The notes under the pieces are model-generated. The model did not search any database and had not been told where the DNA came from. It saw nothing but the letters and a program-made list of their open reading frames with translations. DNA of 61,007 nt, the filler included. It is 7 parts of 7 records of this genome, joined end to end, with 100 filler letters (N's around TTAATTAATTAA, not from the genome) between each part and the next. Parts side by side here need not be neighbours in the genome. Positions count along the whole stretch, not along the records: positions 44,192 to 61,007 come from SRR31156797_24561; 6 more parts are not named here. One strand, 5' to 3'. A program made the translations under genes and the position numbers. Shown piece by piece: positions 1 through 61,007 of the stretch (positions are counted from its first letter, which is position 1; each line of letters opens with the position of its first letter).

Positions 1-529
1 CCGCGAAGATCTTTTCTATCGGTTGAATGTTGTGCCTATTCGCGTCCCTTCGTTGAAAGAACGCCGAGACGATATCCCAGTTCTAGCACCCCATTTTATT
101 GAAAGGGCTGCCGAGGCAGGCGGTCAACCACCCCGCATTCTTGGTACGGATACAATGGTGGCGCTTCAATCGTATGACTGGCCCGGAAATGTCCGCGAAC
201 TAAGAAACTTAATCGAATGGCTAATGATCATGGCGCCCGGCGGGTTGGATGAACCGATAGGTGCCGATATGCTCCCGGCGGGATTCGGTGGCGACAGTCC
301 GATCAGCGTCGAAGGTGAGGGGCGTACAGAAATCATGGGGCTTCCTTTGCGCGAGGCCCGTGAAATATTTGAGCGTGAATATCTGCTGGCTCAGGTGGAT
401 CGGTTTGGGGGAAATATATCGAAGACGTCCGAATTCGTGGGGATGGAGCGCTCCGCCCTACACCGCAAACTTAAATCACTTGGTGTGCAAACCGGGGAAG
501 AAGGCCCCCGCCGTACCGGTAAGGGATAG
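1..529 (+). CDS. ntrX: Sigma-54-type response regulator NtrX, C-terminal part (5' truncated)
   Basis: REDLFYRLNVVP, WPGNVRELRN and a Fis-type HTH (GMERSALHRKL); sits upstream of trkA-dat-hfq-hflX as in alphaproteobacteria. Confidence 0.9.
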   Translation, partial: REDLFYRLNVVPIRVPSLKERRDDIPVLAPHFIERAAEAGGQPPRILGTDTMVALQSYDWPGNVRELRNLIEWLMIMAPGGLDEPIGADMLPAGFGGDSPISVEGEGRTEIMGLPLREAREIFEREYLLAQVDRFGGNISKTSEFVGMERSALHRKLKSLGVQTGEEGPRRTGKG

Positions 530-574
530 AAGGCTTGCGCCGAACCAAATGAGGATCGTGGGGGAAAAGATCTG

Positions 575-1951
575 ATGAAGGTAATAGTCTGCGGTGCCGG
601 GCAGGTAGGGTTCAATATCGCCCGATACCTGTCAGCCGAGAGCAACGATGTTGTTGTGATCGACCGGTCGCCGGATTTGGTCCGTCGAATTAGCGATAGC
701 CTCGATGTGAAAGGGATCGTCGGTCATGCTTCGCATCCGGATTCCCTTGAACAGGCAGACGCCGAAGGCGCCGATATCATGATCGCTGTCACCCAGGTTG
801 ACGAAGTCAACATGATGGCTTGCCAGGTCGCCCATTCGTTGTTCAACGTTCCAACCAAGATCGCCCGTGTTCGACACCAAAGCTATTTGGATGCAAAATT
901 CCAATCGCTTTTTTCACGCGATCACATGCCGATCGACGTAATCATTTCTCCGGAAATCGAGGTCGCACGTGCGGTGACACGGCGCCTTGAAGTTCCAGGC
1001 GCGTTCGAGATGATCCCTCTGGCGGAAGATCGGGTCAAGCTTGTTGGCGTCAGATGCCAGGAAGGCTGCCCCCTAATCAATACGCCTTTGCGTCAGTTGA
1101 CCCAAATATTCCCCGATCTCAACATCGTGATTGTTGGACTGACTCGGCAGGGCGAGGCAATTGTTCCGACATCGGATGATGAAATGTTGTTGGGCGATGA
1201 GGTGTATTTCGTTGTCGATTCCGAACAATTGCCGCGGGCCATGGCGGCCTTCGGCCACGAAGAACCGGAGGCACGGCGCCTTCTGATTTTCGGTGGCGGC
1301 AATATCGGGCTTTTCCTGGCGAAACAGGTCGAATCCGATTATCCCTGGGTCAATACCAAGTTGATCGAAGCTACGCCTGAACGGGCCGCGGCCATTGCCG
1401 GGGAATTGAAAAAGGCGGTGGTCCTGCACGGTGACGTGCTGGAGCCGGAAATCCTCGAAGAAGCCAATGTCGGCGCGGCCGATACGGTTGTTGCGGTCAC
1501 CAACGACGACGAAACCAATATTCTGTCGTCGCTTCTCGCAAAACGTTACGGATGCGAACGTGCCATCGCGCTGATCAACAAGGCTCCCTATGAATCCCTG
1601 ATTACGACTTTGGGGATCGATGTCGTCGTCAGCCCGCGCAACATCACCGTTTCGACCATTCTGCAGCATGTGCGGCGCGGAAGGATCCATTCCGTGCATA
1701 CGTTGCGCGAAGGGTTTGGTGAATTGATTGAAGCCGAAGCCATGGAGACCTCGGACCTCGTTGGCGTACCGCTCCGAGATGCCGATATTCCCCAAGGCGT
1801 GCTGATCGGCGCTATCGTGCGGGATGGACAGGTAATCAGTCCTCGCGGCGACACAATGATAGAACCGCAGGACCGTGTCGTGCTTTTTGCGGCAGCCGAT
1901 GCCGTGCGCAAAGTCGAGAAAATGTTCTCCGTACGCCTTGAGTTTTTCTAG
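575..1951 (+). CDS. trkA: Trk potassium uptake NAD-binding subunit
   Basis: 458 aa; two RCK Rossmann motifs GAGQVG and GGGNIG. Confidence 0.95.
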   Translation: MKVIVCGAGQVGFNIARYLSAESNDVVVIDRSPDLVRRISDSLDVKGIVGHASHPDSLEQADAEGADIMIAVTQVDEVNMMACQVAHSLFNVPTKIARVRHQSYLDAKFQSLFSRDHMPIDVIISPEIEVARAVTRRLEVPGAFEMIPLAEDRVKLVGVRCQEGCPLINTPLRQLTQIFPDLNIVIVGLTRQGEAIVPTSDDEMLLGDEVYFVVDSEQLPRAMAAFGHEEPEARRLLIFGGGNIGLFLAKQVESDYPWVNTKLIEATPERAAAIAGELKKAVVLHGDVLEPEILEEANVGAADTVVAVTNDDETNILSSLLAKRYGCERAIALINKAPYESLITTLGIDVVVSPRNITVSTILQHVRRGRIHSVHTLREGFGELIEAEAMETSDLVGVPLRDADIPQGVLIGAIVRDGQVISPRGDTMIEPQDRVVLFAAADAVRKVEKMFSVRLEFF

Positions 1952-1960
1952 GAGGAACGA

Positions 1961-2830
1961 GTGGGACGAATCGCATACGTCAACGGGCGATATGTGCCGC
2001 ATAGAGATGCTGCCATACACATCGAAGACAGGGGCTATCAGTTCGCGGACGGTGTATACGAGGTCATTGCCGTCTATCGAGGCAAACTTGTCGACGAAAA
2101 GGGCCATGTTGACCGCCTTGCCCGATCGCTTGTTGAGCTGCAAATGAATTGGCCTGTAACGCCTCGGGTCTTCGGGACACTCGTACGCGAAGTCGTACGC
2201 CGCAACCGCATTTCAGACGGAATCGTCTATATCCAGGTAACACGTGGCGTGGCGCCACGGGATCATGTTTTTCCTGCGGATGTCGAAACAGCGCTGGTCA
2301 TGACGGCCCGAGCCAAGGATATAGGCTCGTTGAAAGGCGGCGAACCGGTTCGCGTCATTACGCGGCCGGATATCCGGTGGGGCCGTCCGGACATCAAGTC
2401 CATAGCTTTGCTTCCAAATTGCCTAGCCAGGCAACGCGCCAAAGAGGCTGGCTGTTTCGAAGCATGGCAGGTGGATGCCGATGGCCTCATCACCGAAGGT
2501 ACGTTATCAAACGCTTGGATCGTTACCGCAGCCGGCGAAATCATGACACGAAATGCCGACGAAAACGCGATATTGAACGGTGTTACCCGCCTCGCAGTCT
2601 TAGATTTGGCCGCCGAAGCCAAGCTTCGTTTGGTTGAGCACCCGTTTACGGTCGAGGAAGCCAAACACGCGAATGAAGCTTTTCTTACCAGCACGACTTC
2701 ATTTGTGAAGCCGGTAGTTGGAATTGACGATGTGTCAATCGGCTCCGGCGAACCCGGTCCGATCACCCTCAAACTCGGCGAAATGATAGCCAAGCGACTG
2801 GAAGCACAAGTCGCCGATTTGTCAGATTGA
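1961..2830 (+). CDS. dat: D-amino acid aminotransferase (PLP class IV)
   Basis: EDRGYQFADGVYEV, RGVAPRDH, DIKS (PLP lysine), ILNGVTR; AGGAGG RBS before GTG. Confidence 0.9.
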   Translation: MGRIAYVNGRYVPHRDAAIHIEDRGYQFADGVYEVIAVYRGKLVDEKGHVDRLARSLVELQMNWPVTPRVFGTLVREVVRRNRISDGIVYIQVTRGVAPRDHVFPADVETALVMTARAKDIGSLKGGEPVRVITRPDIRWGRPDIKSIALLPNCLARQRAKEAGCFEAWQVDADGLITEGTLSNAWIVTAAGEIMTRNADENAILNGVTRLAVLDLAAEAKLRLVEHPFTVEEAKHANEAFLTSTTSFVKPVVGIDDVSIGSGEPGPITLKLGEMIAKRLEAQVADLSD

Positions 2831-2853
2831 CCCAGAGACCGGAAACATAAGAA

Positions 2854-3558
2854 ATGGCAAAAAACAGGCCGATATTGGGAGTGCTCGGTGGTATGGGGCC
2901 GCTGGCAACCGTTGACTTCATGCGCAAGGTCGTTGATTTGACGCCGGCGGATTGCGACCAGGACCATATCCCGATGACGGTCGTTTCCTTGCCGCAAGTA
3001 CCAGACCGTAGCCAAGCGATCTTGGAAGGCGGCGAATCGCCTTTGCCGGCAATGTTGGGCGGTATTGAAATGTTGAACAGGGCTGGTGTCGCCTGTATCG
3101 CCATTCCCTGCAATTCGGCGCACTACTGGTATGATGAACTTGTCAAAGCGGCCGACATGCCGATACTGCACATCGCCGATTCCGCCGTTGACGCCTTGGA
3201 TCAGCGCGGTATTGGTGCGCGCACCGTCGGTATCCTTGGTACAAGTGGTGTCGTCTCTGCCGGAATCTACCAAGACCGGTTGGACAAACGCGGTATAACA
3301 AGCATCATTCCAGACGCGGTTGAGCAGGAAAAACTGGTGATGGGTGGAATTTATCAGATCAAGGCCGGCGATCTGAGCCGCGGACGTGATCTTTTGGCGA
3401 CCGCCGCGGATGATTTGCGCAAACGTGGTGCCGAAGCCGTGATTCTTGGCTGCACGGAGATTCCAATCGTTCTAGAAGATGGCAATGATGTCGTGGATGC
3501 GACGCTGGCGCTGGCACATGGCTGCATAGAGTTTCTGTCGCAAGGGAGCCAAACATGA
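2854..3558 (+). CDS. Aspartate/glutamate racemase family protein
   Basis: GVLGGMGPLAT; both catalytic cysteines present (PCNSAH, GCTE). Confidence 0.9.
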   Translation: MAKNRPILGVLGGMGPLATVDFMRKVVDLTPADCDQDHIPMTVVSLPQVPDRSQAILEGGESPLPAMLGGIEMLNRAGVACIAIPCNSAHYWYDELVKAADMPILHIADSAVDALDQRGIGARTVGILGTSGVVSAGIYQDRLDKRGITSIIPDAVEQEKLVMGGIYQIKAGDLSRGRDLLATAADDLRKRGAEAVILGCTEIPIVLEDGNDVVDATLALAHGCIEFLSQGSQT

Positions 3559-4250
3559 CGGATGCGTCGTTGCAGACGGAACACATGGACGAGTTGACTG
3601 GATTGTCGCGGCCAAGGGCCTTGGTGTTTGACTGGGACAACACGCTAGTTGACAGTTGGCCTGCAATTCACGAAGCGCTGTCTTGCACTTTTACCAAGTT
3701 CGGCCTCGCTCCCTGGACGCTGGACGAGGTCAAACAGAGAGTCCGTAAATCCATGCGCGAGAGCTTTCCGGCCTTGTTTGGCGATCGTTGGGAGGAGGCC
3801 GGTGTGTTTTTCAAGAAGGCCTTCACGGATATCCATTTGGATTGGATTGCACCCTTGCCAGGTGCTGAGCAGATGCTGCGCGATATGGCTTCGGACGGAT
3901 TGTGGCTGGCGGTGGTCAGCAACAAACACGGCGATGTTTTGCGCCAAGAGGCGGCACATGTCGGGTGGACGCAGTATTTTAATCGCATCATCGGTGCTTT
4001 TGATGCTGAGCGCGATAAACCTGCACCGGATCCGGTACTATTGGCATTGGACGATTCGAAGATTTCTTGCGGGTCTGATGTCTGGTTCGTCGGTGATACG
4101 GACATTGACATGGAATGTGGTTTCAATTCTACCTGCACTCCGGTACTAGTCCGTGCGGAACCTCCACGTAACGGGGAGTTTGACGAATTCAGACCGGCTC
4201 TATATCTTAGTGACTGTCTAGCGCTTTCAAACATGATCAGAAGGCTGTAA
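3555..4250 (+). CDS. HAD-family phosphatase (phosphoglycolate phosphatase-like)
   Basis: DWDNTLVDS motif I, SNK motif II, KP and GDTDID motifs. Confidence 0.9.
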   Translation: MTDASLQTEHMDELTGLSRPRALVFDWDNTLVDSWPAIHEALSCTFTKFGLAPWTLDEVKQRVRKSMRESFPALFGDRWEEAGVFFKKAFTDIHLDWIAPLPGAEQMLRDMASDGLWLAVVSNKHGDVLRQEAAHVGWTQYFNRIIGAFDAERDKPAPDPVLLALDDSKISCGSDVWFVGDTDIDMECGFNSTCTPVLVRAEPPRNGEFDEFRPALYLSDCLALSNMIRRL

Positions 4251-4390
4251 TCTAATTTGCCGGTTCTTGTTTTGGGGGCGGTTTGTTGTTAACGCGGCAA
4301 CCGCAGGGGACTCTGGCGAACTAGAAATTGTTTCTTCGTGCTGGCGGAACCAGAACGGGACTGTCGGCCAACAAAATGGGAGGGGTCTTA

Positions 4391-4648
4391 ATGTCCTCCG
4401 AACGCTCGCAGAACGTTCAGGATGTATTCCTGAACCATATTCGTAAGAATAAGACGCCAGTTACCGTTTTTCTGGTGAATGGCGTTAAACTTCAGGGGAT
4501 CATCACCTGGTTCGATAACTTTTCTGTGTTATTGCGGCGGGATGGTCATACGCAGTTGGTGTATAAACACGCGATTTCGACGGTGATGCCGTCGGTTCAA
4601 ATCCAGTTGTTTGACCCCGACAAAGAAGAGCCTGCCGAAGCCCAGTAG
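4391..4648 (+). CDS. hfq: RNA chaperone Hfq
   Basis: [27 protein letters not shown]; start placed at ATG 4391 after GGAGG. Confidence 0.97.
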
Positions 4649-4650
4649 AT

Positions 4651-6021
4651 TTGCAGGAAACAACAGGCTTCAATATGTCATCGCCGTCGGGAGGCAACGG
4701 TGCCGGGCGGTGTCTGGTAATCCATCCGAACTTGAAAAGCGATCGGGCGAGTATGCGCTCGCCCGCATCGCGCCTCGACGAGGCCGTTGGGCTAGCATGT
4801 GGTATTGAACTTTCGGTCGTTCACGCCGAGGTTGTCAATATTGCACGCCGACGCCCTTCAACCCTGTTCGGCCAAGGTACCGTCGAACGGTTCCGGGAAA
4901 TCGTCATTGGCACCAACGACGAAGATTTTGTTGAATCAAAGAAAGAACACAATCGAATCGAAGTCGCCGTCATTGATGCAACGCTTAGTCCGGTTCAGCA
5001 GCGAAACCTGGAAAGAGCGCTCGGCTGTAAAGTTATCGATCGTACCGGTCTTATTCTTGAGATATTTGGTGCCAGAGCCCGTACCCGCGAGGGAAGGTTG
5101 CAGGTTGAACTTGCAGCACTGACCTATCAGCGTAGCCGACTTGTCCGTTCATGGACCCATTTGGAACGACAACGTGGTGGTCACGGATTCATGGGCGGTC
5201 CCGGCGAAGCGCAGATTGAGATTGACCGTCGGATTTTGAGCGACCGCATTACCCGGCTTCGCAAGGAATTGGTTGAGGTCAAGCGCACGCGCGCTCTGCA
5301 ACGCCAAGCAAGACAACGCGTGCCCTATCCCGTCATTGCACTCGTCGGCTATACGAATGCAGGTAAGTCGACACTTTTTAATTTCCTGACCAAGGCGGAG
5401 GTCGCCGCCAAAGATCAATTGTTCGCGACACTGGATCCGACGATGCGGGGGCTTGACCTGCCATCTGGCCGACTAGCCATCCTATCCGATACGGTGGGAT
5501 TTATCTCGGATTTACCGCACGAACTGGTTGCCGCTTTCCATGCCACTCTTGAAGAGGTTTGCGAAGCCGACCTCGTCGTACATGTGCGTGACGTATCCCA
5601 TCCGGACAGCGATGCGCAAAAAGAAGACGTTCAAAGAGTGCTTACTGAATTGGGTGTCGATTCCGAATCTGACTCAGGCATAGTCGAGGCTCTCAACAAA
5701 ATAGACCTTCTCGATCCCGATGACCGTGCAGTCATGGTCAATCAGGTCAATCGGCGCAATATGTCCTGTTGCCCGGTTTCGGCGATGACGGGAGAAGGAG
5801 GCCTGACGCTATTGCAGGCACTCGATTCCCGGCTTTCTGAAGCACGCGAATTGATAAGCGCAGATGTTCGGCTTTCCGACGGGAAGACACTTGCGTGGTT
5901 CTACGCCCACGGTGAGATGGTCGAACGCGTCGACGACGATACCCACGCCCATGTCAAAGTCCGCCTCGACGCCGCCGATGCCGCTCGATTCGCCCGGCGT
6001 CGCCTGACCGATGGTGGATAG
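4651..6021 (+). CDS. hflX: Ribosome-splitting GTPase HflX
   Basis: GYTNAGKST, LFATLDPT, DTVGF, NKID; follows hfq; exact start uncertain. Confidence 0.95.
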   Translation: MQETTGFNMSSPSGGNGAGRCLVIHPNLKSDRASMRSPASRLDEAVGLACGIELSVVHAEVVNIARRRPSTLFGQGTVERFREIVIGTNDEDFVESKKEHNRIEVAVIDATLSPVQQRNLERALGCKVIDRTGLILEIFGARARTREGRLQVELAALTYQRSRLVRSWTHLERQRGGHGFMGGPGEAQIEIDRRILSDRITRLRKELVEVKRTRALQRQARQRVPYPVIALVGYTNAGKSTLFNFLTKAEVAAKDQLFATLDPTMRGLDLPSGRLAILSDTVGFISDLPHELVAAFHATLEEVCEADLVVHVRDVSHPDSDAQKEDVQRVLTELGVDSESDSGIVEALNKIDLLDPDDRAVMVNQVNRRNMSCCPVSAMTGEGGLTLLQALDSRLSEARELISADVRLSDGKTLAWFYAHGEMVERVDDDTHAHVKVRLDAADAARFARRRLTDGG

Positions 6022-6115
6022 CACGTCATTCGTCCGTATGGTGAGTTTGGTGTCGAAAGGAACAGGCACCAGATGAACCGCTTCAGACTTCCTTCGGCAG
6101 CTTTTGGGGAACCCT

Positions 6116-7084
6116 CTATTTGCCTGATGCTTCAGGTGCTGCGTGACACTTTTGCACCTCCACCGTCACATGGGCAAGCCCCACGTCGGTCGGCAGTAGG
6201 TTACGATAAAAACGGGGCTCCTGCGGTGTATCGCTGACAACAGCGATCTCGGCCGCATAGACGTTTGGACCTATAGACCAAACGTGCAGGTCGGATACGC
6301 TTGCCAAGTCGCCGTTTTCAATGGCTGCACGGATGTGGTTGCGCAGGTCGTCCGGCGCCTGATGATCCAGGAGAACTTGGGATGTTGTACGCAGAAGCGA
6401 CAAAGACCAACGGGCAACCAGCAGAGCACCGATGATACCCATCACCGGGTCAAGCCAATTCAAGCCATAATATTTGCCGGCCAGCAGGGCTACGATGGCT
6501 AAAACCGAAGTCAAGGCATCGGCCAGCACATGGAAATAAGCGGCCCGTAGGTTATGGTCGTGGTGCCTGTCGTCATGGCTGTGATCATGATCGTGGCCGT
6601 GTTCATGACTGTGAGCATGATCAGCCCCCGAAAGCCCAAGGATTAGGGCGCTAGCGCCGTTGACGAAAAGACCGAGGACCGCAACCAAAATGGCTTGGTT
6701 GAACGCGATATCAACAGGGTTGATGAATCTTTCGGTGCTTTCCCCAGCCATGAGCGCGGCAAATACGATTAGCAGAACGGCACTCGCAAAGCCTGCCAGC
6801 GGATTGACCTTGCCGGTACCGAAACTGAACCGTTTGTCGAAGGCATGGCGGCGGGCGTAGATATAGGCGAAAGCGGCAATTCCGATGGCCACAGTATGCG
6901 ACGCCATATGAAGGCCGTCGGCGAGAAGTGCCATCGACCCGAAGGCGATACCCGCGGCGATCTCGACAACCATCATCACCGCAGTAATGGCGATGACGAT
7001 GAGGGTTCTACGCTCTCCCTGGCGCACCTTTTCCTGGCCGAAGGAGTGATCATGGAGCCAGGGTTCGATATTGTGTGTATGCAT
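6116..7084 (-). CDS. dmeF: CDF-family Co/Ni efflux transporter, DmeF-like
   Basis: ALLADGLHMASH, His-rich loop, NLRAAYFHVLADALTS; start taken at MHTHNIEPW. Confidence 0.85.
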   Translation of the reverse strand: MHTHNIEPWLHDHSFGQEKVRQGERRTLIVIAITAVMMVVEIAAGIAFGSMALLADGLHMASHTVAIGIAAFAYIYARRHAFDKRFSFGTGKVNPLAGFASAVLLIVFAALMAGESTERFINPVDIAFNQAILVAVLGLFVNGASALILGLSGADHAHSHEHGHDHDHSHDDRHHDHNLRAAYFHVLADALTSVLAIVALLAGKYYGLNWLDPVMGIIGALLVARWSLSLLRTTSQVLLDHQAPDDLRNHIRAAIENGDLASVSDLHVWSIGPNVYAAEIAVVSDTPQEPRFYRNLLPTDVGLAHVTVEVQKCHAAPEASGK

Positions 7085-7703
7085 TTTGAGCCGTGTTACC
7101 GTTTGCGTTCCAATTGGCTTCAAGTGGCCAGGAACTAAGATTAGGATGCATTCTTACTTATTCTTGTGTGTTCAACGAGTCCAGTTTCGCCTTGGCGGAG
7201 GTCGCCGAAGACGAAAGCCAAATCCCAGAAAAAAATGGTGCGACAAGCACTGCTCCGTGAAAACACAATTCAACGTCATGACGCGAAAATTGCTGCATAA
7301 TTATTTGGACGAGATTGTCCGAACCCATGGATTCCGTGGGGTACGGGGGAAACCGTTGTCTTTTCCGTTTTTGTTACCAAGACTTTTGCAGTGTGCTGAA
7401 TTCGGTTTAGTTGCAGCCGAGATGCTCGATTTGTTTGCCGGTACCTGCCGCCGGGGCTGAGACACATATTTCGCATGATGGTGATTGGAAAAACGAGTTC
7501 TAAGCAGCGTTCTGCTCACCTCAATGGCAAACATCCGTGTAGATAAGACGCCTGCCGAACCGGCAGGTGAAGATCGTTCGACGCCGAAGGTAGATGCAAT
7601 AAATCCGCAACAAAGGTTTCATTGCTATGACCCAGATTGCCGCTAGAAACGAGTACGGATCGAAAATTCGATCCGCGAGTTCAGGCTTTTTTGGAGGCAA
7701 ACT

Positions 7704-7892
7704 GTGAAAAACGTAAAAACAAAACTTCTCGCTACTGCGCTGATCCTTTCCGGATTGGTTTTGAGCGGATGTGTATCGACTTCTGACTACAATGCGCTGA
7801 AAACCGATGTCCAGAACGCGAAAATCATGGCCAAAGCGGCACAGCTTCAGTCGCAGGCCAATGCGTCTGCCCTCAATGCGATGAAGAAGTAA
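7704..7892 (+). CDS. Small Lpp/OprI-like alanine-zipper lipoprotein
   Basis: GGAGG RBS, GTG start, lipobox LSGC, coiled-coil DYNALKTDVQNAK, C-terminal KK. Confidence 0.7.
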   Translation: MKNVKTKLLATALILSGLVLSGCVSTSDYNALKTDVQNAKIMAKAAQLQSQANASALNAMKK

Positions 7893-8382
7893 TATACCGG
7901 TTCCTTTTCGGGGAGCTTGGTTGGGTAACGACCTCAGCAAGGCATTTAAACCAAACCCCTGATGCTGCACTGGTCGCGCGTTAAGTCCAAACCCCGACCC
8001 CACCCTCGAACCGGCCTTGGCTTTTTGCTGGATCCCAATCACCCCCCCCCTGGACCGCACAGCCAAGGCCGCTTTTTTCAACACCCACGGCTATACCAAT
8101 AACAAGCAGATAGCGTAACAACGCTTGCTGTTATGGGAATTCGTCGTGAAGCCGATAATGCGGCCAAGTTTATTTGTCTGTTCTCAATATATTCCCGGTG
8201 TGTCTGAATACTGGATTTGTTTATGTCCCAGCAAAAAATGATGCCTTACGATCGACGTGAAAAACCCACCGAATTGCCGCATTTCAGTCTCTGTGGCGAC
8301 CGATTTTGCTTTCAGGCTTTGCATAGCTTCGGATGAGGTTGTCCCGGGGGATGGGGCCTTTGGCAGAGAGTGGGAGGTAAAG

Positions 8383-8697
8383 ATGTCGGGTGTCGAGATC
8401 GAACGCAACGAAACCCACGTGTTCCTGGTTTTGGATGGTGTACTCGGTGCGGCAGAATCACCACGCTTGCGAAGCCTGTTGTCTGAAGGATTGAGGCTAA
8501 GCAATCGGATCGTAGTGGATTTCTCAAGGGTCGCACATATCGACAGCGCAATCGTTGCCAATCTAGTCGAGGCGACGGCTGTGGCGCGCCGCAACGGTAT
8601 TGAATTGGCCCTGGCAAGTGTTCCGGAAGCAGTTTACACACTATTTGAACTTCTGAGACTGGACCGCATTCTGGCGATTCACGGTCGAGCGGCCTAA
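8383..8697 (+). CDS. STAS-domain anti-sigma factor antagonist
   Basis: VVDFSRVAHIDSA with the conserved phosphorylatable Ser; GGAGG RBS before ATG 8383. Confidence 0.85.
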   Translation: MSGVEIERNETHVFLVLDGVLGAAESPRLRSLLSEGLRLSNRIVVDFSRVAHIDSAIVANLVEATAVARRNGIELALASVPEAVYTLFELLRLDRILAIHGRAA

Positions 8698-8811
8698 CCA
8701 CATTCCCGTTTTTTTGTGCCCGGCAATCGGTTCGGCGATTTTCCAAAAAGTCTCCAGCAGGGTCCAATTTTCCGTTTTCAGTTTTTCCTCTGCCGTCCGG
8801 TTGTCGGTGTC

Positions 8812-9192
8812 TCAGGGATGCGGAGGAGGAACCAACCAGTCAACGGCTTCCTCAATCGTTCCGAAGTCCCGAATTGCAGCACCACGATTTCGTGCAACCT
8901 CGACGAAATGAATGGGATCGGGATTCTCCAACACGCTCTTTCTCAGGACAACGGCGATGCGCAAACCGGGCACCCAGTTTTTTACCGCGAGTGTTGCAGA
9001 ACGGTGCTGATCCGTGATCGATAAAACGGTCTCGGCGTTTGTTGAATCAACAAGAACCCGTAGACAGCTCTCTTTGAGGGCCGCCTCGACGATACTTTGT
9101 TTGCCGTTCTCAAAATCGGCGAAAGAGAACGCTCCCTGTGCGCGGACAAAAAGATACCCGTCGCCGGGCGTAATCCGTAAAGTTTGGGACAT
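8812..9192 (-). CDS. SpoIIAA-like (STAS/SEC14) small protein
   Basis: RVLVDS..., RIAVV, F.EV.A.NRG..IR.F.TIEEA.DWL pattern. Confidence 0.6.
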   Translation of the reverse strand: MSQTLRITPGDGYLFVRAQGAFSFADFENGKQSIVEAALKESCLRVLVDSTNAETVLSITDQHRSATLAVKNWVPGLRIAVVLRKSVLENPDPIHFVEVARNRGAAIRDFGTIEEAVDWLVPPPHP

Positions 9193-9448
9193 GTGTCGAA
9201 CGTGGTCGCCTAAATTCATTTGTTGTATAGTATATTTCTACGCAATATCCAGTCAGCGCAATAAAAAACGTATTGTTCCTAGTTGCATTTATTTTATTAG
9301 ATTAGTGTATTTTTTTATTTGTAATCAATTTAAAGACAATTATTGCGAGATTGAATATTGTTGTTTTCTATTCAAAGATTGTGAATGTGAATTCGCAATT
9401 TGTTTCCCTGCCCAGTCAGGTTGGCAACCATGCCTGGGTATTTTCGCT

Positions 9449-10147
9449 TCAGTTTTCTGGTCGTTGATCAATGCGAGATCTTTTAGCTAGGCCTTTTTGT
9501 TTTAGGCGCCAGAAAAGATGGTTAATCCTATCTTGACCGAAGAAGGGTTCGCCGTCGAAAACGAAGGTGGGCACACTCCAGTGTCCTGATTTTTCGTGTG
9601 CCTTTTGGTTTTCCCGGATGGTACTGTCGAAACGATCTGAATCGGCGGGAATGTCCCGATCCATCTCCTCTAAATCTAATTCGGCGCGCGAGGCGGCCTT
9701 GGATAAGTGATCACCATCATTCCAGCCGTCGGTGTTCCCGTCCCAAAGAAGACGCGATATTTGCTCGATAAACGGTAGTCCGCGGTCTCTCAGTGCGGCT
9801 GCGACACCGAGGCGTGTCAGTCGGAAGATGTGGGGTTGATGGGGTGATATTTCGTTGGTCTCCATGTCTTGAACGATTGGATCTGGTATCGGTCTGCGAA
9901 AAGGAACGCCAAGGAATTCAGCAACCCGTTTGCTATCCAACGTGTGATAGGGACGATAACCGGGGTTTACGCGCCGAAAGAATTCGGGGGTTCGCACCGC
10001 CAGAGGATAGACCGGTTGGACATTGACTTTGATTTCAAAACGGGCCCGAATATCGAGGAGCCGGTCTAATGCCAAGTAGCAATAGGGGCTACGGAAAGAC
10101 CAGTACATGTCGAAGGCAAGCATAGTCACGGCTCTCCGTTGTTCCAC
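9449..10147 (-). CDS. DsbA/2-hydroxychromene-2-carboxylate isomerase (kappa-GST-like) protein
   Basis: WSFRSPYCYL and SVPTFVFDGEPFFGQDR motifs; start uncertain. Confidence 0.85.
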   Translation of the reverse strand: MEQRRAVTMLAFDMYWSFRSPYCYLALDRLLDIRARFEIKVNVQPVYPLAVRTPEFFRRVNPGYRPYHTLDSKRVAEFLGVPFRRPIPDPIVQDMETNEISPHQPHIFRLTRLGVAAALRDRGLPFIEQISRLLWDGNTDGWNDGDHLSKAASRAELDLEEMDRDIPADSDRFDSTIRENQKAHEKSGHWSVPTFVFDGEPFFGQDRINHLFWRLKQKGLAKRSRIDQRPEN

Positions 10148-10362
10148 AATATGTTTCCGGATTTTAGCCAGTCGTATCGATCATTGCGCCAAACATCGGT
10201 TCGATTGAACGACACTTTGCCAAGGTCATTGATTCCTTATCAGGAATAGGCATGTTGAGGAAACTTTTAGGGCGTTGGACATTTTTAGAACGAGGAAGGA
10301 GAACGCGTGGGACGCCGACGAGGATTGAACGGGATGGTTGCTTCGGAAAAGAGGGGCTGACA

Positions 10363-11181
10363 ATGGGCCGTTATCCCGACTTTGAAAAGGTTTCTGAGAT
10401 CCTGCGTGAGGCGGCGGCCGAAGAAATCATGCCACGTTTCCGGCATCTATCTGAGGGCGACGTACGTGAAAAACACCCGGGCGACCTAGTCACGGTTGCT
10501 GATCTAGAATCTGAAAAACGTCTAACGGCGGCTCTTTTGTCACTGATCCCCGGAAGTGTCGTCGTCGGAGAGGAAGCTTGCGAGAATGATCCGACTCTTC
10601 CGGATGCCCTGGCCGGCGACGGTCCGGTTTGGCTGGTCGATCCGGTTGATGGCACGGCCAACTTTGCCGCTGGTAAACCGTGTTTTGCGGTCATTGCGGC
10701 TTATGTTCGGGGGGGAGAAACCGTCGCCGGTTGGATTTTCGATCCCATCAACGATGTGATGGCCGTGGCGGCTGCCGGTGAAGGCGCCTGGATTGATCAT
10801 CAGCGCCTTTATGTTTCATCACAGCACGTGGTTTTACAAATGTCCGGAACGGCTCCACGACGTGTGCGTAAACGCCTGGAAATACATGGCCCGGTCAACG
10901 GCGGGATGATGCCAAGGTCACTCACACAGTATATGTGCTGTGGCCGGGAATATATTGACTTGGCTCGCGGCAAACTGGACTTTGGTCGCTACGGCCGGCG
11001 TCTCAAGCCTTGGGATCATGCTGCAGGGATACTGATGCATCGTGAGGCCGGCGGCTATTCGTCCATCGATGAACCTGGTCGGCCCTATACGCCGGCCGGG
11101 GGAATTGCTCAAGGAGCCCTGGTGGCGGCTCCGGACGAGGACAGCTGGAAATCCCTTAAACCGATACTGATTGACAAATAG
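10363..11181 (+). CDS. Inositol monophosphatase family protein
   Basis: DLVTVAD, GEE, WLVDPVDGTANF, KPWDHAAG; start moved to ATG 10363 after GAGGGG. Confidence 0.9.
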   Translation: MGRYPDFEKVSEILREAAAEEIMPRFRHLSEGDVREKHPGDLVTVADLESEKRLTAALLSLIPGSVVVGEEACENDPTLPDALAGDGPVWLVDPVDGTANFAAGKPCFAVIAAYVRGGETVAGWIFDPINDVMAVAAAGEGAWIDHQRLYVSSQHVVLQMSGTAPRRVRKRLEIHGPVNGGMMPRSLTQYMCCGREYIDLARGKLDFGRYGRRLKPWDHAAGILMHREAGGYSSIDEPGRPYTPAGGIAQGALVAAPDEDSWKSLKPILIDK

Positions 11182-11237
11182 AAAGTCACCGACGAACGGG
11201 CAACGGTGACATTGGACTGCAAAAAGGAGGAGAACCC

Positions 11238-12116
11238 ATGAATTCAGCAAAAACGGCTTTCATCGGACTGGGTACCATGGGCTATCCGATGGCCGGGCAT
11301 TTGGCTCGGGCCGGTCACGACGTGGCGGTATACAATCGGACACAAACCAAAGCCGTTTCCTGGTCCGACGAATTTGGTGGCTCTTATGCTGTTACGCCTG
11401 GACAGGCGGCTAAGAACGCTCGTTTCATTTTCACATGCGTCGGCAATGACGATGATTTGAGAAGTGTTGCCTTTGGCGATGACGGCATTCTTGCTGGCCT
11501 TGGTGAAGGCGCAATTCTCGTCGATCACAGCACGGTTTCCTGTGCCGTTTCGAAGGAATTGGCCGACGCGACGGCGGCGCGAGGATGCGAGTTCCTGGAC
11601 GCCCCCATCTCGGGCGGACAGGTTGGTGCCGAAAAAGGCATTCTGACCGTCATGGTTGGTGGCGATACAACCAATTTCGCAGCTGCCGAACCGATCATGC
11701 AGGCGTACGCCCGTGCAGTTACACTGATGGGACCTGTGGGAAGCGGACAGTTGACCAAAATGGTCAATCAGATTGCCATTGCGGGTATCCTGCAAAGTCT
11801 ATCCGAAGCCGTGAATTTCGCCGAAATTTCGGGGCTAGATGTTGATCGCGTATTTGATGTTCTGTCGAAAGGGGCTGCGCAATCCTGGCAGATGGAAAAC
11901 CGGGCTTTGACCATGGCCGAGGGAAAGTTCGATTTTGGCTTTGCTGTTGATTGGATGCGAAAGGACTTGGGAATCGCTATCGATGAGGCCCGACGCAATG
12001 GCGCCCAGCTTCCGGTAGCGGCGCTGGTGGATCAGTTCTACGGCCTATTGCAGGCGCGTGGGCGCGGCCGTTGGGAATTTTCCAGCTTGATTACGCTGCT
12101 AAAGGACAAGATCTGA
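11238..12116 (+). CDS. Beta-hydroxyacid dehydrogenase (3-hydroxyisobutyrate DH family)
   Basis: FIGLGTMGYPMA, DAPISGG, GSGQLTKMVNQ, KDL. Confidence 0.9.
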   Translation: MNSAKTAFIGLGTMGYPMAGHLARAGHDVAVYNRTQTKAVSWSDEFGGSYAVTPGQAAKNARFIFTCVGNDDDLRSVAFGDDGILAGLGEGAILVDHSTVSCAVSKELADATAARGCEFLDAPISGGQVGAEKGILTVMVGGDTTNFAAAEPIMQAYARAVTLMGPVGSGQLTKMVNQIAIAGILQSLSEAVNFAEISGLDVDRVFDVLSKGAAQSWQMENRALTMAEGKFDFGFAVDWMRKDLGIAIDEARRNGAQLPVAALVDQFYGLLQARGRGRWEFSSLITLLKDKI

Positions 12117-12152
12117 ATTCTGAGTGCGACGGCTTGACGCCACCGGCACAGT

Positions 12153-12569
12153 TCAGCCTGGCACGATGACCATAATCGGCATCTTGGCGACAATGCTTTC
12201 GATTCGCCAAATATACATGGTTTTTCCGGGGCGGTCCGTCATCTTGCGGGTGGTGGTCGCGTTGTGCCGTTCGACGCGAGCATCAGTGATGACTCGAACT
12301 TCGCCGTTCATGTTCAGTCCTGAATCGAGGATGCGTTGACGGACGTCGGGGCTCATAACGCCACCGGCAGCCAGCGTGATCAATCGCTTGTTTTTGTCGT
12401 ATTTAAGCGTCAGCATTGCCGCGTTGCGCCGGAAGAAGGTGACCATGCGATGGCGCAGTAGGTCACCCTTCTTATCCCAATGCACTTTGAAAATGCCCTG
12501 TTTGAGGTATTTGAATTCCTTCACCGCGGAATCACGGGTCAAATCCGTTTCCAAGCGAGCCGCGCGTTC
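12153..12569 (-). CDS. Hypothetical protein, C-terminal part (runs off the contig)
   Basis: Frame open from the contig edge to the stop at 12153. Confidence 0.55.
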   Translation of the reverse strand, partial: ERAARLETDLTRDSAVKEFKYLKQGIFKVHWDKKGDLLRHRMVTFFRRNAAMLTLKYDKNKRLITLAAGGVMSPDVRQRILDSGLNMNGEVRVITDARVERHNATTTRKMTDRPGKTMYIWRIESIVAKMPIMVIVPG

Positions 12570-12669
12570 NNNNNNNNNNNNNNNNNNNNNNNNNNNNNNN
12601 NNNNNNNNNNNNNTTAATTAATTAANNNNNNNNNNNNNNNNNNNNNNNNNNNNNNNNNNNNNNNNNNNN
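12570..12669. other. Artificial contig spacer 1
   Basis: 100 nt of N containing TTAATTAATTAA (stops in all six frames). Confidence 0.98.
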
Positions 12670-12868
12670 ATCCATGGGGGCGGGCTGTGATCATATTGCG
12701 CACGTCAATACCCAACTTGGTTATGCCTTGCCGGTTGCCGGGATCAGTATCGTTCTTTGTATGATCCCCACTGCACTTGGCTTGCCTGTTATTATAAGTC
12801 TATTGATAGGAACGGCCGGTGTTGCCGGATTGATCTTTATTTTTGGAAAGAACGCTGAGAAAACCTGA
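12670..12868 (+). CDS. Na+/H+ antiporter NhaC-family protein, C-terminal fragment
   Basis: SMGAGCDHIAHVNTQLGYAL followed by hydrophobic helices. Confidence 0.8.
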
Positions 12869-12912
12869 CTTTTCTGGCAGGATTACAGGATAAAATGTTA
12901 ACACATAAATGT

Positions 12913-12938
12913 AAGGGAGGCTCTGGAGCCTCCCTTTT
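12913..12938 (+). terminator. Intrinsic terminator
   Basis: AAGGGAGGCTC-TG-GAGCCTCCCTT hairpin followed by T-run. Confidence 0.75.
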
Positions 12939-12943
12939 CTTTC

Positions 12944-12967
12944 GGGCGGGTCCAGCCCCGCCCCTAC
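12944..12967 (-). repeat. REP-like palindrome
   Basis: Minus strand reads GTAGGGGCGGGGCTGGACCCGCCC: GTAG tetranucleotide plus GC hairpin. Confidence 0.6.
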
Positions 12968-12975
12968 ATTATAGC

Positions 12976-13563
12976 TTAATTATTTATAAATTCCCAAAAT
13001 TCAATACATGCCTCTTTTAAGGCATTTTCGTCCCCATTATTTTCTATCACATGATCCGCTTGTTTTCGCTTTTCATCTTCGGGCATTTGCAAGGCCATGC
13101 GTTCTTTGATGCTTTCTTCAGAGATACGACCACGCGCCATTGCTCGATTTAGTCGTACTTCTTCATCAGCTGTGATCAATAATATTTTATCAAATATATC
13201 CTGATATCCGGCCTCAAAAAGAATGGCAACCTCTACCATTAAAACACCGGGGACGCTCCCGGTAGCGGCCGCATATTTTTCCAAATGATTTTTTAATGCA
13301 GGATGGGAAATAGCGTTAAGTTTTTTCAGGTCTTCCGGAGTATGGAAAGCGCGTGATGCAAGTACAGCCGTTTGTAGCTCTCCATTCACATAACAATCAT
13401 CACCAAAAGTTGACTTCACTTTTTCTGCCAATTCTTTGTCGACCTTTAATAATTGTTTTGCGATATCATCGGCATTAAGGATGTTCGCACCCAATTCCAG
13501 GAATATCTTCATGGCGGCTGATTTTCCGGAACCCAGCCCGCCGGTGACTCCGATCTTTAGCAT
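12976..13563 (-). CDS. coaE: Dephospho-CoA kinase
   Basis: GVTGGLGSGKS P-loop, DDIAK, ISHP, LFE, ADHVIENNG. Confidence 0.93.
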   Translation of the reverse strand: MLKIGVTGGLGSGKSAAMKIFLELGANILNADDIAKQLLKVDKELAEKVKSTFGDDCYVNGELQTAVLASRAFHTPEDLKKLNAISHPALKNHLEKYAAATGSVPGVLMVEVAILFEAGYQDIFDKILLITADEEVRLNRAMARGRISEESIKERMALQMPEDEKRKQADHVIENNGDENALKEACIEFWEFINN

Positions 13564-13639
13564 ATGATTACCTCGTTTAACCAGTAAAATTACAAAGGTA
13601 AAAGATAAAAGGCAAAATAAAGTATAAAAGATTAAATCA

Positions 13640-13838
13640 GTAGCCCCGGGCTTCAGTCCGGGGTATAAGGCTTAAAATACGGGGTTTTAACCCCATACAT
13701 TTTGTTATTACCACGGGAACGGTCGTGCAAGCCGGGTTGAAACCAGTTTTATTAAAATTTAAAACCCCGACATAAATGCCGGGGCTATTTAAAATTTTTG
13801 ACATAAAAAAATAGGGGCGAAAAATCTTTCGCCCCCAT
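13640..13838. repeat. Cluster of REP-like palindromes including an inverted pair
   Basis: GTAGCCCCGGGCTTCAGTCCGGGG (13640-13663); GGGGTTTTAACCCC (13681-13694); inverted relative CCCCGACATAAATGCCGGGGCTAT (13765-13788); TAGGGGCGAAAAATCTTTCGCCCCC (from 13812). Confidence 0.6.
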
Positions 13839-13860
13839 AAATCAAAATATCATAAATGAA

Positions 13861-14763
13861 TTATTTGTCTTCTATCTTTTTCAAGTCATGATGATTGGCA
13901 TCACCATGGACCATATCCTGCAAAACATTGGTCAGCTTCTTAAGCCCCTTCTTCTGAGCGGCAGTTAAGTAGTCCATCATTTCATCAAGCGGAATAACTT
14001 CGTGGGTTGCATCTTCAAAATCACAGCTTACTGTTCTGTCAAAGATATCGATCTTTTGGATATACCCTTTTCTACCGTCTTTCAAAAGAGGTTCGCCAAC
14101 AGGTGGGTACTTCTTAAGTTCGTCACAATAGAATCCGTGTTCGTATAGAAGGCAGCATTTTAATTTTCCACATTGACCGCTAAGCTTTACCGGATTCATG
14201 GGTAAGCTCTGATCTTTTGCTACTTGCGTGCTGACGGGCTCAAAGCTTTCAAGAAAGGCACCGCAGCAAAGAGGCATGCCGCATGAGCCGACGCCCGATA
14301 GGCGTTTTGTTTCATCCCGAACACCGATCTGGCGCATTTCAATACGCGTTCTGAACATTCCCGCTAAAACCCTGACGAGTTCACGAAAATCAACGCGTTC
14401 TTCGGCCGTATAATAGAAGGATAGTTTTTTTCGATCTAATTGATATTCAACATCCATGAGCTTCATGACCAAGCCAAGTTCTTTGATCTTTGCTTTACTT
14501 TGCTCTAAAATATTTTGTTCATCAAGTCGATTTTTATCCAGAGATTTGATGTCTTTTTCTTCAGCTTTTCGAACGACCTGGAATTCGGATATTTTTATTT
14601 TGGGTTCATAATTATCCGTAACTGCGGCAACTTGCCCCAGATCCTGTCCCTTATCTGTAGAAACAATTAGATAGTCTTCCGGTTTAATGGGAAAACTCAT
14701 GGGATTCGTATAATATTCTTTACGATTTCCCTTAAAAGATAGTTTTATAAGTTGTTCGCTCAA
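13861..14763 (-). CDS. ricT: PSP1-domain RicT/YaaT-like Fe-S protein
   Basis: FYYTAEERVDFRELV, RIEMRQIGVRDE, GSCGMPLCC, GQCGKLKCCL. Confidence 0.88.
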   Translation of the reverse strand: MSEQLIKLSFKGNRKEYYTNPMSFPIKPEDYLIVSTDKGQDLGQVAAVTDNYEPKIKISEFQVVRKAEEKDIKSLDKNRLDEQNILEQSKAKIKELGLVMKLMDVEYQLDRKKLSFYYTAEERVDFRELVRVLAGMFRTRIEMRQIGVRDETKRLSGVGSCGMPLCCGAFLESFEPVSTQVAKDQSLPMNPVKLSGQCGKLKCCLLYEHGFYCDELKKYPPVGEPLLKDGRKGYIQKIDIFDRTVSCDFEDATHEVIPLDEMMDYLTAAQKKGLKKLTNVLQDMVHGDANHHDLKKIEDK

Positions 14764-14769
14764 TGGCGT

Positions 14770-15963
14770 TTATTCTCCATGATAGGTTAAATAAGCATCA
14801 ACACCGGCTCCTATAGCGGGTGCTTCACGCAGTTTTGATGTCTTGATCAGATCTTCATTGAACTGCTCGTCTTTCAAATAATGGTTCTTGAATTTAGCAT
14901 CAAGATACGGCGATTCGACAATGAACTTGGTCAAGAATTCAAGGAATGGTTCATAAAACACATCTTTACCTTTTGATGACTCAAGCAGATCTCCCAGACG
15001 CTGGCCAACGATAATGCTATCAAGCAGCGTTGTTTTATAAGAGTGCTTTTCACTAAGGTCAGCACGATTTGAATTGACAAATTCAAAGAAATGGTGCCAA
15101 CCGCTGTAAATGGTAACAATGCGTTCGAAAAGAAGTTTTGCAATATTATATGAAACATCATTGAATGTGCGTTTTGCAGAAGGATCTTCATCAAACAGAT
15201 CCATGATCTGCGGCGGATATATATCGTTATTGTTCAGTTCTTCCAGGCTCATACCGGAAAACTCGCTATAGATAGCTTGAATTCCCTTGGATGAAGCAAA
15301 GCGCTCCATGGATTTATCTTCACTATTTTTCATTTCCCAGGCTTTTGCGATCCATGTTTTAGCTTTATCAAAAGGAAGCAATTCGCCTTTTAGTTTCATT
15401 GCATCGGCAACACCCGTACCGCCACCAAGATAATATGAATTTTCCGCATGGCGAAATAGGCCGTTAATACTGTATTCTTCACCAATACCACAATAATCCG
15501 CATCCGAGCCCAAATGGTGAATCGGTTTTTCCATTTTTATGCCCATGGATTCGACACGTTCTTCAATGACCTTACAATATTCCGGCATTCTGGGGCCATT
15601 CGCCAAAGCAACGATCCCGCGTTTATCTGCAGATTTCAAACCGGGCATACCAATACCAACCATAACGCTTTCAGCACCTACTTTGTCGGCAAGTTCAATG
15701 ATCACATCAGCTGTGGCATACATATATGCTTTGCCGTGAAGTTTTTCTTCAACGGTCAGATCAATGTCGTTTTCGTTCATCTCACCCAATTGAACAAGAA
15801 TATTAACAGGTTTGAATGATGGCATGTGTTCTTCATATTCGCGATACTGTTTGATCACGTTTATATCACCAAGTTGAAATGTGTTATCTTCATTGATGAC
15901 GGTCGTCCATCCGCTAACCTTTGTTGCGCCCCCGTCAATTCCTATCAGTAATGTTTTCGACAT
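14770..15963 (-). CDS. Divergent ROK-family kinase-like protein
   Basis: IGIDGGATK phosphate-1 loop, GIGMPG, SDADYCGIGE, LGGGTGVA, C-terminal APAIGA. Confidence 0.7.
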   Translation of the reverse strand: MSKTLLIGIDGGATKVSGWTTVINEDNTFQLGDINVIKQYREYEEHMPSFKPVNILVQLGEMNENDIDLTVEEKLHGKAYMYATADVIIELADKVGAESVMVGIGMPGLKSADKRGIVALANGPRMPEYCKVIEERVESMGIKMEKPIHHLGSDADYCGIGEEYSINGLFRHAENSYYLGGGTGVADAMKLKGELLPFDKAKTWIAKAWEMKNSEDKSMERFASSKGIQAIYSEFSGMSLEELNNNDIYPPQIMDLFDEDPSAKRTFNDVSYNIAKLLFERIVTIYSGWHHFFEFVNSNRADLSEKHSYKTTLLDSIIVGQRLGDLLESSKGKDVFYEPFLEFLTKFIVESPYLDAKFKNHYLKDEQFNEDLIKTSKLREAPAIGAGVDAYLTYHGE

Positions 15964-16398
15964 GTTTGCTCCATCATTTATTAATTACGCCAATATATCG
16001 GGTTGAAGTTACAATCTTTTCGTAGAAAATGCAATCCGTGAAACGTAAAAGGTTTGACAAGATATATTTTGACCCTCCTGCGCTCTTCGAGCTTCGGCAG
16101 GGTAAACAGGATAACGGGATTAACTTGATGACTTTTATTTTGTAATCAAGTATATGTTATTCTCATTAAATCAAGCTACTTTCTGCCGACCGCTTACTGT
16201 TTTCTATAAAAAACCACGGATCGCTCAGATCACACAGATAACAAATAACATAGTCATCCTGAACTCGTTTCAGGACCTCTGTGAGTATCAAAACTTAAAG
16301 AATTATTTTGAACGTGGAATGTTTATATTGAACTACTGCGTAATTCCTGATTTTTGGGGAAAATCAATTACTACTATATTTGACTGTTAAGCGGTCTA

Positions 16399-16995
16399 CT
16401 AAAATAAAGTATAGCTTAAACCATAATTCAATGACAGTGTTTGGGTATAATTTTCATTGATCGTAATAGGCTCGGGAATATCTGTAAAATAAATATTGCT
16501 ATTGAAATTCAACCCCATGAATAGTGACAATTTGTCGGAAATCATTAAATCCCAATCCAGACCAATATCTATACCTGGTATTGATTTAGTATGAGTATAA
16601 ATTATAAACATACAATTTGAGTGAATAGCAGCATCTACAGAATGCCATGTTGTTCCCAACCTGAGACAAAGGGCAGATTTTTCAGTTAACTTTATTTTCT
16701 GTATTAATCCGCCGGATAAAACAAAATACTGTTTCAAATAATAATTTGTAAGCGGTTTATCAATGCTTGCATATAGCCCTGTATTTCGATATAAAGTCGA
16801 AATCTCCATTTCTATCGCGGGAATAATAACTTCATAATAATCATCGTCAATCATATAATCCGAAACAGACAAGCAATGTTCATCGGTCGAAAAATCTTGC
16901 AATCCAGCACTAATTGACAAGTCAAATGAAAACGGATTGGCCAGAGAAATTGACAACAAGATCAGAGATAGTGGAAAAACGCGTTTCAGAATCAT
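16399..16995 (-). CDS. Putative outer-membrane beta-barrel protein
   Basis: Signal peptide (SLA-NP), alternating beta-strand pattern, C-terminal YGLSYTLF beta-signal; GAAGGA RBS. Confidence 0.6.
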   Translation of the reverse strand: MILKRVFPLSLILLSISLANPFSFDLSISAGLQDFSTDEHCLSVSDYMIDDDYYEVIIPAIEMEISTLYRNTGLYASIDKPLTNYYLKQYFVLSGGLIQKIKLTEKSALCLRLGTTWHSVDAAIHSNCMFIIYTHTKSIPGIDIGLDWDLMISDKLSLFMGLNFNSNIYFTDIPEPITINENYTQTLSLNYGLSYTLF

Positions 16996-17069
16996 ACATC
17001 GTTCCTTCATTCTATTTTTATAATATTCTATGCTCGGTCAACCAATCAATTCATAATTTTGTTCCAAAG

Positions 17070-17100
17070 AAAAAGGGTTCCGAAACTTCGGAACCCCTAC
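17070..17100 (-). terminator. Intrinsic terminator downstream of the GT2 gene
   Basis: Minus strand GGGTTCCGAA-GT-TTCGGAACCC followed by TTTTT. Confidence 0.75.
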
Positions 17101-17135
17101 ACTATATTTTCTAGTCACTAGTTACCAGTCACCAG

Positions 17136-18677
17136 TTACTTTTTCGCATTGAATTTCTGACGACGCAGAATGGCTTCCATGCGGACCCAGTCTTTGGCGT
17201 TGTCATTACGATCAACAGTGTTCTGATCTATATTATGATCCGTACCGCCGGCATGGCGAACAACCTTATAGATCGGATCCCATACACGGCCGATCTTGTA
17301 CATATCGGCGATCTTGCCGACCAGTTCATAATCTTCACCGTAGTTACGTGCATATGGATCGTCGTTAATGCTGAAATAACCGGCATTTTTAATGACTTCG
17401 ATGCGGGCTGAGCGCGGTGCGCCGGCGCCATTGATGCGAAGCAGGTTGTTGCGGCCGTTATCATCGGTCCATTCATCGTGTGTTACAACAGGAATTTCAT
17501 CGACGCGGGTAATTTTACCGTCAGCGTGTTTTTCCCAAACTTCATAAGAACCGATAACCATACCGATCTCAGGATCGCTTTCATAAACAGCCAACAGTTT
17601 TTCAACTGCATCTTCGATAAGTTGATCATCAGAATCAAGCTGGACATAGTATTTACCGCGTGCCATTTTCGAACCGAGGTTCAGGCACATACCAATACTG
17701 TTGATATCAAGAACAACCAAACGAACATCGGGTTTGGCGGCATCATATTTGTCGCCACCTTCCATGTATTCGCGGACAACATCTGCTGTGGCATCCTTAT
17801 CACCACCATTGACCATGACCAGGACTTCAATATCCTGAACGGTTTGGCGTTGTACGCTTTCGATGGCAGAACCGATAAATTCGGGACGGTTGCCAACAGG
17901 AATGATCACAGATGCTTTCAAGGTTGATACATCTTCATGCTCTGCATTACGAGGCATTAAAACACCGGGTGCCATGTAAGCGCCAATGCGTTTCAAGTGC
18001 TCGGTTACAACTGCTTCGGCTTCAAGCTGAATGTCTTTACCGGCTTTAAGGTAATCGAAAACGTCTGCTTTTTTACCGGCTGCAACAACTTTGTAAAAAG
18101 AACCGCTGTAACGATTCGCGATACGATAAAGTTTGTTCTTTTCTGAGATCTTTAAACGAAGATCATAATACTGATTGTATTTAACAGATTCATCAAAACC
18201 GCCAATGGCTTCGAGGGCTTCTTTCTTTACGAAGAACGCCTTACCATAATCCATGTTATCGCGAACACGGCCGATGTGATGGTCTAAAAGATGCAATTCC
18301 TTGATCTCGCCACCGTCTTCCAGCTCATATGAAGTATAAAAAAGACCGGCGTCTTTTTGACGTTCTGCTCCCAGAAGGAAGCCATCGATCGCGGCTTTTT
18401 TCATCATGACGGGGTTATCGCGGTTATCGATGAGCAATACCCAGTCGGCTGTTGCCTGTGAAAGGGCTTTGTTCATGTCAACCGACAGGTCATGTTTGCT
18501 TTCGATCACTTTGGGATCCAAAGCTGCAAATTTTTCAGCTGCTTCTTTGGTGTCGCAGGAAATAATAATCGTTTCAATATCTTTACAGGTCTGTCCCGCA
18601 AGACCGTCGATCTGTGCTTTCAGGTGCTCTTCAGAAAATTCTTTGTCTTTACAATAATGAAGAATTACACTTGTTTT
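17136..18677 (-). CDS. Two-domain glycosyltransferase family 2 protein (5' truncated)
   Basis: ASVIIPV, AIESV, QLDSDD (DxD), YGEDY; frame stays open to the contig edge (KTSVILHY...). Confidence 0.85.
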   Translation of the reverse strand, partial: KTSVILHYCKDKEFSEEHLKAQIDGLAGQTCKDIETIIISCDTKEAAEKFAALDPKVIESKHDLSVDMNKALSQATADWVLLIDNRDNPVMMKKAAIDGFLLGAERQKDAGLFYTSYELEDGGEIKELHLLDHHIGRVRDNMDYGKAFFVKKEALEAIGGFDESVKYNQYYDLRLKISEKNKLYRIANRYSGSFYKVVAAGKKADVFDYLKAGKDIQLEAEAVVTEHLKRIGAYMAPGVLMPRNAEHEDVSTLKASVIIPVGNRPEFIGSAIESVQRQTVQDIEVLVMVNGGDKDATADVVREYMEGGDKYDAAKPDVRLVVLDINSIGMCLNLGSKMARGKYYVQLDSDDQLIEDAVEKLLAVYESDPEIGMVIGSYEVWEKHADGKITRVDEIPVVTHDEWTDDNGRNNLLRINGAGAPRSARIEVIKNAGYFSINDDPYARNYGEDYELVGKIADMYKIGRVWDPIYKVVRHAGGTDHNIDQNTVDRNDNAKDWVRMEAILRRQKFNAKK

Positions 18678-18777
18678 NNNNNNNNNNNNNNNNNNNNNNN
18701 NNNNNNNNNNNNNNNNNNNNNTTAATTAATTAANNNNNNNNNNNNNNNNNNNNNNNNNNNNNNNNNNNNNNNNNNNN
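18678..18777. other. Artificial contig spacer 2
   Basis: 100 nt of N containing TTAATTAATTAA. Confidence 0.98.
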
Positions 18778-20112
18778 GATATTTACTTCAATCCAGGTGA
18801 TGTTCCTCCGCCAATCACGGTTCAGGAAGAAGTGGTTGTAGAAAAACCGATTGAACAACCGGAACACACCATGATTATCAGTGATATTGAAAAGAGTGTT
18901 GACGATAACAACACCATGAACAATTATATCTTTAATGGTTCAGAGGAAGATGCTGATATTGTACGCTACAACATGGAGCAAATGGCCTTAGACACCGCTG
19001 ATACCACTTATTATTATAACGATGATGAAATGACAGCGGTCATTAATAATTATTACGCCGGAGATGAATTGGATTATGCTTATCGTATCCGACGTTTCCA
19101 CCGCCCATCTTTTTACGATCCGTTTTATTGGGACAGTTGGGCTTATTACGATCCATTTTATTATGATCCATACTACTATGGTCCTTCCTGGTCATTTTCC
19201 TGGAGTTGGGGATGGGGTTGGCCATATTTCAGCTGGGGATACGGATATCCTTACTATGGTTATCCGGGTTATGGTTGGGGATGTTATCCCCCTTATTATG
19301 GAGGAGGCTGGTGCCATCATCCGGGACACCCATCTTACCCGGGCTACCCGGGGCACGGCAGAGATTACACTTATGGCCAACGAAGATCGACCGGAACAAA
19401 TGTATACCGCGGGGAATCAGGTCGCCGATCTGCTTCTGCAGCTGTAGCCTCTGCGGGAAATAACCGAAGAGGAACAGCTACTACGACAAAATCCGGATCA
19501 ACTTCTACCAGAAACGGAGTATCAGATGCTTCTCGTCGTTCAACCGGCACCAGGACAGCTGTTACAAAATCGAGTAGTAACAATGCAAATGTACTTACCG
19601 AAAGAAGAAGAACTACGGGTAATACATACACTCGTCAATCAAGTGCTACAAAGTCAGCTACAACACGTGTGCAAAATTATACTCGTCCAAGCAGCTCTTC
19701 AACAAGAACTTATACACGTCCGAGCAGCTCTAAAACCAGTTATACGCAACCACGTGTTTCAAATAGTAGTAGTAGTAGTAAGTCATCCAACACACGTTAC
19801 ACAACTCCTCGCTCATCTTCTTCTTCATCTTACAACAAGTCTTACCGTTCAAGCTCAACGTATAATCGTAGTTCCAGCAGTGGAGCATCTTCAAGAAGTT
19901 ATCGTGCACCTTCATCAACCAAGTCTGGTAGCAGCAGTTACCGAAGCAGTGGATCTTCTTCACGAAGTAATAGCAGCTACAGAAGTAGTGGTTCATCGAC
20001 TCGTAGTAGCAGTAGTTACCGAAGCAGCGGATCTTCTTCTTCAGGAGGTTCAAGAAGTTCCGGATCATCGTCTCGCAGCTCAGGTGGCAGTGGAGGAAGT
20101 AGAAGAAGATAG
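18778..20112 (+). CDS. Bacteroidota low-complexity protein (Tyr/Trp/Gly-rich core, Ser/Arg-rich tail), 5' truncated
   Basis: Frame open from the edge (DIYFNP...); YAYRIRRFH motif; ends GGSGGSRRR; directly upstream of the FadL-like gene. Confidence 0.8.
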   Translation, partial: DIYFNPGDVPPPITVQEEVVVEKPIEQPEHTMIISDIEKSVDDNNTMNNYIFNGSEEDADIVRYNMEQMALDTADTTYYYNDDEMTAVINNYYAGDELDYAYRIRRFHRPSFYDPFYWDSWAYYDPFYYDPYYYGPSWSFSWSWGWGWPYFSWGYGYPYYGYPGYGWGCYPPYYGGGWCHHPGHPSYPGYPGHGRDYTYGQRRSTGTNVYRGESGRRSASAAVASAGNNRRGTATTTKSGSTSTRNGVSDASRRSTGTRTAVTKSSSNNANVLTERRRTTGNTYTRQSSATKSATTRVQNYTRPSSSSTRTYTRPSSSKTSYTQPRVSNSSSSSKSSNTRYTTPRSSSSSSYNKSYRSSSTYNRSSSSGASSRSYRAPSSTKSGSSSYRSSGSSSRSNSSYRSSGSSTRSSSSYRSSGSSSSGGSRSSGSSSRSSGGSGGSRRR

Positions 20113-20155
20113 AACAGGAATCAATAGTACACAATAAACGACAAAACTATTTGCC

Positions 20156-21685
20156 ATGAAAAAATATTTCATAATTATTTTATTAGCTATTTTTGTGCCT
20201 TATTTTGTTCAATCACAAGATTTACTGGATGCGCTTCGTTATTCAAATATCCAGGTATCAGGAACAGCCCGTGCCGGTGGAATGGGAAATGCTTTCGGTG
20301 CGTTGGGTGGCGACTTTACATCTGCCAGTATCAATCCGGCAGGAATAGGAGTATACCGGTCGGCTGAATTAGCGATTACACCTAAGTTTACTTATGCCAG
20401 TGTTGAAGGCAATTATATGAATACCCTTATGGATGATACCAAGTATAATTTTGCATTAAACAACGTTAGCTATGTAACTACAATACCAACTCTTGCAAAA
20501 AGCGAAGTTGGGCTTGTTAGTGTAAATCTTGGATTTGGCTATAATCGTTTAAAAGATTTTAACAGCAATACACTGGCCGGAGCATTTGGTGTGGAAAGTT
20601 CGTTTCTTGACGACTTAACCGAAAATGCAAATGGTGAAGATTCAGATGCTGGTTGGAGTGATTATTACGAAGAGTTAGCCTATCAAGTCTATGCATTGAA
20701 TTATGACGAAGATGCTGGTCTTTGGCACCACGACATGCAAAAAAACCCTTTTGATGAAAACATTAAAAACTACCCTGTTGCTCAACGTAAAAGCATTTCG
20801 CGCCAAGGTTCTATCGATGAGTACAGTTTTGTTGTAGGCCTTAATTTCAACCATAAAGTATATTTGGGAGCAACACTGGGGATTACAGATATTTATTACC
20901 GGGAGTCGAGTACTTACGAAGAATGGGATGAGCAAGGTTCAGTTTCTAATTACGAAAGCATGCAATTCGACAGCTACCTGAAAACAACAGGAACGGGTTA
21001 CAATTTTAAGTTTGGCTTAATTTACAAACCGATAAATGAGGTAAGGTTAGGTGCTGCTATTCATACTCCTACTTTTTATGACATGCACGACTTCTTTCAC
21101 ACCTCAATGTATTCAAGAAATAATAATGACGAGGATGGAAAAATAGATCATGATGCTTTATCACCAATAAACAATTACGATTATCAGCTGCATACACCTT
21201 TGCGTGCAACTTTTAGCGGGGCATTTGTTATTGCCAAGAAAGGACTAATCAGTGTTGACTATGAATATGTTGATTATGGCACCGCAAAGCTACGCAAAGG
21301 AGGTGATGGTTATAACTTTACCAGCGAAAACCAGGAAATCGGACAGGCATTAAAATCGATAGGAAATATTCGTGTTGGGGGTGAGTTGCGCGCTACAAAC
21401 AATTTAAATTTACGTGCAGGATATGAATATTACCCCACTGCCTATAAATCAACATCATTAGGAAATGGACAATTTAAAGCAGATGACAAATTGATGGTAT
21501 ATTCTGCCGGACTGGGACTACGTTATGGCAGTTTCAACTTCGACCTGGCTTACCGTTTAACAGACTTGTTGGAATATGAACTACCTTACAATGCTCCAAG
21601 CTCAGGTTATTATCCGGTTCCTTCACCAGTTGAATACAGCGGATTAAATCATGATATCATGTTTACTTTAGGATTTAAATTCTGA
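20156..21685 (+). CDS. OmpP1/FadL-family outer-membrane barrel
   Basis: Signal peptide, GTARAGGMGNAFGALGGD..INPAG, C-terminal LGFKF. Confidence 0.88.
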   Translation: MKKYFIIILLAIFVPYFVQSQDLLDALRYSNIQVSGTARAGGMGNAFGALGGDFTSASINPAGIGVYRSAELAITPKFTYASVEGNYMNTLMDDTKYNFALNNVSYVTTIPTLAKSEVGLVSVNLGFGYNRLKDFNSNTLAGAFGVESSFLDDLTENANGEDSDAGWSDYYEELAYQVYALNYDEDAGLWHHDMQKNPFDENIKNYPVAQRKSISRQGSIDEYSFVVGLNFNHKVYLGATLGITDIYYRESSTYEEWDEQGSVSNYESMQFDSYLKTTGTGYNFKFGLIYKPINEVRLGAAIHTPTFYDMHDFFHTSMYSRNNNDEDGKIDHDALSPINNYDYQLHTPLRATFSGAFVIAKKGLISVDYEYVDYGTAKLRKGGDGYNFTSENQEIGQALKSIGNIRVGGELRATNNLNLRAGYEYYPTAYKSTSLGNGQFKADDKLMVYSAGLGLRYGSFNFDLAYRLTDLLEYELPYNAPSSGYYPVPSPVEYSGLNHDIMFTLGFKF

Positions 21686-21703
21686 GAATATAATTAACAC
21701 TAC

Positions 21704-21745
21704 AATAAAAGGCCGTCTCAACAAATATTGAGGCGGCCTTTTATT
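21704..21745. terminator. Bidirectional intrinsic terminator
   Basis: AATAAAAGGCCGTCTCAA...TTGAGGCGGCCTTTTATT between convergent genes. Confidence 0.85.
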
Positions 21746-21835
21746 TGAACTTGATTTGGTTGTTTTCAGAGTCTCAAATAATTTTAACCATTTATCTTGA
21801 AAAAAAGCAACGATCTCTCAATAAACACTTGGGTT

Positions 21836-22831
21836 TTACAATTTTTTCAACCATGCTTCAGCGTCAATCAAGTCGGTTTGATCCGCTGTTTTCAACGCAT
21901 AATTAAAACCAGGTTGAAGACAATAGGCCCCATGCTCGCCCTTTGTGTTTAAAGCAATATAACCAATCTGGTGTTCAGCATAATTTGGTATTTTTTTAAT
22001 TATCCGTTTAACGGCTTCTTCACAAGCTCGTTTGGGCGACATACCATTTCTCATTAACTCTACCACCAAAAAGCTTCCAAGTGTTTTCATTACAAGTTCT
22101 CCTGAACCAGTTGCTGCTGCAGCACCCACTTCCCCATCGACAAAAAGTCCGGCACCAATTATCGGCGAATCTCCTACCCTGCCATGCATTTTATACCCCA
22201 TACCGCTGGTAGTACAAGCACCCGATATACGACCTTCACCATCAATGGCCAACATACTTATAGTATCGTGGTTATCTTCATTTACATTTTCAACATTAAT
22301 ACGACTACTAAACTTTTTATTTTCTTTCTTCCAGGTTTTCCACTCTTCCTTACGCTTCTTCGTCAGTAATTTTTCCTTTTCAAAACCATTTTCTAATGCA
22401 AACTTTAAAGCACCTTTACCACTTAGCATCACATGCGGAGTTTTCTCCATTACTAAACGCGCAACTGAAATAGGGTGTACAATATGTTGAAGGTAAGTAA
22501 CAGATCCTGCTCTCCCTTTTTCATCCATAATACAAGCATCAAGAGTAACCTTTCCATCCGCATCAGGAATCCCTCCTTTACCAACTGTTATCACATTGGG
22601 ATCAGCTTCAGGAACACGTACTCCTTGTTCAACTGCATCAAGAGAATATCCACCTTTTGATAGTATTTCCCAGGCAGCCTCATTGGCTGGCATTCCATGG
22701 TTCCAGGTTGATATAATCTTTGGCGTTATTATTCCCGAACTCAAAACAGTGTTAGAAAATGCTTTTCCGGCTATACTAGTTCCAACAGCAAACATTGCTC
22801 CCTTACTAATAAACGATCGTCTTGATATCAT
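21836..22831 (-). CDS. N(4)-(beta-N-acetylglucosaminyl)-L-asparaginase (glycosylasparaginase)
   Basis: Tat motif SRRSF, STWN, HDTI autoprocessing site, GRVGDSPIIGAG. Confidence 0.92.
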   Translation of the reverse strand: MISRRSFISKGAMFAVGTSIAGKAFSNTVLSSGIITPKIISTWNHGMPANEAAWEILSKGGYSLDAVEQGVRVPEADPNVITVGKGGIPDADGKVTLDACIMDEKGRAGSVTYLQHIVHPISVARLVMEKTPHVMLSGKGALKFALENGFEKEKLLTKKRKEEWKTWKKENKKFSSRINVENVNEDNHDTISMLAIDGEGRISGACTTSGMGYKMHGRVGDSPIIGAGLFVDGEVGAAAATGSGELVMKTLGSFLVVELMRNGMSPKRACEEAVKRIIKKIPNYAEHQIGYIALNTKGEHGAYCLQPGFNYALKTADQTDLIDAEAWLKKL

Positions 22832-22924
22832 TTTGCAATTTTTTAAGAAGTTTCGAAAATAAACAAAAAAAATGCCTTTTCTAAGTTCTAAAGGCACAAT
22901 AAGATTCAATCTTATTTCTGAAAA

Positions 22925-24712
22925 CTATTCATGCGAGAAATACTCTAAAGTCTTCCGGTAATTTGAAAAAACGACAGCACGCGAAATAAAACCGAGGTAT
23001 TTCCCATCGTCAATAACTGCAAGGTTGTAGCGGTTTGAAGTTTCAAATTTTTCAGCAACCGTTTCCATTGTATCTTTTGATGATATATAATATTCAGGCA
23101 TAAACATTAAATCTTTAACCATTATGGTATCGTACAAATCATGCTCAAAAATAAGATTTTTCACTTTTGAAAGTTTCACCATCCCTTTTAGGTATCCCTC
23201 GGCATCCACTATTGGAAACAGGTTACGGTTAGATATAGAAATGGCTTTTACCAGGTCGCGCAAACTGGCTTCCGGCGACAAGAGTTCAAAATCATTTTCA
23301 ATCAACTTTTTTACCTCCATTGATCGTAAAACAGCTTTATCCTTATGATGAGTAATTAATTCGCCGCTAAGTGCAAGACGTTTTGTGTAAATCGAATGAG
23401 GTTCGAAACGCATAATGGTTACATATGCAACTGTTGAAGTTATAAGTAGTGGGATAAACATTCCATAACCTCCTGTGAGTTCAGCTGTCAGAAATATTCC
23501 TGTTAACGGAGCATGCATTACTGCTGCCATCATTCCGGCCATTCCTGCCAGAGCGAAGTTGTTTTCCGGCACTCCTAAATCAAAAAATGTATTAAACAAC
23601 TTAACCAGAAAATATCCGGCAATTGCCCCGGTAAACAAGGTTGGTGCAAAAATTCCACCATTTCCTCCGGCACCTGTTGTTGCCGACATGGCAACTACTT
23701 TAAATGCCAGAATTCCACCAAGAACAATCAAAACAACATATGGATTGTCTTTCCATTGATAAAACAAAGAATTATTTAGCAATTCAGCGCCTTCATTGTT
23801 AAACACAGCATTAATACTATCATACCCTTCACCCCATAGTGGAGGAAACAGAAAGATTAAAATGCCCAATGTAAAAGTTCCTATTATTAAACGGGTACCC
23901 CAATTTTTAAGCCCCGAAAACTTACTTTCGAGAAACATGGTTCCACGAGTAAAATAAATGCCCAGCAATCCGGTAAAAATACCAACCAGAATATAGATCC
24001 AAATGGTGTTAATTTCAAACGGAGCCATTTGGGAAAAACGCAACATAACTCCATCCCCCATAAAGAAATAAGACAATACAGTAGCAGTAACGGCCGATAT
24101 CAGTAATGGAATTAAAAAAGCCATAGTTAGGTCAAGCATTAATACTTCGAGTGTAAATACAATGCCAGCCATGGGAGCATTAAAAATTCCGGCAATGGCA
24201 CCTGCAGCGCCACATCCCACCATTAGGGTTATGTATTTATATCGAAGTTTAAAAATTCGCGCCAGGTTTGATCCAATTGAGGCTCCGGTTAATACAATAG
24301 GAGCCTCTGAACCAACCGATCCTCCAAATCCAATAGTAAGCGAACTTGCGATCATCGAGGAATAGGTTTTATGCGGCTTTAGTTTACTTCCTTTCTTTGA
24401 TATTGAATAAAGAATTTTTGATACGCCATGCCCGATATCGTCGCGAATAATATATTTTACAAATGCAACTGTTAAAAATATTCCAATAAACGGAAATAAT
24501 AAATAGAGATAGTTCCATCCGCCAACATTAATAACGTGCGTTAATTCATGCGCTACAAAGTGAATTAGATTTTTTAAAAACAATGCTGCTAATCCACTTA
24601 AAATCCCAACTACAAAACTCAGCAAATACAAAAAATTGCGTTCAGATACCTTAGCAATCCTCCAGGCAACTAGTTTGTTCAATATTTTACTGATTCCTAA
24701 CACTTTAAACAT
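22925..24712 (-). CDS. ClC chloride channel/antiporter with CBS pair
   Basis: GHGVS, GGSVGSEAP, GGIFAP; C-terminal CBS domains. Confidence 0.92.
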   Translation of the reverse strand: MFKVLGISKILNKLVAWRIAKVSERNFLYLLSFVVGILSGLAALFLKNLIHFVAHELTHVINVGGWNYLYLLFPFIGIFLTVAFVKYIIRDDIGHGVSKILYSISKKGSKLKPHKTYSSMIASSLTIGFGGSVGSEAPIVLTGASIGSNLARIFKLRYKYITLMVGCGAAGAIAGIFNAPMAGIVFTLEVLMLDLTMAFLIPLLISAVTATVLSYFFMGDGVMLRFSQMAPFEINTIWIYILVGIFTGLLGIYFTRGTMFLESKFSGLKNWGTRLIIGTFTLGILIFLFPPLWGEGYDSINAVFNNEGAELLNNSLFYQWKDNPYVVLIVLGGILAFKVVAMSATTGAGGNGGIFAPTLFTGAIAGYFLVKLFNTFFDLGVPENNFALAGMAGMMAAVMHAPLTGIFLTAELTGGYGMFIPLLITSTVAYVTIMRFEPHSIYTKRLALSGELITHHKDKAVLRSMEVKKLIENDFELLSPEASLRDLVKAISISNRNLFPIVDAEGYLKGMVKLSKVKNLIFEHDLYDTIMVKDLMFMPEYYISSKDTMETVAEKFETSNRYNLAVIDDGKYLGFISRAVVFSNYRKTLEYFSHE

Positions 24713-26298
24713 GCGAAACTTTTATTAATTGCTTTCGGTAACGTGTAAACACACGTGCCCTCGAAATAAAACCGATGTACTTTCCATCTTCAATAACCGC
24801 AAGGTTATACCTCCCTGACGACTCAAATTTATTGGCTACAATTTCCATGTTGTCATTCGGGTCAATATGATATTCAGGCATGTACATCAATTCATTTATT
24901 TTAATCTTATCATAGAGTTCGTGTTTAAAAATCATTTCACGAACATCGTCCATTTTTACCATTCCAACCATAATCCCATTCTTGTCAACCACTGGGAATA
25001 GATTTCTATGATTTCTGGATATTGCCACGGTAAGGTCGCGTAAAGTGGCATCAGGAGAAAGCTTCTCAAAATCGGTTTCAACCATCTTCCGAACTTCCAT
25101 CATTTGCAATACATTGGCATCTTTATCGTGTGTTAATAGCTCTTTACGTTTAGCCAACTGAATATGATATACAGAGTTTGGTGTAAACGCACGAACAATT
25201 AAATATGCAAAGGTAGCCGTAATCATAAGCGGAACAAATAACTTATAGCCACCTGATATATCAGCGATTAAAAAGATTCCTGTTAAGGGAGCATGTAATA
25301 CCCCGGCAATTAAACCGGCCATTCCAATAAGAGCAAAGTTATTTGTGTTTATTTCTCGTATTCCCAACCGGTTTACCAACATGGCAAAAAGCATCCCGGT
25401 ATTTACTCCCATAAACAAAGTTGGAGCAAAAATTCCACCAACACCTCCAGCTCCAAATGTAAATGAAGTGGCAACAATTTTTAATAAAACCACGGCTGCC
25501 AACAGCAATAGTGCGGCCCATATTTCATCCCGAAATGAATAAAATAAACTATTATCGAACAGATAAGTCAAATCGCCAGCTAAACATTCATTTATTGCCT
25601 CGTACCCTTCTCCGTATAACGATGGAAACAAGAAAATGAGCACTCCTAATCCTATACCACCTACAACTAATCGTATCCGGTTATTTTTTAACTTTTCAAA
25701 AAGATCACCAAAAAACAAGTACATTTTAGTAAAATAAACCGATACAAATCCTGCTGCTATTCCGAGTAAAATATAGAATGGTAAGTCAGCTAGTTCGAAC
25801 GCATTTTTTACCTCAAAAGGATACAACACATCCTGTCCTAAAAAAAAATAGGACGTTAAAACCGCAGTTGCCGAAGCCAATAATAGCGGTACTAATGAAA
25901 AAACTGTCAAATCGATCATTATCACTTCAACAGCAAACACAATGGCTGCGATAGGTGCTTTAAAAATTGCGGCCATTGCCCCTGCGCAAGCACAGGCCAA
26001 CATTAATATGGTATTTTTATAATTTAAACGAAAGTTTCTTGCCAACCACGATCCCCAGGCCGTTCCCGTAGCTACTGTTGGCCCTTCCAGTCCCACCGAG
26101 CCACCAAAACCAACCGTTAGTGAAGCAGTTACTATTGATGAAAAAAGATTATGGGTGCTTACTTTTCCTTTACGTTTGGAAATGCTGTAAAGGACATTTG
26201 GAATTCCATGGCGAACTTCGGTCCTAACCACAAACTTTATTACCAAAATAGCCATAAAAATCCCAACAACCGGTAAGGCAAAATAAATGTAATTATGT
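24705..26298 (-). CDS. Second ClC-CBS paralogue (5' truncated)
   Basis: RHGIP, GGSVGLEGP, GGIFAP, CBS domains; frame open to the contig edge; overlaps the next gene by 8 nt. Confidence 0.92.
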
Positions 26299-26398
26299 NN
26301 NNNNNNNNNNNNNNNNNNNNNNNNNNNNNNNNNNNNNNNNNNTTAATTAATTAANNNNNNNNNNNNNNNNNNNNNNNNNNNNNNNNNNNNNNNNNNNN
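26299..26398. other. Artificial contig spacer 3
   Basis: 100 nt of N containing TTAATTAATTAA. Confidence 0.98.
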
Positions 26399-26818
26399 CA
26401 CATGTTCTACGACAAACCAGAAACTGTCATGGTCGCGAATGACCTCTTCCCGGAAAAACTACTCAATCAGACCTTTGAGATGTGCTATCGATTGTTTCGA
26501 CTTCATACGTCCATACTATACAACACAACATCTGTATGAGTCATGAGAATCGGTGGAGTATTTCGATCGCCATTTCGTACGAAAATGTAAAGAAGCCGTT
26601 AAATATTCCTGCTTGCTTGCCAACTAACTTTATTTCCTGCAAGGTATTAGCAGGAGGAACACCCCGGCAGTCTTCATTTCGTGTCGGGTGGATAAGACGG
26701 CAATAAAGTGGTGCAGTTTTCGAACATCATGCACAGGCTGGATATGGGGAGGACAACCAGGGCTGCAGAGACCTGGTTCGGACCAATCGGAACTCTACAG
26801 AAAGCAGTACACGGCACG

Positions 26819-27664
26819 ATGCTACAACTATCAGGAATTAACAAACGATTTGGAGACATCCACGCTGTCGCGGACGTCTCCTTCGAGATTGATCGCGGTG
26901 AGTTCATCGGTCTGCTTGGTCCCAACGGGGCAGGCAAGACCACCACGATCAACATGATCACGGGCAAGTTCCCGCCGGACAGCGGCTCGATCTACATTGA
27001 CGGAAGCGGCGATGCCTCCAATATGGCAATCCGTCGAAAGATCGGGATCGCCCCGCAGGATCTTGCGTTCTATGAAGAACTTCCCGCCGAAACAAACGTT
27101 CGGTTCTTCGGCGATCTGTACGGGCTCTCCGGCCGACAGCTTACCGAACGAGTGAAACTCGTCCTGGAGCAGGTCGGGCTCTACGAACGCAGAAAGGATA
27201 AATCCGGAAACTTCTCCGGCGGAATGAAGCGGCGTCTCAACCTCGCCATCGCCATGGTCCACGATCCGGAAATCCTCCTGCTGGACGAACCAACGGTCGG
27301 CGTGGATCCACAATCCCGCAACGCTATCTTCGAGTACATTCGCCAGCTCCACCAGGAAGGACGAACGATCCTCTACACCACGCACTACATGGAAGAAGCC
27401 CAGCGGCTCTGCGATCGCGTCGCGATCATCGACCACGGCAAGCTGCTAACCATGGACACCGTCGACAACCTGCTCAACAAGCACGCAACGGTCTCGACGG
27501 TCATCGTCGAACGTGCGACAGGCACCGAGCAGATCGAAACGCAGGATCCCAAGAAGGTGCTTGCGGATGTGCTCTCCGACGACACGGTTGAATCCGTCCG
27601 CGTGGAACGGGCCAACCTCGAGTCGGTATTTCTGTCATTGACCGGAAGGAGGCTGAGAGACTAA
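26819..27664 (+). CDS. ABC-2 exporter ATP-binding subunit
   Basis: GPNGAGKT, FSGGMKRR, LLLDEPTVGVD; start taken at MLQLSGINK. Confidence 0.93.
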   Translation: MLQLSGINKRFGDIHAVADVSFEIDRGEFIGLLGPNGAGKTTTINMITGKFPPDSGSIYIDGSGDASNMAIRRKIGIAPQDLAFYEELPAETNVRFFGDLYGLSGRQLTERVKLVLEQVGLYERRKDKSGNFSGGMKRRLNLAIAMVHDPEILLLDEPTVGVDPQSRNAIFEYIRQLHQEGRTILYTTHYMEEAQRLCDRVAIIDHGKLLTMDTVDNLLNKHATVSTVIVERATGTEQIETQDPKKVLADVLSDDTVESVRVERANLESVFLSLTGRRLRD

Positions 27665-29076
27665 TGAAATCAATCTGGGCAATGGCCATAAAAGATCTCA
27701 AGCTGATGTTATCCGATAAAATTGGATTCTTCTTCGTCTGGTTCTACCCGATCCTGTTCACGCTGTTCTTCGGCTACGTCCTCAGCGACGTTATGAGCGG
27801 AGGAGGCAAAGGCATGGGGGCCGTTTCCATCGCACTGGTTGACGAAGACAAAAGCGAAAGCTCACAGAAATTCGTCGAGCGCCTGAAAAACGAAGAAACC
27901 TTCTATATCGAAGACGTCGAAACCCGCGAAGAAGCCATTCAGAAAGTCCGCAGCGCGAAAAAACCCATCAGCCTGATTATCCCGGAAGGCTACGGCGAAT
28001 CCGCGAAAAGCATCTTTGCAGGAGAACCACCCCAGGTGGACCTGATCACCGATCCTGCCCGGCCAATGGAATCCGGTCTGACAGAAGGCATGCTGACGGG
28101 AATCGGGTTTGAACGCATCCATGGAATGTTCTCGGATAAGGATATGATGCTCGACCAGCTCAGCCTCAGCCGGGAAAGCATTAAGAACTCTGAGGACCTC
28201 AATCTTGTCGAACGGACGATTCTGCTGAAATTCCTGGATGATTCCGAATCCTTCTTCAACAACTTTGATTTTTTCGGTGAACAACCTGCAGAACAAACCG
28301 AAACGGAAGGATCGACCGAGAGTGATCCAGCAAATCCAGGATCTGAAGAAGCAACTACGAATGCAGTTGCTACAGAAGAAACGCAGCAGGACCAATGGAT
28401 GCCGCTGAGAATTTCCAAAACACCTGTTACTGAAATCGCAATGGCAGGCGAGCAGGAGCCCACCGAGGAGAAAACGAAATTATCCTCGTACTCCATCATT
28501 CTCCCCCAGGCAATCGCATGGGGTGTGATGGCTTGTGCTGCAACCTTCGCACTCAGCCTGGTCATGGAACGTACACGAGGCACGCTGCCTCGTCTCATGA
28601 TCGCCCCGGTCCGCAACTGGCAGATCCTGGCCGGCAAAGCACTCTCCTGTTCCATCACGACAACTTGCGTGATTGTCAGCATGATCCTGCTGGGCTGGCT
28701 TGCCCTGGGAGTTGAGCCTGTCGCTCCGTTGCTGCTGATCCCGGCAGTCCTCTGCACCACGATCGGCATCGTGGGAATCATGATGTTGATGTCGGTCCTC
28801 GGAAGAACAGAGGCAGCAGTGGGCGGAATGAGCTGGGCCGTTCTGGTCATCATGGCCATGTTCGGCGGAGGCATGATGCCCCTGTCCCAGATGAAAGGAT
28901 TCCTGGCGACCCTGAGCCACTTCAGTTTCTTCCGCTGGACGATCCTTTCGCTGGAAGGGGCCATGTGGCGTGATTATACGCTTGTTGAAATGGCGAATCC
29001 CTGTGGCGTCCTGCTGGCGATCGGAATCGGAGGATTCCTGATCGGATCCATGATTTTCTCCCGAAGAACCTCGTAG
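27664..29076 (+). CDS. ABC-2 exporter permease with large extracytoplasmic loop
   Basis: KDL N-terminus, ERTRGTLPRL...ILAGK, multiple TM helices; TAATG coupling to the ATPase. Confidence 0.9.
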   Translation: MKSIWAMAIKDLKLMLSDKIGFFFVWFYPILFTLFFGYVLSDVMSGGGKGMGAVSIALVDEDKSESSQKFVERLKNEETFYIEDVETREEAIQKVRSAKKPISLIIPEGYGESAKSIFAGEPPQVDLITDPARPMESGLTEGMLTGIGFERIHGMFSDKDMMLDQLSLSRESIKNSEDLNLVERTILLKFLDDSESFFNNFDFFGEQPAEQTETEGSTESDPANPGSEEATTNAVATEETQQDQWMPLRISKTPVTEIAMAGEQEPTEEKTKLSSYSIILPQAIAWGVMACAATFALSLVMERTRGTLPRLMIAPVRNWQILAGKALSCSITTTCVIVSMILLGWLALGVEPVAPLLLIPAVLCTTIGIVGIMMLMSVLGRTEAAVGGMSWAVLVIMAMFGGGMMPLSQMKGFLATLSHFSFFRWTILSLEGAMWRDYTLVEMANPCGVLLAIGIGGFLIGSMIFSRRTS

Positions 29077-29239
29077 AAAACACAATCGAATAAGAATGTA
29101 AATACAACCCGAAAGATGATTTATATCATTTTTCGGGTTTTTTCTTTTTTTCTCACTAACCATGATTATTTCCGAATGTCAACTATTCCGGAATGTCCAT
29201 TAATCGAGTTCTTCCGGTTCTGACAGAAGGAGACGAATC

Positions 29240-29515
29240 ATGAAAAAGCACAATCTGAAAAAGCTGCTCGCCATCATCGCCCTTGGAGCCATGCCGTTCG
29301 GGACCGCTTCGAGCTGCGACTACGACGGAGCCATCGGCCGGTTCCTCTATTCCGACGATGTCTCAGACTATGCGTATCGGCCCGGCCCGGTCGTCTATTA
29401 CGAAGACGACTGCTACTACGATGACTGTTATTACGACGACTATTACTACGAGGAGGAGTATTACTACGAAGACTGCAATCCCTGGGACGGCTGTTACTGG
29501 GAAGAAATCTGGTAG
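29240..29515 (+). CDS. Small secreted Tyr/Asp/Glu/Cys-rich peptide
   Basis: AGAAGGAGA RBS; basic+hydrophobic leader ending TASSC; repetitive YYEDDC/YYDDC core; followed by a hairpin. Confidence 0.8.
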   Translation: MKKHNLKKLLAIIALGAMPFGTASSCDYDGAIGRFLYSDDVSDYAYRPGPVVYYEDDCYYDDCYYDDYYYEEEYYYEDCNPWDGCYWEEIW

Positions 29516-29527
29516 TCCTTCCAAAGC

Positions 29528-29564
29528 AGGAACGCACGACAGCAGCACGTTGTCGTGCGTTCCT
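29528..29564 (+). terminator. Stem-loop after the Tyr-rich peptide gene
   Basis: AGGAACGCACGACAGC...GTTGTCGTGCGTTCCT. Confidence 0.6.
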
Positions 29565-29642
29565 TCATTGTTTCAAGGATGAGCCGGACACCATAAACAG
29601 ATATTTTTACTAACCCCCTTACTCTCCAATGGAGATCCGACA

Positions 29643-29822
29643 ATGAAGAAGCGACTGATTCGTGTAGCCCTGCTGCTTTCGGTTGGTGCGATGCTGCCGG
29701 CAACAACAGGCACCTGCTACAACTATCCGGACGGCAGCTTCGGCTATGACATTCACTCCAGCAACGACGACCTGCTGGAAGATGTCATTGGCTGGCTCGG
29801 TTGTGATGACTGCGACGACTGA
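29643..29822 (+). CDS. 59-aa secreted acidic Cys-containing peptide (absent from the ORF track)
   Basis: GGAGA RBS; manual translation MKKRLIRVALLLSVGAMLPATTGTCYNYPDGSFGYDIHSSNDDLLEDVIGWLGCDDCDD*; leader resembles that of 29240-29515. Confidence 0.75.
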   Translation: MKKRLIRVALLLSVGAMLPATTGTCYNYPDGSFGYDIHSSNDDLLEDVIGWLGCDDCDD

Positions 29823-29915
29823 TCGATACAGTCTGTACAGCAACGCCGTCTGGCACGATTGCCATCCTGTATCGCAGGCATGTGTGTGCCTGTCGTATCC
29901 TCTCCAGGAGGATCC

Positions 29916-29948
29916 GGACCGGGGTTACTCCTCCCCGGTCCTTCTATT
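29916..29948 (+). terminator. Intrinsic terminator after the second peptide
   Basis: GGACCGGGG-N8-CCCCGGTCC then TTCTATT. Confidence 0.6.
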
Positions 29949-30089
29949 GGCTTGGCAGATGGCGATATTGCACCCCTGTATATGACTTCCTTGCTTTTTT
30001 GACACTCCGGTCCTTTAATAGAATGGTTATTGGAAATCGATCGTGAGACCAGATGGTCTTGTTCGAATCAAGTTAGCAGGAGTGTTCCC

Positions 30090-30749
30090 ATGCGTCAGTT
30101 TACTATTCTCGCCGTGTTGTTCGCGTGTATCATGTGTGGTTGCATCGAGTTCCAGACTCTGCTTGGTCAGAATTACGATCCCATCGAACCGGAACCGACC
30201 TTCGTTCCACCCAGTGAAAACGACAACGCCAACGACAATGCGGACAACAGCAACGACAACGATGCGGATAATGACAACGAAGCACCCGATGATAATGCGA
30301 ATGATAATACCGACGACAATGCCAACGATAATGACAGTGACGAACCGGTAGACGATACGCAGAAGCAGATCGACGCTGTCAACGCAGGTGAAGTTGGCGC
30401 GATCCCGGCAATCAATCCTGTTCCAGAACAGATTGAAACCGAAACAGGACTGATCTACTTCGACATGGTCCAGGGATTCGGCGAATATCCGATGCCTGAC
30501 AGTACCGTGACCGTCAAATACACAGGCTGGTTGTTTGATACAGGACAGGAGTTCGACTCCAACGAAAGTATTCAGTTCCAGCTCACCGGACTCATTCAAG
30601 GCTGGCAGGAAGGAATCGTAACCATGCAGAAAGGCGGTCAGCGCCGCATGATTATTCCTCCTGATCTTGCCTATGGTGCAGGCGGTTCAGGCAGTATCCC
30701 GCCGAACGCAACGCTGGTCTTTGATATTGAACTGATCGATTTCCAGTAG
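30090..30749 (+). CDS. FKBP-type peptidyl-prolyl isomerase, probable lipoprotein with Asn/Asp-rich linker
   Basis: VTVKYTGWL, FDS, LIQGWQEG, IIPPDLAYG, IPPNATLVFDIEL; MCGC lipobox-like; AGGAG RBS. Confidence 0.92.
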   Translation: MRQFTILAVLFACIMCGCIEFQTLLGQNYDPIEPEPTFVPPSENDNANDNADNSNDNDADNDNEAPDDNANDNTDDNANDNDSDEPVDDTQKQIDAVNAGEVGAIPAINPVPEQIETETGLIYFDMVQGFGEYPMPDSTVTVKYTGWLFDTGQEFDSNESIQFQLTGLIQGWQEGIVTMQKGGQRRMIIPPDLAYGAGGSGSIPPNATLVFDIELIDFQ

Positions 30750-30791
30750 ACGCTTCGCGATTCAGGACACCTCCAAGCGGGGAGTACAGAC

Positions 30792-32120
30792 ATGACAGAG
30801 ACGCTTCCGGCAGCCAAACCGCAAAGGCTGATGTCGCTTGATATCCTGCGCGGTCTTACCATCGCAGGAATGATTCTTGTCAATAACCCGGGAAGCTGGG
30901 GCAGCACGTACTCGCCTCTACTGCACGCCCAGTGGAATGGTTGCACCCCGACCGACCTGGTGTTCCCATTCTTCCTGTTCATCGTCGGAGCGGCAATGCC
31001 GTTCTCGTTCGATAAACGCCTGGCTTCTGGCCACAGCCGATTACGTCTGTTCGAACATGTGGTCCGCCGAAGCGTGATTCTGTTCGCCCTCGGGCTGACC
31101 ATCTACTCATTCTCGAACGGAATCTGGAGTCAGGGCAAAATAGACTGGCGACTCATGGCTCCGTATATCGGGGTTATCGTGGGCTTATCCATGCTGTTCA
31201 TGCATGAGCCTCCCTTATCATTCCCGTCAGGTGGAAAAGCCCTGTTTCTCAAGATCGCAGGAATCTGCCTGACCCTTGGAGCAATCATATACTGGTTTGT
31301 TGATCTTCAGTATTTCCATGAACGTGGATTGCGCGTTCCCGGTGTCCTTCAACGAATCGCGGTCTGCTACTTCTTTGCATCGTTGATTCTGATGTTCTTC
31401 AGGCAGCGAGGACGCCTTATTGTCACTGGACTGCTGTTGATCTCATACTGTGCCATAACTGCCGGATTCTCCGCTCCTTCGGATTTCATTGTCGAAAATT
31501 GCCCCCCGGATGGCCTGCTGCATCACTGGATTGACGTCACGATCCTCGGCGAGGAACACCTCTACAGCCACTCGCCGGACCCGGAAGGAATCCTCAGTAC
31601 GATCACGTCCCTGGCCAGCGTGATGATCGGTGTTCTCGTAGGGATGTTCCTGAATTCAAGACGGGACAACACGAGCAAAGCAATCGGAATGTTCGAAGCG
31701 GCAGCCATTCTTCTTTTTGCCGGGTACTGCATGGATTTCTATAATCCCTGGAACAAAAAGATCTGGACCGCCTCATACGTCATCTGGACTGCCGGCCTGG
31801 CACTGCTGATCCTGGCGACCGTGTTCGTATGGGTCGACATCCGCGGCTGGAAGAAATGGTCAACCCCGTTCATGATCTTCGGCAGCAACGCGATCACCGT
31901 ATACTTCCTCTCAAGCATCGGCGCCATCGCACTCGTGAAACTCATCACAGTCCCCGGTGCAAACGGCGAAGCAATCCCGCTCAAGACCGCAATCGTCGAC
32001 TGGTTCAATACCTTCATGAGTCCGATGAATGCATCCCTTACATGGGCACTGAGCTACATCATCATCTGGTGTCTCCTGATGACTCCGCTGTATGTGAAAA
32101 AGATCTTTATCAAGGTGTAA
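30792..32120 (+). CDS. HGSNAT/NagX-like membrane acyltransferase
   Basis: RLMSLDILRGLTIAGMILVNNPG, DLVFPFFLF, GVLQRI, DPEG, NKKIWTASY. Confidence 0.9.
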   Translation: MTETLPAAKPQRLMSLDILRGLTIAGMILVNNPGSWGSTYSPLLHAQWNGCTPTDLVFPFFLFIVGAAMPFSFDKRLASGHSRLRLFEHVVRRSVILFALGLTIYSFSNGIWSQGKIDWRLMAPYIGVIVGLSMLFMHEPPLSFPSGGKALFLKIAGICLTLGAIIYWFVDLQYFHERGLRVPGVLQRIAVCYFFASLILMFFRQRGRLIVTGLLLISYCAITAGFSAPSDFIVENCPPDGLLHHWIDVTILGEEHLYSHSPDPEGILSTITSLASVMIGVLVGMFLNSRRDNTSKAIGMFEAAAILLFAGYCMDFYNPWNKKIWTASYVIWTAGLALLILATVFVWVDIRGWKKWSTPFMIFGSNAITVYFLSSIGAIALVKLITVPGANGEAIPLKTAIVDWFNTFMSPMNASLTWALSYIIIWCLLMTPLYVKKIFIKV

Positions 32121-32144
32121 GTCAACGAACTTGATGCGACAGCA

Positions 32145-32684
32145 TTACGCTGAAGCTCTAAGCTCCTTTTGTGCATTGAGAATTTCATCTGCGATTTCGG
32201 TCATCGGGGCAAACTCATAGTTCTCGAGAAAACGGGTGAGCTTTCTTTTCACACTTCCTCGATTCAGTTTCTGAAGTCGATAATGAAGTCTCTGTTTGAA
32301 AGAAAGAGTCTTCAGGACATCTTTCAGCAGTCCTGGCTTTTCTGAATCCAGTTCATACGGGTGGGTGTAGAATACAACGGGGCGATGACTTGAAATCGCA
32401 CGGAAAGCTGAATGGTTCAGCTTGAACGGGAACAGCCTGTTGTAGCCTCCGCCGCAACAGGGAATTCTTCTCCCGTTCCATTCCGTGCAGGACAGCGGGA
32501 CTTCAACAATCGATCCGGAAGGCGTCCTGACCAACTGAATATCCATTCCAAAGTCAGGTATCCCGTACCGTTTCCCCCGGATGGGATAAATGCTGCTGTC
32601 GTATTGAATCCCTTCTTCGACCAGAACGTCGAGAGCCCACAGTGTATCCTTCGTGATCGTAAATGAAGGAGCTCTGAAGGTGAC
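32145..32684 (-). CDS. Polysaccharide deacetylase (DUF3473-type), C-terminal part
   Basis: Frame open to the edge: FRAPSFTI...WALDVL...YDSSIYP, GGGYNRLFP, FYTHPYELD. Confidence 0.88.
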   Translation of the reverse strand, partial: VTFRAPSFTITKDTLWALDVLVEEGIQYDSSIYPIRGKRYGIPDFGMDIQLVRTPSGSIVEVPLSCTEWNGRRIPCCGGGYNRLFPFKLNHSAFRAISSHRPVVFYTHPYELDSEKPGLLKDVLKTLSFKQRLHYRLQKLNRGSVKRKLTRFLENYEFAPMTEIADEILNAQKELRASA

Positions 32685-32784
32685 NNNNNNNNNNNNNNNN
32701 NNNNNNNNNNNNNNNNNNNNNNNNNNNNTTAATTAATTAANNNNNNNNNNNNNNNNNNNNNNNNNNNNNNNNNNNNNNNNNNNN
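32685..32784. other. Artificial contig spacer 4
   Basis: 100 nt of N containing TTAATTAATTAA. Confidence 0.98.
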
Positions 32785-32832
32785 GGATTCCTAATCCTGG
32801 TGCCGCAGGTTCGAGTCCTGCCGAGGGCACCA
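32785..32832 (+). tRNA. tRNA-Arg(CCT), 3' portion (5' end cut by the contig edge)
   Basis: GGA-TTCCTAA-TCC anticodon arm, GCAGG-TTCGAGT-CCTGC T-arm, encoded CCA. Confidence 0.85.
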
Positions 32833-32840
32833 TTGCCTAT

Positions 32841-32872
32841 AAAAAAGCCGGATTTTATGTCCGGCTTTTTTT
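32841..32872 (+). terminator. Intrinsic terminator after the tRNA
   Basis: AAAAAAGCCGGA-TTTTATG-TCCGGCTTTTTTT. Confidence 0.85.
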
Positions 32873-32899
32873 GTTGGGGGCTAACTTAGGGGCTTACTT

Positions 32900-33238
32900 T
32901 TATGCGTTCTCCCGGTTACTCAGGCCGCTTGCCAAAAGAGAAGCAGCCAGTGTATTCATACTCACTCCTTCCTGATTGGCGTGAATGAACAAGCTGGCGT
33001 ATAGGCTTTTAGGGACGCGAACAACAAATTAGCCGCTTGGGGGATTAGGGGGGCCGAATTCTTCAGCCGCTAACAAATAACTTTTTTCTGCATCAACGGC
33101 GTTCTGTATTGCTTCTTCAACGGTTTCGCCATCGGACATACAACCGGGCAAGTCCGGAAATGTAACCAGCCATCCGCCGCCCTCTTCTTCTGTAAGTGGG
33201 CGGACTTCAAAGCGATGTTTGGGAACTTTTATATTATT
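32900..33238 (-). pseudogene. hicB: HicB-family antitoxin pseudogene
   Basis: Manual translation: EEEGGGWLVTFPDLPGCMSDGETVEEAI..., then a frameshift and in-frame TAA (33029-33031) in SG*FVVRVPKSL...EGVSMNTL (RHH domain); no start codon found. Confidence 0.85.
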
Positions 33239-33319
33239 AAATTTACAAACCTATCTGGAAGCCTTTTGCCGGCATGAAGTCGGTCCAGGTTGGCCGGCAT
33301 GGAAGCTATTAGGATCATT

Positions 33320-34144
33320 TTATTCGGATTTCATTTCCTTCTGCGGCTTCCATTCTCTGGCAAGGCGTTGCGCTTCAGCAATTTGGGCAGAAGTCATGCG
33401 TTCGGCAATGATGTCCCTATTATTTTTTGCTTTTTTATCGCCAGTCGTTGCCGCCAAGTTGAACCACATATGGGCTTTTACGTAATCTTGTGGGATGCCC
33501 TGACCTTCAGCATACATGCATCCCAGGTTGTATTGGGCCACGTCTAATCCCTGCTGCGCAGCTTTAGTGTACCACTTCACGGCTTCTTTGTAGTCCTGAG
33601 GAATGCCCTGGCCTTTAATATACTTGACTCCAAGGTTATATTGGGCTTCAGGTATACCCTGCAGCGCGGCTTTGGTATACCATTTAACGGCTTCTTTGTA
33701 GTCCTGTGGGACGCCTAGGCCTTTATTATACATAATTCCCAGGTTGTATTGGGCATCGGGATGACCCTGCAATGCGGCTTTGGTGAACCACTTCACGGCT
33801 TCTTTGTAGCCCTGTGGGACGCCAAAGCCATCACTGTACATGATTCCCACATTATATTGGGCATTTCGTTCACCCTGCTGCGCAGCTTTAGTGTACCATT
33901 TCAAGGCTTCTTTATAATCCCGAGAAACGCCCAAGCCTTCGTCATACATTCGGCCTAATGCAAATTGCGCCGCGAGATTGCCTGTTTGGGCAAGTTGCCG
34001 AAGCATGCGCAAACCAGTTTCGTATTCTCCTTGTTCGAACGCTTTTATAGCGTCTTCAAATTCGTCAGCCAAGGCCGATGGGGCAGGTAAGTAAATGAAT
34101 AATAAAACAACCACATATAGTAATAACCATCTTCGGTTGCGCAT
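33320..34144 (-). CDS. Secreted Sel1-repeat protein
   Basis: Signal peptide; tandem 36-aa repeats AQYNLG.MY..G.GVPQDYKEAVKWYTKAA.QG. Confidence 0.95.
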   Translation of the reverse strand: MRNRRWLLLYVVVLLFIYLPAPSALADEFEDAIKAFEQGEYETGLRMLRQLAQTGNLAAQFALGRMYDEGLGVSRDYKEALKWYTKAAQQGERNAQYNVGIMYSDGFGVPQGYKEAVKWFTKAALQGHPDAQYNLGIMYNKGLGVPQDYKEAVKWYTKAALQGIPEAQYNLGVKYIKGQGIPQDYKEAVKWYTKAAQQGLDVAQYNLGCMYAEGQGIPQDYVKAHMWFNLAATTGDKKAKNNRDIIAERMTSAQIAEAQRLAREWKPQKEMKSE

Positions 34145-34477
34145 GATTTCCCCTTATCTACTGCCCCTTTTGCAGCCCAAAGTGTGAAAGATTGCCGTGA
34201 TCATTCGTAAATACAAACTACTATATGATTTTCACGACACAATAAGCTTACGAAGCTCGGCCGATAATAATGTTGTTCTTTGCGATCAAAAAGAATTTAT
34301 GCCCCTAATACCGAAATGATTAACAAAAAAAAAGAGAAACAATCAATCATAGATTATGAATATCTATCATATTACCTTTGCCCATGTAAAACCAATTTGG
34401 CGTGTAATCCTCCCTATAATAGTCCCAGTGAAAAGAAGAGACATCTTCATAATGTCAAAAAGGAAGGTTTGTAAATT

Positions 34478-34529
34478 ATTGCCAATAAAGAAAAAAAGCC
34501 GGATCAAGCGTCCGGCTTTTTTTGTTGGG
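34478..34529 (+). repeat. Imperfect second copy of the tRNA 3'-flank/terminator
   Basis: ATTGCC...AAAAAAGCCGGAT...GTCCGGCTTTTTTTGTTGGG matches 32832-32878. Confidence 0.7.
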
Positions 34530-34654
34530 CCCGTCTTTATGGGCTTGTTTTAAAAAATATGTTTTTTTCCAGATCGCCGTTTTGAGGTAAAAGTGTTTGC
34601 CCTAAATGCAGATTGAACCATTCCTATTATCAAGTTTTTCTCCGAGTGAATTAA

Positions 34655-35035
34655 CTATTCCCTTACGGCGATGAATGACAGTTCGATACACGCCCCCAGG
34701 GCCAGGCCGACCACGGCCACGGTTTCCCGGGCCGGATATTCTAATCCCTGGAAACTTTCCACGTATGCGTCATTAAAGGCCTGGAATTCCTCCATGGAAC
34801 GGATGTAGGCCGTAACCTTGACAACGTTGTGTAGGGACATGCCAACCTTTTCCAAAGTGCCTTTAAGATTATAAATGGCCTGTTTTGTTTCCGGCCCGAT
34901 TCCGCCTTCCACCAGGGCCTGCTTTTCAAAGTCAATCCCGATCATACCTGACAGATACAAGGTGTCTCCGGCCAGCACTGCTTCCGGAAAGGGCAGTCCC
35001 GGGGGGCCTGTCCCGATGATTTCCTTTTTTGGCAT
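34655..35035 (-). CDS. RidA/YjgF/UK114 family protein
   Basis: LYLSGMIG, NVVKVT, FNDAY, PARETV, IE motifs. Confidence 0.9.
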   Translation of the reverse strand: MPKKEIIGTGPPGLPFPEAVLAGDTLYLSGMIGIDFEKQALVEGGIGPETKQAIYNLKGTLEKVGMSLHNVVKVTAYIRSMEEFQAFNDAYVESFQGLEYPARETVAVVGLALGACIELSFIAVRE

Positions 35036-35163
35036 TTTAAATCCTCCTGATTTTGAATTATTCTGTTCGTATCAAGATATCTGTTTTCCAGGTTTTCGAA
35101 TGTTATAAAAAATATTGATCCAGGTCGAATTTATTCACTGTCCGATTGATACAGTACGGCCTG

Positions 35164-35373
35164 TTAAAACCATAACAGGTCGTTAATATATAAAAAAAAC
35201 AGCACGCCCATCAACAGAATCACTACACCCCCTGCTTCCCCCTTTAACTTGTAGCCGATCCAGAAAAGAACCGCCCCGACGGCTATATAAAAAAGCGCTT
35301 TCAGGATAAAAGCGGCGTTCAATCCGAAATCATGACCGGAAACCTTTATTATTTTTAGATATTCCGACGCCAT
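35164..35373 (-). CDS. Small membrane protein
   Basis: Two hydrophobic segments; AGGGGG RBS before MASEYLK. Confidence 0.6.
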   Translation of the reverse strand: MASEYLKIIKVSGHDFGLNAAFILKALFYIAVGAVLFWIGYKLKGEAGGVVILLMGVLFFLYINDLLWF

Positions 35374-35744
35374 TGTTAGCCCCCTATCCCCCAATCGGGC
35401 GCTGATGCAAGATATGAATAAGTGGATATTCAGCCCGGAAGATTTATAAAAAATTATTTTTGCATTATATATTAAAACAAATACAAAAGGCCAGAGTATG
35501 TAGAATTGCTCCCTTAATTACGCCCCATTGAAAATCCGGGTCTATGCTCATACAATTACAACTATAGGAAAAAGCGTATCAGTAACTCACTCTGTAGAGC
35601 TCGCCATGAAGTGGAATTTACAGAAAGTACCGTTATTTTGCCTCCCGGAGGGTCGTCAATCCTTTGGGAGGCGACAGGAGGGTTTGCGCTTTGTTTATTA
35701 ACCGGACAACTTATCTGAAATCTGATTAAAAACGGGGGGAGATC

Positions 35745-36047
35745 ATGATCAGATGGATGAGAAGTGCAAAAATTTCTTCAGGAAAAGCCGCCCAGGCTTT
35801 GCAATGGTCCAAGGAAATCCTGGAATACACCAAAAAATATAAAGGCGTTTCCAATACGCAGGTATTCTTTCAATCATTTGGTGAAAGCGGAACGGTTTGG
35901 TGGTGCGCGGACTATGAGTCCCTGGCCAATTGGGAAGAAGTCTCACAGCAGATTTTTGCTGATCCGGCATGGTGGCAAAAAATGGACGAGGCGGCTGGTT
36001 TGTTTATTGAAGGAAGCGTCAATGATACTGTTATGAGGTCCTTTTAA
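35745..36047 (+). CDS. NIPSNAP/DUF6039-like small alpha+beta barrel protein
   Basis: GGGGGAG RBS; FG...V.W..DYESLA.W and GLFIEGSV.D pattern. Confidence 0.65.
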   Translation: MIRWMRSAKISSGKAAQALQWSKEILEYTKKYKGVSNTQVFFQSFGESGTVWWCADYESLANWEEVSQQIFADPAWWQKMDEAAGLFIEGSVNDTVMRSF

Positions 36048-36588
36048 TTAAATCTTAGAGGGCCTTTTATTCGCGGCCTGAAGGGGGAAGGTGTTGAAAC
36101 AATAGTTTATATATGAGTTTGATAATGCAAAGATGGCTGAAGCCATGGTAGAAATTACCAATCGATATGTAAGATATCAGGGCGCGCCCGGACTCAGTTA
36201 TTCGTTCAATGTCTGGATGGAGGCGCCGGAAGCCCTGAAAATGATTGGATTGGCCTGACCATAAAAGGCGGGGTCTGAGCGGCCCTGCCTTAAAAAATCT
36301 AAAGATAATTGATTTGCCAACCTTTTCCATCGCTTCAATTCTCAATTTCCCGTTCTTCATTGACACACTAGAGTAATTAAAAGTAATATTTAAAAATTGG
36401 AGTAACAAAGCTTTTATTAATGTTACCGCATGGTTTTAGATGCGGAAAGCGGACGGCCCTGGCAGCGGATTAAAGCAGCTTGGTTATATAGCAGTGCGAA
36501 TAAGCTTCCTTTGTTGTCCGCTCAATATATATCAATAAAAACAATTATATTTAAAACTTAACTATTAAAGAAAGGCAACGGTCCTGGT

Positions 36589-38678
36589 ATGTCCATGCTG
36601 GTTCAAAAAAAATTCGATTTTGTATCAACGGCGCTGCCTCCGGACACTTTCGCCGTGATCGATTTTAACGGCCGGGAAGAAATATCGACCTGCTACGAAT
36701 TTGAAATCAACCTGGTGTCCGAGAAGCCGGATGTGGACCTCGACCTGGTCCTCAAACATCCGGCCAGTTTTAAAATTATTCAGGGTGACGACGAATTCAT
36801 ATATCACGGCATTGTGTTATACATCGACCAGTTGCACCACGTGGACGGCTATACATTTTATCAGGCGGTCCTGGCGCCCAAGCAGCACAGAATGAATCTT
36901 ATACGCCATAACCAGGTGTTCCTGAATCAAACCATCCCGGATATTCTTGAAGAACTGCTCAAGGATGCCGGGCTCACAACCATGGATTACGAGCTGCGCA
37001 TTCAGAACCGGGAAAAATACAGGGAATGGGAGATATTTTGTCAATACAACCAAACTCATTTTCACAGCTTCTCCTACTGGACCGAGCGGGCCGGGATTTA
37101 TTATTTCTTCGATCAGGGATCGGACCAGGAAAAGATAGTGATTGCCGATTCAAAAGTCGCCCATCCTGAACCGGGCCCCGAAGATGTTTTGGAATACGTT
37201 CAACCTTCCGGCCTGAACAAACCCCAAGACCAGGGGACGATCCATCGTTTTACCTGTCGCAGGCAAATCCAGTCCCAAAAAGTATTGGTCCGGGACTACG
37301 ATTACACCCGTCCGTCAAACGATTTGAGCGCTGAAGCCGAAGTATGCCCGGACGGCGTGGGACAGGTTTATCTTTACGCCGACCACATGCACTTTGAAAA
37401 CCAGGAACAGGGCGACCGCCTGGCGCAAATAAGGGCCGAAGAATTGAAATGCCGGAAGGAGATATTCTCGGGATCAAGCGACGTTCCGATTTTGCAGCCG
37501 GGAAAAATATTCGAATTAAAAAATCATTACCGGGACGACTTCAACCGAAAATACCTGACCATTCAAGTCAGTCACCAGGGAGACCAGTCCGCCTTTTTCG
37601 TGGACGGCCTTAAAGCCGTCCTGGCCGACCGCGAAATAGAATCTTTTTATCACAACGAGTTCAAGGCCATCCCGGCGGATCTGCAATATCGCCCGGAACG
37701 CCTGACCGATCCCCCTACCATTCACGGCACATTCACCGCGGTTGTGGATGCGGCCGGAAGCGGGCAATATGCCGAATTGGACGACCAGGGCCGTTACAAG
37801 GTAATTCTGCCTTTCGACATGAGCGGCCGCAAAGGCCTCAAGGCGTCAGCCTGGCTTAGAATGGCCCAGCCCTACGGCGGTTCCAATTTCGGCATGCATT
37901 TCCCCCTGCATAAAGGGACTGAAGTGCTTCTGTCCTTTATTTCGGGCGACCCCAATCGGCCGGTTATAATCGGCGCCGTCCCCAACGCTGCCAACCCGAG
38001 CCCGGTTACGGCCCAAAACGCAACCATGTCCGGCATCCAAACATCGGGCGGGAACACCATTCACATGAACGACAGGGATGGAGAGCAGCGCATCATCATG
38101 AAAGCCGGGGGCGGCAGCGCAACAATGAAGATGGGGCGGGGCTCCCCCAACACCGAATTTTATCTCGGTTCGGATTTCATCAACCATAGCGCAAACTTGA
38201 CATCCACGGAAATTACCGGGTTGTCCAAAAACATCGGCGCCCTGGCCACCCACACAACCTTGACCGGGTCTGTCTGGTTTCAGGCCCTGCATAAAGCCAT
38301 CGGTAAAATCATTGATGAAACACCGGACCTGGTTGAAAAAGGCGCCATGTTCGGCCTTCAGTTGGATTCCGAGACCAGGAAAGATGGTATCGATAGTTCA
38401 GGCAGTTCCGACGAGGACAAGTCCACGGCCAAGGACGCTGTCGAGGCCCGCGATAAAACAGTCGAAAGCATCACTAAAATGGTCAGCAGCGTGGGCACGC
38501 CGATTTACACTACTATAGTTGACCTGGCCATTGATAAGTTTTTGCTCGATTGGTTTTTAGGAATCTTCCATGCAAACGACCTTTATAACCAGTGGAAGGC
38601 CGGCGCCAAGCCCAAAACGCCGGACCAGTACAAAAAATGCGCGTACTCAATCATCCACAAGGATGGAACCACGCTTGT
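36589..38678 (+). CDS. vgrG: Type VI secretion spike protein VgrG (3' truncated)
   Basis: F.GREEIS..YEFEI, QYNQT, GIYYFF, DYDY.RP, LDDQGRYKV, GMHFPLHKGTEVLLSF..GDPNRPVIIGAVPN. Confidence 0.95.
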
Positions 38679-38778
38679 NNNNNNNNNNNNNNNNNNNNNN
38701 NNNNNNNNNNNNNNNNNNNNNNTTAATTAATTAANNNNNNNNNNNNNNNNNNNNNNNNNNNNNNNNNNNNNNNNNNNN
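38679..38778. other. Artificial contig spacer 5
   Basis: 100 nt of N containing TTAATTAATTAA. Confidence 0.98.
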
Positions 38779-39330
38779 GGATCAAAGCAAGAGGATGGTA
38801 TCAATGTGGTAGCGTTTATGGACAATGAAGAGATTGGTTCAACCACAAGGCAGGGGGCTGACTCCATAATGCTGAGCTCCATTCTGGAAAGGATTTGTAT
38901 GGGTATGGTGGGAGCTGAACAAGTAGCCTTACATCGGTCTATGGACTTCTTTGTGATATCGGCTGACGGTGCTCATGCATTGCATCCCAATTATGGTGAA
39001 AAGAACGATGTCACCAACAAGCCTGTCATGAACAATGGTATTGCCATTAAGATAAGCAGTAATCGTTCCTATGCTTCGGAAGTGGATACCATTGCAGCTT
39101 TCCAGCAACTGTGTGACAGGGCAGGTGTGAAGTATCAGAAATTCGTGAATCATTCGGACCAGCCGGGTGGAACGACCCTGGGTCCGTTGCTCAGCAGATA
39201 TATCCCTGTTCATGTGGTGGATGTAGGCGTGCCGATGCTGGCAATGCATTCGACCAGGGAACTGATGGGCAGACAGGACTTCCTTGATTCTATAGAAATA
39301 TTCAGTACATTCTTCCAGCTGGAAGAATGA
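38779..39330 (+). CDS. M18-family aminopeptidase, C-terminal part
   Basis: DNEEIGS..QGA, SADGAHALHPNY, GGTTLGP, DVGVPMLAMHS.RE. Confidence 0.92.
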   Translation, partial: GSKQEDGINVVAFMDNEEIGSTTRQGADSIMLSSILERICMGMVGAEQVALHRSMDFFVISADGAHALHPNYGEKNDVTNKPVMNNGIAIKISSNRSYASEVDTIAAFQQLCDRAGVKYQKFVNHSDQPGGTTLGPLLSRYIPVHVVDVGVPMLAMHSTRELMGRQDFLDSIEIFSTFFQLEE

Positions 39331-39452
39331 TGCTTATTTTGATGAAGTCAAAAATGCAGATATCTATGGTCGAAAAGACAGAGCTAAAAGAGGTTAAAAT
39401 AGAATAAAAAAGGTGTTGTCATTATGTGACTGTGTCACACAATGCAGCTGTA

Positions 39453-39524
39453 TGGCGGAAACCCCGGGAATTTAACCCGACTGAACGGATTTAGAGTCCA
39501 TTCGATCAACCTGATCTGATTTCC
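39453..39524 (-). tRNA. pylT: tRNA-Pyl (pyrrolysine amber-decoding tRNA, anticodon CUA)
   Basis: Minus strand reads GGAAATCAGATCAGGTTGATCGAATGGACTCTAAATCCGTTCAGTCGGGTTAAATTCCCGGGGTTTCCGCCA (72 nt). CTA anticodon at 39494-39492, short D-loop and variable loop, long anticodon stem, no TTC in the T-loop, G discriminator. Closely matches Methanosarcina tRNA-Pyl as recalled. Confidence 0.97.
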
Positions 39525-39563
39525 ATGGTGTTGGTTGAACTAATTACATGTATGAACTATTGG

Positions 39564-39578
39564 TATATATACTTATTG
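39564..39578 (-). promoter_or_regulatory. Archaeal BRE/TATA promoter of pylT
   Basis: Minus strand CAATAAG-TATATATA about 40 nt upstream of the mature tRNA 5' end. Confidence 0.6.
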
Positions 39579-39921
39579 TATGTTTGTGTGTACTTTTCCC
39601 TGGATGTGAATTTTATTATGTCTTATGAATTTGTTTTTGTTTTTTAGTTGTTTTCACAGAGCACAATATAGATATACTCGTATTTTAGCAACTTAACGTT
39701 GCTGGGTCTTTAAGTTCAATTTGCTGAACTGTTATATCTGTCAGGAAGGCAGCTTCAAGCCAGCTGATTCTCACAATAATGCTGGCTGGAGCACTGGTAT
39801 TCGTGCCGATCGTTATCATATACCAGCTCTGGGACTACACACTGTTCAAGGAAAAAATAGTAGAAACGGAACTAGTCGATTACTGACCGTTCCTTCATTT
39901 TTTTTAGTTTAATTTTCGTTC

Positions 39922-41847
39922 TCATTCTTTTTGAGGCATACCTGTTCCCAGAAAAACTAGCTTTGTCTCTATAGGAGCACCGCCGTCCTCATCCATAGTG
40001 ATATCATCTCTTTTGACCTCGATCCTCACATCTTCAGGTCTGATATCCGAATCTTCCATATACTTCATGATGAGTTCCCTGCCGTGCTGGTTTGCGTACT
40101 CAATAGCTTCGGAATGAGTTGAGAACTCCTTTCTTTCCACTGGAGAGAATACCAGAATGGTTCTTTCGGTCTTCTTGTAGAATGACTTGACAAGTATCTC
40201 TATGTTCTTGACACCTTTACCTACCAATGCTCCCACAGCATTACCAACCTCGGCATGTTCGGGAACTATGATATCAGCAACCAGCATCCTGTTAAGTTCC
40301 TCAACATATGAGTGAACAGGTCCGCCTAGCAGCACCACAGGGACGTTGACCTTGAACTGTGAGAGGAAATCCCCACGTATCATTTTCTCGATCTCGGACT
40401 TCGAAACCCCTTTGTACATGAAGCTCATGAGGTCAAGTGCCATATTGACGGCGACTTCCTTCTTGATAAGCCTGCAAAGCTCCATGTCATCCAGTGATGT
40501 GTGCCTTGCAAGTATCTTGGCACCGGTGAGAGAGGCTTCCCTGTTCCATTGGCTATATTCTCCAAGCACATGGAGCACATCAGTAGGAGTGAATCCTATA
40601 GCCTGTACAAGCCTTTTCTGTATGAGTGAGTCAACACTGTCCGGGGATATCGGCTTTCCTATCTGCCAGAAGATATCGTTGAGGGAAACAGGTTCCTCTC
40701 CTATTATCTCCAGAAGCTCCTTCTCAAACGAACTTACGTTAACGGCTTCTTTGCCAGTGCTTACAAAGAACTTTGTAGGCTGGACATTTTCCGCAAGCAT
40801 GACCCTTGAAGGTGTCCTGCCGGACCTCAACAGGTCCATGAATCCGGGGTACTTTACAGCAGCAAGGCAGAGTGGTACAACCCTGCGAGGTCCAATATTG
40901 ACATTACGGCTCTTTATCCATACATGGCTGTCCCCGCCCATTGCGGATGTTTCCATGCGGATTGCTTTGACCTTCGTGTGCCAGCCACCGACAACGGCTC
41001 CCGTATCCACAAGCTCCGGGAGGCCATTATAGTTGAGTGAAACATCGGTGCTGGTCCCTCCAACATCGATAACGGCACATGTATCATTGCCTGAAAGAAA
41101 TGATGCACCCATGAGACTTGCAGCAGGTCCTGAGAATATGGATTCGATAGGTTTTTCCATGGCCTCATGGATGCCTATCACAGATCCGTCACATTTGAGC
41201 ATCATAAGCTTTGCATCGATCCCTCTTTTCTTAATGTCGGTGAGTATTGCATGGATGAATTGATCTGCTATTGGAAGTAGTTGTGCGTTAAGGTACGCGG
41301 TAACGCCTCTTTCGTATGCACCAAGATCCTGTGACAGTTCATGTCCGCAGACTATGGGAAGTCCTGTCAGTTCCGCAAGCATATCTCTCACCTTAATCTC
41401 ATGTTCTGGATTGCGGATGCTGAAATATGAGGATACTGCAAAGGCCGATACCCTGTCCTTTACCTTTAGGGCATATTCCCTGATTGTTTCGATATCGAGA
41501 ATATCATCCTCAAGTCCGGCCACATTGTGCCCGCCTTTTACAACGATGTAGTCGTCAATTGGTGTGATTGCAGGCAGGGTGTGTTGCCCTATCAGGATAA
41601 GAGCAACAGGGTAGCCTGTTTTCTCAAGTATCGTGTTGGTTGCGAGGGTGGTTGATACTGATACCAGCCTTATGTCGGGCAGATACTTGCTGTCCAGCCC
41701 GTCAATGGCGTTCTCAATACCTGTCAGCAGGTCTGGATATGTCGTGAGCGCCTTGTTCGAATCGACTACCTTCCTGTCCTCATCTCTGACTATCACTGCA
41801 TCGGTGTATGTTCCACCGGCATCTATTCCAAGACTATATTGGATCAT
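39922..41847 (-). CDS. Hydantoinase/oxoprolinase A-family ATP-binding protein
   Basis: GIDAGGTYTD, STTLATN, SGPAAS, DVGGTSTD, GGDS. Confidence 0.92.
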   Translation of the reverse strand: MIQYSLGIDAGGTYTDAVIVRDEDRKVVDSNKALTTYPDLLTGIENAIDGLDSKYLPDIRLVSVSTTLATNTILEKTGYPVALILIGQHTLPAITPIDDYIVVKGGHNVAGLEDDILDIETIREYALKVKDRVSAFAVSSYFSIRNPEHEIKVRDMLAELTGLPIVCGHELSQDLGAYERGVTAYLNAQLLPIADQFIHAILTDIKKRGIDAKLMMLKCDGSVIGIHEAMEKPIESIFSGPAASLMGASFLSGNDTCAVIDVGGTSTDVSLNYNGLPELVDTGAVVGGWHTKVKAIRMETSAMGGDSHVWIKSRNVNIGPRRVVPLCLAAVKYPGFMDLLRSGRTPSRVMLAENVQPTKFFVSTGKEAVNVSSFEKELLEIIGEEPVSLNDIFWQIGKPISPDSVDSLIQKRLVQAIGFTPTDVLHVLGEYSQWNREASLTGAKILARHTSLDDMELCRLIKKEVAVNMALDLMSFMYKGVSKSEIEKMIRGDFLSQFKVNVPVVLLGGPVHSYVEELNRMLVADIIVPEHAEVGNAVGALVGKGVKNIEILVKSFYKKTERTILVFSPVERKEFSTHSEAIEYANQHGRELIMKYMEDSDIRPEDVRIEVKRDDITMDEDGGAPIETKLVFLGTGMPQKE

Positions 41848-43793
41848 TCTACCTCCACTTTTCTGTTCCTTCCAGCTTCCCCGATACCTGAGAAAGTAAG
41901 CTTTGTTTCCACAGGAAGTCCACCTTCATGTGTAACGATATCATTTCGATGCATATCGATGCTGACCTCGGTGGTGTCTAGCCCGGCATCGCTCATGTAA
42001 TTCATAATAAGTTTGCTGCCAATCTCTTCGCCGAATTCCAGGGCTTCATGATACGATGCAAACTCTTCCCTTCCTCCAGGGAAGAAGGTAACAAAAGATG
42101 ATGTTTTAAGATTGTATTTCGATTCGGTGTAGTTGGCCTTTATCAGAACCTCCAGTTTCCTGGCTCCCTTTCCTGCTACCGCTCCAACGGCATTTCCCAC
42201 ACTGCAGTGTTCTGGTACGATGATCTCTGCATCTATGTACTCTGCAAGTTCTTCTGCATAGGCTCTGACCGGTCCGCCAAGCAGGACGACAGGCAGGTCC
42301 ACCTTGAATCTGGCAAAGAACTTTCCTTTGAGCACCTTATTGATCTCCTCCCTGCTGACCTCCTCAAGCAAGAACGCTATCAAGTTCAGTGCCATGTTCC
42401 TTGCTACATCCTTCTTTATCCACAGGCAAAGTTCATCTTCATCGGTATCGGAAAGTGCTGCCAGTATACCGGCCCCGATAACTGAGGCTTCTCTGTTCCA
42501 TTGGGTGTATTCTCCAAGAACATGGAGGGCATCGGTGGTTGTGAATCCTATTGTCCTGACGAGTCTTTTCTGTATCAGCAGGTCAAGGGTTCTGGGATTT
42601 GGTAATCTGTTCTCGTTCCAGTATATCTCACTGACAGTCAGGGGTCTGTTACCTATCCTTGAGAAGAGTTCCTCTTCAACAGGACTTAGATTGGTTGCTT
42701 TGAGTCCGGAGCGCAGGAAGAACTTGGTGGGCTGGAGATTTTCTCCCATCTGGTTACGAAGGATCACCTGATTCTGCCTGAGCTTTTCAGTTATCTCAGG
42801 AAATTCCACAGCAGCAAGGCAAAGCGGTATGACCCTGCGAGGTCCGATGTTGACAATGTGGTTCCTGATCCACACATGGCTGTCCCCGCCCATTGCAGCT
42901 GTTTCCATGCGTATGGCCCTGACCTTTGTCTGCCAGCCACCTACCACGGCACCGGCTTCACTGAGTTCCGGTACTCCACGGTGTATCAGGGAAACATCGG
43001 TACTTGTTCCTCCAACGTCGATAACGACACAATCCTCATTTTCAGAGAGATATGCTGCACCTACAAGACTTGCAGCCGGACCTGAGAATACAGATTCTAT
43101 TGGTTTTTTCAGGGCTTCACTGATACCGACTACAGAGCCGTCACATTTGAGCATCATCAGTTTCGCATCTATATTCCTTCTTTCTAATTCGGAACTGACG
43201 GCTTCCATGAAATGGCTGGATATGGGAATGAGCCTGGCATTCAGGTATGCGGTAATGCCTCTTTCGTATGCTCCAAGATCCTGTGAAAGCTCGTGTCCGC
43301 AAACCACGGGGAGCCCGCTCAGTTCGGTGATAAGTTCCTTTATCCTCAGTTCATGATCCGGGTTGCGGACACTGAAGTAGGATGAGACAGCAAATGCAGA
43401 GACCTTATTCCTGACATTGAGGACGAAGTCCCGCACGGGTTCAAGTTCCAGTGGGCATACTTCGTTTCCGGCACTGTTATGTCCTCCTTTTACAAGGGTG
43501 AAATGTTCTATCTTCTCCCTGTTCGGTATGTCCGAATCATTGGCAAGGATAAGTGCAACAGGGTATCCTGTTCCTTCAAGGACACTGTTGGTTGCAAGGG
43601 TAGTAGAAACAGATGCGTAGCGGACATGTTCCAGGCGATGAGGGTCCAGTCCGTCAAGTGTGCTCCTGATACCGGTCAAAAGGTTAGGATAGGTTGTGAG
43701 CGATTTATTGGAATCTATTATCTTTCCGTCAGAGTCCCTGATAAGAACAGCATCAGTATAGGTGCCTCCGGCATCTATCCCCAGGCTGTACAT
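41844..43793 (-). CDS. Hydantoinase/oxoprolinase A-family protein, tandem paralogue
   Basis: Same motifs; GGAGG RBS before MYSLGIDAGG; ATGA overlap with the downstream paralogue. Confidence 0.92.
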   Translation of the reverse strand: MYSLGIDAGGTYTDAVLIRDSDGKIIDSNKSLTTYPNLLTGIRSTLDGLDPHRLEHVRYASVSTTLATNSVLEGTGYPVALILANDSDIPNREKIEHFTLVKGGHNSAGNEVCPLELEPVRDFVLNVRNKVSAFAVSSYFSVRNPDHELRIKELITELSGLPVVCGHELSQDLGAYERGITAYLNARLIPISSHFMEAVSSELERRNIDAKLMMLKCDGSVVGISEALKKPIESVFSGPAASLVGAAYLSENEDCVVIDVGGTSTDVSLIHRGVPELSEAGAVVGGWQTKVRAIRMETAAMGGDSHVWIRNHIVNIGPRRVIPLCLAAVEFPEITEKLRQNQVILRNQMGENLQPTKFFLRSGLKATNLSPVEEELFSRIGNRPLTVSEIYWNENRLPNPRTLDLLIQKRLVRTIGFTTTDALHVLGEYTQWNREASVIGAGILAALSDTDEDELCLWIKKDVARNMALNLIAFLLEEVSREEINKVLKGKFFARFKVDLPVVLLGGPVRAYAEELAEYIDAEIIVPEHCSVGNAVGAVAGKGARKLEVLIKANYTESKYNLKTSSFVTFFPGGREEFASYHEALEFGEEIGSKLIMNYMSDAGLDTTEVSIDMHRNDIVTHEGGLPVETKLTFSGIGEAGRNRKVEVE

Positions 43794-44091
43794 CAAAGTA
43801 CCTCCTAGGTGCTTTTTAACTTCAGAATACAATTCTCAGGGACAGTACATAGTATCAGGGGTCGGATACTTTCAGAATGAGGGATCTTAATATTCATAGT
43901 TTTTACAAGTGACATCTGCAAACCTCAAAACAAGATAGGTAAATACAAGATATAGGAAATTCCTGCTCCTTTCTGTTCTAGTGGAGATAGAGCGAAGGAG
44001 CAATTGAAGGAGGTAGAATTTCCACGAGGTGACTACCCGATATAGACCCATTTTTAATCAAGGTAAATTGTCTACTCTCAAATAACAGTTA

Positions 44092-44191
44092 NNNNNNNNN
44101 NNNNNNNNNNNNNNNNNNNNNNNNNNNNNNNNNNNTTAATTAATTAANNNNNNNNNNNNNNNNNNNNNNNNNNNNNNNNNNNNNNNNNNNN
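44092..44191. other. Artificial contig spacer 6
   Basis: 100 nt of N containing TTAATTAATTAA. Confidence 0.98.
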
Positions 44192-44223
44192 TTTGCTCAC
44201 AATAATCTGAAAGGAGTTTTTAT

Positions 44224-44667
44224 ATGAAAAAAAGCAGCTATCTTATCTATCTGGTCCTCTCGTTGACCAGCCTCAGCGCACTGGTCCTTTTCACAGGAAC
44301 GAGTATGCTGTTCTATATCGATGTCCCCAGCCTGCTGGTGATACTGATCTTCCTCTGCATCCTCACGATCTTCCAGACGGGAGTGAAGCGGACTCTGGGC
44401 TATTACAGATGTGTTTTCGATCCCCGGGCGGACAAGGTCCTGGTCAGAGAAGCGGCGGGATATTTCTCGTCCCTGAGCCTCTATACCATGGCGGTGGGAA
44501 GCGTCGTCTTCTTCACAGGGCTCATAGCGGTCCTGGGCAACCTGGAGGACAGGAGCTCGGTAGGCCCCAATCTGGCGGTGGCCCTGATCACCCTCCTCTA
44601 CGCCGCCATACTCTGCATCCTGATATTCCTGCCCTTTAAGATCGCCCTGGAAAAGAGGTTCGATTAA
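44224..44667 (+). CDS. Short MotA/TolQ/ExbB-like membrane protein
   Basis: AAGGAG RBS; IDVPSLLVI and GLIAVLGNLED..SVGPNLAVALITLLYA resemble MotA TM segments. Confidence 0.65.
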   Translation: MKKSSYLIYLVLSLTSLSALVLFTGTSMLFYIDVPSLLVILIFLCILTIFQTGVKRTLGYYRCVFDPRADKVLVREAAGYFSSLSLYTMAVGSVVFFTGLIAVLGNLEDRSSVGPNLAVALITLLYAAILCILIFLPFKIALEKRFD

Positions 44668-44709
44668 AGATATATTGTTCATTAAAAGGATAACAAGGAT
44701 AGCCCCGCT

Positions 44710-45234
44710 TTGAAGATCAGACACGAATACCTGGACACGCTGCCCGTCCGCAGGATGAAAGGCAGCGAGCTTATGAACCTTCTCTTCGAGATCATCTTCC
44801 TGTTCTTCATAGGGCTGGCCGTGCTGATCGCCCTGGAAGTCCTGCTGATCATGGCGGATTATATGGGGGAAACCGATTCCCTTTTGATCTTCAGGACGGG
44901 TCAGATCGCTATACTCATCCTCCTGATCATCGATCCCATAGCCTTTCGGCCGCGCCTGGGAGATCTGTTCTCCCGCAGGGTGTTGGAATGGAAGGACGCG
45001 GAGATACACGATCTGTACGACCGGAAGCCAAGGCTCGGCCAGATCCCCTGGAGAATGCGCTTGAGCGATCCGACCGGACATTACATCCTCAATCTGGAGA
45101 ACAGATACGAGGTCGGCGTCCGCTACAAAAACTACTGCCGCTTCCAGAAGGGCGACAAGGTCACCCTCGTGGTCGGGGCGAGAAGCAAGTCGGTCATGGC
45201 CGTCTACAACGCTCTCCCGGAGGAAGAGGCATAG
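44710..45234 (+). CDS. Hypothetical membrane protein
   Basis: Two TM segments plus a small beta-rich tail (FQKGDKVTLVVG); AAGGA RBS before TTG. Confidence 0.6.
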   Translation: MKIRHEYLDTLPVRRMKGSELMNLLFEIIFLFFIGLAVLIALEVLLIMADYMGETDSLLIFRTGQIAILILLIIDPIAFRPRLGDLFSRRVLEWKDAEIHDLYDRKPRLGQIPWRMRLSDPTGHYILNLENRYEVGVRYKNYCRFQKGDKVTLVVGARSKSVMAVYNALPEEEA

Positions 45235-45459
45235 CTCCCCAATCCGCTGCCTCTTCAGACAGCTCGGCTCCCGATAAGGCCGGACAGGCCGAAGCCCGTT
45301 CCCCTCGAGTATGGAGAACGGATTCCATGTTTTCCGGAATCCTGCGACTCGTATGGCAAAGAATGCAAAAGGCCAGGATCTTACCCATCCCCGCGCTCAG
45401 CGCTTCCCGACGGAGAATGATACCGGCGCTGTGAAAGACCATTCAATCGGAAACACACA

Positions 45460-46047
45460 TCAACTGTCTTTGCAGGCCATGACCGTAAACCCCTTAAACC
45501 CGTCCTCCACCAGGATCCCGGAAAATCCGTATTCGATAAGCTTCAGATGGAAATAATCACCATCGGGGAGCACATCTCTCCGGACCTCATGCTTCCTGCG
45601 GTGGAGATCATTCAACTCCTCCCGGCTCATTGAATGGGCAATGACCAGCATTCCCCGGTCTTTGAGATAATCCCAGGCGTTGACAAAGGCCTTTTCAAAA
45701 TTGGAGAGATGAGGAAAGGCGTTGAAAATAACGACCTTGTCTTTGCTCGCTCTTTCTCGAACTGGTTCCAGAAAAGACTGACACCGTATCTTCAATCCAG
45801 GAAATTTCTCAGCCAGGATTCCCGTCATTACCGGAGAACTGTCCATAGCCGTTATGTCCCTCACCCCCTTGCTTCTGTAAAAAGGAATCATGATACCCGT
45901 TCCGGAGCCCACATCCAGAACGGCATCGCCTGCGCAAATGGGGATGCGTTTGACAAGCCGCTCTGCAGACTGTGTATCCCGGCGCTGTATCCTTCTATCC
46001 CATGAAGGGGCGATGCGGTCGAAGAACGAAGGGCTTGTCCCGTCCAT
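45460..46047 (-). CDS. Class I SAM-dependent methyltransferase
   Basis: FFDRIAPSWD, VLDVGSGTG motif I, FNAFPH, HSMSREELN..H; TGATG-coupled to the upstream gene. Confidence 0.9.
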   Translation of the reverse strand: MDGTSPSFFDRIAPSWDRRIQRRDTQSAERLVKRIPICAGDAVLDVGSGTGIMIPFYRSKGVRDITAMDSSPVMTGILAEKFPGLKIRCQSFLEPVRERASKDKVVIFNAFPHLSNFEKAFVNAWDYLKDRGMLVIAHSMSREELNDLHRRKHEVRRDVLPDGDYFHLKLIEYGFSGILVEDGFKGFTVMACKDS

Positions 46048-47189
46048 CAGAAAGTGGGCGCCATGCCCGTATACAGGATGTCATGATCCCAGTGGATTCG
46101 GCTGGATACCGCAAGATGGGGGACCGCTCGCAGCAAGACGGATTCATTTTTAATAAATGAACGGCAGAGGGGATCGGCGACCACTGTCTCAGGAGCCAGA
46201 TCCTCCAATAGCCGGGACAGGTGTCTTTCCGATTCGATCATATGATCCCACTCCGTCTTCAGCTTCTTATCCAGTGAGAAAAAGCTAGCCGTATGGACAT
46301 GATGAATTCCCAGGTCCAGCTGGAAGTGGCGGCGCACGCTATCTGCCCATATCTGATCGCCGATGATCAGCACATCGCTCCTGTCCGCTCCGCCTTCGGG
46401 CGTCGGATCATATGGAATGTTCTCATACATCCGGATCTCAGAAGCCAGGCGCGCCGATTGACGTTTGCCAACGGGAACACCCGTCACATAGGGCATCCCG
46501 TGTTTCCGCTTCAGCCAGCGGGCCGCCTTGAGCCCTGAATAGGACACGACCAGATTGACCTCCGCTCCGAGGCTTCGCTTCACAGAAGAGAGATCGTCAT
46601 CCCTTCCCCAGATGCCGTTGATAGCAATACCATGATACGCCAGGGCCTCCCGAATCCCGTCGACCTGCCCGTTGTTCCAGAAATCCATGGCCGAAGCGCC
46701 TATGATATTCACTGCCCCCCGGGGCCCGGAAGCGAAACGATCGGAATCGACAAAGTGCTTCGCCAGCTCAAGATAGGCATTAGCAGCCCCGATCTCGTAT
46801 GTATCGATCCCCGTGGTGTTGATGGTCATGACAGGGATGCTCCTGTCTTTCCGGATGATACTCCCCACACCTTTGTGGTCGCTGGCGATGACAGCAGAGT
46901 TGGGAGTGCCCATGATGGCTATGAAGCTGATATCCAAATCTCCGACGGAGTTTTCAATTTTCTCCTTCAAAGAGTCTTCATCCCCGGTTATAGCTTTCAT
47001 TTCCCGAAGCCCACTGGAATAGATTGGGACTTTATAGTCGAAGAACCGCGGCTCGTCATAGCCTGTGACATTCCCGATGCAGCCGTCCGCGCCATTGATG
47101 ATCAATGCCCCCCCAAGGGTGAACAACACGGAGGAAGCTCCTGAGTAGTCGGGAGCGAGGGGAGGGATTCTTTTCATAAGACCTTTCAT
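46047..47189 (-). CDS. Nitrogenase component-1-like subunit (NifK/BchB-like)
   Basis: PDYSGA, GADGC, SSGLRE..AITGDED, NTTG...Y..G, VNIIG, NLVVS..G..AA..L....GMPY, DVLIIGDQ. Confidence 0.85.
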   Translation of the reverse strand: MKGLMKRIPPLAPDYSGASSVLFTLGGALIINGADGCIGNVTGYDEPRFFDYKVPIYSSGLREMKAITGDEDSLKEKIENSVGDLDISFIAIMGTPNSAVIASDHKGVGSIIRKDRSIPVMTINTTGIDTYEIGAANAYLELAKHFVDSDRFASGPRGAVNIIGASAMDFWNNGQVDGIREALAYHGIAINGIWGRDDDLSSVKRSLGAEVNLVVSYSGLKAARWLKRKHGMPYVTGVPVGKRQSARLASEIRMYENIPYDPTPEGGADRSDVLIIGDQIWADSVRRHFQLDLGIHHVHTASFFSLDKKLKTEWDHMIESERHLSRLLEDLAPETVVADPLCRSFIKNESVLLRAVPHLAVSSRIHWDHDILYTGMAPTF

Positions 47190-47197
47190 ATCATCTC

Positions 47198-48520
47198 CTA
47201 CAGAACCAGATTTTGTGAATACACATGCTCTTTGAGAGTTTTCGTGAATTCGTCGGCATTGAGGATTTTCTCTATCAGTTTTTTAGTCCCCCTGAAGCCG
47301 AAGAGGTTCTCATCCTCCGAGATTTCTATCAGACGCCCCAGTTTGAAATAAGCGGGAGTATCCAGACCGAATCCATAATCGACCTCGTCAAGGTAACCTT
47401 TTACGCAAGAAAGGCTGGGCTCGACGCTGGGTATGATCCTCATCCGAGGCGCGTGCTCCGCCAGCCAGGGGAGATGACATCGCTCGAAAGGTTTCACGAA
47501 TCCCGCCGTCAGATATTTGACCGTCATTCCCATTTCGGAAAGGAACCGAGCCAGCTCGAATGCCGCTCCCTGCAGGGCCGTCCCGATAACAGCTGTTTTC
47601 CCATTCAGATCCGCCCGAACGCTTTCAAGATATGAACTGAGTTCCTCCTCATAGGCCGCATATTCCAAGGGCCTTCCCAGATAATCTTCGAGGATCCGAT
47701 AATTTTCACGGATTCCTTCCGGGCGGAAAACGCTGAAGACTCCGGCGAAGCTTTGCCCCTGCTCTCTCTCCAGCGCCTCCGCGGCCCTCAGACCGGGCAG
47801 GCCGATCAACAGATTCCCGGAAGCGGAAGCCATGGCCTTATGGTCTTCAAAGGTTTCGAAACCGGCGATATGCTGTAAAGGCTTCAGACCCGCTTCTTTC
47901 AGAACAATGTGAATTTCCGAGTCAGAATCCAGAGGGCAAGGCGTTCCCAGAGTGTTGTAAAGCCCTTCGACGGGTCTTTCCTTGTCCAGAAAATCATGCA
48001 TGGTTTTATAGATCATCATCTGAGGGGGCTTCCTGGAAAGGGACATAAGGGGATTCATTCTTCCTCTTCTTATGGGGATGCCGTGCTTCTCTTCCAGCTT
48101 TTCGAAAACCGCATCGTAATCGGAACCCAACAGGTCGTCTATGCAGGTTGTGAACAGCATGATGCCCTTAGGGCGCTCTCCTTCGATGAGCTCTTCCAGC
48201 GCTTCTTCGGTTTTGGCGAGATGCCCGCCCGTCACGATATCCACTTCGGCTATGGGAAGGTAGGAAAGGCTCCCTTCCAGCCCCTCTTTCATACAGGCGA
48301 TTCCTCCGTGGCGTCCGCAGCCCATGGGGATCACAAATACGACGGCGACCTGAGGGACCTGGAACGCCATCTTAACCATACCCCAATGCCCTGCTCCGGG
48401 AGGACAGTAATGGGGAAGGGTCTCCCTGTTGATACGGTATTTCCTGGGTTTGATCTCTTCCTCAAGATCCCCGATGGCGATGGTGCGGAGGGTATCGGTT
48501 CTGGTATCGCTTAAGGTCAA
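47198..48520 (-). CDS. Nitrogenase component-1-like subunit (NifD/BchN-like)
   Basis: PMGCGRH, EVDIVTG, TTCIDDLLGSD, LNGKTAVIG, ELARFLSEMGM, FGFRG. Confidence 0.88.
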   Translation of the reverse strand: MTLSDTRTDTLRTIAIGDLEEEIKPRKYRINRETLPHYCPPGAGHWGMVKMAFQVPQVAVVFVIPMGCGRHGGIACMKEGLEGSLSYLPIAEVDIVTGGHLAKTEEALEELIEGERPKGIMLFTTCIDDLLGSDYDAVFEKLEEKHGIPIRRGRMNPLMSLSRKPPQMMIYKTMHDFLDKERPVEGLYNTLGTPCPLDSDSEIHIVLKEAGLKPLQHIAGFETFEDHKAMASASGNLLIGLPGLRAAEALEREQGQSFAGVFSVFRPEGIRENYRILEDYLGRPLEYAAYEEELSSYLESVRADLNGKTAVIGTALQGAAFELARFLSEMGMTVKYLTAGFVKPFERCHLPWLAEHAPRMRIIPSVEPSLSCVKGYLDEVDYGFGLDTPAYFKLGRLIEISEDENLFGFRGTKKLIEKILNADEFTKTLKEHVYSQNLVL

Positions 48521-49272
48521 AAGGTCCCTCCTTCTATGATCCTCCGGGCGATCGAAAGGAAATTTCGAGAAATGGGTAGGAGGGGATCGCCTTCGATCAC
48601 GGTCTGGTTCCTGTTTTCATAGACCTGGATATTCCCATCGCGCTCGACCGTTCCGATCAGATCCGCTCCGCAGCTGTCGACGAACGCCCCTACGATGGCT
48701 TCCTCATTCTCAATATTCCTCTTGTTGTGAATGACCCCGAGAAGCTCGACGCCGTTCCGTTCGCTGAATGTATCCACGGCCATGCGGATATTGCCGGCGG
48801 CGAACAGAGCCATCTTTTCTCCCGAAGTGACTATGATGACCTCATCGGCATACCCGTTTCTCATGGGCATGGCAAAACCGCCGCATACCACATCTCCCAG
48901 AACATCGTAGAAAACGAAATCAGGTTCATACACATCGAAGGCTTCCAGCTCATCCAGCAACTCAAAGGTTGTGACGATGCCCCGGCCGGCGCATCCTACG
49001 CCGGGGGTCGGCCCCCCGGCTTCGAAGCAGACGACTCCCCCGTAGCCGATATTCGCGATATCCTCCAGATCATCACAGTTTCCGTTTTCGTCCAGATACC
49101 GGATAACCGAGACGGTCTCACGTCCTCCTGTGAGATTCAATGTGGAATCAGCTTTGGGATCGCAACCGATCTGCATGACCTTATACCCTTCAGAGGCGAT
49201 GGCCGCCGACAAAGAGCTGGTGACAGTCGATTTGCCTATCCCTCCTTTACCGTATACTGCGATTTTTCTCAT
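48517..49272 (-). CDS. NifH/BchL/CfbC-family Fe protein (nitrogenase-like reductase)
   Basis: YGKGGIGKST, GCDPKADST, GGPTPGVGC(94)AGRG, DVLGDVVC(130)GGFAMP. Confidence 0.95.
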   Translation of the reverse strand: MRKIAVYGKGGIGKSTVTSSLSAAIASEGYKVMQIGCDPKADSTLNLTGGRETVSVIRYLDENGNCDDLEDIANIGYGGVVCFEAGGPTPGVGCAGRGIVTTFELLDELEAFDVYEPDFVFYDVLGDVVCGGFAMPMRNGYADEVIIVTSGEKMALFAAGNIRMAVDTFSERNGVELLGVIHNKRNIENEEAIVGAFVDSCGADLIGTVERDGNIQVYENRNQTVIEGDPLLPISRNFLSIARRIIEGGTF

Positions 49273-49301
49273 GGAAGACTCCCGTACTTAGAATGCCACC
49301 A

Positions 49302-49330
49302 ATGTTAATCTTAGCTAACTTTGTTGTCAA
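49302..49330 (-). promoter_or_regulatory. Sigma70-type promoter of the nitrogenase-like operon, overlapped by an operator
   Basis: Minus strand TTGACA (49330-49325), 17 nt, TAACAT (49307-49302); overlaps GTTAATCTTAGCTAAC (49304-49319). Confidence 0.7.
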
Positions 49331-49358
49331 TATCTTTCATTATTACGCTAGACTAATA

Positions 49359-49416
49359 TTGACAGATCCCTTTCTTTCTCCCTAGAATCCCAGAGAGGAT
49401 GTTAATATCAATTAAC
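49359..49416 (+). promoter_or_regulatory. Sigma70-type promoter of the ABC operon with downstream palindromic operator
   Basis: TTGACA (49359-49364), 18 nt, TAGAAT (49383-49388); GTTAAT-ATCA-ATTAAC at 49401-49416. Confidence 0.7.
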
Positions 49417-49446
49417 TATCAGCGGTTCTCTCAGTATTGGACATAT

Positions 49447-50430
49447 ATGATTTACCTTAAAACGACTCTTCAATACATTTTGGTTCTGGCCATTATCCTT
49501 ATAATTAACTTCGCCCTTCCGAGAATCGCCCCCGGCGATCCCGCGATTTACCTCGTGGGCGACGATATTCAATTCATGACAGAGCAGCAGAGGCTTGAAG
49601 TCCTCAGAGAATTCAAGCTTGACATCCCCATCCCTGAGCAGTTCGCCAATTATATCAAAGGAATTTTCAGGAAGGACCTGGGCCTGTCCATCATATACGG
49701 CCGCCCGGTCTGGGAGGTCCTGAAATCGCGCCTGCCCTGGACCTTGCTCATCATGAGCCTCTCGTTGGTAAGCAGCGCGGCCTTAGGGATTCTCATAGGG
49801 GTATTCGGAGCCTGGAAGAGAGGAGGAGGCGGTGATATGGGCTCTCTTATCACTGTCATGACCTTGAGCTCCATCCCCCCTTTCTGGATCGCCATGCTGC
49901 TGATAACTCTTTTCTCGGCCACCCTGAACTGGCTGCCCTCCTTCGGAGCCTACGCCATTGCCGCCGTTCCCGGCACCTGGGCCTTTGTCGCCAGCGTATT
50001 GGAAAGAGCCGTTCTGCCCGTTCTCACTCTCACTCTGGTCAAAACGGGAGCCATGTTTCTTACCACGCGCTCATCCATGGTGATCGCCATGGAAGAGGAT
50101 TACGTGATGCTGGCCCATGCGAAGGGACTGAAAGAGTCCACTGTGATTTTCGCTCATGCCCTCAGGAACGCCATGCTCCCCATCTATTCCAACGTCATGA
50201 TGGGCTTGGGCGCCATGATAGGCGGAACGGCGGTCATAGAGACGGTCTTTTCCTACCCCGGACTGGGAAACACGATTTACGAAAGCGTGACCGCCCGGGA
50301 TTATTGCCTTCTGCAAGGCAGCTTTCTCGTCGTATCCATAAGCGTCCTTTTCTTCAATTTCATAGCGGATCTGGGATATCCGCTTCTCGATCCGAGAGTA
50401 AGAAGAAGCGCGGAAGGGAGGATACTATGA
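49447..50430 (+). CDS. Nickel/peptide ABC permease (NikB/DppB-like)
   Basis: PGDPA, DLGLS, RLPWTL, DYVMLAHAKGL...HALRNAMLP, IETVFSYPGLG. Confidence 0.92.
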   Translation: MIYLKTTLQYILVLAIILIINFALPRIAPGDPAIYLVGDDIQFMTEQQRLEVLREFKLDIPIPEQFANYIKGIFRKDLGLSIIYGRPVWEVLKSRLPWTLLIMSLSLVSSAALGILIGVFGAWKRGGGGDMGSLITVMTLSSIPPFWIAMLLITLFSATLNWLPSFGAYAIAAVPGTWAFVASVLERAVLPVLTLTLVKTGAMFLTTRSSMVIAMEEDYVMLAHAKGLKESTVIFAHALRNAMLPIYSNVMMGLGAMIGGTAVIETVFSYPGLGNTIYESVTARDYCLLQGSFLVVSISVLFFNFIADLGYPLLDPRVRRSAEGRIL

Positions 50431-52955
50431 AGTTTCTGGACTTTTCCGAGCCTGAGAGCAGATTCAGAAGCATAGGATTGCTGATACTGATGCTGTTCTT
50501 CATACTCAGCGTTTTCGCAGCAGTTCTCTCCCCTTACGATCCCTATCAACGTACCGGACTTCCTTTTGAGAGGCCGAGCCTCGAACACCCCCTGGGATGT
50601 AACGACGTAGGCCACGATTTGTTTTCCGAACTCCTTTACGGCGGGCGCATATCCCTGTTCATCGGCCTGTTCGCCTCTCTGTATTCCACTCTGGCGGCCA
50701 CAGTGCTGGCCCTGATATCAGGTTACTTCGGAGGCAGGACGGACCGCCTCATCATGAGATGCGTGGATGTGGTCATGTCTCTCCCTTTCCTGCCGCTGGT
50801 CATTGTCCTGGGGGTCTTCCTGGGACCGGGCATAAGCACTCAGATCATCGTCATCACCACGGTCATGTGGGCATCCCCCTGCCGTGAGCTCAGATCACAG
50901 GTCATGAAGATTCGAAGCAGCGGCTATGTGGATGCGTCAAAAGCCATGGGGGGGAGTTCGGGCAGAATCATTTTCAGACATGTTCTTCCCGAACTGATGC
51001 CCCTGATCGTCCCCCAGTTTGTCAGGGTTGTGCAGTCTGCCATCATGATCGAATCGTCCCTCAGTTTCCTGGGGCTGGGCGATCCGGTGTTGAAAAGCTG
51101 GGGCTCCATCCTGTTTTTCGCCAACACCAGGGCCGCTTTCCTGACAGGCGCCTGGATCAATTGGGTTCTGCCGCCGGGATTGTGCATAACACTGACGGTT
51201 CTGGGCTTTTCCCTGGTGGGTTTTTCCCTGAATGGTAAAACGGGTTTGGTATATCACAGCTTCGGCTCATACGCATTAAAGAGAGGGAGCAAGCCCCTGA
51301 TCCCCCCCGACGGCAGCGCCCGTCTGTCCCTGAGAGAGCTGTCCACGGCCTACAGCCCCGGAAAAAATGAGTTCCTGGCCGTTAACGGCGTCTCCCTGGA
51401 TATAGCTCCCGGAGAAATGCTTGGCCTGGTAGGCGAATCGGGCTGCGGTAAATCCACCATAGCCATGTCCATCCTGGGGCTGCTCAGGCATCCGACAGAA
51501 ATCCGCAGCGGCTGCATATGCCTGGACAGTGACGACCTTCTGGATCTGAAGGGACCGGAGATCGTAGCGCTTCGCGGAAAGCGGATGGCCTATATCCCGC
51601 AGAACGCCATGAACGCACTGAATCCGGTAATCACTGTGGAAGGCCAGTTGGCAGAGGCCGTCAAAGGTCCCCGGTATTCCGGCAGAGAAGAGAAATCCGC
51701 GAGGATTCGGGAGGTCCTGGAGCTGGTGGATATCCCCTTAGACCGGGCAGCTGCCTACAGCCACGAACTCTCCGGCGGGATGAAGCAGCGTATAGTCATC
51801 GCCATGGCCATAATCAACAATCCGGATTTCCTGATCGCCGACGAGCCGACGACGGGACTGGACGTGCTTGTGCAGGACGAGATCGTCCATCTCCTGATAC
51901 GCCTGAAGGAAAGGATGGGAATCAGCATACTGTTCATCACCCACGACCTCCCTTTGGTCATGAATCATGCGGATAAGCTGGCGGTCATGTACCAGGGCCG
52001 GATAGTAGACAGGGGAACACCCGAATCGGTCTACAATGATCCCACCCACGATCATACGAAAGAGCTCTTCAGAAACTTTCCCCGGCTTTTCGAAGAGAAA
52101 AGATGGAATCGTTTGGTTCCCGGCCATTCCTCCGAGCGGGCTCTTACCCTTTCCCATGTCAATAAGACCTTCCACAGCAAACGGGGGCTCCTGAGTAAAC
52201 ATCTTCCCCCCGTCCCAGCGGTGAGGGATGTCAGCTTATCCGTTATGCCCGGCGAAGTAGTCGGACTGATAGGCGGCAGCGGTTCAGGAAAATCAACGAT
52301 AGCCAGAATGATTCTGGGACTGGAAAGCATAGACTCCGGCCGGATAAGCATCGCCGGCCGGAATGCATCTGCCGGCAGCGCCTGGGAGCGGCAGCAGTTG
52401 AGACGGCAGATACACCTCGTGTTTCAGGATCCCTACGGCTCCATGAGAAACCACATGAAGATCGCTGACATTGTCGCCGAGCCCCTGCAGATCCAGGGGA
52501 TTTCAGATAAAGGCGAAAGGGAGCGCCTCGTCGCCGAAGCCCTGAGGGAAGTGAATCTGCCGCAGGACGCCGCCTTTGTGTCCAGAACTCCCGATGAGTT
52601 GTCGGGGGGGCAAAGGCAAAGGCTGTCCTTCGCCAGAGCGATTGCGGCCAAACCACGATTCATCATCGCCGACGAGCCGACCTCCATGCTGGACGTATCC
52701 CTGCGCTGCGGGCTTTTGGAGCTTATGGAGAAGCTGAGGGTTGATTACGGTGTCGGATTCCTTTTCATTACACACGACCTGTCGCTGGCCCGCCATTTCT
52801 GTGACAGGATCCTTGTCCTCAACCGGGGGAGCCTCCTCGAAGAAGGGGACTCGGACAGTGTCATATTCACACCGAGACATGACTATACCTTCCGCTTGAT
52901 CCATGCAGCAAAGGAGCCGGAACTGATGCGTCGTCCGGTGATTATGACTGTATGA
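50427..52955 (+). CDS. Fused ABC permease (NikC/DppC-like) plus two ATPase domains
   Basis: [47 protein letters not shown] and [22 protein letters not shown] in one frame; GGAGG RBS and ATGA overlap. Confidence 0.92.
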
Positions 52956-54736
52956 GACTGCCCGCTGGATGCTTCGGATTCCTGGCGTTTCTGTTTCTTA
53001 CGGCGCCCTTGCCGTCTGTCCGGGCCCACGTAATAGATGACATAGCTTTCAACAGCGCTATTTCCTTAAATGAAGATGATATATCCCTTTGCCTGACGGT
53101 CTACGCAGGGATGATGTTCGGCGGCTTTTATCTGGAGATGTTGGATGGGGACAAAAACAGCGTTACAGACGGAGAGGAAACGGCGGTGTTTTCCGAATAC
53201 GTTCTGAACCGCATCAGGCTGAGAATCAACGGCGAAGCCGTATCCCCCGTTTTAACAAAACATGAGGTTTCATCCGTACAGGAATTCATGACGGGCCTGG
53301 GAACGATCAGGATGGTATACAGGGCAGCCTACCCCAAAGGCAGCGACTCCCTCATCAGCCTTTACTATGAAAACTGCCTCGAACCGGAGGCGGCGATCTA
53401 CTCGCTTTCCGTATCGAGATCGGACGACGCCCCCTACGAAATCATCAGGGAGGAGAGAAACGAAGTCCTTCAGGATCTTGTGGAGCTTGACCTGGCTCCC
53501 CCGGGGACACGGATGCTTCCGCCATCCGGAATCACGGAAAACCTGCCGGCGGCAAAGCCGAATCCATCGCCGGGGAAGCCGCCCCTTGCAGAGCCTGCCT
53601 TACAGGAGACCATAACTGAGCAGTCGGGAACTGTGCCGGGGGCGCAGCGCCTGGTATCGCTTTTGAAGTCAGGAGACTTCAGCGTCCTCATCCTGCTCGC
53701 GCTGGCTGTGGGAGTAGGCTTTCTCCACGCCTTTGCACCGGGGCACGGCAAATCCCTGGTAGGAGCCTATCTGGTCGCCAATGAAGGAACTCTCATTCAA
53801 GCTGCGGGATTGGGGCTGGTGGTCACCATGACCCATACCCTGAGCATATACATTCTGGGATTGCTTTCTTCTGCTGCGGCCTACGTATTCATGCCCTCGG
53901 AAATCATCCCGGCGGCCTCTGTCTTCTCGGGGGTCCTGATCATCGCCATAGCGCTCTGGAACGGTGTATCCAGATTCTTGGGGCTGCAAACGGATCACGC
54001 CCATATCCTTCCGAATCTGAGAATACTGAAAAGCAATGGGGTGAATATCATCTTAGACGGCAGCGCCGCCGACGCTGCGGATTTCCTGGTCCTGGAGTCG
54101 GAAGGGGAAGCGTTCCGCGAGATGATGGACGCCGCCGGGGCCGAAGGAATCAACATATGTTCTCCGGGATGCGAAACCCACAGGTACACCCCGCGGATCC
54201 TGGCCGAAAGGCAGAGCTTCCAGCTGATGAAACTGGCCATGGAGACAGGCGCCGTCGAAGCGGTGGTCAGCAAAAGAAAAAGTATCAGGACGGGTTTGGA
54301 GCGGATAAAGAACTCAGGCCCCGTACGCATCGAAAAGGATCTCCGGAACTCGGATGAGGCCGCGGCCCTCCTGAAAAGCGCCCTCCGCAATTACTGCCGG
54401 AGAGGAGAAGTGAGGATTCCCGAAAAGGACAGGCTGTCCTGGCAAAGGATCGTCCCGCTGGGAATTGCCGGAGGCATGGTCCCCTGTCCCGACGCTTTGG
54501 CCGTTCTTATCATAAGCATGTCGATGGGGCGGCTGTTTCTGGGCATGCAGATCGTCCTGGCCTTTTCGACTGGCCTTGCGGTCGCGTTGATGCTCATAGG
54601 CTCGACGGTGGTTCTGACAGGCAGGGCGGTATCGGGAGCGAGGCGTTTCCCATCCCTATCCCGGGCTTTGCCCTGGCTTTCGACGATCTTCCTGATCGGA
54701 CTGGGGACGCTGTTGATACTGACGAACATAAGCTGA
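52952..54736 (+). CDS. RcnA/NiCoT-family Ni/Co transporter-like protein with N-terminal exported domain and internal insert
   Basis: Signal peptide ending VRA-H; GFLHAFAPGHGKS, THT, GMVPCPDAL, FSTGLA motifs. Confidence 0.85.
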   Translation: MRLPAGCFGFLAFLFLTAPLPSVRAHVIDDIAFNSAISLNEDDISLCLTVYAGMMFGGFYLEMLDGDKNSVTDGEETAVFSEYVLNRIRLRINGEAVSPVLTKHEVSSVQEFMTGLGTIRMVYRAAYPKGSDSLISLYYENCLEPEAAIYSLSVSRSDDAPYEIIREERNEVLQDLVELDLAPPGTRMLPPSGITENLPAAKPNPSPGKPPLAEPALQETITEQSGTVPGAQRLVSLLKSGDFSVLILLALAVGVGFLHAFAPGHGKSLVGAYLVANEGTLIQAAGLGLVVTMTHTLSIYILGLLSSAAAYVFMPSEIIPAASVFSGVLIIAIALWNGVSRFLGLQTDHAHILPNLRILKSNGVNIILDGSAADAADFLVLESEGEAFREMMDAAGAEGINICSPGCETHRYTPRILAERQSFQLMKLAMETGAVEAVVSKRKSIRTGLERIKNSGPVRIEKDLRNSDEAAALLKSALRNYCRRGEVRIPEKDRLSWQRIVPLGIAGGMVPCPDALAVLIISMSMGRLFLGMQIVLAFSTGLAVALMLIGSTVVLTGRAVSGARRFPSLSRALPWLSTIFLIGLGTLLILTNIS

Positions 54737-54813
54737 CGGAGCTCTCCGTCCGCAGGCTCGGAAGAATGGATCCCGGGCCCTGATCTTACGTAAAGAATTC
54801 TGGAGGAAATGCG

Positions 54814-55584
54814 ATGAAGAAAATAGCGGTTTGCGGCAAAGGGGGAGTAGGCAAAACGACCTTCTCCTCACTGCTGGTTCACGCTCTGGCTGAAGAGGGC
54901 GGCACGGTCTATGCGATAGACGCCGATCCCAATCCCACGCTGGCGGAGGCCCTGGGCCTGCCCCCTGAAACGGTTGAGGACATCACCCCTATCATCGATA
55001 TGAAAGAGTTGATTGAAGAAAGGACGGGAGCGAAAGACGGCGAGTACGGGAGCTACTTCAAAATGAATCCCCGGGTCAGGGACATCCCCGCCGGATACTC
55101 TGTCAGAAAGGACAACATCAGCTACCTTCAGATGGGCTGTATGAAAGGGGCGGACAAAGGCTGCGCCTGCGCCCAGAACACCCTGCTCCGCGCCCTGGTG
55201 ACCCACCTGATGGTCAAGGAAAAGGAAACAGTCGTCATGGATATGGTCGCCGGTACCGAGCACATGGGACGGGGCACGGCGAAGTCCGTGGACGCCATGA
55301 TCATAGTGGTGGAGCCCGGAGCCCGCAGCATCAAAGCGGCAAAAGAGTTCGCGCGGATGGCTAAGGATCTGGGGATAAGGAAGATCTTCGCCGTGGGGAA
55401 CAAGGTCTGCGGCGCGGAGGACGAAAGCTACATCGCCGGAAAGATGGAGGGTTTCGATATCCTGGGCTTTCTTCCCCATACACCCGATGCGGTTAAGGCC
55501 GAAAGAAGCGGAGCGGTCCTTTACGAGTCGGCGCCCCATATGAAGGAAAAGGTCATGTCCATAGTGAAGAACCTTTGCCGGTAA
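54814..55584 (+). CDS. cooC: CooC/AcsF-type nickel-insertion ATPase
   Basis: GKGGVGKTT, DADPN, GCAC (CxC Ni site), DMVAGTEHMGRG, GNK. Confidence 0.9.
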   Translation: MKKIAVCGKGGVGKTTFSSLLVHALAEEGGTVYAIDADPNPTLAEALGLPPETVEDITPIIDMKELIEERTGAKDGEYGSYFKMNPRVRDIPAGYSVRKDNISYLQMGCMKGADKGCACAQNTLLRALVTHLMVKEKETVVMDMVAGTEHMGRGTAKSVDAMIIVVEPGARSIKAAKEFARMAKDLGIRKIFAVGNKVCGAEDESYIAGKMEGFDILGFLPHTPDAVKAERSGAVLYESAPHMKEKVMSIVKNLCR

Positions 55585-55651
55585 AACTGCACAATTTCGC
55601 TTCCTCCCATCCGGAATCTCCGACGGGACGGAGCGGTATAAGGAGAATTCA

Positions 55652-57319
55652 ATGAAAAGGTTTCTAGGCGCAGCATTCTTGCTGCTGACAATCACGGCCC
55701 TCCCCGCATTCGCAGGGGGAAGCCAGGAAGAACCGACGGAGTCCGTTAAGGGCCCGCAGAGAGCCGACAAGCTGACCCTGGGCATTTACAATGATGCCGG
55801 TAATGTAACGATCTGGGGCGGAGGGGCGTACAGTCCCTGGGTTCTCGACTCGGTCTGCGAGAGGCTGACGGGCCCCAATCCCTACGGCGACGAACTGGAA
55901 ATGGTTCTTGCCGAGTACGTCAAGCCGGTATCGGAGGACAACAGGGTGTGGGAAATCAAGCTCAAGGAAGGCATACTCTGGCATGACGGCACCCCCCTGA
56001 CCTCGGAAGACGTGAAGTTCACAATCGACTACAACAGGGAAGGCCCCTCCAACAACCGGTATTCCCACCATACCAGCGCCGTCCCCCGGCTCCCGGGCGA
56101 AGGGATCACCATCGTCGACGAGCTGACCCTGAGGGTCACCGGCGCTTTCCCCATGCCCTATTTCGATAGAGAACCTTGCGCCGAACTGCCCATCGTCCAG
56201 AAAGCTCAATGGGAAGGCGTCACAGATCCCCGCCAGTTCACCGGAAAATCCATCGGTACCGGCCCCTACAGACTGACTGATTACAAGGTGGGAGAATACT
56301 ATAAGCTTGAAGCCAATGAGAGCTATCACATGGGCGAGCCTCTGGTGGGCGAACTCAATCTGGTCGTCATCAAAGACATGTCCACCATGTTCACGGCTCT
56401 TAAAAGCGGCGAGATCGACGGAGCCGCCAGAACCGTACCGGTAGAGCTGGTGTCGGAATGGAAAAACAACAAAGACATGGGTATTATCGAAGTCCCCTAT
56501 ATGTGGAGCGCATGCATCACCCTCGATACTAAGAATCAGCCCTTCGCAAATCTGGATGTCCGCCAGGCGATCAGCCACACCATCAACAGGAACGAACTTC
56601 TGGAAATCGTCGCCCTGGGCAATGGGATAAGCGCCACATGCGGATACCCCCATCCCGCGGCTTTTCATACCAACCCCGAAAACTCCCAGCCTTATGACCC
56701 CGCCAAGGCGAAAGCGATGTTCGATGAAATGGGCTACGTCGATATCAACGGCGACGGATTCAGAGAGAATCCCGACGGCACCCCCCTGAACTGGAGGATC
56801 ATCGCCGAGACCAGTCAGCCTTTGTATGTAAGGGCCGGCGAAATCGTAGTGGAGCATTTCGAAGAAATCGGTATAAAAGCCCACGTCCAGGCTCTGGAGA
56901 AAGCGGCCTTTTCCGAGCTTTTATGGAAGAAGGGAAACTACAACATGTCCATTGGGGAATTCGTACCTCACGGCGTAGCCGACGACGATATGATGATGGT
57001 CCTCCAGTACGGTGAAAAAAAGACTGACCTGGTGCCCTATCCGGAACGGGATGCCGCCTTGGAAGCATGGAAAAAGGCGGGGACGAAAGAAACCAGGCTT
57101 CAGGCTTCCTATGATCTGCAGGAACTCATCAACAAACATCCCAAAAGGGTCATGCTCTGGTACCCTAACGGCTTCTTCGCTTACAACAAGACCGTCTACG
57201 ACAACTACTCCATCGTCAAAGGTTACAATATCTTCAACAAGTATTCCTTCATCCCCAACGAAGCCCGGAAAGGCTTCGTCCTGGAAGACTATCCCCAGGA
57301 CGGACTGGACAGGATGTAA
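55652..57319 (+). CDS. Family-5 ABC substrate-binding protein (nickel/peptide/metallophore)
   Basis: Spirochaete-style leader AFAGGSQE; WHDGTPLTSEDVKFT, GTGPY, VRQAI, YDPAKAK, DGFRE. Confidence 0.92.
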   Translation: MKRFLGAAFLLLTITALPAFAGGSQEEPTESVKGPQRADKLTLGIYNDAGNVTIWGGGAYSPWVLDSVCERLTGPNPYGDELEMVLAEYVKPVSEDNRVWEIKLKEGILWHDGTPLTSEDVKFTIDYNREGPSNNRYSHHTSAVPRLPGEGITIVDELTLRVTGAFPMPYFDREPCAELPIVQKAQWEGVTDPRQFTGKSIGTGPYRLTDYKVGEYYKLEANESYHMGEPLVGELNLVVIKDMSTMFTALKSGEIDGAARTVPVELVSEWKNNKDMGIIEVPYMWSACITLDTKNQPFANLDVRQAISHTINRNELLEIVALGNGISATCGYPHPAAFHTNPENSQPYDPAKAKAMFDEMGYVDINGDGFRENPDGTPLNWRIIAETSQPLYVRAGEIVVEHFEEIGIKAHVQALEKAAFSELLWKKGNYNMSIGEFVPHGVADDDMMMVLQYGEKKTDLVPYPERDAALEAWKKAGTKETRLQASYDLQELINKHPKRVMLWYPNGFFAYNKTVYDNYSIVKGYNIFNKYSFIPNEARKGFVLEDYPQDGLDRM

Positions 57320-57332
57320 TCGCTAAAGCGTC

Positions 57333-57360
57333 TGGCCGGCCGGATTAATTCGGCCGGTCG
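57333..57360 (+). other. GC-rich stem-loop after the binding-protein gene
   Basis: TGGCCGGCCGGA-TTAA-TTCGGCCGGTCG; no T-tail, so possibly an mRNA stabiliser. Confidence 0.45.
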
Positions 57361-57383
57361 TATGCATCCCGCCGGAGATCCGA

Positions 57384-57659
57384 ATGAAAGCGGATAATTA
57401 TTCAATGGAGAGGAAGGTAATGAGAATAGGCGTCATGGGCATAGCCATCAGAAGGGAAGAAGTCATCCAACAGGTCAACAGGATCATTTCAGAAAACAGC
57501 AGCATCGTCATCGGAAGGATGGGTCTCCCCGTGTCGGAAAGCAATGTGAACATGATATCCCTGGTCATCAGAGGAGACACCGACAGGATCGGCAGCATGG
57601 CCGGTAAAATCGGATTGCTCAGAGGGGTGCAGATTAAATCCATGCTAATGAAAGAGTAA
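57384..57659 (+). CDS. TM1266-family ACT-like protein (iron-only hydrogenase system regulator family)
   Basis: RIGVMGI, VNRIISE, IGRMGLP, ISLVI.G, GKIG.L.GV.IKS; start may be a later Met. Confidence 0.8.
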   Translation: MKADNYSMERKVMRIGVMGIAIRREEVIQQVNRIISENSSIVIGRMGLPVSESNVNMISLVIRGDTDRIGSMAGKIGLLRGVQIKSMLMKE

Positions 57660-57758
57660 CTTCCATGCGTATAGGGACATAGCTTATTCCGCAGCGTGAG
57701 CGAATGGCAACGGAGTCGGTTATGATTTCCCAAAAACCGTCTTTATTCGCATCAGTCT

Positions 57759-58847
57759 TCATATGGAGTGTTGTTTCCTCATATCCCTCACAGACCGTCT
57801 CTTCATCAGCCGGGGCTCGATCACCGTGTTCGACCTGATCCCCAGATCGGGATTCCGGATCTGCTCGATGATCAGCTTGGCGGCCAGATGGCCGATATAG
57901 GCTCCCGGATGCTCGAAGGAGCTCAGCGAGATCTGATCCATCCGGGCCATCTCGGAGTTGTCAAAGGCGATGACCGACAGATCATCGGGAACCCGGATCC
58001 CCATTTCGGAGGCGATGCGGATAAGCGTCAGAGCCTCTTCATCGTTGGTGCATATGACGGCGCTCGGCCGGGTTTGCCCTTCGAAGACACGGGGAGCCAT
58101 CTCGCCGGCCGTGCTTCTCTCCCCCTGTCCCTTAATGCCCACCATAGGGACTTCCCCGGGAGAGATCCCCATCTCTTTCAAAAAGGCGAGGGCCCCCTCT
58201 TTCCGCCTGACCTTGGTCAGATAATCGATCTGATAGAAGATGCTGATGTCCCTGTGTCCCAGTTCCCAGAGGTATTTCGCCGCCTCGTAACCGGCGCGAT
58301 GATCATCCATCCTTATGGAGCTGAAGGGATGGGAAGGGTACTCATTGTCCAGGAGGAAGATAGGCATGCCCTCTTCTTTCATGGACATAAGAAGGTCGAT
58401 GTTCGATTCCCCGGAACCTGAGTACACAGGCTCGATAATGATGCCGTCCACCCTCTTCTCCCTCAGGACCTGGAGGACCTCCCGTTCGCGGCTCAGGTCA
58501 TACTCAGATTGGTTGAGCATCAACTGGAACCCCTCCCGGTAGAGGACCTGATCGCAGCCCTTGATGATTCTGGGAAAGATATACGAGTCGCTGAAGAAAC
58601 AGACAAAGCCGATGTTCCGGCTCTCTTCGGGATTGACCGATTTTCTCCGGCAAAACGTTCCGATCCCCTTCTGGCTCTCCGTTATCCCCTCCCGGCCGAG
58701 GAGATCGATCGCCTGCCTCACCGCATTGCGGGAAACACCGAACTGGCGGGTCAGTTCGCTTTCCGAAGGGATCTTGTCTCCGGGATGGATATTGCCGCTG
58801 CTGATTTCGTCACGTACCCATTGGGCGACCACTTCATATTTTTTCAT
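57759..58847 (-). CDS. araR: AraR-type repressor (GntR HTH plus LacI-type sugar-binding domain)
   Basis: [48 protein letters not shown]; divergent from araA. Confidence 0.85.
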
Positions 58848-58955
58848 ATAGGTACAACTTGTTCCTTTTTTTGGACTCATTTCATTATATTTCAATCTTT
58901 TTTGCTGTCAATAGCGCTTTTCTGTTTGACTAAAAGGACAAGCTATACCTACAAT
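58846..58955. promoter_or_regulatory. Divergent araR/araA promoters with two AraR-like operators
   Basis: Minus TTGACA(58911-58906)-16-TATAAT(58889-58884); plus TTGACT(58926-58931)-18-TACAAT(58950-58955); sites AGTTGTACCTATAT (minus, 58859-58846) and AGCTATACCTACAAT (58941-58955) resemble the Bacillus AraR box TTGTACGTACAA. Confidence 0.7.
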
Positions 58956-58997
58956 ATCAGCAATAAAAGAATATGCTGTACCATAAAGAGGTTGATA

Positions 58998-60485
58998 ATG
59001 ATTACCAGGAATTATGAAGTCTGGTTTGTGACAGGAAGCCAGCACTTATACGGAGCGGAGACGCTGAAGCAGGTCGACAGCGACTCTGAAAGGATCGCGT
59101 CCTATCTCAATGACCAGAGCGCCATCCCTTACCCTGTCCGCTTCAAACCGGTCGTAACCGATCCCCGGATGATCACGAAGCTGTGCCGCGAAGCCAATGC
59201 CAGCGAGGACTGCATCGGCCTGGTGCTCTGGATGCATACCTTCTCGCCAGCCAAGATGTGGATCAGGGGTCTGGGAGAACTTCAAAAGCCTTTCCTGCAT
59301 CTGCACACCCAGTTCAACCGAGACATCCCCTGGGACTCCATCGACATGGATTTTATGAACCTCAACCAGTCCGCCCACGGGGGCAGAGAGTTCGGCTTCA
59401 TGGCATCGAGGCTCGGCATAGAGCGAACAGTCGTCACAGGCCACTACAAGGATGAAGGGGTCATCGGCAGGCTGTCCGGATGGATGAGGGTAGCAGCCGC
59501 CCATGAGGATGCGAGGAATATGAAGGTAGCCCGATTCGGCGACAATATGCGCGAGGTGGCCGTGACGGAAGGGGACAAGGTCCAGGCTCAGATCCGCTTC
59601 GGCTATTCCGTCAGCGGCTACGGAATGGGCGACCTTGCGGCCATGAGAGAGAGCTATTCGGACGGGGACGTTTCGGCCCTGACCGAAGAATACGAAGAGA
59701 GCTATACCATGGACAAAGCCCTCCGCAAGGGCGGTTCGCGCCATGGGTCCGTGAGGGACGCGGCAGAGATAGAACTGGCCGTGAGGGCCTTCCTGAAGGA
59801 GGGAGGGTTCTCTGCCTTCACAACGACATTTGAGAATCTCCACGGCCTGAAGCAGCTGCCCGGACTAGCCTGCCAGCGCCTTATGGCAGACGGCTACGGA
59901 TTCGGCGCCGAAGGGGACTGGAAGACGGCGGCCCTTCTCCGCTCCATGAAGGTCATGGGAGAAGGACAGGGGGGAGGGACCTCCTTTATGGAGGATTATA
60001 CCTACCACTTCGAGCCGGGCAAAGAGCTGGTTCTGGGCTCCCATATGCTGGAAGTTTGCCCCTCAATAGCCGACGGCAAACCGTCCCTTGAGATCCATCC
60101 CCTGGGAATAGGCGACAGGGAGGATCCGGCCCGTCTCGTGTTCAACGGCAAAGCCGGCGCGGCTGTCAATGTCACGGTCGTACAGATGGGGAACCGGTTC
60201 AGAATGATCGTGAACGAAGTGGACGCTGTGAAGACGGATGCCCCCTTCCCCCGTCTTCCCGACGCCCGGGTCCTGTGGAAGCCTCGACCCGATCTGGATA
60301 CGGCGGCCCATGCCTGGATCCTGGCGGGAGGGGCGCACCATACGGTCTACAGCCAGGCGGTCACCACGGAAATGATGGAGAGTTATGCGGAGATGACGGG
60401 AACAGAGTGCGTCGTCATCGACAGGGATACGAGGATGAGGGACTTCAAGAACACCCTCCGCTGGAACGGGTCGGTCTATGGCTGA
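58998..60485 (+). CDS. araA: L-arabinose isomerase
   Basis: [52 protein letters not shown]; start at ATG 58998. Confidence 0.97.
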
Positions 60486-60486
60486 G

Positions 60487-61007
60487 ATGAGCAAGTACAG
60501 GGAGCTGAAAGAGAGGGTTCTCCGGGCGAACCTCAGATTGGTCGAAGAGGGGCTTGTGGTCCTGACCTGGGGCAATGTGAGTCAGGCCGACAGGGAAAAG
60601 GGCGTATACGCCATCAAGCCCAGCGGCGTGTCCTACGACGCCATGGAGGCGGAGGATATGGTCGTTCTTTCCCTGGATACGGGAGAGCTTGTTGAGGGGA
60701 ATCTGAATCCTTCCTCGGATACCCCGACCCACCACGTGCTCTACAAGGCCTTCTCCGGGGTGGGCGGCATCGTCCATACCCATTCGGAGAATGCGGTGTG
60801 CTGGGCCCAGGCCTGCAGGCCCATCCCCTGCATGGGGACCACCCATGCGGATACCTTTTACGGCGCCGTTCCCCTGACAAGGGAGCTTACGGAACGGGAG
60901 GTAGAAGACGCCTACGAGGAGAACAGCGGCAGGGTCATCGTGGAATACTTCCGGGAGAGGGGGCTCGATCCCCTCTTCAATCCGGGGGTCCTGCTTCCCT
61001 TTCACGG
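60487..61007 (+). CDS. araD: L-ribulose-5-phosphate 4-epimerase (3' truncated; absent from the ORF track)
   Basis: Manual translation MSKYRELKERV...LTWGNVS...IKPSGV...PSSDTPTH...HTHS...GTTHADTFYG. Confidence 0.95.
   Translation, partial: MSKYRELKERVLRANLRLVEEGLVVLTWGNVSQADREKGVYAIKPSGVSYDAMEAEDMVVLSLDTGELVEGNLNPSSDTPTHHVLYKAFSGVGGIVHTHSENAVCWAQACRPIPCMGTTHADTFYGAVPLTRELTEREVEDAYEENSGRVIVEYFRERGLDPLFNPGVLLPFH

Follow-up and report, generated by a model that had tools for sequence, protein, structure and literature searches.

Among the nitrogenase-like (NFL) enzymes, the characterized members with a [4Fe-4S]-type cluster (DPOR, COR, and CfbCD) are all biosynthetic tetrapyrrole reductases, according to the sections of a 2026 Chemical Reviews article that treat them (PMC13474568). 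The characterized members that work outside tetrapyrrole chemistry, MAR and ISR, appear in parts of the same review and of PMC11423573 as salvage enzymes adjoining ABC importers, and the relevant part of PMC13753814 reports MAR activity to be absent outside Group IV-C. We describe here a locus of a spirochaete-like bacterium in which an NFL trio, designated H-D-K, lies back to back with genes for nickel import and delivery. The window, meaning the whole 61,007-nucleotide stretch of DNA that was analyzed, carries this cluster near its right end.

Gene content and organization of the cluster

A preliminary description of the window proposed two divergent operons totaling ten genes, with H, D, K, and a methyltransferase gene on the minus strand and genes from NikB to TM1266 on the plus strand. 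Open reading frames (ORFs) and Pfam and NCBIfam assignments agree for the presence and family of all ten (Table 1). The minus-strand genes are tightly coupled, as claimed: H and D overlap by 4 nt, K and the methyltransferase gene overlap by 1 nt, and an 8 nt gap separates D from K. The statement that unrelated genes bound the cluster on both sides stands for the right flank, where a GntR/LacI-type regulator, araA, and an araD-like gene are contiguous with it; on the left a run of N at 44092-44191 intervenes before the hydantoinase genes, and only the 294-aa gene is certainly contiguous. The preliminary description gave nifB/E/N, bch/chl, cfbA/B/E, CODH, and hydrogenase genes as missing; no nif, bch, cfb, CODH, or hydrogenase family was found among the ten cluster genes, ten flanking ORFs, and 20 of the 29 ORFs of at least 200 aa in positions 1-36500, most of the other nine overlapping these 20.

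Table 1. Features of the cluster and its intergenic region, in window coordinates.
Feature	Position	Strand	Assignment
Unknown gene, 294 aa	44197-45081		sole left-side neighbor certainly contiguous
Class I SAM-dependent methyltransferase, 195 aa	45460..46047	-	Methyltransf_11 (40 bits)/25/23; last gene of operon
NflK-like subunit, 380 aa	46047..47189	-	PF00148, 106.8 bits
NflD-like subunit, 440 aa	47198..48520	-	PF00148, 92.5 bits
NflH Fe protein, 251 aa	48517..49272	-	PF00142, 286 bits
Divergent promoter region, 126 bp between H and NikB	49273..49398	.	predicted sigma-70-like pair and palindrome
Promoter TTGACA-17-TAACAT	49330-49302	-	10/12, predicted
Promoter TTGACA-18-TAGAAT	49359-49388	+	11/12, predicted
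NikB/Opp2B-type ABC permease, 343 aa	49399..50430	+	BPD_transp_1
Fusion of a NikC permease with NikD- and NikE-like ATPase domains, 842 aa	50427..52955	+	BPD_transp_1 and two ABC_tran
NicO/RcnA-family permease, 594 aa	52952..54736	+	PF03824, 31.2 bits (cut-off 27.7)
CooC-family P-loop ATPase, 256 aa	54814..55584	+	E 9.1e-46 to CooC1 (3kje)
Family-5 extracytoplasmic solute-binding protein, 555 aa	55652..57319	+	SBP_bac_5, 240.8 bits
TM1266-family small ACT/NikR-C-like protein, 91 aa	57384..57659	+	TIGR03959, 85.7 bits (cut-off 60.8)

Four overlapping contigs from an independent DNA run (X2) cover 44200-59000 at about 99% identity. Contigs from one RNA library (95-100% identity) fall on the H/D junction, on NikCDE, and on the permease gene at its 3' end, where the contig extends 22 nt beyond the stop; they are a weak hint of expression and cannot demonstrate co-regulation. 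The divergent promoter pair comprises the two best sigma-70-like sites in the 14.4 kb from 44200 to 58600. An operator-like palindrome, GTTAGCTAAGATTAAC, at 49304-49319 departs by one mismatch from GTTAG-N6-CTAAC, a motif whose family-wide enrichment in the 250 nt preceding H is about 100-fold. Because this promoter region and the recurring palindrome are common to both, the two operons are likely co-regulated, as the earlier reading supposed.

The H-D-K trio and the methyltransferase

NflH has the P-loop GKGGIGKS as well as Cys94 (GCAGRG) and Cys130 (VVCGGF), which we take to be the counterparts of the NifH cluster ligands, and would act as an ATP-dependent electron donor. No curated model reaches its cut-off for any of the three subunits. 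The best models are NifE for NflD (42 bits, cut-off 505) and BchB for NflK (58 bits, cut-off 490). NflD relatives number only 33 in a collection of 5.8 billion proteins. The 76 D sequences formed a single clade, as did the 73 K sequences, in trees with NifD/E/K/N, BchN/B/Y/Z, and three further NFL pairs as the references; both clades have local support of 100 and stems of about 1.4 and stand apart from all of these references. The subunits thus nest within none of the characterized clades tested (Nif D/E/K/N, Bch N/B/Y/Z, and the curated models), in keeping with the preliminary description, and relative to these references the trio represents a rare and deep NFL clade.

Cys68 and Cys126 of NflD are invariant (76/76), His71 is nearly so (73/76), and Cys39 occurs in 31 of 76, the window copy included. 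Cys37 of NflK is invariant in all 73 family members, and their alignment contains no second or third conserved Cys. The three invariant residues and the lack of further conserved Cys in K suggest a simple D/K cluster, as does the scan of window ORFs, which revealed neither a radical SAM nor a NifB-like gene. The AF2 models have pLDDT values of 87.3 for NflD and 85.5 for NflK, and the best fold matches of NflK are to BchB of DPOR (TM 0.77-0.80); the best PDB matches by sequence reach E-values of 3e-7 and 2e-4, respectively.

The methyltransferase matches NCBIfam models only far under cut-off (best BioC and CpaM, about 35 bits). Across 82 sources (80 related loci, L130, and the window), an orthologue occurs only in L001, at 47% identity; none was found in L133. 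Three unrelated methyltransferase families occur in about a dozen H-D-K loci. TM1266, which scores 18.9 bits against NikR_C (cut-off 22) and is possibly a ligand-sensing regulator, has no homologue detected by tblastn in the other nickel-module loci. These two proteins are non-conserved parts of the system.

The nickel module and its recurrence beside H-D-K

By nickel module we mean NikB, the NikC-D-E fusion, the NicO-type permease, CooC, and the family-5 binding protein. NikB is best matched by the Opp2B nickel ABC permease model (244.6 bits, cut-off 350) and shares 65-77% identity with its positional counterparts in L045, L047, L051, L061, L033, L130, L133, and L213. The NikC-D-E frame is open from 50304, but the ATG at 50427, which overlaps the NikB stop, yields a product as long as its homologues (832-859 aa). 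This fusion exceeds cut-off for nikD (367.6 bits against 318.7) and for nikE (364.4 bits against 332.55), although each score draws on the two ATPase domains together. The binding protein falls below the nikA cut-off (112.9 versus 393), and the closest relative with a solved structure is 4oet (E 3.8e-29), presumably a Campylobacter nickel-binding protein. In the CooC-like ATPase, Cys117-Ala-Cys119 is invariant in 7/7 homologues and aligns with the CxC of CooC1 (3kje).

The label RcnA/NiCoT-like, given earlier to the permease, is right as to the PF03824 domain but misses two further features, an N-terminal domain in the periplasm and a loop on the cytoplasmic side (residues ~354-455, nt 54011-54316). 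Searched alone, this loop matches Ni-CO dehydrogenases exclusively in the PDB (33/33 at E<=10, best 8e-8). Across the homologues of the permease (5/5), the motifs HAH, CSPGC, and H show no variation.

The full-length permease with the CODH-like loop was found in eight places. In six (the window, L045, L051, L061, L130, and L133) H-D-K is its module's divergent neighbor, bearing out the expectation that the two would be linked elsewhere; in G002 both units lie on one contig 13.5 kb apart, and in L134 the contig ends too soon to judge, leaving six of seven judgeable places. Within the 10-kb flanks of the 80 loci we counted five complete and two truncated nickel modules, one LarC, and one CbiM. 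Between the window and termite-gut loci, identity reaches 58-72% in NikB, NikCDE, CooC, and the binding protein but only 28-30% in D, and in the tree the corresponding H-D-K sets occupy two distant subclades with Fec-type lineages between them. Some members of the termite subclade carry a Fec-type importer at the same divergent position. By these comparisons, the link between nickel module and H-D-K has re-formed independently.

Divergent operons are common, and two unrelated units might merely have an intergenic region in common, a notion to which the spacing in G002 lends something. Recurrence of the same neighbors in two distant H-D-K subclades, together with the rarity of the permease (full length in two of 401 sampled Spirochaetota genomes, adjoining H-D-K both times), makes such chance adjacency extremely unlikely.

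Importers and metal genes at related loci

An ABC importer adjoins H-D-K in 71 of the 80 related loci; the nine without one are all truncated, their sequence stopping no more than 585 nt away on one side or both. The importer is of the Peripla_BP_2/FecCD/ATPase (Fec) type only in 62, that type plus an Opp/Nik type in three, and Opp/Nik only in six. Most members combine the Fec type with a neighborhood free of nickel genes; taken as a whole, the family may handle Fe, Co, or other cargo. In L001, the closest genome (D 68%), the importer operon next to H-D-K extends through LarC (208 bits, cut-off 90), a PP-loop LarE-like gene, and an AIRC LarB-like gene. CbiM-PDGLE/CbiQ follow K in L047, and L010 has a heavy-metal P-type ATPase. 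A Moco/tungsten riboswitch precedes the neighboring methyltransferase-importer operon in L076, which points to yet another metal and counts against a nickel reading. A search for HemB found none in G001, G002, or G008; in these genomes a tetrapyrrole substrate, if there is one, would therefore depend on import.

Five related genomes were searched for nickel enzymes: LarA-type genes occur in four and CODH in two. G008 has the NFL system yet none of the three nickel enzymes searched, an observation that counts against nickel release.

The cargo of H-D-K could instead be a haem, ferric siderophore, or corrinoid, with the module supplying nickel to D/K as a heterometal through CooC, or serving general uptake under the same regulation. 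Fec/Btu-type importers stand alone at most loci, their FecCD permease is closest to BtuC, and TonB-dependent receptors occur in five loci (four proteobacterial and one Acidobacteriota, L013), the one tested, from L018, being nearest to haem receptors (242 bits, cut-off 317). Both CooC and the CODH-like loop are reminiscent of how the C-cluster is matured, and section 61 of PMC13474568, in the part relevant here, counts among the open questions whether NFL enzymes may contain a heterometal. We nevertheless consider this account unlikely: searches for a cobalamin riboswitch gave none in the window (E<=1) and none at any of 29 loci, a permease found almost only beside H-D-K would be odd in a general nickel-uptake unit, and close relatives in the termite clade do without the module, which argues against an obligatory nickel cluster.

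Proposed function and comparison with known systems

The interpretation in the preliminary description, a reductase acting on an imported metal chelate, is partly supported: the comparative checks suggested there all turned out in its favor, a chelate-type importer almost always adjoins the family, and reaction, substrate, and metal are read from gene context. From that context we tentatively favor, at somewhat less than even likelihood, an ATP-driven reductase that processes an imported nickel (or cobalt) chelate and frees the metal. H-D-K would be a low-potential enzyme with H as Fe protein and a D/K heteromer holding one inter-subunit [4Fe-4S] cluster, with neither P-cluster nor FeMo-co. 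It would act in the cytoplasm on a complex delivered by the adjoining importer, in the window organism one of nickel or possibly cobalt, most likely macrocyclic or otherwise very stable. The ligand would be reduced and, in the window organism, then methylated, freeing metal that the CooC-type ATPase would handle together with the NicO-type permease, in which the CODH-like loop could plausibly serve for docking or as a metal relay; nickel enzymes such as LarA-type enzymes or CODH may be the destination. Non-conservation of the methyltransferase counts against its place in this scheme. To our knowledge, spending ATP in nitrogenase fashion merely to free a metal, a costly step, is without precedent. 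The pairing recurs in other anaerobes, and it suggests energy-driven handling of an imported metal complex.

Gene context alone fits metal release and cofactor building alike. In the latter, the importer would supply a macrocycle or precursor, Nik/NicO/CooC would insert nickel, H-D-K would reduce the nickel complex much as CfbCD does, and the methyltransferase would finish a new bacterial nickel cofactor. CooC belongs to a known nickel-insertion ATPase family, methyltransferases recur across loci, and H scores nearly as well against the CfbC model (286.7 bits, cut-off 402) as against nifH (296.5 bits, cut-off 394). L045 and G002 have both a Fec-type importer and the nickel module around H-D-K, as if two inputs were needed, and tetrapyrrole biosynthesis is the precedent set by DPOR, COR, and CfbCD in the sections cited above (PMC13474568). 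A client enzyme for such a cofactor is neither known nor seen at any locus, the window ORFs scanned include no cfbA/B/E-like gene, a Fec-type importer is missing from the available sequence of both the window and L133, and the methyltransferase is not conserved, so that we judge cofactor building distinctly improbable.

MAR and ISR, with their adjoining importers (PMC13474568; PMC11423573, in the parts cited), suggest instead salvage of sulfur or another nutrient, in which an Opp/Nik-type importer would bring in a peptide, opine, or sulfur compound, H-D-K would cleave a C-S bond or one like it, and bystander status would fall to the nickel genes. Peptides or opines are frequent ligands of family-5 binding proteins, and MarD is the top Foldseek match of NflD, by a marginal lead. 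Such salvage is very unlikely, however: the scanned window ORFs include no radical SAM gene of the NifB/MarB/IsrB type, K conserves a single Cys instead of three, no sulfur-assimilation gene appears among the annotated recurrent neighbor families, and the reported absence of MAR activity outside Group IV-C (PMC13753814, as cited) tells against it. By sequence, D matches the MAR structure 9fmg only at E 4.5e-4. The broad family was sighted already in 2012.

Layout and sequence support of the gene cluster

Open reading frames and family profiles resolve the cluster into two divergent, tightly packed operons. The minus-strand operon encodes a nitrogenase-like (NFL) Fe protein, H, with D-like and K-like partner subunits and a SAM methyltransferase; the plus-strand operon encodes a set of nickel-type transport proteins, called the Ni module here, followed by a TM1266-family protein that scores above the cut-off of its family model. 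Junctions on the minus strand are a 4-nt overlap (H/D), an 8-nt gap (D/K), and a 1-nt overlap (K/methyltransferase). For the NikC-D-E fusion gene the most likely start codon is the ATG at 50427, overlapping the stop codon of NikB.

Genes of the two divergent operons, in order of position
Feature	Position	Strand	Profile or remark
Class I SAM methyltransferase	45460-46047	-	last gene of the H-D-K-methyltransferase operon
K-like subunit	46047-47189	-	PF00148, 106.8 bits
D-like subunit	47198-48520	-	PF00148, 92.5 bits
NifH-like Fe protein H	48517-49272	-	PF00142, 286 bits
NikB/Opp2B-type permease	49399-50430	+	
NikC permease fused to two ABC ATPase domains	ends 52955	+	
NicO/RcnA-family permease, 594 aa	52952-54736	+	PF03824
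CooC-family ATPase	54814-55584	+	
Family-5 binding protein	55652-57319	+	
TM1266-family protein	57384-57659	+	TIGR03959, 85.7 bits (cut-off 60.8)

To the right the cluster is bordered by a GntR/LacI-type regulator, araA, and an aldolase gene, and to the left by a gene for a 294-residue protein of no known family, for which the ESM Atlas gives unnamed clusters only, and then by a run of N at 44092-44191. Because that run intervenes, contiguity with the hydantoinase genes is uncertain. It is the last of six paired runs (44 N, 12 letters, 44 N) spaced about 6 to 7.6 kb apart, the others lying at 12570-12669, 18678-18777, 26299-26398, 32685-32784, and 38679-38778; gene order across them is uncertain because they represent masked stretches or scaffold joins. 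The stretch that holds the cluster, 44192-61007, contains none. A VgrG-like gene (Phage_GPD plus Phage_base_V) lies at 36589-38730 on the plus strand, followed by a truncated M18 aminopeptidase fragment at 38806-39330 that starts directly past an N run. Families of nif, bch, cfb, CO dehydrogenase (CODH), and hydrogenase genes were absent from the cluster, from its flanks, and from the 20 long ORFs scanned among the 29 of positions 1-36500. GC content is 0.51-0.58 within the cluster, against 0.46-0.49 on its left and 0.52-0.61 on its right, and gives no sign of a genomic island.

An independent DNA sequencing run spans 44200-59000 at approximately 99% identity. With families and layout re-derived, the ten-gene divergent cluster reported in the preliminary description is real. 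Three DNA runs (X2, X3, X5) and one RNA run (X4) were compared over 44200-59000. Runs labelled coral metagenome contain near-identical DNA, complete in X2 and in small parts in X5, and parts of the cluster DNA recur in a microbial-mat metatranscriptome; on these grounds the carrier is probably marine, unlike the termite-gut relatives of its Ni module.

D and K form clades apart from the references sampled

H, D, and K each score below the cut-off of every curated model. H is nonetheless a member of the NifH/BchL/CfbC Fe-protein family, with a P-loop (GKGGIGKS) and residues Cys94 and Cys130, which we take to be equivalent to NifH Cys97 and Cys132. It is closer to NifH (296.5 bits, cut-off 394) and CfbC (286.7 bits, cut-off 402) than to BchL (189 bits) or BchX (157 bits). 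D and K belong to the nitrogenase component-1 superfamily (PF00148, Oxidored_nitro, cut-off 28.6 bits), and their top curated models are NifE for D (42 bits) and BchB for K (58 bits). Among all solved structures, D reaches E 3e-7 at best, with NifE and an unnamed alpha chain, and E 4.5e-4 with chain A of the methylthio-alkane reductase structure 9fmg, while K reaches 2e-4 at best, with BchB. A search of 5.8 billion proteins found only 33 relatives of D at E<=1e-3. AF2 models were confident (pLDDT 87.3 for D, 85.5 for K) and matched Nif, NifEN, Bch, and Mar chains at E 1e-14 to 1e-18; the K model is nearest BchB (TM 0.77-0.80), and Foldseek did not discriminate among MarD, NifD/K, NifEN, and BchB for the D model (TM 0.56-0.67).

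A pattern scan over one genome per species confirmed 86 related loci. A FastTree phylogeny of 172 sequences, comprising D, K, and references, groups all 76 D sequences in one clade and all 73 K sequences in a second. Local support is 100 for both, and each stem measures about 1.4 changes per site; all supports are of the local SH-like kind, long branches occur, and the references are NifD/K/E/N from three genomes, BchN/B/Y/Z of Rhodoplanes, and three other NFL pairs, with MarD, IsrD, NfaD, CfbD, and Group VI sequences absent. The window's tree partner is locus L001 (D 68% identical), then L003, L002, and L004. One termite-gut Treponema contig (L046) carries a second H and a second D/K-like gene at 15309-17187 on the minus strand, about 6 kb from its first set, and in the tree the D of this locus has a long branch close to NifD/E.

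D-Cys68 and D-Cys126 are invariant in 76 of 76 family members and K-Cys37 in 73 of 73. D-His71 is found in 73 of 76, and D-Cys39 in 31 of 76, the window and the termite-gut group among them. Since the invariant ligands are D-Cys68, D-Cys126, and K-Cys37, one inter-subunit [4Fe-4S] cluster of the kind found in DPOR and COR, rather than a P-cluster, would fit the family.

Importers adjoin H-D-K across the family

For the best 80 of the 86 loci, neighbouring genes were clustered and recurrent families annotated. An importer of Fec type (Peripla_BP_2, FecCD permease, ATPase) stands beside H-D-K in 62 of these best 80 loci, an importer of Opp/Nik type (NikB-like) alone in six, and both types together in three. 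The remaining nine have no importer, and each of the nine is cut off within 585 nt on one side or both. The same 80 loci include about a dozen with SAM methyltransferases, of three unrelated families, thirteen with a Crp/Fnr-family regulator upstream, and five with a TonB-dependent receptor (four proteobacterial, and L013 from Acidobacteriota). The one such receptor tested most resembles haem/haemoglobin receptors, at 242 bits, under the cut-off of 317. A cobalamin riboswitch was absent, at gathering score, from all 29 loci searched, and window positions 43000-59000 gave no riboswitch of any kind at E<=1. Alongside these results stands the alternative in which the nickel serves the enzyme or the cell and the imported cargo is haem, a siderophore, or a corrinoid, an explanation we regard as rather unlikely.

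Three further features adjoin family loci. In a Desulfosporosinus MAG (L076, 7971-8103, minus strand), a Moco/tungsten riboswitch (65 bits, gathering score 36) precedes an O-methyltransferase-FecCD-ATPase-binding-protein operon next to the NFL genes, a hint that this lineage has some tie to molybdenum or tungsten. Two or three small proteins (approximately 180-210 residues) without Pfam or NCBIfam matches form a conserved set next to NFL and importer genes in proteobacterial loci and one Bacillota locus (L017 7277-9076, L018 1344-3330, L027 1543-3302, L064 2803-4024). A group II intron (D1-D4 and D5-6, with a 554-aa ORF between) lies at 2727-4962 of L010, upstream of a Chloroflexota NFL locus.

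The Ni module is repeatedly paired with H-D-K

L045 (Breznakiella homolactica), L051, and L061 likewise have the Ni module upstream of H in divergent orientation, and the contigs of L047 and L033 end within it. Homologues at these loci are identical to those of the window at 65-72% (NikB), 56-58% (NikC-D-E), 38-46% (permease), 58-63% (CooC), and 69-71% (binding protein). The full-length permease was found in only two of 401 sampled Spirochaetota genomes, both times beside H-D-K. A metagenome scan for the module gave two further strong matches: L133 has the window's exact layout, and its H-D-K (H 83%, D 66%) falls in the same subclade as that of the window, and L134 is cut within NikC-D-E. The genome of L001 has the module on the same contig as H, 13.5 kb away. 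Of eight places with this permease, H-D-K is thus the divergent neighbour in six and nearby in one, and one could not be judged.

In the D and K trees, a long distance (D 28-30% identical) separates the window group from the termite-gut group. Lineages with Fec-type importers stand between the two, and some members of the termite-gut group carry a Fec-type importer at the same divergent position. Because it is found in two distant subclades separated in this way, the pairing of H-D-K with the Ni module was formed, or kept, more than once. Such repeated pairing is strong genomic evidence for a functional tie, and mere chance adjacency of the two operons appears highly improbable. The preliminary description had proposed an uncharacterised ATP-dependent reductase acting on an imported metal chelate; this interpretation withstands the comparison at the level of gene content and phylogeny, in that H-D-K falls apart from the references sampled and its link to the Ni module recurs elsewhere.

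Other nickel or cobalt genes accompany the family. At L001 a Fec-type operon runs, with overlapping genes, into genes for a TrmO_N-FmdE fusion, LarC (208 bits, cut-off 90), a LarE-like PP-loop protein, and a LarB-like protein resembling AIR carboxylase. CbiM-PDGLE and CbiQ follow K in L047, and L010 and L044 carry heavy-metal-type P-type ATPases. The genome contig with L001 and a further locus, L213 (contig C37 of carrier genome G002), presents an approximately 25-kb 'nickel island' in the order methyltransferase-K-D-H, DeoR-type regulator, Fec-type importer, TrmO_N-FmdE fusion, LarC, LarE-like, LarB-like, then a sugar ABC system, the full Ni module, and a second SAM methyltransferase. Among five related genomes, LarA-type genes occur in four, CODH above cut-off in two, and [NiFe]-hydrogenase in none. 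HemB is present in only two of the five and was not found in G001, G002, and G008; any tetrapyrrole substrate in those three would therefore need to be imported. That H-D-K builds a nickel cofactor is an alternative to be set beside these gene links, and one we consider unlikely.

A permease with a CODH-like loop

The permease, ATPase, and binding-protein families of the module are those of NikABCDE-type importers together with RcnA/NicO and CooC. The module differs from those systems in its NikC-D-E fusion, in a permease whose cytoplasmic loop is CODH-like and which has a sizeable periplasmic domain (for which the ESM Atlas gives unnamed clusters only), and in being tied to an NFL operon, with no CODH or hydrogenase client in the cluster. 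The fusion protein exceeds the curated models for nikD (367.6 bits, cut-off 318.7) and nikE (364.4 bits, cut-off 332.55), scores to which both ATPase domains add, while the window proteins reach 180 against 447 for nikB and 112.9 against 393 for nikA. The closest solved relative of the binding protein is 4oet. The ATPase belongs to the CooC family by its match to CooC1 (3kje, E 9.1e-46), with its CxC motif aligned to that of CooC1 and invariant in seven of seven homologues; no curated CooC model was among its profile matches.

The permease scores above cut-off for PF03824 (31.2 bits against 27.7) and below it for the RcnA-type model PRK10019 (95.4 against 195). Its cytoplasmic loop (residues ~354-455, nt 54011-54316) matches only Ni-CO dehydrogenases in the PDB (33 of 33 matches at E<=10, best 8e-8), aligning to residues ~241-343 in the middle part of CODH, a stretch that bears C-cluster ligands. 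The loop motifs HAH, CSPGC, and H are invariant in five of five homologues, and the CooC gene directly follows the permease gene. These features may point to a new type of nickel permease coupled to a chaperone, and a docking or relay site for CooC on the loop would be an attractive idea. A complex prediction with two CooC copies and the loop scored 0.00, which speaks neither for nor against binding.

A probable common operator and a hint of expression

The 126-bp gap between H and NikB contains the two best sigma-70-like sites of 14.4 kb, facing outward. Across the loci, the 250-nt stretches upstream of H add up to 18.7 kb and hold 24 exact copies of a palindrome, GTTAG-N6-CTAAC; the remaining 1,135 kb hold 13, so the palindrome is enriched about 110-fold upstream of H. 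If one mismatch is allowed, 36 of 72 usable loci, ranging from Lachnospiraceae to treponemes, have it (for example, at 9129-9144 and 9163-9178 of L028), and it is absent upstream of H in L001-L004. The window copy, GTTAGCTAAGATTAAC at 49304-49319, overlaps the H promoter. Read as 5-4-5 (TTAGN-N4-NCTAA), the palindrome has a geometry that would suit a Crp/Fnr-family protein, and it is probably the operator of the regulator of that family seen upstream in thirteen loci. Termite-gut loci have two or three copies across the shared intergenic region, and for this reason the H-D-K and Ni-module operons are probably under one control. An extended motif in intergenic regions, TTGTTGTCAATA, was set aside as probably just a -35 hexamer with its flanks.

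RNA contigs of run X4, at 95-100% identity, cover the H/D junction, NikC-D-E, and the 3' end of the permease gene to 22 nt past its stop codon. They come from one metatranscriptome library and fall on parts of both operons (8 of 30 bins), a coverage at which transcript, strand, and co-regulation are not resolvable; they amount to no more than a hint that the cluster is expressed.

A possible role in metal salvage

The reading we favour, tentatively and as somewhat short of probable, is that the ATP-driven reductase would act on an imported, very stable nickel (or cobalt) chelate so that the metal is freed and passed on. Against it, most family members have no nickel gene nearby, carrier genome G008 has none of the three nickel enzymes searched, the riboswitch before the neighbouring importer operon in L076 is of Moco type, and the methyltransferase and TM1266 are not conserved.

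A more specific proposal, which we hold to be quite unlikely, has two forms. In one, nickel would be stripped from a very stable environmental Ni-macrocycle, for instance coenzyme F430 or related Ni-tetrapyrroles shed by methanogens, by ATP-driven ring reduction, as a salvage counterpart of CfbCD; the permease loop, mimicking the CODH C-cluster site, would then hand the nickel to the CooC chaperone for LarC- or CODH-type clients. In the other, the D/K cluster would be a Ni-Fe-S centre matured by CooC, which would make this the first heterometal NFL enzyme outside nitrogenase.

Were metal salvage correct, nitrogenase relatives would gain metal acquisition as a further role, the cluster would define a new nickel permease linked to a chaperone, and some of the 'pseudo-nifH' signal of gut and sediment metagenomes (PMC8597730, in its available sections) would be accounted for. 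A cultured, fully sequenced carrier exists in Breznakiella homolactica RmG30 (L045).

Comparison with known nitrogenase-like systems

A true nitrogenase (Nif/Vnf/Anf DK) is rejected: the nifD model gives 18.1 bits (cut-off 653.55), K conserves a single Cys instead of three P-cluster Cys, and no nifB, nifE, or nifN was found among the window ORFs scanned. DPOR (BchL/BchN-BchB) and COR (BchX/BchY-BchZ), which form Group V, share the three-protein architecture and, like the putative centre of the window proteins, have one inter-subunit, mixed-ligation [4Fe-4S] cluster instead of a P-cluster plus FeMo-co, with NifB not required. The curated scores, however, lie far under the cut-offs (K 58.1 against 490 for BchB, D 19.6 against 420 for BchN, H 189 against 345 for BchL), K at 380 residues is shorter than native BchB chains in the PDB (511-536 residues), and the family separates from Rhodoplanes BchN/B/Y/Z in the tree. 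The window system is linked to importers and has no bch/chl genes, whereas DPOR and COR belong to a biosynthetic cluster; Group V was rejected.

CfbCD (Group IV-B) is an NFL enzyme that acts on a nickel tetrapyrrole with [4Fe-4S] clusters only, and the CfbC model gives H one of its better scores, still under cut-off. The CfbD model (methan_mark_13) matches K only, at 17.4 bits against 268.4, and not D; cfbA/B/E genes are absent beside H-D-K, and carriers of the family are mostly bacteria. CfbD acts without a K subunit according to the available text of PMC11423573, whereas this family conserves distinct D and K subunits, and CfbCD was likewise rejected.

MAR (MarBHDK, Group IV-C) and ISR (IsrBHDK, Group IV-F) are NFL enzymes that salvage a nutrient from an imported compound and have ABC importers nearby. 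Both require a NifB-like radical SAM partner; for Groups IV-A (Nfa), C, and F alike, the comparison finds no radical SAM gene in the cluster and a single conserved Cys in K, with MarD compared via the PDB only. MAR has P- and L-type clusters (available sections of PMC13474568). We hold a MAR- or ISR-like salvage of an organic nutrient, to which the importers offer a parallel, to be very unlikely. Group VI (the Elusimicrobia type) has its own NifH clade adjoining Group V and many radical SAM neighbours, as described in the available part of bioRxiv 10.1101/765248; the window cluster and its flanking ORFs have no radical SAM neighbour.

The available sections of PMC13474568 and PMC13753814 list only Nfa, CfbCD, MAR, and ISR as verified or proposed Group IV functions, and assign nflBHDK clusters adjoining sulfur genes to Groups IV-A, D, E, and F. 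Neither these sections nor those of bioRxiv 10.1101/765248 mention this importer-linked clade, and the open-access and bioRxiv literature searched held no paper that gives this clade a function or ties it to a Nik/CooC/NicO module. As far as its available text goes, the first of these, a 2026 review (PMC13474568), counts the assignment of functions to the many uncharacterised NFL systems among the field's greatest challenges, and finds genome context of little help so far beyond links to sulfur and tetrapyrrole genes. The context of the present clade is unusually clear: it is essentially always wired to a chelate-type importer, and in this lineage to a complete nickel handling set.

An importer-adjacent, uncharacterised NFL system was already sighted in 2012. 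Dos Santos et al. (PMC3464626, in its available sections) described NifH plus NifEN-like genes beside ABC transporters in Firmicutes (clostridia) and Methanocorpusculum, and did not assign them a function. Common to those genes and the window's are NifH with two PF00148 subunits, co-located ABC transporters, Cys residues conserved in the D/E-like subunit and few in the K/N-like subunit, and no FeMo-co ligands. The two sets almost certainly belong to the same broad family, a placement made without alignment of the proteins named in 2012 with those of the window. The same sections do not contain the Ni module, the CODH-loop permease, CooC, the LarCEB link, or the common operator. Within the literature searched, novelty lies in the nickel-module variant and the recurrence of its pairing, in two H-D-K subclades, in the link to LarCEB, in the CODH-like loop of the permease, and in the putative operator shared across the family.
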